Shown one piece after another: positions 1 through 35,247 of a DNA stretch of 35,247 bases. Origin of the DNA: a bacterium (GTDB lineage Bacteria; Omnitrophota; Gorgyraeia; Gygaellales; Profunditerraquicolaceae); contig JAKAMF010000002.1 in the NCBI GenBank assembly GCA_021813045.1, forward strand, positions 1 through 35,247. The letters run 5' to 3'. The notes under the pieces were generated by a model that did no database searches, was not told the origin of the DNA, and saw nothing but the letters and a program-made list of their open reading frames with translations. Position numbers and translations under genes: made by a program. Numbering within the stretch: the first letter of the stretch is position 1; the number at the start of each line of letters is the position of its first letter.

Positions 1-9
1 ATCATATAT

Positions 10-45
10 AAAAAGCCCTACGACTTCATCGCGAAATCGCAGGGC
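10..45 (-). terminator. Rho-independent terminator downstream of tRNA-Ser
   Basis: Minus-strand RNA pairs GCCCUGCGA with UCGUAGGGC (plus coordinates 37-45 and 15-23). That is 9 bp including one G.U that only pairs on the minus strand. It is followed by a U5 run (plus-strand A-run 10-14). Confidence 0.65.
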
Positions 46-54
46 CGTCCTAAC

Positions 55-144
55 TGGCGGAGGCGGAAGGATTCGAACCCTCGGTGGGCATACACCCACA
101 ACAGTTTTCAAGACTGCCGCTTTCAACCGCTCAGCCACGCCTCC
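55..144 (-). tRNA. tRNA-Ser (anticodon UGA), CCA encoded
   Basis: The reverse complement reads GGAGGCG-TG-GCTGAGCGGTTGAAAGC-G-GCAGT-CTTGAAA-ACTGT-long variable arm-GAGGG-TTCGAAT-CCTTC-CGCCTCC-G-CCA. It has a 7-bp acceptor stem, a canonical T-loop, and the long variable arm typical of class II tRNA. Confidence 0.93.
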
Positions 145-161
145 GAGCACCAAAATACAAT

Positions 162-851
162 TTAAAGAAAAAGCTGGGAAAATACGGAATTAATTATTCC
201 GGTAGCAACCCCGTAAAATTGGCTAGAAAAATCAATAAAAGAAAACTGTTTAAAAATAAGCCCGAGAAAAAATGAAAACATAAAAACATCACAAATATAA
301 ACCAGAGAATAACCGAAGATAAAATTACTCTTTAAGAAATCTTCCTTCTTCTGACGTAGCGTCTTTGCGCTGAAAATCAGATGTAAAATAAAGGTTAACC
401 CGAAAAGAAACATAAAATACTGAATCAACCTTGGTGAATCTGCCACACGATAAATTAAAAGATAGATTACTGCCAATACCAGCGTGTAAATCGGTACAAG
501 ATATGGAGCGGCCTTAACCAGGGGAGCAAAAAAACTAAATAACCACCCGACTATTTTATGGCCGGCATTATATATCCTTACCGGCTCCCAAAGCAAATGA
601 TAAATAATCAAAAAAGCAACTGCTCCCTGCCAAAAGCGGTTTTGCAGTATCTTATCAATTAGGGAAAACTGATTCAGGAAAGCAACTGTGGCAGAATAAA
701 CAAAAACCAGCAAACACAACCCAAGAATAAATTTTACTACGCCCAAAAACCAATCAAGGGCTTTCTCGGTCTTCGGGCCAAGTTTTAACCCGGGCCCTGG
801 TTTCGCCGGCTGGTCGTCTAATTTAAGGTCCTGGGATTCTTTCTTTGCCAT
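162..851 (-). CDS. Polytopic integral membrane protein of unknown function
   Basis: 229/230-aa ORF. The track start at 854 is TTG and the adjacent ATG is at 851. It has several long hydrophobic segments. Its start overlaps the serS 3' end. I recognise no family. Confidence 0.6.
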
Positions 852-2094
852 CAAGATAAGGCCTTAAGGCCTCCGGAATAATAATCGAACCGTCTTTCTG
901 CTGGTAATTTTCCAGGATTGCCACGAATGTGCGCGCCAAGGCAATTCCCGAGCCGTTTAAAGTATGCACAAAATCTAATTTTTTATCTTTTCCGCGGTAT
1001 TTTATATTCGCGCGGCGGGCTTGAAAACTCCCGAAATTGCTGCAGCTGGAAACCTCCAGCCACTTATCAATTCCCGGGGCATAGGCCTCCAGGTCATAGC
1101 ACTTGGCCGCGGAAAAACTCAAATCTTGCGTTGCCAGCATAAGTACGCGATAACTTAAGCCCAATAATTGCAAAACCTCTTCGGCATCATGGACTAATTT
1201 TTCTAATTCATCATAAGATGTTTCCGGGCGGACAAATTTAACCATTTCCACTTTATCAAACTGATGCACGCGAATCAAACCCTTGGTATCTTTGCCATAA
1301 GATCCGGCTTCCCGGCGGAAACAAGCCGTATAGGCAGCATAATAAACCGGCAAGTCCTCGTCTTTTAATACTTCATCGCGGAAAATATTCGTTACCGGAA
1401 CTTCTGCCGTAGGAATTAAAAATAAATCATCATCTTTGAGCCGGTACATATCCTCTTCCAGTTTGGGCAATTGTCCGGTGCCGGTCATGGAGGCGCGATT
1501 CACTAAAAACGGCGGGAAAATTTCCGTGTAGCCGTGTTTTCTCGTGTGCAGGTCGAGCATAAAATTGATAAGCGCGCGTTCCAGCTTGGCGCCCCAACCT
1601 TTGTAAAGGATCCAATTTGATCCGGTGATCTTGGTGGCGCGGTTAAAATCAACAATATCCAGGTTCTGCGCCAGCTCAATATGAGTTAACGGCTTAAAAT
1701 CTAATTTTTTGCACTCGCCCCAGGAACGCACGACTTTATTCTGCGAAGCGTCTCCGATCGGCAAGGATTCATGCGGAATATTCGGAATAGTCAGGATGAT
1801 TTTATCGATCTGCGGATCCAATTCCTTGAGCTGGGCCTCCAGATCGTCAATATTTTGAGCGATTGCCTTCATTGAGGCAATCTTTGCCTGAGCGTCTTTT
1901 TTTTCTTTTAAGAGTGCCGAGATCTCATCATTGGCTTTATTTTTTTGCGCCCGCAGCTCTTCCAGCTCCAACAAAACTTTTTTGCGCTGGTCAATAATCC
2001 GCACAAAGCCGTCCAGATCAATTTTTAAATTGCGGTCAGCCAGTGCCTTTTTAACTAAATCAACGTTTTCCCGAATGAATTTTAGGTCTAACAT
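823..2094 (-). CDS. serS: Seryl-tRNA synthetase
   Basis: 423 aa with an N-terminal coiled-coil arm. Class II motifs are present: FRREAGS and [18 protein letters not shown]. Confidence 0.96.
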
Positions 2095-2096
2095 AT

Positions 2097-3557
2097 CTAC
2101 CCCTTAATTACTCCCACCGGACGGCTGCGGCATACTCGCTTGGCAATTCCCGCGCCGGCCACCACATCCACCACATCATTAACATCCTTATAGGCCTGGG
2201 GCGCCTCTTCAACAATCGTCCCCCGTCCTGATGCTTTTACCATTATACCCTTGGATTCCAATTCTTTCAATAGCATATCCGCGTTAATCGAACGCGTAGC
2301 AGCCATGCGCGATTTAACCCGGCCGGCCCCGTGACAGGCTGAGCCAAAGGTCTCTTCCTCGGCTTTTTTTGTGCCGGTTAATAAATAAGAATTCCTACCC
2401 ATGTCGCCGGGAATAATTACCGGCTGGCCGATTTTGCGGTAACGCTCGGCCACCTCCGGATGCCCCGGGCCAAAAGCGCGCGTGGCGCCTTTGCGGTGCA
2501 CGCAGAGAGTTTTTTCTTTACCGTCAACTATATGCTTTTCAATTTTAGCAATATTGTGGGCGACATCATAAATCAAAAACATGCCCATTTTCTGCCAGCT
2601 CATTTTCAAAACCCGCTCAAACGCCCGGCGCGCCAAATGCATCAGGCACTGCCGGTTGGCCCAGGCATAATTTGCCGCGCAGCGCATTGCCCCTAAATAA
2701 GCTTTGCCTTCCGGAGAATTAACCGGAGCGCTTGCCAGCTGGCGGTCCGGCACATTGATGTTATATTTAGACAAACAATGCACCATATCCCGGCTGTAAT
2801 CCTCGCAAATCTGATAACCCAACCCGCGCGAACCGGAATGAATCATCAAAGTAATCTGCCCGAGGAATAACCCTAAACTATCGCAGGCCTGACGGTCATA
2901 AAGCTGGTCGATTACCTGCACTTCCACGAAATGATTTCCTGAACCCAGCGTGCCGGATTGCGCCTTGCCCCGGAGATAAGCGCGTTCGGAAACCGCGTCC
3001 GGGTCAGCCCCGCTAATCGCGCCGTTTTCTTCTGTACATTCTAAATCATCCGCGCTGCCCAAGCCCTTTTCCACTGCCCATTTAGCGCCTTTGATTAAAA
3101 TATCTTTCCCTTCTCTGGCGCTTAATTTAATCTCGCCCTTTGAGCCCACACCGGAAGGGATATCGGAAAATAAGGCGCAGGTCAGGTCTTTAATCTTATC
3201 TTTAATATCCTCAAATTCTAAATTGGTCTTGAGCATGCGCACGCCGCAATTAATATCAAAACCTACTCCGCCCGGCGAAACTACGCCTCCGTTTTCCACA
3301 TCGGTTGCCGCTACTCCGCCGATAGGAAACCCATAGCCCCAATGAATATCCGGCATAGCCAAGGACGCCTTAACAATGCCCGGTAAAAATGCCACATTGG
3401 CTACCTGCTCGGCGGCTTTATCGTGGCGGATATCCTTGAGCAATTTTTCGTCGGCATAGATTATTCCGTCCACGCGCATTCCCGGCTTATACGATTTAGG
3501 GATCCGCCAACGATAATCATCAATTTTTTCGATCGGGCCCTGCCAAATCTCAGACAT
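2097..3557 (-). CDS. rtcB: RNA-splicing ligase RtcB (3'-phosphate/5'-hydroxyl RNA ligase), archaeal/eukaryal-like long form
   Basis: About 486 aa with GSGNHF, HRKGAT and HGAGR motifs. The ATG is at 3557 (the track start at 3560 is TTG). The ATG overlaps the last codons of the archease gene. Confidence 0.95.
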
Positions 3558-3963
3558 CAAAAATTACCTCCGCGATCCAGCCGCTCTCATCTTCTTCGAT
3601 TCTTAATTGATGATAAGTCGCCGCCTTAATCTCGGTTTTCATTTTATAATTCTTCGTATCCGCTCCGGAAACTGCCGCCTCCAGAGTAGTATTATTTAAT
3701 TTTTTAATTTTAAAATCGGAAAAAATCAACTGGCGGGTAGCAGACAAAGAAAGCAATTCATTTAGCCAGTTCACAAAAAGCTCAGGCAGGTCGGCACTGC
3801 TTAATTTTACGAGGATTGGTTTTTTCTTGGTAGCAGGTTTAGACTTACGACAGGCGATATCAAACATCGCCAAAGCAACCGCAGTAAACAATCCTTCCAG
3901 GCTCTTTGCCTTCACCCGGATGCCGATATCTGCGGTATGTTCGAGGAATTCGTAGGATTTCAA
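3550..3963 (-). CDS. Archease (RtcB activator)
   Basis: 137 aa with the N-terminal signature YEFLEHTADIGIRV. The only possible start is TTG at 3963, because an in-frame TAA lies 2 codons upstream. No obvious Shine-Dalgarno sequence. Confidence 0.88.
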   Translation of the reverse strand: MKSYEFLEHTADIGIRVKAKSLEGLFTAVALAMFDIACRKSKPATKKKPILVKLSSADLPELFVNWLNELLSLSATRQLIFSDFKIKKLNNTTLEAAVSGADTKNYKMKTEIKAATYHQLRIEEDESGWIAEVIFDV

Positions 3964-3979
3964 TGTGGTTTAATCAGGT

Positions 3980-4111
3980 TACCGCGTCAAAACGCTAAAA
4001 AATTCCTAAACGATAAAATAGGAATTTTTTAGCTGACGCGGTATAAATTCGCGCACGCCCCGCTTACCGCGGGGCTATAACTTATGTCGCGCAAAGCGCG
4101 ACATAAGTTAT
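3980..4111. repeat. Three-hairpin intergenic palindromic element, copy 1
   Basis: Hairpin A spans 3980-4043: outer 10 bp TACCGCGTCA/TGACGCGGTA and inner 15 bp GCTAAAAAATTCCTA/TAGGAATTTTTTAGC. Hairpin B spans 4057-4075: GCCCCGC-ttacc-GCGGGGC. Hairpin C spans 4077-4111: a perfect 16-bp stem ATAACTTATGTCGCGC-aaa-GCGCGACATAAGTTAT. The same architecture and much of the sequence recur inverted at 30074-30191. Confidence 0.85.
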
Positions 4112-4122
4112 GCGCTCATTTA

Positions 4123-4195
4123 TGAGCCGCCTTGGAATCGAACCAAGAACCTTGACCTTAAGAGGGTCCTGCTCCACCAATTGAGCTAGCGGCCC
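4123..4195 (-). tRNA. tRNA-Lys (anticodon CUU)
   Basis: The reverse complement reads GGGCCGC-TA-GCTC-AATTGGTG-GAGC-A-GGACC-CTCTTAA-GGTCA-AGGTT-CTTGG-TTCGATT-CCAAG-GCGGCTC-A. CCA is not encoded. Confidence 0.92.
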
Positions 4196-4254
4196 GGATT
4201 AACGAATAGTTGGAGTATTTTAGCAAAAATTACCTGTTTTCGCAACATAGATTG

Positions 4255-4327
4255 TGCGCCTGGCAGGAGTCGGACCTGCAACGCCTAGCTCCGAAGGCTA
4301 GCGCTCTATCCATTGAGCTACAGGCGC
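4255..4327 (-). tRNA. tRNA-Arg (anticodon UCG) with atypical T-loop
   Basis: The reverse complement reads GCGCCTG-TA-GCTC-AATGGATA-GAGC-G-CTAGC-CTTCGGA-GCTAG-GCGTT-GCAGG-TCCGACT-CCTGC-CAGGCGC-A. The cloverleaf is good, but the T-loop reads TCCGACT (C at position 55). Confidence 0.85.
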
Positions 4328-4340
4328 AAAAACAAAAATC

Positions 4341-5060
4341 TCAGACTATCTCTGCTTTATTGCCAAAGACTGCCCTAATCTTCTTTAGTTTGGCCGAAGT
4401 AAGCCCCAGGATACCCGGCTCTGTAGTAGCGCGTACCGGAGAATTAAGCTGAATCTTATCGGGATTGATCTGCGTAACCGCCTCTTTGAGCTTCTTGATT
4501 TCCCGAGGACTGTCATTGATGCCGCGGGCCAGCATTATTTCCAGCCAGATCAGGCCGCGAAAAGATTTTCGCAATTTTACCAGGCCATCAATAATCGTGG
4601 AAATTTTAATTCCTGCTAATGGCCGGTCGATTTTTTCAAAAGCAGCTTGCGTTGCTGCGTCTAACGAAGGGATAATCAAGTCCGCATTGGCTAACTCCTT
4701 ACGTACTAACGTGCTGACTAGATGAGCGGAGTTAGTAATCACGCAAACCTTGGTTTTAGTTAAATTTTTAATTTTTTTAATTAAAACGGATAATTTGGAA
4801 TTTAAGGTCGGTTCGCCAAAGCCGGAAAAAGTAATAAATTTAAGCTGCCGGGCCTGAACGGGATTATCTTTCAGCCAATCTTTAAGCTCGGTAATAATCT
4901 CGCTTTCTTTAACGTATTCTTTTCTTTGCCCGGTTTTTAAGGTAGTCCGGCCCAGTTGGCAATAGAGGCAATCAAAACTGCAGGCCTTGTAAGCAGTCAG
5001 GCTGATTCCTAAAGACAAACCCAGCCGGCGCGATTTAACCGGGCCATAAATATATCTCAT
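4341..5060 (-). CDS. Radical SAM protein (COG0731-like; substrate unknown)
   Basis: 239 aa. N-terminal YGPVKSRRLGLSLGISL is followed by the CSFDCLYCQ (CxxxCxxC) cluster motif. A GGAG Shine-Dalgarno sequence lies upstream. Confidence 0.85.
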   Translation of the reverse strand: MRYIYGPVKSRRLGLSLGISLTAYKACSFDCLYCQLGRTTLKTGQRKEYVKESEIITELKDWLKDNPVQARQLKFITFSGFGEPTLNSKLSVLIKKIKNLTKTKVCVITNSAHLVSTLVRKELANADLIIPSLDAATQAAFEKIDRPLAGIKISTIIDGLVKLRKSFRGLIWLEIMLARGINDSPREIKKLKEAVTQINPDKIQLNSPVRATTEPGILGLTSAKLKKIRAVFGNKAEIV

Positions 5061-5072
5061 TTTTGCTCCAAT

Positions 5073-5120
5073 TAAAAACCCCCGTCTTAGCCCTTACCTT
5101 TGGGCTGGCTAAAACGGGGG
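5073..5120 (-). terminator. Rho-independent terminator after the CBM48 gene
   Basis: Minus-strand RNA pairs CCCCCGU..UUAGCC with GGCUAA..ACGGGGG (plus 5079-5092 with 5107-5120). It is followed by UUUUUAAU (plus 5071-5078). Confidence 0.7.
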
Positions 5121-5139
5121 CCAAAAAATTGTTTAAACT

Positions 5140-5427
5140 TTACCTGACTTCAACCAGCGAATTCTGCGTGCCAAAAGCGTTGGAAACCGCTGCCCGGTGC
5201 GGATCATTGATCCAATTCCCGTCAACAAAAAACTTATATTCATATCTTCCGGGTTTTAAATTCATCTTGATCACCCAATTACCGTCTTTGTCTTTTTTGG
5301 CGGTGGTAGTCCGGGTGTTCCAATTGTTAAAACTTCCGGCTAAAGTTACTTTTCTCGCCTGTGGAGCATGCAGTCTGAATTCCATTGCCTTTGACTTGCT
5401 TGCGCTTGCACAACAAATTCTTGCCAT
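5140..5427 (-). CDS. Stand-alone CBM48 / early-set glycogen-binding domain protein
   Basis: 95 aa. The motif GSFNNWN...GRYEYKFFVDGNWINDP is typical of the AMPK-beta/isoamylase N-terminal carbohydrate-binding module. A strong AAGGAGG Shine-Dalgarno sequence is present. Confidence 0.8.
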   Translation of the reverse strand: MARICCASASKSKAMEFRLHAPQARKVTLAGSFNNWNTRTTTAKKDKDGNWVIKMNLKPGRYEYKFFVDGNWINDPHRAAVSNAFGTQNSLVEVR

Positions 5428-5462
5428 ATTTCTACCTCCTTTAAGGTCAAGTACCTTTTTTA

Positions 5463-5491
5463 AATCTACATGACAAAGCAGGGACTGTCAA
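5463..5491 (-). promoter_or_regulatory. Sigma-70-like promoter for the CBM48 gene
   Basis: On the minus strand: TTGACA (5486-5491), a 17-nt spacer, then TAGATT (5463-5468). Confidence 0.5.
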
Positions 5492-5497
5492 GAAAAA

Positions 5498-6301
5498 TTA
5501 TACCGCAACGATAGACAGCCCTTTTTTCTTCGCCAGATTTGTTGCTGCCGCCTGGTCTATAAAAAGCGTTTTGCCCGCTTCAAAAGCCAAACAAGCTGCC
5601 TTAGCCCGGATTAAATTCTTTACCGTATTTAGCCCGATTACCGGAATATCAAAACGCATATCCTGGTCAGGCTTAGCGGTTTTAACCAAAGTAAATCCGC
5701 CGCGGCTGATCGATCCCGCGCGCCTGATCAAATTATCTGTCCCTTCTAACGCCTCAACCGCGACAATCGCTTTATTTTTAATCGCTACGGTTTGCCCGAT
5801 ATCCAGCCCGCCGATCTGCTTGGCTAAGGCAAACCCGAAATCAATATCTTCCCGGATTCCCGCTGGCGGCTCCTGCGTCAAGGCGCCTTTTTTCGGCAGA
5901 TAGCCCTCGACAAAAGTAGTTGAATCTAAAAACTCAAAGCCTTCCTGATTGAATTTATTCACGATCGCCCCAAAGATCGTATCCGCGCGCTGGTCCTTAA
6001 TCCGGCTCAAAAGCTCTTTTAGCTGCGGGTCCCTTTGGATTTCTCCGCTGAATAAACGCACCGGGCTGATCTGACCGGCCATAACTATTTTTTTTACGCC
6101 TTCATTTTTAAAAATAGAAAATATCTTTGAGTATTCGCTTAAAGACAGCCAGTGGATTTTATCGACGAGATTATTTAACGCGCGGGAAGTATCGCCTTTA
6201 ACTGCCACGGCAATTACAGAATAGCCGTTTTTTCTGGCAGCTTGGGCAAAAATAAGCGGAAATTTTCTGTTTCCGGCGATCAAGCCGATTTTTTCCGGCA
6301 T
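5498..6301 (-). CDS. lpxI: UDP-2,3-diacylglucosamine pyrophosphatase LpxI (DUF1009 family)
   Basis: 267 aa with IGLIAGNRKFP at the N-terminus and an EGTDNLIRRAG motif. It sits directly downstream of lpxA, and its ATG shares 1 nt with the lpxA stop codon. Confidence 0.85.
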   Translation of the reverse strand: MPEKIGLIAGNRKFPLIFAQAARKNGYSVIAVAVKGDTSRALNNLVDKIHWLSLSEYSKIFSIFKNEGVKKIVMAGQISPVRLFSGEIQRDPQLKELLSRIKDQRADTIFGAIVNKFNQEGFEFLDSTTFVEGYLPKKGALTQEPPAGIREDIDFGFALAKQIGGLDIGQTVAIKNKAIVAVEALEGTDNLIRRAGSISRGGFTLVKTAKPDQDMRFDIPVIGLNTVKNLIRAKAACLAFEAGKTLFIDQAAATNLAKKKGLSIVAV

Positions 6302-7086
6302 TATTCCCTGCTTGAGCGGCTGAGGCCGCGCTCGGTAGTTTTACAGAAGTTAATCAGGTAAGCGGATTCCTGAGTCGGCGATGAAATTTCTTTTTCTATT
6401 GTTTCTAATGCATGCTTGACCGTCAGCCCGCTGTTGAATAAAATCTTAAAGGCTGCGTCCAATTGCTTGATCGAATCACGCGAGATCCCGCTGCGGCGCA
6501 AACCGATCAAATTTAAACCATAAACCTGTGCCGGATGCCCGTCGCAGGTTGAAAACGGCGGAATATCCTGCACAACCTTGGAACACCCTCCGATAATCGA
6601 AAGCTTGCCGACTTTAACAAATTGATGGATCGCCACCAATCCGCCGATTACTGCCTTATCCTCAATCGTCACATGGCCGGCAAAAGTGCCTCCGTTGGCG
6701 ATCACGCAGCCGTTGCCAATCAGGCAATCGTGCGCCACATGGGAATAGGCCATAAAAAGATTATTATTGCCGACAATAGTCTTAGAACCCTCTCCGGTCC
6801 CCGGATTAAAAGTACAAAATTCGCGGATAATATTGCCGCTGCCGATCTCTAAAAAGCTTTTTTCGCCTTTATACTTTAAATCCTGCGGAGCGCTACCGAT
6901 AACCGCTCCGGTAAAAATCTGGCAATCCGGGCCGATAGTCGTATAGCCTTCAATCAGGCAATTAGCGCCGATCTTCGCGGCCTTGCCGATCGAAACGTTA
7001 TCGCCGATAATCGTATGCGGGCCGATTACGCTATCTTCGCTGATCTTGGCTTTTTTAGAAATTATCGCGGTAGGATGAATATTCAT
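6301..7086 (-). CDS. lpxA: Acyl-ACP--UDP-N-acetylglucosamine O-acyltransferase
   Basis: 261 aa with left-handed beta-helix hexapeptide repeats. Its position in the lpx cluster supports the call. Confidence 0.93.
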   Translation of the reverse strand: MNIHPTAIISKKAKISEDSVIGPHTIIGDNVSIGKAAKIGANCLIEGYTTIGPDCQIFTGAVIGSAPQDLKYKGEKSFLEIGSGNIIREFCTFNPGTGEGSKTIVGNNNLFMAYSHVAHDCLIGNGCVIANGGTFAGHVTIEDKAVIGGLVAIHQFVKVGKLSIIGGCSKVVQDIPPFSTCDGHPAQVYGLNLIGLRRSGISRDSIKQLDAAFKILFNSGLTVKHALETIEKEISSPTQESAYLINFCKTTERGLSRSSRE

Positions 7087-7087
7087 T

Positions 7088-8413
7088 TTAAGCCTCGTTT
7101 GCCTCGGCTAAAGCGAACATGAAATCCGCTTCAACCACGACTTTACCGTCTACATAAGCCTTGCCGGAAACCTGGCCGGTCTTGGACTTGATTTTCCCGG
7201 CAACCACCTCAAAAGTTAACTGGTCACCCGGCACAACGGTCTTACGGAATTTTACATTATTGATCGCCATAAAAAACGCCAGCTTACCGCGGTTTTCATC
7301 CGGCGAAAGCATCATGATCCCGCCGACCTGCGCCATGGCCTCTAACATCAATACGCCCGGCATTACCGGCCGCTGCGGAAAATGGCCTTTAAAAAAATAA
7401 TCATTAATCGTTACGTTCTTGATCCCTACGGCGCGCTTGCCCGGTTCGAGATCCAAAATCCTGTCCACAAATAAAAACGGATCGCGGTGCGGCAGTATCT
7501 TCATGATTTCAACCGCCTCAAGCTTCCGCCCCATTATCGGCTGATAAGCAATTGCGATCCCGCCGGACATTGTCTTTTGTTTCTGCTGGATGATTTTCTT
7601 AACCAGCTTCAAATTTAAAGCGTGGCCGCTTCTCAAAGCGATAATGTGTCCTTTAATCGGCTGGCCCAAAAGATTAAGGTCGCCCAATAAATCCAGCATT
7701 TTATGCCGGATGCACTCATCATCAAAACGCAGTTTATTTTTAACTACGCCGCTTTTGCCAAAAACCAGGGTATTCTCATAATTAGCGCCTAATCCCACTC
7801 CCTGCTGCTGCAGATCCTGGGCTTCTTCTTCTAAACAAAAAGTGCGCGCGGCGGCAATCTCAGATTCAAACGATGTTCCGTCGACGATTAAGCTCTTGAA
7901 TTGCGATTTAAGAAAGACGTGCTCATAATTAAGCGTGTAAGAAACTTTAAATCCGTCAAAAGGCAGAGCAACCAAACTAGCGTTCTCTTCTTCGACATAG
8001 ATCGGTTCCCGGATCACAAAATAATTACGCGGGCTGTCTAACTCTTTGATCCCGGCGCTCTTTAGGGCCCGAATAAAATCCAGCCCGCTGCCGTCCATGC
8101 CGGGTACTTCATTATTATTTATTTCAATGACTAAGTTATCGATACCCAAGCCAAAAAGCGCGGACATCAAATGCTCAATTGTGTGGATCTCCGCCGGAGA
8201 TTTACCGATCGAGGTCCGGCGCGGGCTTTTTAGCTGCACAGAAACATTTTCCGCTGACGCCTTAATCTGCGGAGCACCCGGCAAATCAACCCGGATAAAA
8301 TTAATCCCTGTGTCTGCCGCCGCCGGCTTAAAAACAAGCTTAGCCTTATTCCCGGTATGCAGGCCGATGCCTTCCAGGCTGACTTCTTTTATGATTGTTT
8401 TCTGGTTGTCCAT
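7088..8413 (-). CDS. lpxC/fabZ: Bifunctional UDP-3-O-acyl-GlcNAc deacetylase / 3-hydroxyacyl-ACP dehydratase (LpxC-FabZ fusion)
   Basis: 441 aa. The N-terminal half carries LpxC motifs (GIGLHTGNKAKL, HTIEHLMSAL). The C-terminal half carries FabZ motifs (LPHRDPFLFVDRI, GHFPQRPVMPGVLMLEAMAQ). Confidence 0.95.
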   Translation of the reverse strand: MDNQKTIIKEVSLEGIGLHTGNKAKLVFKPAAADTGINFIRVDLPGAPQIKASAENVSVQLKSPRRTSIGKSPAEIHTIEHLMSALFGLGIDNLVIEINNNEVPGMDGSGLDFIRALKSAGIKELDSPRNYFVIREPIYVEEENASLVALPFDGFKVSYTLNYEHVFLKSQFKSLIVDGTSFESEIAAARTFCLEEEAQDLQQQGVGLGANYENTLVFGKSGVVKNKLRFDDECIRHKMLDLLGDLNLLGQPIKGHIIALRSGHALNLKLVKKIIQQKQKTMSGGIAIAYQPIMGRKLEAVEIMKILPHRDPFLFVDRILDLEPGKRAVGIKNVTINDYFFKGHFPQRPVMPGVLMLEAMAQVGGIMMLSPDENRGKLAFFMAINNVKFRKTVVPGDQLTFEVVAGKIKSKTGQVSGKAYVDGKVVVEADFMFALAEANEA

Positions 8414-8417
8414 TTTA

Positions 8418-9443
8418 TTATTTTTTCTCTAACTCTTCGATTTTTTTCTTTAATTCTTTTACCGTTTCGAATAATTTCGGCAGGTTTTGCAAGCAGGCAT
8501 TCACCCGCATAGCTGCTTCATGCGGCCTGGCCGGATAGCCGGAAACAAAGGTATTCGCCGGCACGGATTTAGTCACGCCGCCCTGCGCCCCGACAATCGC
8601 GTTATCTCCGATCGTAATGTGGCCGACCAATCCCGCCTGTCCGGCAAGAATCACGTTATTGCCGATAATCGTGCTGCCGGAAACTCCCGCCTGCGCGACA
8701 ATCAGCGAATTCTCGCCGATGATAACATTGTGGGCGATATGCACCAGGTTATCTATTTTTGTCCCCTTACCGACTACGGTCTTGTCAAAACGCGCGCGGT
8801 CAATCGTAGTATTGGCGCCGATCTCTACGTCGTCCTCTAAAACAACTGTTCCGGTTTGCGGGATATGACGATGGCTACCCTCAACCGTTACATAACCAAA
8901 ACCCTCAGAGCCGATCACCGCGCCGTTATGAATAATTACACGGTCGCCGATCGAAATATCCTCTCTGATTGAAACGCTGGGATAAATTAAACAATCCCGT
9001 CCGATGCGGGTATTCTTACCGATAAAAGAATTACTATAAACTATCGTATTATCGCCTAAGTTTACTCCCTCTTCAATAGTCACAAAAGAGCCGATGGCAA
9101 CGTTCTTGCCTAATTTTGCGTTTTTCGCGATCAGCGCGGTCGAGTGTATGCCCCGGGGATGACCAAGATCGGATTTGGTAAAAAGCGCGGCGGCTTTAAT
9201 AAAAGCTAAAGACGGGTTGTCTACGCGAATCAGCGGCTTAGCGGATGATTGTATGTCTTTGCCGACAATCACCGCGCTAGCCGCTGTCTTATCTAAATAT
9301 GGCAGATACTTGGGATTGGCTAAAAATGTAAGTTCCCCGGATTCTGCCTCTTTAATTCCACAAACACCTTTAATTAAAATATCCGCGTTACCGGCAATTT
9401 CTCCGCCGACCAAACGCGCTATTTCTTTTAATGTTTTACTCAC
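8418..9443 (-). CDS. lpxD: UDP-3-O-acylglucosamine N-acyltransferase
   Basis: 341 aa with the N-terminal LpxD-type domain followed by hexapeptide repeats. GTG start codon. Confidence 0.93.
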
Positions 9444-9452
9444 TTGCCTAAT

Positions 9453-9959
9453 TTATTTCTTATAACCCTTATTGACTATATCAATAATTTTATCAGTGAT
9501 ATCCAATGTTTTATCCTGATAAACCAGAACCCGGTCATTAAAGACCATGATAAAACCTTGCGCCTTGGCATAGGTTTTAACCGCGTCTTCGATATCTTTC
9601 AGGATCTCTTTCATTTTTTCATCCTGATCCTTGCGCAGTTCGGTTTGCTGCTGGCGGTCATAATCCTTTAAAGCATTGACCTTGGCCTCAAAATTCGGCT
9701 GGCTGGCCTGTTTTTCTTTGTCAGTCATTAAAGCAATTTTGTCCTGCAATTGCTTGATTTCATTGATTTTCTTGTCTCTGGCATCGGTGTAGATTTTTTC
9801 TTTGTCGCCTAATGTTTTGTCGTAATCTTTGGTTTTTTTGTATTCGCTGAAGGTTTTGCTTAAATCAATGTAAGCAAATTTCTCCTGCGCCAAAGCCACT
9901 TTGGTTAAAACCAATGAAGCTGCAAACACTGCTGCTAAAACCACCGCCAACTTCTTCAT
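9453..9959 (-). CDS. skp: Periplasmic chaperone Skp/OmpH
   Basis: 168 aa with a signal peptide (MKKLAVVLAAVFAASLVLTKVALA) and a coiled-coil-rich body. It lies between bamA and lpxD, as in many diderms. A GGAGGAG Shine-Dalgarno sequence is present. Confidence 0.88.
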   Translation of the reverse strand: MKKLAVVLAAVFAASLVLTKVALAQEKFAYIDLSKTFSEYKKTKDYDKTLGDKEKIYTDARDKKINEIKQLQDKIALMTDKEKQASQPNFEAKVNALKDYDRQQQTELRKDQDEKMKEILKDIEDAVKTYAKAQGFIMVFNDRVLVYQDKTLDITDKIIDIVNKGYKK

Positions 9960-9973
9960 TTCTTCTCCTCCTT

Positions 9974-12340
9974 TTAGAACGAGTTACTGACGTTAAAATG
10001 GAACCTTCCGCTTCCCCGTTTATCTGAACCCGGTTCTTTATCCATGGGGATACCGTAATCCAATTTGATCGGCCCGATCGGCGTCTTCAACCGGAAACCG
10101 AAACCAACGCTTTTCTTCAACCCGCTAGTGCCGATCTTATTCATCTTTTCCCAGGCATTACCAATATCAAAAAATGTCGCCGCTTTAACAAAACTAAATA
10201 ACGGATAGGTATATTCGATATTGCCTACTAACATTGACTCACCACCCAGAGGATCGCCGGTCGGGCCGTCGATCGGGCCCAGCCTTCTTTCACGGTAACC
10301 TCTGACTGTATCCGCGCCGCCCACAAAAAACCGCTCATAAATCGGGATCTTATTCGTGTCTCCAAAATGCGTGCCCACGCCCATCCGAAGACGGAATTCC
10401 AAGGCGGAATTATTGATTAACGGCGTATAGTGCGAAGCGCGGCCGAAAAACTTCCAGAAATTTTTATCCGCGCCAAAAGGCCCGCCGGCAACCGACACCG
10501 AGCTGGTTAATAAATTTCCCCTATGGGTATCAAAAACATTGTCGCGATCATCAAAACTTAAGCCGAATTCCATGCTGCTGACTTTGTTGGTTCCGGATTC
10601 ACTTTGCAGATCATTAGCCGCTGTGCTATCTACATCGCTGATCTTTATATTCTCATAACGATAGGCCATATTACCGCGCACATAGTCGCTGAATTCTTTG
10701 CCTAAGCGCAAATCTCCGCCGGTAACTTTTTCGCTATAGCCATAACCGAGATCGGTATCTTTGGAATGTGAGCGCTGATAAGCGTCAAAACCGAATGAAA
10801 TCGGATAATCAAACATCCACGGCTCGGTAAAGCTCAGGTCAAACCCGTTGGAAACCTGTCCAAAGGAAGCGCGGAATTTCAAATCCTGGCCTGCTCCGGT
10901 AAAATACGGCCAGCTGCGCCAGTCAAAATTCTTCTGTTCGATTTCCACAAAACCAACCAACTGATCAACCGTACTGTAGCCGCCGCCGAAACTAAAGGAC
11001 CCTGTCTTTGCCTCTTTAATATCTACCACAAGATCTTTCTTATTAGAAGAATCAGTATCTTTGGTATCATAACTGACTTCCTCAAAGAACCCTAAATTCA
11101 TCAGGCGCTCTTTACTGCGCCGTAATTTCTCGCCGTCAAAACGATCGCCCGGCTTGATCCTTAATTCGCGACGCACAACAATATCTCTGGTCTTAACATT
11201 GCCGCTGACTCTAATTTTATTTACGTAAGTTATATCATTCTCGGTAATTCTATAAGAAACATTAACCCTCCCCGGGATCTTGGGGTCAGCTACGGCGTTT
11301 TCCTGAATACTTACAGAGATATATCCTTTATCAAAATACAACCCCTGAATATTAGCGACATCCGACCTCATGGCATCCTGACTGAAAACTTTGTCCGGAG
11401 CAGTTTCCTGAATCCGCGCCAAAACCGCCTTCTCGCTGATATCCTTGCAGCCCTCTATGCTTACTGTGCCGACCAGATAGCGCATGCCTTCTTTAATTTT
11501 AAAGGTAATATATAAAAACGGGCGCTTCGGATCGGGATCAGTCTTGACTTCGCTTTCTACCGCCACATCGGCATAACCGTTCTTCTGATAAAATGATTTA
11601 ATACGCTCTTTATCTTCTTTAAAGGTCTCTTCTTTCAAAACGCCGGGATTAAAGAACCAGGCCTTCTTGGTTTTGACCAGCCCGAGGATTCTTTTGGCGC
11701 TAAAAGCCTTATTGCCGATAACATAAATTTCTTTCACCCGTACGCGGTTATTTTCCACGATGTTAAATTCAACTTTAACTTTATTATCCTTGCTAGGAGT
11801 TACTTTATAAGTAATGATCGCCTGGTTAAAGCCGATCTTTTCATACATTTTTTTGAAAATCTGGATATCCTCCTCCAGATTGGAATAATCAAGGTATTGC
11901 GCCTGCTTGGATTTAAGCTGCTCTTTTAATTTTTCATCGCGCTGATTAAGATAGCGAATACCGGTAAAACTGATGCTTTCGATTACCGGCCGCTCAACCA
12001 GAACAATAATTATTTTTACCCCGCCCTCTGATGGCTCGGTATCGATTTTGACATCGCTGAAAAAACCTAAAAGGTAAAGCCGTTTTAAGTCATCGTTAAC
12101 CACGTTTTCCTGATAAAGGCTGCCGACCTTGCTTTTAATTTTAGAAAAAATTGTATTCGAGCTGACGAACTTATTGCCTTTGATTTCAATCGCGGTAATC
12201 TTTTGCGGAGTTTTTTCGGGTGTAGACTCAGAGACAGCTGCGCTGTCAGAAGATTGAAGGTCAGCGCTTTCGGTTTGAGCAAAAGCAAAACTAATTAATA
12301 AGAAACAGGATAGGAAAATGAAAACGAATTTTCTTAGCAT
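9974..12340 (-). CDS. bamA: Outer membrane protein assembly factor BamA
   Basis: About 788 aa with a signal peptide, POTRA repeats and a C-terminal beta-barrel ending in aromatic F. The track start at 12361 is TTG inside the predicted promoter. ATG at 12340 (MLRKFVFIFL...) is preferred. Confidence 0.93.
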   Translation of the reverse strand: MLRKFVFIFLSCFLLISFAFAQTESADLQSSDSAAVSESTPEKTPQKITAIEIKGNKFVSSNTIFSKIKSKVGSLYQENVVNDDLKRLYLLGFFSDVKIDTEPSEGGVKIIIVLVERPVIESISFTGIRYLNQRDEKLKEQLKSKQAQYLDYSNLEEDIQIFKKMYEKIGFNQAIITYKVTPSKDNKVKVEFNIVENNRVRVKEIYVIGNKAFSAKRILGLVKTKKAWFFNPGVLKEETFKEDKERIKSFYQKNGYADVAVESEVKTDPDPKRPFLYITFKIKEGMRYLVGTVSIEGCKDISEKAVLARIQETAPDKVFSQDAMRSDVANIQGLYFDKGYISVSIQENAVADPKIPGRVNVSYRITENDITYVNKIRVSGNVKTRDIVVRRELRIKPGDRFDGEKLRRSKERLMNLGFFEEVSYDTKDTDSSNKKDLVVDIKEAKTGSFSFGGGYSTVDQLVGFVEIEQKNFDWRSWPYFTGAGQDLKFRASFGQVSNGFDLSFTEPWMFDYPISFGFDAYQRSHSKDTDLGYGYSEKVTGGDLRLGKEFSDYVRGNMAYRYENIKISDVDSTAANDLQSESGTNKVSSMEFGLSFDDRDNVFDTHRGNLLTSSVSVAGGPFGADKNFWKFFGRASHYTPLINNSALEFRLRMGVGTHFGDTNKIPIYERFFVGGADTVRGYRERRLGPIDGPTGDPLGGESMLVGNIEYTYPLFSFVKAATFFDIGNAWEKMNKIGTSGLKKSVGFGFRLKTPIGPIKLDYGIPMDKEPGSDKRGSGRFHFNVSNSF

Positions 12341-12349
12341 ATTATTTAT

Positions 12350-12377
12350 ATAATACCACAAATCCTCAACCGGTCAA
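12350..12377 (-). promoter_or_regulatory. Candidate sigma-70-like promoter for bamA
   Basis: On the minus strand: TTGACC (12372-12377), a 16-nt spacer, then TATTAT (12350-12355). The -10 element ends only 9 nt before the ATG at 12340 and no Shine-Dalgarno sequence is visible. Confidence 0.35.
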
Positions 12378-12387
12378 TAAAATTATG

Positions 12388-13728
12388 CTATTCCGCCCGG
12401 GTGATATTTTCGAATTTGGTATATTCTTTAATAAAAGCCAGTTCCATTGAACCTACCGGCCCGTTACGCTGCTTGGCGATAATAATTTCCGCTTTACCCT
12501 GATTATCCGGCGTAGGATTATAATACTCCTCCCTTAAAATCAAGACCACTACATCAGCGTCCTGCTCAATCGCTCCGGACTCCCTTAAATCAGACAACTG
12601 CGGCCGATGGTCATTACGCGATTCTACCGCGCGCGATAACTGGCTGATCGCCACTACCGGCACGTTTAATTCGCGCGCCAAGGCCTTAAGCGAACGGGAA
12701 ATCTCGGAAATTTCCTGCTGGCGGCTATCCATATTCGTAAAACCGGAGCCGCGCATCAGCTGTAAGTAATCAAGAATAATCAACTGAATATCGTGATGCA
12801 TCTTTAAACGCCGCGCTTTCGCCCGCAATTCCATTACGGAAATTGCCGGGGTATCATCAATATAGATCGGGCTCTCGGAAAGCTTACCCGCGGCAGCCGT
12901 AAGTTTCGGCCAGTCGGAAACCGCCAGGTATCCGGTACGCACCTTATGCGCGTCAACCCGCGCGTGAGAACAAAGCATCCTTTGCACCAACTGTTCCTTG
13001 GACATTTCCAAACTGAACATCGCTACCGGAGCTTTGCCGACAATCGCCGCGTATTCGGCCATATTTAAGGCTAAAGCACTCTTGCCCATAGACGGCCTTC
13101 CGGCAACAATAATCAAATCTGACGGCTGCAAGCCGGCAGTGCGCAAATCAAAATCGATAAAACCAGTGGGAATTCCGGTAACATGCGTCTTTTTCTGGTA
13201 AAGCATGTCGATTTTTTCAATACTGGTCTTAATAATTTCTTTAAGGTGCTGATAAGTCGACTGGCTGCGGCGGTCGCTAATATCAAAAATTAATTTCTCG
13301 GCAAAATCAACCGCCTCGCTTACATTGCCTTCGGTTTCATAACAGCGGGAAATAATCTTAGTGGAATTACTGATCAGGCTTCTTAAAACGCCTTTTTCCC
13401 GGACAATCGAAACATAATGCGCAATATTCGCCGCGGTAGGAACAGCATTAGCCAAAGCGGTAAGAAAAGTCACGCCGCCTATTTCTTCCAGCATGCCCTT
13501 ACGCTTAAGGTCATCGGTGAGAGTAATTAAATCTACGGCCTTGTTGGAATTATACAAACCGGTGATCGCTTCGAAAACTGTTTTATGGCTGGACTTATAG
13601 AAATATTCGGAGTTCAGAGTCTCCACGGCCACAGAAATAGCTTCTTCATCCAAAAGCATTGAGCCAAGGACTGCCATTTCCGCGTCCAGGTTTTGCGGCG
13701 GGATTTTTTCTAAGATTTGTTCGGCCAT
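12388..13728 (-). CDS. dnaB: Replicative DNA helicase DnaB
   Basis: 446 aa with Walker A GRPSMGKSALALN and the N-terminal DnaB domain (PPQNLDAEMAVLGSMLL). Confidence 0.96.
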   Translation of the reverse strand: MAEQILEKIPPQNLDAEMAVLGSMLLDEEAISVAVETLNSEYFYKSSHKTVFEAITGLYNSNKAVDLITLTDDLKRKGMLEEIGGVTFLTALANAVPTAANIAHYVSIVREKGVLRSLISNSTKIISRCYETEGNVSEAVDFAEKLIFDISDRRSQSTYQHLKEIIKTSIEKIDMLYQKKTHVTGIPTGFIDFDLRTAGLQPSDLIIVAGRPSMGKSALALNMAEYAAIVGKAPVAMFSLEMSKEQLVQRMLCSHARVDAHKVRTGYLAVSDWPKLTAAAGKLSESPIYIDDTPAISVMELRAKARRLKMHHDIQLIILDYLQLMRGSGFTNMDSRQQEISEISRSLKALARELNVPVVAISQLSRAVESRNDHRPQLSDLRESGAIEQDADVVVLILREEYYNPTPDNQGKAEIIIAKQRNGPVGSMELAFIKEYTKFENITRAE

Positions 13729-14171
13729 TACTTTTTCACAACCCAGATTTTTACTTTTAAAGCGACTTCCGGATGCAGCTTAATCGGCACTTCATAAATA
13801 CCCAGCGCCTTAATCGGCGATTCGATCGCTACCAGGCTTTTATCAATCTCAAAACCCTCTTCTTTTAAGGCATTGGCGATCTCAACCGCGTTGATGCTTC
13901 CGTAAAGCTGTTCATCTTCTCCGGTTAATACCGGAATGGTAATGGAAACACTGGCTAATTTTTCTTTCAGCGCCTCGGCCTGGCTTTTAATCTTGGCCAG
14001 TTCAGCGGACTTCTGTTGTTTCTGCGCTTCTAAATTTTTTAAGTTAGCGCTGGTCAAAGGAATCGCCAGCTTATTGGGAAAAAGAAAATTGCGCGCAAAG
14101 CCGTCTTTGACTTTAGCTACTGAGCCGGCCTTGCCGATCTTCGCGACGTCTTGTTGTAAAATTACTTCCAT
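13728..14171 (-). CDS. rplI: 50S ribosomal protein L9
   Basis: 147 aa with N-terminal MEVILQQDVAKIGKAGSVAKVKDGFARNFLFP. It lies in the rpsF-ssb-rpsR-rplI operon context. Confidence 0.95.
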   Translation of the reverse strand: MEVILQQDVAKIGKAGSVAKVKDGFARNFLFPNKLAIPLTSANLKNLEAQKQQKSAELAKIKSQAEALKEKLASVSITIPVLTGEDEQLYGSINAVEIANALKEEGFEIDKSLVAIESPIKALGIYEVPIKLHPEVALKVKIWVVKK

Positions 14172-14192
14172 TTTCTCACCTCTTGCTTGCGA

Positions 14193-14468
14193 TTATATTC
14201 TCGTATACGGCATTAACGCAATAAACCGTGATTTCTTGATCGCCTCGGTCAACATTCTCTGATGGCGGGCGCAGTTTCCGGAAACTCTGGCCGAAACAAT
14301 CTTGCCTCTTTCCCGGATAAATGATTCCAAGCGCTTCACATCCTTATAATCTAAAGATTTGGTCTTATCCGCGCAGAAACGGCAGAATTTCTTCCGGGCG
14401 GCGAAAAACTTATCTTTCTTTTTCTTAAAATCTTTTTTATCCCTTTTATTAAACGGCTTATCCCTCAT
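14193..14468 (-). CDS. rpsR: 30S ribosomal protein S18
   Basis: 91 aa with the CRFC...[18 protein letters not shown]...R.TG.CA.HQR signature. Confidence 0.95.
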
Positions 14469-14895
14469 TGACCTTATCCTCGCTTTCTTCCAACCATGCT
14501 GCTTCCGTAGATGCCGGCGCTTCGGCTATTGCTTCCCCCGGGACGCTGGTAGATTTTGCGCCGCCCGCGGCACCTAAGAACTGCACGCGTTCAGCCCGCA
14601 CTTCCACTACACTGCGTTTTGCGCCGGTATTATCTTCCCAAGAACGCGATTGCAGCCGGCCTTCTACAAAAACCGGGCTGCCCTTGCGTAAATATTGATT
14701 GCAATTTTCCGCCTGTTTATCCCAAACTACCGCGGTAATAAAACAAACTTCATCTTTAAATTCTCCGGTTTTGTCCTTATACTTACGGTTGACCGCCATT
14801 CTTAAATTAACTACCGCGGTACCCTGCGGAGTATAGCGCAATTCCGGATCCTTAGTTAAATTTCCCATTAATAAGACTTTGTTAAAATTAGCCAT
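14458..14895 (-). CDS. ssb: Single-stranded DNA-binding protein
   Basis: 145 aa with an OB-fold N-terminus ([28 protein letters not shown]). Its 3' end overlaps the rpsR start by 11 nt. Confidence 0.93.
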
Positions 14896-14923
14896 GATTT
14901 TCTCCTTGCGCAGAAAAAAACAA

Positions 14924-15208
14924 TTAAGGCCTGGTAATCAGCACCCTTAGGATGTTTTCGTTTAGTTTATAAACATGGCGGATCTTGGCGATCGCTTGAG
15001 CATCGACCGTAAAATTCAAGAGGTAATAAACCCCCTCATGGAATTTGGCGATCGGAAACCATAATTTCCTTTTTTCCGACCAGACCGCCGCCTGAGTAAC
15101 CGTGCCGTTGTTTTTATTCACCGCGTCACTGATCTGGGTAAATAAAGTTTTCCTTTCGCCTTCCGCTAAATCCGGTTTGATGATAAACATTGCTTCGTAC
15201 TTATTCAT
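14924..15208 (-). CDS. rpsF: 30S ribosomal protein S6
   Basis: 94 aa starting MNKYEAMFIIKPDL. Operon context supports the call. Confidence 0.94.
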   Translation of the reverse strand: MNKYEAMFIIKPDLAEGERKTLFTQISDAVNKNNGTVTQAAVWSEKRKLWFPIAKFHEGVYYLLNFTVDAQAIAKIRHVYKLNENILRVLITRP

Positions 15209-15784
15209 TTACTTTAACTCCTTTTGGTTAAACGTATTCATGGTTTTTTCCATACCTTGTTCAATCCACATTTTGACGCAATCCTTAACCTCATCTATAA
15301 TCTGATCGACTAAAATTTTTTCTTTGCGGCTAAAATTAGAAAGCACATAATCAGACGCGTCGATATGCTCTCCGGGAGAGCCAATCCCCACTCTTAAACG
15401 CGCAAAATTTTCGCTTTTCAATACCGCGATGATCGAACCGATCCCGCGGTGGCCGGCGGAAGAGCCGGACGGCTTGATCTTGATCCGGCCTAATTCCAAA
15501 TCTAAATCATCGGCAATAACCAAAATATCGCCAAGCTCGAGATTATTCCGGCTGATCAACTGTTTAACCGCGCTGCCGGATAAATTCATAAATGTCAAAG
15601 GCTGGGCCAAAATCACTTCTTCGGCGCCAATCCGCGTTTTGGCATGCAAAGAGCGCCAGGTAAATCTTCTTTTTAACCTTGCCTTACATTCGCCTGCTAA
15701 GGCATCCACTGCCATAAAACCGATGTTGTGCCGGGAATCCTTATAGCGGTTGCCGGGATTGCCTAAGCCGACGATTAATTTCAT
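15209..15784 (-). CDS. pth: Peptidyl-tRNA hydrolase
   Basis: 191 aa with the MKLIVGLGNPGNRYKDSRHNIGF signature. Confidence 0.95.
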   Translation of the reverse strand: MKLIVGLGNPGNRYKDSRHNIGFMAVDALAGECKARLKRRFTWRSLHAKTRIGAEEVILAQPLTFMNLSGSAVKQLISRNNLELGDILVIADDLDLELGRIKIKPSGSSAGHRGIGSIIAVLKSENFARLRVGIGSPGEHIDASDYVLSNFSRKEKILVDQIIDEVKDCVKMWIEQGMEKTMNTFNQKELK

Positions 15785-15788
15785 GCAA

Positions 15789-16496
15789 TTATTTCTTTTC
15801 TTTGGTTTCTTTAGCTTCCTTGCCCTCTTTAGCGCCTTCTTCGCCCGGAACCTCTTTCTTTTCCTTGATTACTTCCGGTTCCTTAGCGGCTTCGCCTTCT
15901 AATCCTTCTTCAACCGGGACTTCTTCTTTCATCGGAGCGACTACGTGCACCACGGTAGAATCCGGATCACTCAAGGGCTTAACTCCTGCGGGAAGCTTGA
16001 TATCTTTAATATGGATGGCATCGCCCATTTTCAGGTTAGTCACATCCACTTCGATTTCTGCGGGGATTGCCGTAGGCAAACACTCAACTTCAATTTCCCA
16101 CATAACAAATTCCAAAGAGCCGCCTTCCTGTTTGACGCCGACTGCCTCGCCCTTGGCTACTACCGGCACATTAATCTTAATTTCTTTGGTTAAAGATATT
16201 TCGTTAAAATCAACGTGAACGATATTACCGTGGACCGGGTCATGCTGAATCTCTTTAACCAGGCAGGCTCTGGATTTAGCTTTTTTATCGTCTTTGATCT
16301 TTAAGTTAATGATCGCGTTTTCCAGGCGGTGCCGATGGACCAACTGAATTAATTCACGGCTGGAAACCTGAATCGCGAACGATTCCTTACCTTCGCCGTA
16401 GATAACCGCGGGAGTAAATCCGTCATCGCGGATTGCTTTAACCTTGCCTTTTCCTTTGTTTTCTCTGATCTGCGCTTCTAAAATAATCTCTGCCAT
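15789..16496 (-). CDS. rplY: 50S ribosomal protein L25 / general stress protein Ctc
   Basis: 235 aa with the L25/Ctc two-domain architecture plus an acidic/lysine-rich tail. It lies between prs and pth, as in many bacteria. Confidence 0.9.
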   Translation of the reverse strand: MAEIILEAQIRENKGKGKVKAIRDDGFTPAVIYGEGKESFAIQVSSRELIQLVHRHRLENAIINLKIKDDKKAKSRACLVKEIQHDPVHGNIVHVDFNEISLTKEIKINVPVVAKGEAVGVKQEGGSLEFVMWEIEVECLPTAIPAEIEVDVTNLKMGDAIHIKDIKLPAGVKPLSDPDSTVVHVVAPMKEEVPVEEGLEGEAAKEPEVIKEKKEVPGEEGAKEGKEAKETKEKK

Positions 16497-16511
16497 TTAC
16501 CTTACTCTCCT

Positions 16512-17450
16512 TTAGTCAAATAATGAACTCACTGACTGTTCCCAGTGTATTCTTTTGATTGCTTCTGCCAAAAGCCCTGCTACAGAAAGGACCTTTATGC
16601 GTTTGTGTTTTTTATGATCGTCCAGAGGAATAGTATCGCTGATCACCAACTCCTCAAGACCTTTGCATTTATCAATTCTTTCGATCGCCGGCCCGGACAA
16701 AACGCCGTGGGTGATCGCCGCACGCACGGATTTGCATCCGGCTTTATGCAAGGCCTCCACGCCTTCCACCAACGAACTCCCCGTGGCAATTAAATCATCG
16801 ACGATAATCGCATTCTTGCCTTTTACCTCGCCGAGTATATGCATTACCTCGGTCCTATCCGGCGTCTCGCGGCGCTTATCAATAATCGCCAACGGACAGC
16901 CCAGGCGTTTGGCATAAGACCTGGCCATCTTAATGCTTCCTACATCCGGGGTAACTACGACAATATCTTTTAATTTTAGATCTTTGATGTAATCAATAAA
17001 AACGCCGACCGCAAAAAGATGATCAACCGGAATATCAAAGAAGCCCTGAATCTGTCCGGCATGCAGGTCCACTGTAAGGACCCGGTTGGCACCGGCAGTA
17101 GTCAATAAATTAGCCACTAATTTCGCCGTGATCGGCACGCGCGGCTGGTCTTTTCTGTCCTGACGGGCATAACCGAAATTCGGCATTACCGCGGTAATCC
17201 GCTGGGCAGAGGCGCGCTTGAGCGCGTCGATCATGATCAGCAATTCCATCAAGTTTTCGTTCGGCGGCGGGCAAGTCGGCTGAATCACAAATACATCTTT
17301 GCCGCGCACATTTTCATTAATCTTCACGCGAATCTCGCCTTCGCTGAACCGGCTGACAAAGGCATCAGCTAATTTTGTTTTTAATGCCTTACAAATATCC
17401 TTGGCCAATTCAGGATGCGCATTGCCGCTGATCACAATTAATTTATCCAT
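16512..17450 (-). CDS. prs: Ribose-phosphate pyrophosphokinase (PRPP synthetase)
   Basis: 312 aa with the PRPP-binding loop IIVDDLIATGSSL. Confidence 0.95.
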   Translation of the reverse strand: MDKLIVISGNAHPELAKDICKALKTKLADAFVSRFSEGEIRVKINENVRGKDVFVIQPTCPPPNENLMELLIMIDALKRASAQRITAVMPNFGYARQDRKDQPRVPITAKLVANLLTTAGANRVLTVDLHAGQIQGFFDIPVDHLFAVGVFIDYIKDLKLKDIVVVTPDVGSIKMARSYAKRLGCPLAIIDKRRETPDRTEVMHILGEVKGKNAIIVDDLIATGSSLVEGVEALHKAGCKSVRAAITHGVLSGPAIERIDKCKGLEELVISDTIPLDDHKKHKRIKVLSVAGLLAEAIKRIHWEQSVSSLFD

Positions 17451-17463
17451 GATCCCCCCGATT

Positions 17464-18717
17464 TTATCTTTTTAAAATCCTTGCCGGCACTCCGACTACC
17501 ACCGCGCCGTCAGGCACTTTTTTATTTTTTAAAACTACTGTCCCGGCCCCGGTCTTAGCATGCTTGCCGATCTTCGCCGGCGCCACTAAAACCGTATCCG
17601 AACCGATAAAGGCATTATCGCCTATGCTCGTAGAATATTTCTTGCCGCAGTCAAAATTCGCCGTAACCGTGCCGGCGCCGATATTGGCATTGCGGCCAAC
17701 CACAGCGTCGCCCAGATAGGCAAAATGCTTAATAATTGTTTTAGAACCTAGTTTGGAACGAGTAACTTCTAAGAAATTACCGGCGATTACTTCATCCTCT
17801 AGGCGGGTGCCTTCGCGTAAATGAATAAAAGGCCCGATCTGACAACGTTTACCAATTTTAACATTTTTTTCCACTACTGTAAAGGGATAAATTACGGTAT
17901 CCTGCCCGATTTCCGTAGCGTAATTAATAAAGGCCGAAGCGGGATCAATTATGGTTACGCCAGATTCCATCAGCTTACGGTTAATCCTTTTTTGCATGAT
18001 CGCATTGGCCTTGGCCAGGTCCAGGCGGGAGTTAATCCCTAAGGCCTGATCAGCGTCAGCCAACGCTACGCCTTCCACCAAAGCGCCGCTTTTATAAAGA
18101 ATGCCGATACAATCAGTCAAATAATGCTCGCGGTTGGCATTATCGGCTTTGGTTTTCTTCAAAGCAGAGCTTAATTGAGCTTTGTTAAAACAATAAATTC
18201 CGGTGTTGATCTCTTTGATATTTTTTTGGTATTCATTAGCGTCTTTTTCCTCAATGATCCCCGAGACGCTGAAATATTTATCCCGCAAAATTCTGCCGTA
18301 ACCGGTAGAATCCTTGACCTGCGCAAAAAGCACGGTAGCTGCCGGTAAATTAGCGTTATGAAATGCAATTAATTTATCGATTGCGGCCTTGGTCAAAAGC
18401 GGCATATCCGTGCATAAAATCAAAACCGTGCCGTTAAAACCGCCGAGCTTGCTCATGCCAACGCTTACTGCCCCGGCAGTACCGTTAAGTTTTTTTTGTA
18501 TAGCCACTTCTACGCCTTGCGGCAGGATCTTACGCACTAATTCCTGCTTATGTCCGAGCACAGCGACGATCTTTTTTGGCTTCAGCTGGCTGGCTAGATC
18601 CAAAACATAATTTAAAATCGGCCGGCCGCAAAGCTCATGCAATGCCTTAGGCAGGTCGGATTTCATCCGCTTGCCATATCCCGCCGCCAAAACTATAACC
18701 GCTAAGTTTTTTTTCAT
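17464..18717 (-). CDS. glmU: Bifunctional GlcNAc-1-P uridyltransferase / GlcN-1-P acetyltransferase (GlmU-like)
   Basis: 417 aa with N-terminal LAAGYGKRMKSDLPKALH and a C-terminal hexapeptide-repeat domain. Confidence 0.88.
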   Translation of the reverse strand: MKKNLAVIVLAAGYGKRMKSDLPKALHELCGRPILNYVLDLASQLKPKKIVAVLGHKQELVRKILPQGVEVAIQKKLNGTAGAVSVGMSKLGGFNGTVLILCTDMPLLTKAAIDKLIAFHNANLPAATVLFAQVKDSTGYGRILRDKYFSVSGIIEEKDANEYQKNIKEINTGIYCFNKAQLSSALKKTKADNANREHYLTDCIGILYKSGALVEGVALADADQALGINSRLDLAKANAIMQKRINRKLMESGVTIIDPASAFINYATEIGQDTVIYPFTVVEKNVKIGKRCQIGPFIHLREGTRLEDEVIAGNFLEVTRSKLGSKTIIKHFAYLGDAVVGRNANIGAGTVTANFDCGKKYSTSIGDNAFIGSDTVLVAPAKIGKHAKTGAGTVVLKNKKVPDGAVVVGVPARILKR

Positions 18718-18734
18718 TTTACTTTCTGATTTAG

Positions 18735-18805
18735 CTGGGACGTATGGATTCGAACCATAATAGCGGGATCCAAATTCCCGAGTCCTACCATTGGACGACG
18801 TCCCA
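18735..18805 (-). tRNA. tRNA-Gln (anticodon UUG)
   Basis: The reverse complement reads TGGGACG-TC-GTCC-AATGGTA-GGAC-T-CGGGA-ATTTGGA-TCCCG-CTAT-TATGG-TTCGAAT-CCATA-CGTCCCA-G. It has the U1-A72 pair typical of tRNA-Gln. Confidence 0.9.
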
Positions 18806-18832
18806 AAATTTAACTATTATTGTTCAACCCCA

Positions 18833-19237
18833 TTAATATTCCCGCACAAGAGCCGAGCCCAGCTTCTGCTCTTGAGAATAAGCGTCCAATACCCTCTTTT
18901 GCAAATATTCCCTGAACGACTGAGTGATCGGATGAGCGATATCTTTATGTTCTGCCTGCGCGCTAGCTGCCGCATCCTGCTCGGGCAGACGGCTGACCAT
19001 AGGAAGCCCGGCAGCGCATTGATTACAATACTTGCTGCGGGTTTCATTTTTAAAGCCACATTTCGGACAGGGCTGCTTAACCTTGCGCGAAGGCATGGCA
19101 ATAAAAAGTCCGGTCGTCCCCTCGATCACCTTGATATTCCTGACTACAAAGGCATTATCAAAAGTTACCGTGGCATATGCCTTTAATTTCTTATCCGGAG
19201 AATCCTTTAAGAATATCTTGACCTCGGTTATTTCCAT
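18833..19237 (-). CDS. spoVG: SpoVG family protein with an internal zinc-ribbon insertion
   Basis: 134 aa. The SpoVG core is MEITEVKIFL...FVVRNIKVIEGTTGLFIAMPSRK ... KDIAHPIT. It is interrupted by about 38 aa carrying CPKCG...CNQC. Confidence 0.85.
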   Translation of the reverse strand: MEITEVKIFLKDSPDKKLKAYATVTFDNAFVVRNIKVIEGTTGLFIAMPSRKVKQPCPKCGFKNETRSKYCNQCAAGLPMVSRLPEQDAAASAQAEHKDIAHPITQSFREYLQKRVLDAYSQEQKLGSALVREY

Positions 19238-19265
19238 GGCCCCCTCCTGTCGACAAAGACCAGCG

Positions 19266-20162
19266 CTATTTGGTGGCGGCGATAAAGATTTTGCGGCCCT
19301 TGCCGCGCCGAAGCTGCCGGCTTAAATCAAGCGCTTCTTTTTTTGTCGCGGCCAGACCGAAAACCGTCGGGCCGCTGCCGGACATTAAAACCGCTTTTGC
19401 TCCGGCTCTAATTAATTCCTGCTTTACCCTGTTGATCCGCGGATAAAGCATGCTGGAAACCGGTTCCAAACTGTTATAAAGGGCTTGGGAAATTAGACTA
19501 AGGTCATTTTCAGCCAATGCTGAAGTTAATATTTTAACATTGCGGGCAGGGGTTGTCAATGCAGGTTTTGGTATTTTTTTCGTACTTAAGGCCTTGTCCC
19601 ACTGCCGGTAAATCAGGGGCGTTGAGACCTTAAAATCAGAGGCAACCAGGACATGCCAAAATTTTCTCTTTGACAATTTTTTTAACTCTTCGATCCGGTC
19701 TCCGCGGCCGGTAGCGAAAGCAAAAGCCGTATTATGAAGAAAAAATGCCACGTCCGCGCCGATCTTGCGGCCAAAACCGGCTAATTCTTTCTGTCCTAAC
19801 TTCAGATCCCACAAACGGTTTAATCCCTGTAGAACACAAGCCGCATTACTGGAGCCGCCGGCCAGCCCTCCTCCAACCGGAATACGTTTAGTAATGGTAA
19901 TATCCACGCCTTGCTTAACTGCGAACTCCGCCCGAAGGATTGCCGCAGCTTTATAGCAAAGATTAGACCGGTCTTTCGGCACACCGGCAGCGGCGCAAAA
20001 AATCCTGATTTTTCCGTCCGGGCGGTTTTTTAAAACAATCTTATCGGAAAGCGAAATCCGTTCAAAAACAGTTTGCAGATTATGATAATTATCCGGCCGC
20101 TTGGATTTAACGTTTAAGAAAAGATTTACCTTGGCGTAAGAATTGAGGGTGAGTTTTTTCAC
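19266..20162 (-). CDS. ispE: 4-diphosphocytidyl-2-C-methyl-D-erythritol kinase
   Basis: 298 aa with the GHMP kinase motif PVGGGLAGGSSNAA and N-terminal AKVNLFLNV. GTG start codon. Confidence 0.93.
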   Translation of the reverse strand: MKKLTLNSYAKVNLFLNVKSKRPDNYHNLQTVFERISLSDKIVLKNRPDGKIRIFCAAAGVPKDRSNLCYKAAAILRAEFAVKQGVDITITKRIPVGGGLAGGSSNAACVLQGLNRLWDLKLGQKELAGFGRKIGADVAFFLHNTAFAFATGRGDRIEELKKLSKRKFWHVLVASDFKVSTPLIYRQWDKALSTKKIPKPALTTPARNVKILTSALAENDLSLISQALYNSLEPVSSMLYPRINRVKQELIRAGAKAVLMSGSGPTVFGLAATKKEALDLSRQLRRGKGRKIFIAATK

Positions 20163-20172
20163 TGCTAAAACC

Positions 20173-21099
20173 TTAAGCTGCTAACGCTAACGCTGCTTTC
20201 TGAATATCGGAACTGGTGAGATTGTATTCTTGCAAAAGCTCATCCGGCTCGCCGGACTGGCCGAATCTATTGCGCACGCCCAAACGGATTACTTTTGCCG
20301 GCGCGTTTTCCGCGACTATCTCATCGATACTGGAAGCCAGGCCTCCGATGATCGCGTGCTCCTCGCAAACTACGATTCCCCGGCAGGACTTAGCCGCGTC
20401 TAAAATCACATCTTTATCCAGCGGCTTGATCGTATGCGCGTTGATCACGCGCGCCTTAACGCCTTTTTTGCTCAAGGCCTGAGCAGCTGATAATGCTTCG
20501 TTGACCATATAGCCGCAAGCGATGATTGCCACATCATTGCCTTGAGTCAAAACCTGGGCTTTGCCTAATTTGAATTCGCCTTTATTTTCTATAGTAGCGA
20601 ATTTCGGCCTGCCTAAGCGCACATAAAACGGGCCCTGCGCTTGCGCTACCGCCCTGATCGCTTCCGCGGTCTGCGGTCCGTCGCAAGGAACCACAATATT
20701 CATATTCGGAATTACGCGCATCAATGCGATATCTTCCAGCGCCTGATGACTGGCGCCGTCAGGTCCGACGGTCAGGCCGGCGTGCGTAGCCACGATTTTT
20801 ACATTAAGCCTGGAATAAGCAATGGTATTGCGCACCTGATCCCAGGCGCGTCCGGAAGCAAAAATCGCAAAAGTAGAAACAAAAACTGTTTTGCCGCAAG
20901 AAGCGATCCCGGCGGCAGTAGCCATCATATTCTGTTCCGCCACGCCCATATTAAAAAATCTTTGAGGAAACTCTTTAGCAAAAAGATTGGTGCGCGTGGA
21001 ACTGGACAGGTCCGCGTCTAAAACAATGATGTCCTGGTTGGCCCGGCCTAATTCCACCAGTGTTTTGCCGTAAATATCCCTCTGATAAATCATTTCCAT
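20173..21099 (-). CDS. Transketolase, C-terminal (pyrimidine-binding) subunit
   Basis: 308 aa with the split-transketolase architecture. It lies immediately downstream of the N-terminal subunit gene. Confidence 0.92.
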   Translation of the reverse strand: MEMIYQRDIYGKTLVELGRANQDIIVLDADLSSSTRTNLFAKEFPQRFFNMGVAEQNMMATAAGIASCGKTVFVSTFAIFASGRAWDQVRNTIAYSRLNVKIVATHAGLTVGPDGASHQALEDIALMRVIPNMNIVVPCDGPQTAEAIRAVAQAQGPFYVRLGRPKFATIENKGEFKLGKAQVLTQGNDVAIIACGYMVNEALSAAQALSKKGVKARVINAHTIKPLDKDVILDAAKSCRGIVVCEEHAIIGGLASSIDEIVAENAPAKVIRLGVRNRFGQSGEPDELLQEYNLTSSDIQKAALALAA

Positions 21100-21100
21100 A

Positions 21101-21922
21101 TTATTCCAGTTCTTTCAGGGCTTTTTCCGTCTCTTCTTTAGTCGGAGCGCGGCCATGAAAATCGCAGGTATTTTCCATAAAAGATACGCCCTTGCCTTTG
21201 ATCGTGCGGGCAATGATGATCGACGGTTTACCTTTGGCTAACCTGGCCTGCTCATAGGCATCTAAAATCTGGCGCATATTATGGCCATCGATTTCAATTA
21301 CATTCCAGCCAAAGGCGCGCCACTTATCCGCGACCGGATCCAGATTCATGATCGCGCAGACCTGGCCGTCAATTTGAAAACCGTTATAATCTAAAATAGC
21401 GCAGAGATTATCGCATTTGTAATGGCTGGCAGACATTGCCGCTTCCCAGATATTGCCTTCCTGAATCTCTCCGTCACCCATTAAACAATAAACGCGATAA
21501 TCAGCCTGGTCTACTTTTGCCGCCAGGCACATCCCCACGGATACAGAAAGTCCCTGCCCCAAAGACCCGGAAGCTACTTCTATTCCCGGAGTGCGGCAAT
21601 CCGGATGGCCCTGCAGCATTGAACCGAGTTTTCTCAAAGTAAAAAGTTTTTCTTTGGGGAAAAATCCTAAATCAGCCAAGACCGCATACCACAAAGGCGC
21701 GCAATGCCCTTTAGACATATGGAACCTGTCGCGGCCGGCTAATTTCGGCTGCTTAGGGTCAATCTTCATTATTCTATAATATAAAGCGGTGATGAGATCG
21801 GTAGCGGATAAACTTCCCCCGGGATGGCCTGAACCTGCTTGAGCGAGCATTTGAATAATCAAGCGGCGGATTTCTTTTGCCTTGGCTTCTAATTCTTTAA
21901 CTTGGCTGTCGGTGTAAGGCAT
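21101..21922 (-). CDS. Transketolase, N-terminal (TPP-binding) subunit
   Basis: 273 aa with GHPGGSLS and GDGEIQEG motifs. Confidence 0.92.
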   Translation of the reverse strand: MPYTDSQVKELEAKAKEIRRLIIQMLAQAGSGHPGGSLSATDLITALYYRIMKIDPKQPKLAGRDRFHMSKGHCAPLWYAVLADLGFFPKEKLFTLRKLGSMLQGHPDCRTPGIEVASGSLGQGLSVSVGMCLAAKVDQADYRVYCLMGDGEIQEGNIWEAAMSASHYKCDNLCAILDYNGFQIDGQVCAIMNLDPVADKWRAFGWNVIEIDGHNMRQILDAYEQARLAKGKPSIIIARTIKGKGVSFMENTCDFHGRAPTKEETEKALKELE

Positions 21923-22800
21923 TTTTGCAGTTTTTCTTCTACTTCTTTCAAATGTTGGGCAACAACCGGGTCTTCAATTAATAACGCGGCGCGTTGCAAC
22001 GTTTTTAACGCTTCTTGATTCTTGCCCTTTTTAAAATAAATCCAGCCTAAACTATCTAAATAAGCCCCGTTTTCCGGAGCAAATTCCAGAGCTTTTTTTA
22101 CCAAGGCCTCGGCCTGATCAAGATTTTTATTTTCTTCGGCGTAAAAATAACCTAAATAATTCAGCGCCTCGTGGTAATCCGGATTTAATTCCAGCGCCTT
22201 TTTTAATTCCGCTTCGGTCTTGGCTTTTTCGCCTTTCAGCTCATAAATATTTGCCAAATAAAAATGCGCGCTGCTATCCTGCGGACTGACGTTTAAAACA
22301 ATTTGATAGGCCTCTATGGCCGCGTCAAACTTTTTCTCTCCCAGATATAATTGCCCGAGGTTTTTATAGATATCAATGTTTTTCGGATTAATCCTGGAGG
22401 CGTTCTTGAGAGAAATTTCATATTCACGGCTTGCCTGATCAGGCTTATTTTGCAGGGAATACAAAACCGCTAATACCGCGTGCGGCTCAACTGCGTCCGG
22501 CTCTATCTTAGCAGCGGTATTTAACTCTTTAATCGCCTGTTCGACCCGGCCTTTTTTTAAATAAACCACTGCCAGGTTCAAACGGATAACATTATTTTTA
22601 GGATCAAGCCAAAGAGCGCTCTTATACTGCTGGATGGCCTTATCATATTCACCGAGGCCATCATACATTACCGCCATAATATAACGGCTCAATACACCGG
22701 ATTCTTTCTTTGGCCCGGCAAAACACAGGCCCCGGCATATTGCTAAAGCAATCAGGCACAGAAAAACACCCCGCCTGAATTTTTTTGTCAACAAAGACAT
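21889..22800 (-). CDS. Secreted tetratricopeptide (TPR) repeat protein
   Basis: 303 aa with an N-terminal signal-like segment and repeated A..Y...L/P TPR units. Its 3' end overlaps the transketolase start by 34 nt. Confidence 0.8.
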   Translation of the reverse strand: MSLLTKKFRRGVFLCLIALAICRGLCFAGPKKESGVLSRYIMAVMYDGLGEYDKAIQQYKSALWLDPKNNVIRLNLAVVYLKKGRVEQAIKELNTAAKIEPDAVEPHAVLAVLYSLQNKPDQASREYEISLKNASRINPKNIDIYKNLGQLYLGEKKFDAAIEAYQIVLNVSPQDSSAHFYLANIYELKGEKAKTEAELKKALELNPDYHEALNYLGYFYAEENKNLDQAEALVKKALEFAPENGAYLDSLGWIYFKKGKNQEALKTLQRAALLIEDPVVAQHLKEVEEKLQKCLTPTAKLKN

Positions 22801-22812
22801 GAAAAAACTAGC

Positions 22813-22914
22813 TTACGCCCAGGCTCTCTTTTTAACGTGGCGCAGGCGGCGACGCATTTTTTTTCTTTTATGCGTCTTGATTTTTCTGAGTTTCCTTTTT
22901 CTGCCGCAAGGCAT
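22813..22914 (-). CDS. Small basic protein resembling ribosomal protein bS22 (AURKAIP1/COX24-like); not in the supplied ORF track
   Basis: My own translation of the minus strand gives MPCGRKRKLRKIKTHKRKKMRRRLRHVKKRAWA (33 aa). The ATG is at 22914 and the TAA stop at 22815-22813. A GGAG sits 7 nt upstream. The K/R-rich pattern KRK..K..THKRKK..R..RH matches my memory of bS22-type peptides. Confidence 0.6.
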   Translation of the reverse strand: MPCGRKRKLRKIKTHKRKKMRRRLRHVKKRAWA

Positions 22915-22941
22915 AACCTCGCTCCTTTCGTAGAAGACGAA

Positions 22942-22970
22942 ACGCCAATCCATCCTATAGGATTGGGCGT
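22942..22970 (-). terminator. Possible (leaky) terminator hairpin after hisG
   Basis: Minus-strand RNA pairs ACGCCCAAUCC with GGAUUGGCGU (one bulged C). The hairpin starts right after the hisG stop codon and is followed by UUUCGUCUUCU. The U-tract is weak. Confidence 0.35.
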
Positions 22971-22971
22971 A

Positions 22972-23856
22972 TTAATAGATTACTTTGTTCAACGGATATT
23001 CAATAATTCCGGTCGCGCCGGCATTTTTCAATTTAGGGATAATGACTCTCACGGTCTTTTCATCGATTACCGTCTCCACCGCCAACCAATCACCGGTGGA
23101 CAAACCGGAAATCGTGGGATTCTTCAAAGCCGGCAGGATCGCCAACACCTTCTTCAAGTCGGCTTTCTTGACGTTCATCTTCAAGCCAACCTTAGCTTCC
23201 GCAGTAATTGCGCCGTTTAACAAAAGCGCGATCTCCTGCATCTTGGCTTTTTTCCATTTATCCTGATATGATTTTCTGTTGGCAATAAACTGCGTAGTTG
23301 ACTCGCAAAGCGTATCGATAATCGCCAGCTTATTAGCCCTTAAACTTCTGCCGGTTTCGGTCAGCTCGACTATTGCGTCAACTAAGCCGGAGTTAACCTT
23401 GACTTCCGTCGCTCCCCAGCTGAATTCTACTTCTACCTTAACCCCTTTTTTCTTAAAGTATTCAGTAGTGACATTGACTAATTCCGTGGCGACTCTTTTG
23501 CCCTGCAGTTGTTTGGCGGATTTTACGCCCAATGACTCCGGCACTGCCAAAACCCACCTTACTTTATTCATGGTCTGCTTGGCATAAGCCAGATCAGCCA
23601 CTCTGATTACATCGGATTTATTCTCCAGTATCCAGTCGTTGCCGGTGATACCGCAATCCAGCGCGCCGTCTTCGACATAACGGGACATCTCCTGGCTGCG
23701 TAAAAGCACGGCTTCAATTTCCGGGTCGTCGATGGAAGGAAAATAAGACCTTTCCGAAGGTAGATTCACGTTAAACCCGGCCTTGCGGAACATCTTAAAC
23801 GTCGCTTCCTGCAGACTCCCTTTAGGTAACCCAAGCTTCAATATTTTATTAGACAT
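22972..23856 (-). CDS. hisG: ATP phosphoribosyltransferase, long form
   Basis: 294 aa with N-terminal [23 protein letters not shown] and a C-terminal regulatory domain. No other his genes are in the window. Confidence 0.92.
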
Positions 23857-23886
23857 AGTATTATCTCCTATTCAAGAAACGCAAGT

Positions 23887-23914
23887 ATTATACAAATTTA
23901 CGGCTAGGTTGTAA
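23887..23914 (-). promoter_or_regulatory. Sigma-70-like promoter for hisG (extended -10)
   Basis: On the minus strand: TTACAA (23909-23914), a 16-nt spacer ending in TG, then TATAAT (23887-23892). An AGGAG Shine-Dalgarno sequence lies downstream. Confidence 0.55.
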
Positions 23915-23932
23915 AGGAAAATAAAATGATTT

Positions 23933-24445
23933 CTAATCTTTGTGAGCGTGAAAGCCAATCGGCGGCTTTGGCTTAACCAACGGTGGCTCAAGAAGCTGCT
24001 TAATGGCTTGGAAAACTATAGCAAATTGCTTATCGTATTTCTTTTCCATCCCCTCAATTTTTCGCTTAAGGTCGACATTGGTCAAAAGCATCCTGCGCAA
24101 TTGAGTAAACGCACGCATAATTTGAATATTCACTTGTATAGCTCTTTTGCTATGCAATACTCCCGAAAGCATAGCCACGCCCTGTTCAGTAAAAACATAT
24201 GGGAGCTTGCGGGTGCCGCCCCAACTTGATATGCCAATTTGGCATATCAAGTTTTGAAGCTCTTCTTTTGTCAATTGAAACATAAAATCATCCGGGAACC
24301 TCTCTAAATTGCGTCTTACTTGACGGGTTAACTGGCTCGTATCAACCTCATAAAGTTTAGCTAAGTCCCTATCTAACATTACTCTTTTTCCGCGTATTAA
24401 CAAAATCTTTGCGGCAATTACGTCAACTAAAATAGCATTAGACAT
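23933..24445 (-). CDS. ORF6N domain-containing protein (KilA-N-related DNA-binding domain plus coiled-coil tail)
   Basis: 170 aa. The motif IRGKRVMLDRDLAKLYEVDTSQLTRQVRRNLERFPDDFMFQLT...WGGTRKLPYVFTEQGVAMLSGVL is the ORF6N signature as I remember it. It appears monocistronic, and a GGGGGG-rich Shine-Dalgarno sequence is present. Confidence 0.85.
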   Translation of the reverse strand: MSNAILVDVIAAKILLIRGKRVMLDRDLAKLYEVDTSQLTRQVRRNLERFPDDFMFQLTKEELQNLICQIGISSWGGTRKLPYVFTEQGVAMLSGVLHSKRAIQVNIQIMRAFTQLRRMLLTNVDLKRKIEGMEKKYDKQFAIVFQAIKQLLEPPLVKPKPPIGFHAHKD

Positions 24446-24504
24446 TTTAGCCCCCCTTTCTACTTTAATAGACGTAAGAAGAAGCGAAATCTAACGAAAA
24501 TTTT

Positions 24505-24533
24505 ATACTATCTTGACTTACAGCAGGTATTAA
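24505..24533 (-). promoter_or_regulatory. Candidate promoter for the ORF6N gene
   Basis: On the minus strand: TTAATA (24528-24533), a 17-nt spacer, then TAGTAT (24505-24510). Confidence 0.4.
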
Positions 24534-24536
24534 ACC

Positions 24537-24553
24537 GGTCACAATTTGTGACC
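24537..24553. promoter_or_regulatory. Palindromic operator-like site between divergent promoters
   Basis: GGTCACA-att-TGTGACC: 7-bp perfect arms and a 3-nt centre. The loop is too tight for a useful RNA hairpin. It overlaps the -35 of the plus-strand promoter and lies 3 nt from the -35 of the ORF6N promoter. Confidence 0.5.
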
Positions 24554-24574
24554 AGCTCATATCTTAACTATATT
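24546..24574 (+). promoter_or_regulatory. Candidate promoter driving the structured element
   Basis: TTGTGA (24546-24551), a 17-nt spacer, then TATATT (24569-24574). The predicted start near 24581 coincides with the first hairpin of the structured region. Confidence 0.45.
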
Positions 24575-24580
24575 GCCGGC

Positions 24581-24869
24581 GGATGACTACCTGAGTCATT
24601 CATAATGGCATCACAGAATGTGATACCATTATAGCGGCTGGCTTGCGCTGTAGTTTCGAGGGACGTAAAGGCGAGGAGCGGGCATGGTTCGCGCATCCGG
24701 CTCCTCAGGCAAAAGCTTTTATTACACTCACCCGGATGCGCGAGAGCGACGAAGCCGACCCGAGCGCAGGCCCCTGGATTTAAACTGTTGCGCGCGGCAT
24801 CGAAGATGCCGCGCGGCTCGCAGGGCCGCGCCAAGCGTTCCCGAGAAACTATAGCGCACAGCCAGCCGC
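24581..24869 (+). ncRNA. Candidate novel structured ncRNA (GC-rich; orientation tentative)
   Basis: Hand-folded. Hairpins at 24581-24601 and 24602-24632. A closing rod of about 40 bp pairs 24634-24673 with 24829-24869 (one G.U, a tandem G.A/A.G, two 1-nt bulges, one small internal loop). An 11-bp hairpin spans 24791-24815 with a GAA loop. A 7-bp helix pairs 24769-24776 with 24821-24827. Two overlapping helices, 24673-24679/24700-24706 and 24690-24700/24732-24742, form a pseudoknot or a switch. G+C is about 63% by hand count over 24631-24870. No credible ORF. Confidence 0.5.
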
Positions 24870-24890
24870 AAGAGATAGCTAGAAATATCC

Positions 24891-24918
24891 TTGCATTCCC
24901 GGTATTCTGGTCTATAAT
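24891..24918 (+). promoter_or_regulatory. Sigma-70-like promoter for the ppiD-like gene
   Basis: TTGCAT (24891-24896), a 16-nt spacer, then a perfect TATAAT (24913-24918). A GGAGGA Shine-Dalgarno sequence lies at 24956-24961. Confidence 0.6.
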
Positions 24919-24964
24919 TAACCTAAATTTGACTTAATCTGACAATTTATTCTACGGAGGAAAC

Positions 24965-26386
24965 ATGCTCAAACAATTACGCAATAAGAAAACTGCTCGA
25001 TGGATCTGGATCGGACTGGCAATATTGGTGCTGCCGGCTTTTGTTTTTTGGGGCCTGGGCAGCGCGGTAAAAAGCCGCGACAAGAACCAGCCAAGCTTAG
25101 CCGGAAGAATCTTTGACCGGCCCATAAGTTTTCCCGAATATAAAGACGCTTATGAAGCAGTAAGAAATCAGGCGGTAATGCAGTTGGGAGACAATTTCTC
25201 TCAAATGCAGCAATATTTGAATTTGGATAGCCAGGCCTGGGAAAGATTAACCCTTTTGGCGGAAGCAAAAAAGCGCAGGATCAGCGCCTCTAACCAAGAA
25301 ATTATTGAATTAATTGCCGGTTACCCGTTTTTTCAACGCCGCGGTAAATTTAACGACCGGCTTTACGAAGAAACGATTAAATATGTTTTTCACACCCAAT
25401 CGCGTATCTTTGAAGAACAGATCCGACAAAGCATTATTATCTCTAAACTTTTTCAACAGATCACCAACTCGCTAACGATCAGCCCGGAAGAAGTAAAGCA
25501 GGAGTACCGCAAAGTCAATGAACAGGTAAGTATTAACTATATCGCCGCGCTTCCGGTTGATTTTGAAAATAAAGAAGCCTCAGTCAGCGAAGAAGCGCTT
25601 AAGCAATACTACGAGGCCAATAAACTAGAATTTAAGCAGCCGCTTACTTTTAACCTGGAATATATTACTTCGGAATCCCGGGATAAAATCGAATCCCTGC
25701 TTCCCCATCTTAACAAAAAAGATTATTTTAATAAACTAGTCAAAGATGCCGGGCTAGCTCTAAAAGAAACCGGCTATTTTAACGAAACCTCCCCCATCCC
25801 GGGGATCGGCTGGGCGCCGCAGGTTTTAGAATTGCTGGTTAAATCTAAAACCGGACAATTCCTGCCGGTGATCAGCGTAGATAAAAATTATTATCTTTTG
25901 AAAATAAAAGAAAGAAAAGAACCTTATATCCCGGAATTCGGACAGATTAAAGATAAAGTTAAAGATGTCTACATTAAAAATCAGGCCCGCAAAACCGCTA
26001 AAGCCAAAATCGAAGAATGCCTGATGAATCTGAAAAATATAGCCGCCAAAAATCCCCGGGCAGCCGACCTGAATAACCAGGCAAAAATATCCGGCCTAAA
26101 AAGCGGAGCTACCGGGCTTTTTAAATACGGAAGTTATATTGAGGGAATCGGAAGTTCTGATATTTTTTGGCAGGAAGCCGAGCGGTTAAAAGATGATGAA
26201 TTCTCTCCGATTATCGAACAGCCTTCCGGATACTATATCATCAAAGTAAAATCCATCCAGCCGATTGACGAGAATAAATTCAAAGAAGAAGCCTCTGAGT
26301 TCACCCAGAGGCTTCTTTTAAACAAGAAACAACATGAATTTGAATTATTTCTTGAAGGCTTACTGAAAAAAACCCAGCGTTTTTAA
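24965..26386 (+). CDS. PpiD/SurA-N-like periplasmic chaperone (peptidyl-prolyl isomerase family), membrane-anchored
   Basis: 473 aa with an N-terminal anchor (ARWIWIGLAILVLPAFVFWG) followed by a SurA_N-type chaperone region. This is the only plus-strand gene in the window. Confidence 0.8.
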   Translation: MLKQLRNKKTARWIWIGLAILVLPAFVFWGLGSAVKSRDKNQPSLAGRIFDRPISFPEYKDAYEAVRNQAVMQLGDNFSQMQQYLNLDSQAWERLTLLAEAKKRRISASNQEIIELIAGYPFFQRRGKFNDRLYEETIKYVFHTQSRIFEEQIRQSIIISKLFQQITNSLTISPEEVKQEYRKVNEQVSINYIAALPVDFENKEASVSEEALKQYYEANKLEFKQPLTFNLEYITSESRDKIESLLPHLNKKDYFNKLVKDAGLALKETGYFNETSPIPGIGWAPQVLELLVKSKTGQFLPVISVDKNYYLLKIKERKEPYIPEFGQIKDKVKDVYIKNQARKTAKAKIEECLMNLKNIAAKNPRAADLNNQAKISGLKSGATGLFKYGSYIEGIGSSDIFWQEAERLKDDEFSPIIEQPSGYYIIKVKSIQPIDENKFKEEASEFTQRLLLNKKQHEFELFLEGLLKKTQRF

Positions 26387-26565
26387 GCTACCTTGATCGC
26401 GGTTACCGGGCACAATTCAGCTACTTCTTTTAAATTATGCGTGGCACAGCTCTGCGCCAGCACATGAGCAATACCGTCTCCCTGCACCTGAAATACTTCC
26501 GGGCAGGATTGTTCACACAAACCGCAGCCAACACAAGTTGAAGCATCTACACTTACCTTTGACAT
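26383..26565 (-). CDS. Small single-cluster [4Fe-4S]/[3Fe-4S] ferredoxin
   Basis: 60 aa with CVGCGLCEQSCP ... CP, the classic short ferredoxin layout. Confidence 0.9.
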   Translation of the reverse strand: MSKVSVDASTCVGCGLCEQSCPEVFQVQGDGIAHVLAQSCATHNLKEVAELCPVTAIKVA

Positions 26566-26580
26566 CCGACTATCTCCTTT

Positions 26581-27060
26581 TTATCTTTCCAACAAATTCT
26601 CAAACATCTCTTCGTGAGTTACTTCTTCCGACAAGATGTGAGTTACCAGCTGATAAGTAACATTATCCTTGCCTAATGTTTTCTTAGCAATTTTATTATA
26701 GACTTCAATTGCCCCTGCCTCTGCCTCGGTAACAATGCGGATAATCCGGTTAACATCCGCGGTATTCTTCGGTGGCATTAAATAAGGCGCGTTGGCGTTT
26801 TTTTCCAAGTCCATCGGATTAGCAATCGGCATACCGCCTAATTTAACGATCAGATCAGCTACTTCGGTGGCGTGCTCCAATTCATCCTTAGCGATCTTCA
26901 TCAGGAATTCCGACATATCCTCATATGCCTTGCCGGAAACTGTCTGCGCCATATACCAATAAAGGTAATAGGCCAACCATTCATCCGCGTAGGCCTTGTT
27001 TAAATCTTTGACTAAATCCTTTAAGCTTAAATCAACAATCGCTCTTGCTTGCTTTCCCAT
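26581..27060 (-). CDS. Ferritin-like / DPS-like di-iron protein
   Basis: 159 aa from the ATG at 27060 (MGKQ...), which has a GGAGGT Shine-Dalgarno sequence. The track start at 27087 lacks one. It has a four-helix ferritin-like pattern with E..H motifs (DELEHATE, SEEVTHEEM). Confidence 0.8.
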   Translation of the reverse strand: MGKQARAIVDLSLKDLVKDLNKAYADEWLAYYLYWYMAQTVSGKAYEDMSEFLMKIAKDELEHATEVADLIVKLGGMPIANPMDLEKNANAPYLMPPKNTADVNRIIRIVTEAEAGAIEVYNKIAKKTLGKDNVTYQLVTHILSEEVTHEEMFENLLER

Positions 27061-27100
27061 ATTTACCTCCTTGCGCAGAAAGCGCACACCGGCCTATCCT

Positions 27101-28012
27101 TTAAGGCCGGGTGTCACTCTTAACATCTGCTGCTGTTTCGGTTTTAACTCTCAACCCGTATTTCTCTATATTATGATCTGCTATTTCCTGAATTTTTTTG
27201 ATTTCTTCAGGATTATTAGTCAGATGCTTAAACCTGCCTTGAACTTTTATGTATTCTTCCACCGGCTTCGGCTGAATCTGCCGTACGCCAATAAGCTTGC
27301 CATTTTCATACTCAATTAACGGATAAAGCCCGGTGTCCACGGCGAGCTTTGCCACATTAACTGTCTGCGCTGGTTCATGGCGCCAACCCAAAGGACAAGG
27401 AACGTGCACTTGAATATACTTCGGCCCTTTCAAACTCATCGCTTTTTTTACCTTGCGCTGTAAATCCTGCGGAAAACCGGCCGAAGCAGTAGCGACATAA
27501 GCGATCCCGTGGGCATTGGCAATTTCCGGCATGGGTTTTTTCGGACGGATATTTCCGGTCGATTTAACGCCAACCGGGCTAGTGGTAGTATTGGTATCAA
27601 AAGGTGTAAGCCCGCTTCTTTGCACACCGGTATTCATATAAGCTTCATTATCATAACAAACATATAAAATATCGTGGCCCCTTTCCAGCATTCCGGATAA
27701 GGCCTGTAAACCGATATCTGCGGTAGAACCGTCTCCGCCCTGAGCAATAACATTAGTACCTTCTTTTTTGCCGGAATAAATCAAGCCCGCCTCAACTCCG
27801 GAAGCGACTGCCGCCGCATTCTCAAAAAGCGAATGTATCCAGGGGACTCCCCAGGCAGTCTGCGGATAAGCCGTAGAAAAAACTTCCAGGCATCCGGTAT
27901 TATTAACCACCACCGTATTCTGTCCGCTGGCCTCAATTACTAAACGCGCTGCCATAGACTGGCCGCAGCCGGCACAGGCGGTATGCCCCGCGTTAAATAA
28001 ATTACTGCTCAT
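27101..28012 (-). CDS. porB: 2-oxoacid:ferredoxin oxidoreductase, beta (TPP-binding) subunit
   Basis: 303 aa with N-terminal CAGCG and the TPP motif GGDGSTADIG. Confidence 0.9.
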   Translation of the reverse strand: MSSNLFNAGHTACAGCGQSMAARLVIEASGQNTVVVNNTGCLEVFSTAYPQTAWGVPWIHSLFENAAAVASGVEAGLIYSGKKEGTNVIAQGGDGSTADIGLQALSGMLERGHDILYVCYDNEAYMNTGVQRSGLTPFDTNTTTSPVGVKSTGNIRPKKPMPEIANAHGIAYVATASAGFPQDLQRKVKKAMSLKGPKYIQVHVPCPLGWRHEPAQTVNVAKLAVDTGLYPLIEYENGKLIGVRQIQPKPVEEYIKVQGRFKHLTNNPEEIKKIQEIADHNIEKYGLRVKTETAADVKSDTRP

Positions 28013-29186
28013 AACTCTCCTTTAATAGCTCTGGTTTTAAATCAATAAATTCATTGGTTAATTCTTTGGCAGAAAGCAGCTTAAACATTTCCTTGATCGA
28101 TTCTTTAGTAATATCCCTGCCGCCTAAACCAACCACAAAATTACTGATCACCTGCGGTTTCTTCTTTTTGCTGGTAAAAACCGCTTTGATCTCGCTGGAA
28201 ACCGGGGCGAACGAACCCAAAGACACCGCGCGGTCCAATACCGCTACTTTCGGGACATTTTTTAAGGCCTCATAAATCGCTTCCGCGGGGAACGGCCGAT
28301 AAGAAGTAATCTTCAAAAGCCCGACCTTCTTGCCTTTTGACCTTAACTCATCGACTACTTCTTTGACTGTGCCGCAGACCGAACCCAAAGCGACAATTAC
28401 TTTCTCCGCGTCCTTAACCTGGTATTCTTCCACTAAGCCGTTATAAGTGCGGCCGAAGATTTTGGCAAAATCCGCGGTTAACTTAGGCAATAATTTCAAA
28501 ATATCCTTGTGGGTTTCTTCAATGGCAAAGCGCGTTTCCATATAATAATCCGGCCCGGCCAAAAGCCCCATAGAAATCGGATTAGTTACATCAAGTTTAT
28601 AGGTAGTGTTATATTTAGGTAAGTATTTATCAACCTGTTCCTGGGAAGGCATATCCACGGTTTCAATGCCGTGAGTAAGAATAAAACCGTCCATGCAGAC
28701 CATTACCGGCAGCATAATTGATTTATCCTCTGCCAGTTTATAAGCGATAAAATGCAGGTCAACTGCCTCCTGAATATCTTCGGCGAATAATTGCACCCAG
28801 CCGGAATCGCGCAGAGAAATCGAATCCTGCTGGTCATTCCAGATATTGATCGGCGCGGAAACCGCGCGGTTGGCGCAGGTCATCACGATCGGCAGCCGCA
28901 TCCCGGCGATATTAAAAACCACTTCCATCATATAAAATAAACCCTGCGAGCTGGTCGCGGTATAGGAACGCGTGCCGGTGGCTTCGCTGCCCAGCACGAC
29001 GGAAGCCGCGGAATGCTCGGATTCCACATTAACAAACTGGGCATTGAGTTTACCATCGGCCACCATAGACGCAAGCTCTTCGACGATATGCGTCTGAGGA
29101 GTAATCGGATAGGCGGAAACTACCCCTGGCTTACATAACTTTACCGCCTCGGCAACCGCGAGCGAACCCTCGATAAATTCTTTCAT
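28002..29186 (-). CDS. porA: 2-oxoacid:ferredoxin oxidoreductase, alpha subunit
   Basis: 394 aa with the N-terminal GSLAVAEAVKLCKPGVVSAYPITPQT signature. It overlaps porB by 11 nt. Confidence 0.9.
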   Translation of the reverse strand: MKEFIEGSLAVAEAVKLCKPGVVSAYPITPQTHIVEELASMVADGKLNAQFVNVESEHSAASVVLGSEATGTRSYTATSSQGLFYMMEVVFNIAGMRLPIVMTCANRAVSAPINIWNDQQDSISLRDSGWVQLFAEDIQEAVDLHFIAYKLAEDKSIMLPVMVCMDGFILTHGIETVDMPSQEQVDKYLPKYNTTYKLDVTNPISMGLLAGPDYYMETRFAIEETHKDILKLLPKLTADFAKIFGRTYNGLVEEYQVKDAEKVIVALGSVCGTVKEVVDELRSKGKKVGLLKITSYRPFPAEAIYEALKNVPKVAVLDRAVSLGSFAPVSSEIKAVFTSKKKKPQVISNFVVGLGGRDITKESIKEMFKLLSAKELTNEFIDLKPELLKESYEQ

Positions 29187-29437
29187 TCCTGCTCCTTAAT
29201 CATCTCGATATCTTTTTTCGGGCAAATCAAAGCGCAATTACCGCAGCCCTTGCAATAAGCCAAATCCACGTCGTATTTCTTCTCGGCTCCGGAAATGCAG
29301 CCCTCCGGGCAGATTATCGCGCACATCTTGCAGCCGATACAATTTTTCTGTAAAAATTTCGGCTTAACGGCAACGCGCCATGAACCTGTCTTATTATTTT
29401 TGCTTGTTCCCGGTTTTGAAGTAAGCGGCCCGAACAT
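29183..29437 (-). CDS. porD: 2-oxoacid:ferredoxin oxidoreductase, delta (2x[4Fe-4S]) subunit
   Basis: 84 aa with CIGCKMCAIICP and CKGCGNCALICP. Confidence 0.9.
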   Translation of the reverse strand: MFGPLTSKPGTSKNNKTGSWRVAVKPKFLQKNCIGCKMCAIICPEGCISGAEKKYDVDLAYCKGCGNCALICPKKDIEMIKEQE

Positions 29438-29440
29438 ATT

Positions 29441-29992
29441 TTAACCTCTTAATTGATTTTTAATAAATTCAAATCCTTGTTTGGCTGATTCGATATTGCC
29501 TTCCATGGCTTTACCGGAAAATCTTTTCTTAATCGCTTCCAAAAGCGAATCCAGGGCCAATTCCCCGGTAGCTGCGCAAAAAGCACCGATTAAAGCGGTA
29601 TTGCCCAAAGGCCTGCCGATAGTTTTCATGGCGATTTCATTAGCCGGCACGGCAAAAACTTTCTGCTTGGCGCTTACTTTAGGCAAAGATCCGGTATCCT
29701 TATCATTAATAATGGCAATACCGTCTTCCTTGAGCCCGGAAAAACAGTTGAAACCGCGCATTAAAGTCGGATCCATGATCAAAAGGTAATTCGGCTCATA
29801 AATTTGGCTGCGCAAACGCACGGGATGGGAATCAACCCGCACGAAGGCATTCATCGGAGCGCCCATGCGGGCGGCGCCAAAACTCGGGAAGGCATAAGGA
29901 TACATCCCTTTTAAAAAATAAGCATAACCCAAAATGGAAGCGGTAGTAATCGCCCCTTGCCCGGCGCGGGCATGAATACGAATTTCTTTCAT
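29441..29992 (-). CDS. porG: 2-oxoacid:ferredoxin oxidoreductase, gamma subunit
   Basis: 183 aa with N-terminal IRIHARAGQGAITTASILG. It is the first gene in the G-D-A-B order. An AAGGAG Shine-Dalgarno sequence is present. Confidence 0.9.
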   Translation of the reverse strand: MKEIRIHARAGQGAITTASILGYAYFLKGMYPYAFPSFGAARMGAPMNAFVRVDSHPVRLRSQIYEPNYLLIMDPTLMRGFNCFSGLKEDGIAIINDKDTGSLPKVSAKQKVFAVPANEIAMKTIGRPLGNTALIGAFCAATGELALDSLLEAIKKRFSGKAMEGNIESAKQGFEFIKNQLRG

Positions 29993-30027
29993 TTATTACT
30001 CCTTGAGATTGATTTAAAACGGAATGT

Positions 30028-30056
30028 ATAATACGACTTTTATCCGGCTTTGTCAA
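30028..30056 (-). promoter_or_regulatory. Sigma-70-like promoter for porGDAB
   Basis: On the minus strand: TTGACA (30051-30056), a 17-nt spacer, then TATTAT (30028-30033). Confidence 0.65.
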
Positions 30057-30073
30057 ATACTTTTAATGAACGG

Positions 30074-30191
30074 ATAACTTACGTTGCTCTTGGGAGCAAC
30101 GTAAGTTATAGCCCCGCCGTAAGCGGGGCGTCCGCGAATTAATCCATCGCCTACGAAAAAAATCCTATTGTGCCTTCTGGGATTTTTTTCG
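30074..30191. repeat. Three-hairpin intergenic palindromic element, copy 2 (inverted relative to copy 1)
   Basis: Hairpin C' spans 30074-30109: a perfect 16-bp stem ATAACTTACGTTGCTC-ttgg-GAGCAACGTAAGTTAT. Hairpin B' spans 30111-30129: GCCCCGC-cgtaa-GCGGGGC. A shared spacer motif CGCGAATT follows. Hairpin A' spans 30154-30191: CGAAAAAAATCC...GGATTTTTTTCG. Confidence 0.85.
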
Positions 30192-30194
30192 TGC

Positions 30195-31250
30195 TTAGGC
30201 AAGGGACAAACCCTTCCTGTATAACCGGGAAACTTCGGCTAATGCCCCTAAAATACCCTCTGCTTTACCTGTATCTAACGTACCCAAACCGCAGCTGGGG
30301 CTAAAAAGCAAGTTTGACTCAATCAACTGCCGGCTGACCCCCTTCTGTTCTAAGCCGGCAATACCTTCGGTTACCTTTTTCAGCAATAATTCCGGGGTAA
30401 CCCGGGGGCCAAATTCAGCCGTTGGCACGATCCCCCAGCAGAGCATGCCTCCGCGCTGTAAAAAACCTTTCAGGTTAGCCGCGTAAAGCGCCAAACGTTC
30501 TAAATAATCAAAGGCGTCAAAATTAATAATATCTACGCCCGCGGCATCCATCAACATCGACCAGTCGGTATTGCCGCAGCAATGCACGCCGATCAGCGTA
30601 TCAGCCGATTTAACCCCGCCGGTAATTTCCTTAAGCACCTCCACTACTTTTTCCCGGGTTATCGCGGTATAGGCCGAGCCAAAAGCCGCCAAATACGGCT
30701 CATCAAAAAAAATGACCAGCGGTTTATTGAATTTCCTCAGTAAATTTAGCTGCCAAAGCGCCTTCATAATCAGCCCTTTGGTAATTACCTGCATAAAAAC
30801 CTCATCGTGCAAAAGCGCGACCTCGTTTTCATCGCTAATCCCGGCGGCAAAAGTAAACGGCCCGGTAACATGGCATTTAATATATTTTACCGCGGATAAA
30901 TCCGCCCCTTCCAGGCGCCGGAAAAATTTATATAAACCTAAAGCGAACTTATCGGAAATTTTGAAATACTCAATATCCTGCGCGATGATCCGCTCATAAA
31001 ATTTTTCTAATTTTTCTTCCCGGTTAGCCGGATTATAAACTACGCCTTCCTCGGTTGCCTCAAGACATGGCAGGTTTTCGCTGAACTGAGCAATCATTGA
31101 TTCAAAGTGCGAACGTTTAGGCAGCTGCGGCCAAAAAGGAATTTCCGGACAGGACCTAAAAATCAGGTTCAACGCCGTTTCGGCATCCGTAAAAGGCAAG
31201 CTTCCTACTCCCGTAGCCAAACCGCTTAGCGCGGATCTTTCTAAGGTCAT
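30195..31250 (-). CDS. Cobalamin-independent methionine synthase-like / UROD-superfamily methyltransferase-like protein
   Basis: 351 aa with putative metal-ligand motifs GVHCCGNTDW and SPSCGLG, reminiscent of the MetE C-terminal/MtaA-type fold. Exact function is not assignable. Confidence 0.6.
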   Translation of the reverse strand: MTLERSALSGLATGVGSLPFTDAETALNLIFRSCPEIPFWPQLPKRSHFESMIAQFSENLPCLEATEEGVVYNPANREEKLEKFYERIIAQDIEYFKISDKFALGLYKFFRRLEGADLSAVKYIKCHVTGPFTFAAGISDENEVALLHDEVFMQVITKGLIMKALWQLNLLRKFNKPLVIFFDEPYLAAFGSAYTAITREKVVEVLKEITGGVKSADTLIGVHCCGNTDWSMLMDAAGVDIINFDAFDYLERLALYAANLKGFLQRGGMLCWGIVPTAEFGPRVTPELLLKKVTEGIAGLEQKGVSRQLIESNLLFSPSCGLGTLDTGKAEGILGALAEVSRLYRKGLSLA

Positions 31251-31714
31251 TGTAATCTCTCTCTTCTTAACTGGCCGTTAGCGTTAATTTCGACAATCTC
31301 GTCAACCTGCACTTTAAGAATCACGACGGTTTGAGAAATTTCCATTTCAAAAGTATTATGCTTTTTACCTTTATCAACGCCTTCGATGATCCGTTGCACG
31401 GATAACTCAATCTCTTTTTTAGATAATTCATCGAGCATTCTTTCGTAAACGATCCCCGAATCAATGGTCTCTACTGTACCGTTAAACTGATAACCAACCA
31501 GATTTTCTAAATCCATAAAACCCAGGGAGATCTTCGGATTAATCTTGATATTACGAAAAGTCCGGCCGATAACATAATCGCACAAATAAATAATATTGTT
31601 TTCAACCTTCAAAAGCAGCTTGGGGGCAATATTAGGTACATTTTCCAGATCACAAGTAGCCACATTTAAGAAATTGTGTTCTTTTAAAATTGTTTTTAAT
31701 TCTTTCTGCGGCAT
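31247..31714 (-). CDS. Pyridoxamine 5'-phosphate oxidase-like FMN-binding split-barrel protein
   Basis: 155 aa. The N-terminal pattern LKEHNFLNVATCDLENVPNIAPK...IYLCDY is typical of this family. It overlaps the downstream gene by 4 nt. Confidence 0.6.
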   Translation of the reverse strand: MPQKELKTILKEHNFLNVATCDLENVPNIAPKLLLKVENNIIYLCDYVIGRTFRNIKINPKISLGFMDLENLVGYQFNGTVETIDSGIVYERMLDELSKKEIELSVQRIIEGVDKGKKHNTFEMEISQTVVILKVQVDEIVEINANGQLRRERLQ

Positions 31715-31715
31715 G

Positions 31716-32342
31716 TTAATAACCCAGGCTTTCTCCGACTAAAATTACTTTCAGCCGATCCGGTACCGCCTCGGCTTCCACGATCAGCGTCTGACAGCAC
31801 ATCCGGCGGTATTCCGGGGCCAGGCAAATCCCCTGGCGGCAAGTACCCGGCTCTAAACAAGCGGAATTCCAATTCAAACGCTTACAATTAAGCGGAGTGG
31901 CATATTCTTTGGCGCGTTTAAGCGCGGCGTCTAAATCCGGAGTAATTTTATTAATCCCGCAAATAATTAAAACATTGGCGGCATGAGAGACGCCGGAGAT
32001 CCGGTTGCCGTAAGCGGAAATAAACACCATTTCTCCGCTTTGTGCGATGGCATTGGCGCTAGCCAGATAATAATCAGCCAAAACGCCCTGCTTTCTTAAC
32101 TCCAAACTTTCGCCACGGCTAAGGCCGGGCTTATACTGATTAAAAATCCGGTTGCCGCGGGACTCTAATAAATCAGCTATGCCCAGCTCATTTAAAGTCA
32201 CCGAGCCGGATATCCCAATGCTGGATTCCTTGGGTATCAGCCGGAGGATTTCCGCTGCTGCGGATTTTTTATCCGCGCAGTAAATACCTTGAATTCCCCG
32301 CTTAAGCCAATTTTCTAACAGCGCGCCGATCTTTTGATCCAT
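31716..32342 (-). CDS. LUD domain (LutC/YkgG-like, DUF162) protein with Cys-rich C-terminus
   Basis: 208 aa with LUD-type motifs (GISGSVTLNELGI, ANAIAQSGEMV). The C-terminal segment carries several Cys residues. Confidence 0.6.
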   Translation of the reverse strand: MDQKIGALLENWLKRGIQGIYCADKKSAAAEILRLIPKESSIGISGSVTLNELGIADLLESRGNRIFNQYKPGLSRGESLELRKQGVLADYYLASANAIAQSGEMVFISAYGNRISGVSHAANVLIICGINKITPDLDAALKRAKEYATPLNCKRLNWNSACLEPGTCRQGICLAPEYRRMCCQTLIVEAEAVPDRLKVILVGESLGY

Positions 32343-32343
32343 C

Positions 32344-32826
32344 TCAAGAAACTAGCTTTTTATAATCCTTGGGAAAAACATTGTCATTATAAACTATCTG
32401 GCCGTGTTTATTAATCAAAATATAGGTTGGCACGCCTAAAAGATTAAAAGAATCCGCTACTGTCGCGTTTTTGTCTAAAAGCACGATATAGTCGATAGCA
32501 AAGGTATCGACAAAACTCGCCACTTTACGTTCATCCTCAGCCACATCAATTGCCAAAAGCTCAATTTTATCTTTTTTCAGATCTACCGCTTTTTCTTTTA
32601 AAAAGCTTAACTGCTGACGGCAATACGGGCACCAGGTGGTCCAAAGAACCAGCAACACCGGCTGTTTATCTTTGTATTGACTAAGCGTAAACTGCTTACC
32701 TTTTAGATCCGACAGCATAAAATCAGGCGCCGGCTTAGGGTTTTTAATCAGCTGACCTTGCGCAAAAACTTGGGCGCTAAAACAAACCGTTAACAATAAA
32801 GAAATCAAGATTATTTTTTTTGCCAT
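32344..32826 (-). CDS. Secreted TlpA/ResA-like thiol:disulfide oxidoreductase (thioredoxin fold)
   Basis: 160 aa with a signal peptide and a WCPYC active site. Confidence 0.88.
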   Translation of the reverse strand: MAKKIILISLLLTVCFSAQVFAQGQLIKNPKPAPDFMLSDLKGKQFTLSQYKDKQPVLLVLWTTWCPYCRQQLSFLKEKAVDLKKDKIELLAIDVAEDERKVASFVDTFAIDYIVLLDKNATVADSFNLLGVPTYILINKHGQIVYNDNVFPKDYKKLVS

Positions 32827-33494
32827 TAAAATCTCCTTATCCCGTTATAAATAAAATATATCCCCAGCGCTAAAATAATTACCCCGCCGGTTAGCTTAAT
32901 AATTTTAAGCCATTCTCCTGATTTAGGCAAACCAAGCAAAAATCCGCTGAAAGCTCCGGCGAGAATTAAAACTGCTCCCATGCCATAAGCAAAACAGAAC
33001 AAAAGTAGCATCCCGTATAAAATATTCTTCCCCGCAGCTATATATGTCAGAATTGCTCCCAGGGCCGGAGTAAGACACGGTCCGATAATCAGTCCGGAAA
33101 CTGCGCCCAGTAAAAAAACCCCCCAATACCCGCGTGATTTAATCCTCGGCAGTTTGATTAAATTAGCTAAAGATAAAGAAAAGATGTCCAGCATAGAAAG
33201 CCCGAAAAAAATAATTACTATGCCGGTAATAATATACGTAACGGGATGAGAGCTTACCCTGCCAAAGAGTTGACCGGTTAAAGCAGCGAAAAGCCCGAGC
33301 ATGGAATAAACCAGGGCCATGCCGGAAACATAAACTAAACTTAAGGCCAGCCCTTTTAAGCGCGACTGCGTTGAGTTAATGCCGATATAGCTTACGGTAA
33401 CCGGGATTAACGGATAAACGCAAGGGGTAAAGCTGACCAGGACTCCGCCGAAAAATGCCCAGAGAAAATCTAAAGGGTTACCTGAGAGATTCAT
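32826..33494 (-). CDS. ccdA: Cytochrome c biogenesis / DsbD-family transmembrane thiol-reductant transporter CcdA
   Basis: 222 aa, polytopic, with conserved FTPCVYPLIPV and GPCLTPALG half-sites. Confidence 0.88.
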   Translation of the reverse strand: MNLSGNPLDFLWAFFGGVLVSFTPCVYPLIPVTVSYIGINSTQSRLKGLALSLVYVSGMALVYSMLGLFAALTGQLFGRVSSHPVTYIITGIVIIFFGLSMLDIFSLSLANLIKLPRIKSRGYWGVFLLGAVSGLIIGPCLTPALGAILTYIAAGKNILYGMLLLFCFAYGMGAVLILAGAFSGFLLGLPKSGEWLKIIKLTGGVIILALGIYFIYNGIRRF

Positions 33495-33789
33495 CGATCC
33501 ACCTTAAGTAATCTTTACTCCCGCCGATAATCGGCAAAACAATAATCTCCGGAGTTTCGTAGCTATGCAAAGATTTTATCGCTTTAATAATCTGCGCTAA
33601 TTTTGTTTTTTGAGATTTAATGATTAGCAGCGCTTCTTGAGCTTGGTCAATTTTGCCCTGCCACCAGAAAATTGAATCGATTTTTTCGCTGATATTAACA
33701 CAGGCGGCTAACTTTTTCTTTAACAAGCCGGAGGCGATTTTTTGCGCCTCTTTTTTATGAGAAGCGGTTGCCAAAACTACGATATGCAT
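33478..33789 (-). CDS. cutA: Divalent-cation tolerance protein CutA
   Basis: 103 aa with motifs ACVNI...IFWWQGKI...HSYETPEIIVLPI. Confidence 0.88.
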   Translation of the reverse strand: MHIVVLATASHKKEAQKIASGLLKKKLAACVNISEKIDSIFWWQGKIDQAQEALLIIKSQKTKLAQIIKAIKSLHSYETPEIIVLPIIGGSKDYLRWIDESLR

Positions 33790-33790
33790 C

Positions 33791-34264
33791 TTAACTTAAC
33801 CTCTTAATTAATTTGGCTAAGCGCTGTCCATAACGCTGACATTCAGTGCTGGCACGTTCATCCGGAGCACCGACTGCTACCGGGCCGTAATGGCTGCCTT
33901 TGGGGTCACCTTGCACAATCATACCATGTATAAGCATGGCATTCAAGATGTCTAAAACCGCAGTCTCATTGCCGCCGGCCAGATTTCCGCTGGAGGCAAA
34001 GGCTCCGCCGATTTTACCTTCTAATTTAGAATGAATTTTAACCGAATCATCCAAAAGCTGCTTGATCTGGCCGGCCATGGTGCCGTAATAAACCGGAGAA
34101 CCGATAACAATTCCTTCATATTTTAATAACTCTTCAGGTAAAACATCTTTAACATCCTTTAAATCAGCGGCGACGCCTTCCTTGGCCAGCGCGCCGGAAA
34201 TCAACTCGGCCATTTGACGGGTATTGCCGGAACGAGAATAATAAATTACCAATGCCTTAGCCAT
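33791..34264 (-). CDS. Flavodoxin-fold (WrbA-like) FMN protein
   Basis: 157 aa with the N-terminal FMN phosphate loop VIYYSRSGNT and GSPVYYGTMAG. Confidence 0.82.
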   Translation of the reverse strand: MAKALVIYYSRSGNTRQMAELISGALAKEGVAADLKDVKDVLPEELLKYEGIVIGSPVYYGTMAGQIKQLLDDSVKIHSKLEGKIGGAFASSGNLAGGNETAVLDILNAMLIHGMIVQGDPKGSHYGPVAVGAPDERASTECQRYGQRLAKLIKRLS

Positions 34265-34266
34265 AA

Positions 34267-34503
34267 TTACTCCTTCCTTTCTTCTATCTTGATCGCTTTC
34301 ATCCGGCCGAACTGGCCGCAGGTATCAAAAATAATTGTCGGGTCTTCAACATTAATATTAATTTTATATTCTGAGCTCTCGTCTCCGCCGTCCTCTAAAG
34401 ATGAGACCTCTAAATCGCGGCCAAACTCCAACAACGCGTTTTTGATTACAGTTTGGCTGGTATTTTTAGCGCTTAAAATAAAATCTAAATAATAACGGGT
34501 CAT
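34267..34503 (-). CDS. Hypothetical small acidic protein
   Basis: 78-aa ORF tightly coupled to its neighbours: a 4-nt overlap with pgeF and a 2-nt gap to the flavodoxin gene. I recognise no family. Confidence 0.5.
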   Translation of the reverse strand: MTRYYLDFILSAKNTSQTVIKNALLEFGRDLEVSSLEDGGDESSEYKININVEDPTIIFDTCGQFGRMKAIKIEERKE

Positions 34504-35204
34504 TTTAACATAATTACTGACATCATCCGGCCGCAGGAAGATCCCTGGCGGCGATAAGAAAAGAATTCGTGATTACAAAAAGTACAGCTTGCGGCAGATG
34601 AAATATTTTCTTCTTTTAAGCCGGCTTCGATCAACTGGCCTTTGTTGACTTGCGCTAAATCTAAATAATATTTCCCCTGCTTTTGCCGAATGCCGCAATC
34701 AAAATAACCGGTAAATTCTTTCCCTACTTCATAACAGCAAGGGCCGATGGCCGGGCCAAAACCGGCCAAGATATCGGCTGCCTGCGAATTAAATTCTTTA
34801 ACCATTAGGCGCACGGTTTTGGCCGCCAGGCGCTTGTGGCTGGAACGCCAGCCGGCATGCACAACGCCCGCGGCATGCTTAATCGGATCATAGAGAAAAA
34901 CCGAAAGGCAATCCGCGGTAAATACGGCCAAGGGAAGGTTTTTTTCCTGCGTGATCAGGGCATCGGTTTGACTAAAGGCGTCCTGATAATTTAAAGCTCC
35001 CCTGCCTTTATGCTCTTGTCCAACACAAACGACTGCGTCCTCATGAACTTGATTAGCGCAGGCTAAATTTCGATACTCAACCCCCAAAGAACGTAAAAAT
35101 TCCTCACGGTTAGTTAAAGAACTTCCGGTATCCCCATGTTTAAAAGACATGTTTTGCGGCTGGCGGCTAAAAGCGGCAACTATTCCGGGATGGCTAAAAA
35201 TCAT
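34500..35204 (-). CDS. pgeF: Peptidoglycan editing factor PgeF / YfiH (DUF152, laccase-domain) protein
   Basis: 234 aa with motifs NQVH, TADCLSVFLYD and HAGWR. Confidence 0.88.
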   Translation of the reverse strand: MIFSHPGIVAAFSRQPQNMSFKHGDTGSSLTNREEFLRSLGVEYRNLACANQVHEDAVVCVGQEHKGRGALNYQDAFSQTDALITQEKNLPLAVFTADCLSVFLYDPIKHAAGVVHAGWRSSHKRLAAKTVRLMVKEFNSQAADILAGFGPAIGPCCYEVGKEFTGYFDCGIRQKQGKYYLDLAQVNKGQLIEAGLKEENISSAASCTFCNHEFFSYRRQGSSCGRMMSVIMLK

Positions 35205-35247
35205 TTAGCTTCTAAAACTTTGCTATCCTGCGCAACCATAAATCTAT
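35205..35247 (-). CDS. 3' end of an upstream minus-strand gene (partial, unidentified)
   Basis: An open frame runs into the window edge and ends ...RFMVAQDSKVLEA-TAA. The TAA at 35207-35205 abuts the pgeF ATG. Too short to identify. Confidence 0.3.

Follow-up and report, generated by a model that had tools for sequence, protein, structure and literature searches.

A multi-copy family of structured interspersed repeats in the intergenic DNA of Omnitrophota

The phylum Omnitrophota consists of uncultured bacteria with ultra-small cells and compact genomes. What, in such a genome, is the GC-rich and heavily base-paired element that occupies the longest non-coding gap of a 35,247-nt stretch of DNA (the window)? 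This gap, correctly singled out in an earlier note that proposed an undescribed structured RNA, is the 519-nt spacer between the ORF6N and ppiD genes (24446-24964). The high-GC core described there is also real, with a G+C content of 0.63 over 24631-24872, as are the AT-richer flanks (0.37-0.42 against 0.57-0.60 over 24600-24899, in 200-nt windows). The + strand of 24581-24869 folds at -151.3 kcal/mol (z = -9.0), none of 200 shuffles being as good, and the - strand folds with z = -8.0.

A family without a database entry

Using Rfam 15, we found no match to 24400-25000 at the gathering score or at E ≤ 10, in agreement with the note's suggestion of an undescribed RNA. The 4227 models include 6S, RNase P, SRP, tmRNA, Y RNA and the riboswitches, as well as HEARO, ROOL, GOLLD, OLE and raiA. 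Related loci gave no Rfam match either (18 at the gathering score, seven at E ≤ 1). BLASTN in its distant mode with 24560-24900 matched nothing among PLSDB plasmids and INPHARED phages, and a six-frame pseudo-protein query for spurious ORFs on homologous elements returned nothing at E ≤ 10. The literature search found the motif strings in no paper, and no paper that links Omnitrophota with interspersed repeats or noncoding RNAs. Pattern scans of IMG/VR with blocks 1 and 2 (Table 1) gave five matches, all by chance and without the other blocks. A scan of GTDB genomes with GAAGCCGACNNGAGCGCAGG gave 55 loci, again all chance matches, from taxa that are unrelated or high in GC; conservation of that block is weaker, and most copies have GAAGCCGAYNNGAGCGAG.

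Metagenomes held many relatives. An 18-nt core probe matched at least 120 metagenome loci, at least 61 of them with a second block as well, and every locus tested for taxon came from Omnitrophota. From 37 members, the window sequence among them, we built a covariance model of 172 positions (R1). It matches 24631-24872 on the + strand over model positions 1-172 of 172 (126.1 bits, E about 1e-23, the window being in the seed), and scores L006 and more than 40 non-seed copies at 78-165 bits. Across 366 kb, R1 detected 80 copies at E < 1e-10, all within spacers; the window has one in its 35 kb. Window positions 24632-24871 are one copy of a previously unannotated multi-copy family of Omnitrophota. 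The locus is not a single-copy RNA gene: the family is dispersed, occurs in either orientation, turns over between relatives and lacks a conserved upstream promoter.

The same data bear on whether the element could be a divergent housekeeping RNA (6S, RNase P, SRP, tmRNA or Y RNA) that the Rfam models missed. As in 6S and Y RNA, a long rod pairs its two ends with each other, and Omnitrophota are poorly sampled. Set against this are the empty Rfam searches of the window (E ≤ 10) and of seven further loci (E ≤ 1), the several copies per genome, up to six in 7.9 kb, and a sister genome in which the same spacer is empty. Copy number already contradicts this reading, which we regard as scarcely conceivable.

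Consensus fold and folded strand

Every copy can fold, with the polarity of the window + strand, into one three-way junction built from the helices P1, P2, P3 and P4 (Table 1). Units are GC-rich and about 165-260 nt long. P1 is a closing rod of 30-40 bp with a tandem G.A and a bulged U. P2 consists of two tandem G.A steps around a covarying Watson-Crick pair and is closed by a UAAA/GAYN internal loop; in the window it pairs 24664-65/24761-62, 24670-72/24754-56, 24675/24750 and 24678-79/24746-47. Among type A copies, one of the two variants of the family, conservation is highest in the 5' strand of P2, and the portion GAGCGGGCANGG of the following junction is common to types A and B. P3 is a variable hairpin whose loops are mostly large and AT-rich; the window's P3 loop (24701-24731) is the insert of a long-form subfamily that also includes L173, L105, L144, L163, L113 and L073. 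P4 has a free but always compensated stem sequence and a conserved loop. The insert between P2 and P4 contains the hairpin GGCATC-GAA-GATGCC (24796-24810).

Table 1. Parts of the window copy and of its immediate flanks
Feature	Position	Strand	Basis and details
Two AT-rich hairpins, not part of the family	24581..24631	.	MFE fold; absent from relatives' flanks
P1 5' arm	24632..24663	+	Model-to-window pair map; P1 pairs all covary (79 distinct copies); 1x2 internal loop at 24644, G.U at 24650, tandem G.A at 24658-24659
P2 5' strand (block 1), CG-UAAA-GGC-GA-G-GA-GC	24664..24679	+	Invariant columns in A3
P2-P3 junction, GGGCAUGGU	24680..24688	+	Invariant in A3; also in type B copies
P3 hairpin, 12-bp stem 24689-24700/24732-24743	24689..24743	+	Inverted repeat I4; covariation
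P2 3' strand (block 2), GC-GA-C-GA-A-GCC-GACC-CG	24746..24762	+	A3 conservation, covariation, pair map
Junction, AGCGCAG	24763..24769	+	GAGCG near-invariant in A3
Insert	24770..24810	+	Window copy shares it only with L006 and L091 (A2 and A3 alignments; constrained fold)
P4 hairpin, 7-bp stem GCGCGGC/GCCGCGC plus C24819-G24824, loop U-C-GCAG	24811..24831	+	Covariation
P4-P1 junction (block 5), CAAGCGU	24832..24838	+	Conserved (C/G)(A/G)AGCG in A3
P1 3' arm	24839..24871	+	Covariation, pair map, inverted repeats I1 and I6
ppiD promoter-like site, TTGCAT-17-TATAAT, outside the element	24884..24912	+	Kept in L006 and L007

Compensatory changes are abundant across the family, as expected of a conserved fold. 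In alignment A3, 28 of 40 pairs covary. Alignment A4 has double changes in 38 of 40 pairs, a count somewhat inflated by its being fitted to the model; 96.3% of its cells are paired, compared with 72.7% in shuffles, and its covariation score is 0.575, compared with 0.155 in shuffles and 0.06-0.12 in slid controls. Compensatory change across A4 upholds P1, P2, P3 and P4 alike. In P3, pairs 70-73/162-165 covary; in P4, all eight pairs do, and the stem sequence varies among copies. In 40 copies the central S:S' pair of P2 is CG, and in 28 it is GC. A K-turn was rejected as an identity for P2 because a K-turn with its three-nucleotide bulge would accommodate neither this covarying pair nor the additional nucleotides in each strand.

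Based on this consensus, the fold drawn by hand in the earlier note can be sorted into family features and local ones. The G.U at 24650/24852 and the tandem G.A at 24658-59/24843-44 are genuine and recur across the family. Its closing rod of about 40 bp holds for the outer 30 bp, but the inner 10 bp (24664-24673/24829-24838) are replaced in the covariation-supported consensus by the 24664-65/24761-62 pairing, which closes P2. The helix 24690-24700/24732-24742 is present as the stem of P3, and a helix proposed at 24673-24679/24700-24706 is found as 24673-24682/24697-24706. The pseudoknot or switch suggested for these two helices is not a family trait: GAGGAGC/GCTCCTC is confined to the long-form subfamily, shows zero compensatory changes and is broken in L073. 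A 7-bp helix at 24769-24776/24821-24827 finds no support, the conserved helix there being P4 (24811-24817/24825-24831). The perfect 11-bp hairpin at 24791-24815 does exist (inverted repeat I5), as an extension of the insert hairpin in the window copy that competes with the P4 5' strand. Both proposed 5' hairpins, 24581-24601 and 24602-24632, fold in the MFE structure, the second with a palindrome TCACA-N3-TGTGA, but they lie outside the conserved element and relatives lack them. The same is true of the TTGTGA-17-TATATT promoter proposed upstream, and a scan found one such site against 1.2 in shuffles.

The orientation of the fold, for which the note had preferred the + strand, is decided by the wobble pairs. 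G.U and U.G outnumber A.C and C.A by 61 to 17 (p = 6e-7), and the folded strand is therefore the window + strand. This bias persists in copies that are sense (25:6) and antisense (15:6) to host genes. Tetraloops of the GNRA or UNCG kind were tried as a discriminator between RNA and DNA and proved uninformative, given the mostly large and AT-rich P3 loops.

Dispersal, turnover and the ppiD locus

The window copy lies in the hisG-ppiD spacer, beside an ORF6N gene that both sister genomes lack. L006 has a homologue in the same spacer; its junction blocks are kept and its rod is rewritten by compensatory changes, such that the arms of the two copies differ at most positions. In L007-L010, with PpiD 81% identical, the spacer is 170 bp and the element is absent, L007 being a sister genome with an element-free hisG-ppiD spacer. 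The -35 box of the promoter-like site for ppiD lies 15 nt downstream of the element. Since this site is conserved and is kept in the element-free L007, ppiD expression appears independent of the element. Among PpiD homologues called with N-terminal extensions, only that of L006 (P0002) reaches into an element, and its 43 additional residues are a spurious ORF extension.

A cis-regulatory leader, riboswitch or alternative-structure switch controlling ppiD would fit the position of the element, upstream of ppiD and on the same strand, and the two helices of the window copy that share nucleotides. It does not fit the TTGCAT-17-TATAAT site downstream of the element and still present in L007, the confinement of the competing helix to one subfamily and its disruption in L073, or the more distant PpiD homologues without such an upstream extension. 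Across the family, moreover, copies adjoin unrelated housekeeping genes (e.g. tmk, uvrC, purD and glutamine synthetase III) and are antisense as often as sense to the downstream gene (32 in the same and 42 in the opposite orientation). The orientation of copies to their neighbours is random. These observations already contradict the ppiD-regulator reading, which is extremely improbable. The count of 32 to 42 also rejects a co-oriented 5'-UTR element in general, which start codons 20-40 nt past several copies had suggested. An ORF6N gene or remnant lies near a copy at just 3 of about 60 loci, and ORF6N is not claimed as a cognate protein.

Copies can be locally dense, with four in 13.7 kb of L161 and six in 7.9 kb of L162, and one 780-kb contig has three loci with copies. 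Contigs end inside copies in L003 and L005 of the window population and in L141, L154 and L172. Turnover is visible between relatives. L161 has four copies and L191 one, at about 84% DNA identity, and the copy common to the two is a mosaic; copies recombine with each other. L189 has a copy at a site that is empty in the window (5060-5150), a comparison that raises the idea of copies landing within hairpins already present. Upstream of uvrC, L173 has a copy that shares 93.6% identity with the window copy over 141 nt, on a contig from the same metagenome of origin as one sister-organism contig. Some copies adjoin decayed arm fragments. Closely adjacent pairs are head-to-head in seven of seven cases, each made of two different variants (types A and B), an arrangement that random insertion does not explain. 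In comparisons with relatives, there was no clean junction between a filled and an empty site; insertions bring 40-500 nt of extra sequence.

How might such copies spread? The note's observation that no reverse transcriptase, TnpB or IscB gene lies nearby is correct for the annotated part of the window (9.4-35 kb), which also has no transposase. The genes scanned there are housekeeping genes except for ORF6N and a 351-aa ORF (30195-31250) with zero Pfam matches. Genes between copies, inspected by eye, include nothing transposase-like, and no RAYT was noticed in the available flanks (≤10 kb).

The note had named many near-identical copies with target-site duplications as the mark of a MITE. Copies are indeed many, but they are diverged, their stems covary and they have no consistent target-site duplication. 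A classical cut-and-paste MITE, moved by an IS transposase through terminal inverted repeats read as duplex DNA and leaving a fixed-length duplication, would account for dispersal over intergenic DNA only and for termini, GCGGGUG...CAGGACCCGC, that many copies conserve. Direct repeats at the ends, although short, run slightly longer than in controls (longest repeat on average 2.0 nt vs 1.4 nt), and one L161/L191 junction has a 9-nt overlap. However, flanking direct repeats have no dominant length, duplications of at least 3 bp are not consistent, and the positions flanking GCGG/CCGC pair with each other (A-U in 40 copies, U-A in 21) and are not a direct repeat. Many copies keep the outermost 6-8 nt, but the remainder of both arms covaries, and the interior is constrained as much as the ends. 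The G.U bias suggests a single-stranded form. Among the partial nhmmer matches listed, all were contig-end truncations or single-copy pieces, and none was a transposase-bearing parent. We judge this type of MITE to be highly unlikely.

Kinship with known systems and significance

REP, BIME and REPIN repeats are known from enterobacteria and Pseudomonas and are mobilised by RAYT, an IS200/IS605-like TnpA. Like them, the Omnitrophota family is high in copy number, extragenic and palindromic, sits in spacers only, has a mosaic structure and shows no consistent target-site duplication, and in REP and BIME, too, function or mobility is thought to depend on hairpins in single-stranded nucleic acid of one polarity. 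The seven head-to-head pairs of types A and B resemble the inverted doublets of Y and Z variants in BIMEs. The units themselves differ. REP units are simple hairpins of 20-40 nt with a GTAG or CGTC tag, whereas the present unit of 165-260 nt forms a three-way junction of four covarying helices with conserved junctions, and no RAYT was seen in its flanks of up to 10 kb.

ERIC and Correia elements are likewise structured, interspersed, modular and found in either orientation. In RUP, Correia and ERIC elements, the terminal inverted repeats are conserved in sequence and duplications are of the TA type; the Omnitrophota arms, in contrast, covary, there is no consistent duplication, and structural constraint covers the whole interior. 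HEARO/IscB omega RNAs, TnpB reRNAs and PATE elements are structured RNAs borne by mobile elements and also occur as copies without an ORF. HEARO, omega and reRNA RNAs lie at a transposon end, beside IscB or TnpB, with the guide end left free. They share with our family large, GC-rich, covarying folds in many patchily distributed copies untied to the function of neighbours, but here both ends are locked in the rod and often extend into the flanks, no IscB or TnpB is nearby, and Rfam gives zero matches to HEARO. An IscB/TnpB omega RNA and a retron msr-msd were both set aside, as no RT, IscB or TnpB gene is adjacent in the window (9.4-35 kb). An integron attC site was rejected as well, since copies occur in both orientations between housekeeping genes, whereas attC sites, with their R''/L''/L'/R' boxes, form co-oriented arrays at cassette 3' ends beside intI.

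An account of the BOX, RUP and SPRITE repeats of Streptococcus pneumoniae judges them likely parasitic and able to affect co-transcribed genes (PMC3049150). Their likeness to our family extends to interspersed, extensively structured units of about 100-300 nt, occurrence in either orientation, a modular and mosaic build, restriction to a lineage and slow turnover (PMC3049150). Structured RNA motifs named after lineages (Weinberg et al. 2010; PMC2864571) are also lineage-restricted, supported by covariation, of unknown function and sometimes present in several copies per genome. Our family differs from such orphan motifs in its repeat-like copy density and turnover, and none of the 4227 Rfam 15 models match it.

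Based on these comparisons, we consider it moderately probable that this is a large unannotated family of structured, interspersed mobile repeats of the REP/BIME/BOX kind, selected for a single-stranded fold. The family would be a selfish, non-autonomous repeat whose propagation or retention may rely on a single strand of fixed polarity, folded as ssDNA or RNA, and not on terminal inverted repeats recognised in duplex form. A transcribed copy would give any transcript that crosses it an RNA domain of great stability.

Several observations count against a repeat of this kind. No mobilising enzyme was found in the annotated part of the window (9.4-35 kb), the comparisons with relatives gave no clean filled or empty junction, and the uniformly head-to-head pairs of two variants are at odds with random insertion. 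The whole-length structure, junction nucleotides, sheared G.A steps and UAAA/GAN-type loop fit a functional RNA better than junk. Copies could be multi-copy functional structured RNAs, acting as an RNP scaffold, a ribozyme (self-cleaving or other) or trans-acting sRNAs with variable specificity regions in P3 and P4, with dispersal secondary and the RNA possibly moving as its own unit, like a SINE or retrozyme. The fold is strand-specific irrespective of host-gene orientation, every helix covaries, the junction nucleotides (GAGCGGGCANGG and GAGCG) are invariant, the P4 loop is conserved, and P4 stems are fully rewritten among otherwise near-identical copies. Tandem sheared G.A pairs in a CGAG context and the UAA/GAN-type internal loop are motifs that we take to be typical of folded RNA, and head-to-head variant pairs could share a bidirectional promoter region. 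On the other hand, a sigma-70-type scan of the upstream flanks of 79 copies found no positional enrichment of -10 and -35 hexamers (TANNNT, TTGNNN), and no terminator-like site was found at the window element. An internal or upstream promoter was thus rejected for lack of positional signal; a TTGACA in the 3' arm has no -10 hexamer after it. The element ends are paired and often run into the flanks, so no defined free end is evident, and rapid gain and loss between close relatives, along with decayed fragments, is atypical of needed genes. We therefore hold the functional-RNA reading as a tentative possibility.

More specifically, a new class of large structured RNA, a self-processing ribozyme or an RNP scaffold that has spread in Omnitrophota as its own mobile unit, is an unlikely but consequential reading. 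If true, it would be a bacterial counterpart of SINEs or retrozymes. Its core, UAAAGGCGA-S-GAGCGGGCA, GAGCGA-S'-GAAGCCGA, GAGCG and the P4 loop, would be the active or protein-binding part, with P3 and P4, which are freely rewritten, serving as specificity modules or spacers.

In the REP/BIME/BOX-like mobile repeat that we favor, selection acts on one strand, and the degree of complexity is unusual among REP- or MITE-like repeats. A fold acting as RNA would make the family a candidate for a new class of ribozyme or RNP; one acting as single-stranded DNA would indicate a structure-specific mobilisation system not recognised before. Omnitrophota assemblies break in intergenic DNA because of repeat copies, and annotation with a model such as R1 would remove many spurious 'novel ncRNA' calls and ORF extensions. 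In the form of a four-helix repeat supported by covariation, the spacers of Omnitrophota hold an unannotated layer of genome dynamics.

The GC-rich island and its genomic setting

The window comes from the chromosome of a Candidatus Omnitrophota MAG and carries housekeeping genes (BamA, GlmU, DnaB, SSB, HisG, pyruvate:ferredoxin oxidoreductase subunits, and others). GCA_027425555.1 carries an identical PpiD protein, as do ENA and Logan contigs, and all PpiD homologues with a named organism were from Omnitrophota. As the earlier note had claimed, the 519-nt gap between the ORF6N gene and ppiD is the longest gene-free stretch of the window, and it holds a GC island (G+C 0.57-0.60 over 24600-24899 vs 0.37-0.42 on either side) with the inverted repeats that the note had named. 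On the plus strand, 24581-24869 folded to -151.3 kcal/mol (z = -9.0, no shuffle as good), and on the minus strand the fold reached z = -8.0. The fold energy beyond shuffles, the rise in G+C, and the inverted repeats together establish that this heavily base-paired island is real and far beyond chance.

Rfam 15 matched four tRNAs in the whole window and nothing else. Over 24400-25000 at E ≤ 10 it returned no family, only a single meaningless 11.9-bit partial match outside the element, and in the related loci no Rfam model matched the family. The tests run in this analysis speak against a known housekeeping RNA, which we consider exceedingly improbable. Plasmid and phage collections held no sequence similar to the element, and we found no paper containing the family motif strings or describing such repeats in Omnitrophota.

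The neighborhood from hisG to ppiD is kept in the two closest genomes (L006; L007-L010). The first, whose PpiD is 82% identical, lacks the ORF6N gene and has, in the corresponding spacer, a clear homologue of the element; the junction blocks are identical, and nearly all of the closing rod has been rewritten yet is still paired. The second (PpiD 81% identical) has a 170-bp spacer with neither element nor ORF6N. A sigma-70-like, near-consensus promoter-like site, TTGCAT-17-TATAAT, is conserved just upstream of ppiD in the window, in L006, and in the element-less L007. A ppiD riboswitch, likewise disfavored by the tests run here, is in our judgment very improbable.

The spacer showed several other features. 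In L006, the database PpiD call (P0002, 516 aa) begins within the element, giving a spurious 43-residue N-terminal extension of translated repeat, and the spacer also houses another rod-like palindromic element, ~190 nt long and unrelated to the first (fold z = -3.2), making it an apparent hotspot for insertions. Between ORF6N and the element, the window has two TCACA-N3-TGTGA palindromes (TCACAATTTGTGA, TCACAGAATGTGA), missing from the flanks of relatives, which look like operators; the first overlaps the -35 hexamer of the earlier note, and the second is the core of the 24602-24632 hairpin. The ORF6N-domain gene is missing from both sister genomes. At L186, a family copy has an intact homologue (64% identity) ~300 nt away, and a remnant adjoins a copy at L086; with ORF6N near a copy at only three of ~60 loci, an association with the repeat is unproven.

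Coordinates of features in the window and in related or probe-matching loci (L numbers)
Feature	Location	Strand	Basis or remark
tRNA genes	window 58-144, 4123-4195, 4255-4327, 18735-18805	-	Rfam 15 match
ORF6N gene	window 23933-24445	-	
ppiD	window 24965-26386	+	
P1 (closing rod)	window 24632-24663 with 24839-24871	+	model-to-window mapping
P2 (GA-rich helix)	window 24664-65/24761-62, 24670-72/24754-56, 24675/24750, 24678-79/24746-47	+	model-to-window mapping
P3 (variable hairpin)	window 24689-24700 with 24732-24743	+	model-to-window mapping
P4 (7-bp hairpin)	window 24811-24817 with 24825-24831, plus 24819/24824	+	model-to-window mapping
TTGCAT-17-TATAAT	window 24884-24912; L006:4093-4121; L007:3316-3344		downstream of element in window
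TCACA-N3-TGTGA palindromes	window 24539-24551, 24611-24623		
Element homologue	L006:3844-4065		
Start of PpiD call in element	L006:4001-4129		
Second palindromic element	L006:3605-3797		
ORF6N homologue	L186:760-1269	-	
ORF6N remnant	L086:1207-1284		
Paralogous head-to-head units	L131:3393-3866, L150:3485-3973, L142:3275-3667		contig Ga0074199_1000003
Copies and flank with GCCTGCC(TGCC)GGCAGGCAGGC mini-repeat	L100:1293-1478, L150:3485-3698, L116 3' flank		
GAAGCCGACNNGAGCGCAGG sites, Streptomyces	L023, L027, L028, L033, L038, L045, L048, L054, L056, L061		

A structured repeat family and its covarying helices

The idea of a single-copy RNA gene was not supported: the element is one copy of a dispersed, lineage-wide repeat. 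Scanning JGI metagenome contigs with the probe TAAAGGCGANGAGCGGGCA gave at least 120 loci, and 61 of those listed had a second block (GAAGCCGA...GAGCG) at the expected distance. The other listed loci, largely human-gut contigs, were without every other feature and were rejected as chance matches or another conserved sequence. Thirty-seven members were aligned with MAFFT, and the alignment was then folded (A3). The covariance model built from them, R1, found 80 copies at E < 1e-10 in 61 loci (366 kb in total), many without the exact probe, and matched the window copy over its full length with 126 bits. The organism of locus L161 is also an Omnitrophota member. A 20-nt pattern, GAAGCCGACNNGAGCGCAGG, occurs at no fewer than 10 sites in the Streptomyces sp. 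MMS24-I2-30 genome, each followed by an identical GTCGCCGTGC; it is an unrelated repeat of that genome.

In A3, P1 is a 30-40-bp rod. Its tandem G.A, CGAG/CGAG, is conserved, a U is bulged, and the 3' arm often bulges at AGG(A). In P2, CG-UAAA-GGC-GA-S-GA-GC pairs with GC-GA-S'-GA-A-GCC-GAYN-CG, the central S:S' pair alternating between C-G and G-C. The P3 hairpin varies in length and is followed by a GAGCG-containing junction. P4 has a conserved N-C-GCNG loop on a stem that differs freely among copies, always with compensation, and an (A/G)AGCG junction connects it to P1. The type B variant has an ordinary 9-bp helix (GUUCGGCCC/GGGCCGAAC) in place of the GA-rich P2, which confirms P2 as a helix. 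Imposing the family structure on the window copy gave -118 kcal/mol, and the unconstrained fold -130.5.

Across the 80-copy alignment, standard pairs filled 96.3% of cells vs 72.7% with shuffled partners, 38 of the 40 pairs had changes on both sides, and the covariation score was 0.575 vs 0.155 when shuffled (0/500 reached it) and 0.06-0.12 with slid partners, figures flattered by the fitting of this alignment to the model. The independent A3 already had 28 of 40 pairs compensated. Predicted pairs were G.U/U.G in 61 cases and A.C/C.A in 17 (P = 6e-7); therefore, the plus strand of the window is the folded strand, in agreement with the lean of the earlier note. The bias was alike whether copies were sense (25:6) or antisense (15:6) to co-directional flanking genes, which rules out passive co-transcription with host genes as its source.

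The helices proposed from the window alone fared unevenly. The 11-bp helix is real and corresponds to P3, and the perfect 11-bp hairpin at 24791-24815 is present, as part of an insert common only to L006 and L091. In those two copies the hairpin is shorter and adjacent to P4, whereas in the window it overlaps P4. The GAGGAGC/GCTCCTC helix, pairing the P2 5' strand with a P3-loop insert, exists only in a long-form subfamily (window, L173, L105, L144, L163, L113), is broken in L073, and has zero compensatory changes, leaving a conformational switch as an unsupported possibility. The family does not conserve the 7-bp helix 24769-76/24821-27. Both AT-rich 5' hairpins and the TTGTGA-17-TATATT site fall outside the family unit and are missing in relatives; in a promoter scan, sites were no commoner than in shuffles.

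Dispersal and turnover of the copies

The window has one copy in 35 kb, and copies not chosen by the probe occur at an estimated 1 per 19 kb of fetched DNA. Local density reaches four in 13.7 kb (L161) and six in 7.9 kb (L162), and three loci (L131, L142, L150) are separate places on one 780-kb contig. By crude ORF calling, most copies lie between co-directional genes, and their orientation is random (downstream gene co-oriented in 32, opposed in 42). Upstream of the copies there was no positional -10 or -35 signal, and no terminator was found for the element. Adjacent copies <200 nt apart were head-to-head (-,+) in 7/7 pairs, each joining two different variants.

At the copy boundaries, the rod runs at least 5 bp into non-conserved flank in 28% of copies vs 2.4% with shuffled partners, and the bases next to GCGG...CCGC covary as a pair. 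No consistent target-site duplication was found across copies; a classical MITE, disfavored by our tests, seems unlikely. Several contigs terminate within copies, and two short contigs of the window's own population (L003, L005) start at distances of 20 and 37 nt from the 3' end of the element, which first hinted at a repeat or a heterogeneous population. Fragments like a deleted 3' arm adjoin many copies.

Comparison of related loci revealed turnover. L161 and L191 (glutamine synthetase III 96% identical in protein; ~84% DNA identity) have one element in common at an orthologous spacer, and three more are in L161 only, in spacers enlarged by 240-650 nt. The common copy is mosaic, agreeing with a paralogue in P1, P2, and P4 and with the positional orthologue in P3; chimeric arms also occur in L117 and L180. 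L189, syntenic with window 48-9806, carries a copy enclosed by the two arms of a larger hairpin; at that site the window shows just a compact, terminator-like hairpin. The copy upstream of uvrC in L173 shares 93.6% identity with the window copy across 141 nt, and L091 and L121 have an L006-type copy upstream of tmk; the two metagenomes from which these copies derive also contain the sister organism whose hisG-ppiD spacer is empty.

Several smaller sequences accompany the copies. A ~30-nt motif, CATTCGCTCGAAAaCCGaCAGattCATTT, lay 5' of the nearest copy in 14/14 occurrences, usually at a distance of 6-33 nt and in both orientations (L072, L073, L086, L095, L099, L134, L135, L140, L153, L162, L167, L169, L186); the related AATGAGCGAGAAAACCGGCAGGAGCATT sits 3' of copies, and each looks like a 3' arm that has suffered deletion. 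Six loci share a longer upstream module, CTCGGGATTCCC..GCTGCTTTGGCTAAAA. On Ga0074199_1000003 (780 kb), whole head-to-head units (type A, spacer, type B) are paralogous, flanks included. In such units, the flank lengthens the inner copy's rod by >12 bp, like arm remnants of an older copy, which suggests nested insertion. A tiny GC palindrome, GCCTGCC(TGCC)GGCAGGCAGGC, inserted in family copies where P4 gives way to the 3' arm of P1 and present in one flank as well, is a further mini-repeat of the same genomes. In flanks of L144, L153, L159 (~2390-2430), and L169, a T-run follows the recurring hairpin TAGGGACAGTCCCC-loop-GGGGACAGTCCCTA, which looks like a terminator reused across several loci.

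Nature of the family

The element is thus not a ppiD leader, a housekeeping RNA, or a single-copy sRNA gene. Instead, it belongs to a dispersed repeat found across the lineage and structurally constrained over its entire length on one strand. REP/BIME/REPIN, ERIC, and Correia sequences are structured interspersed repeats, as are BOX, RUP, and SPRITE (PMC3049150). Among known kinds, REP/BIME/REPIN and the BOX, ERIC, and Correia class come nearest to the family. It differs from them in its size, its three-way junction, its conserved junction nucleotides, its lack of target-site duplication, and its arms, which covary whereas theirs are conserved in sequence. We therefore favor a selfish, non-autonomous element, probably propagated or retained via its folded single strand; its mobility and any mobilizing enzyme are inferred.

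A serious rival, which we hold to be possible but doubtful, is a functional multi-copy RNA, perhaps catalytic or an RNP scaffold and perhaps itself the mobile unit. The constraint over the whole length, the rewritten P4 stems, and the ordered A/B pairs would fit it, as would the sheared tandem G.A in CGAG context and the UAA/GAN-type loop, which we take to be RNA-like motifs. The family is in any case previously unannotated, solid, and unusually complex; it is most likely a genomic parasite, with a minority chance that it represents a new RNA class.
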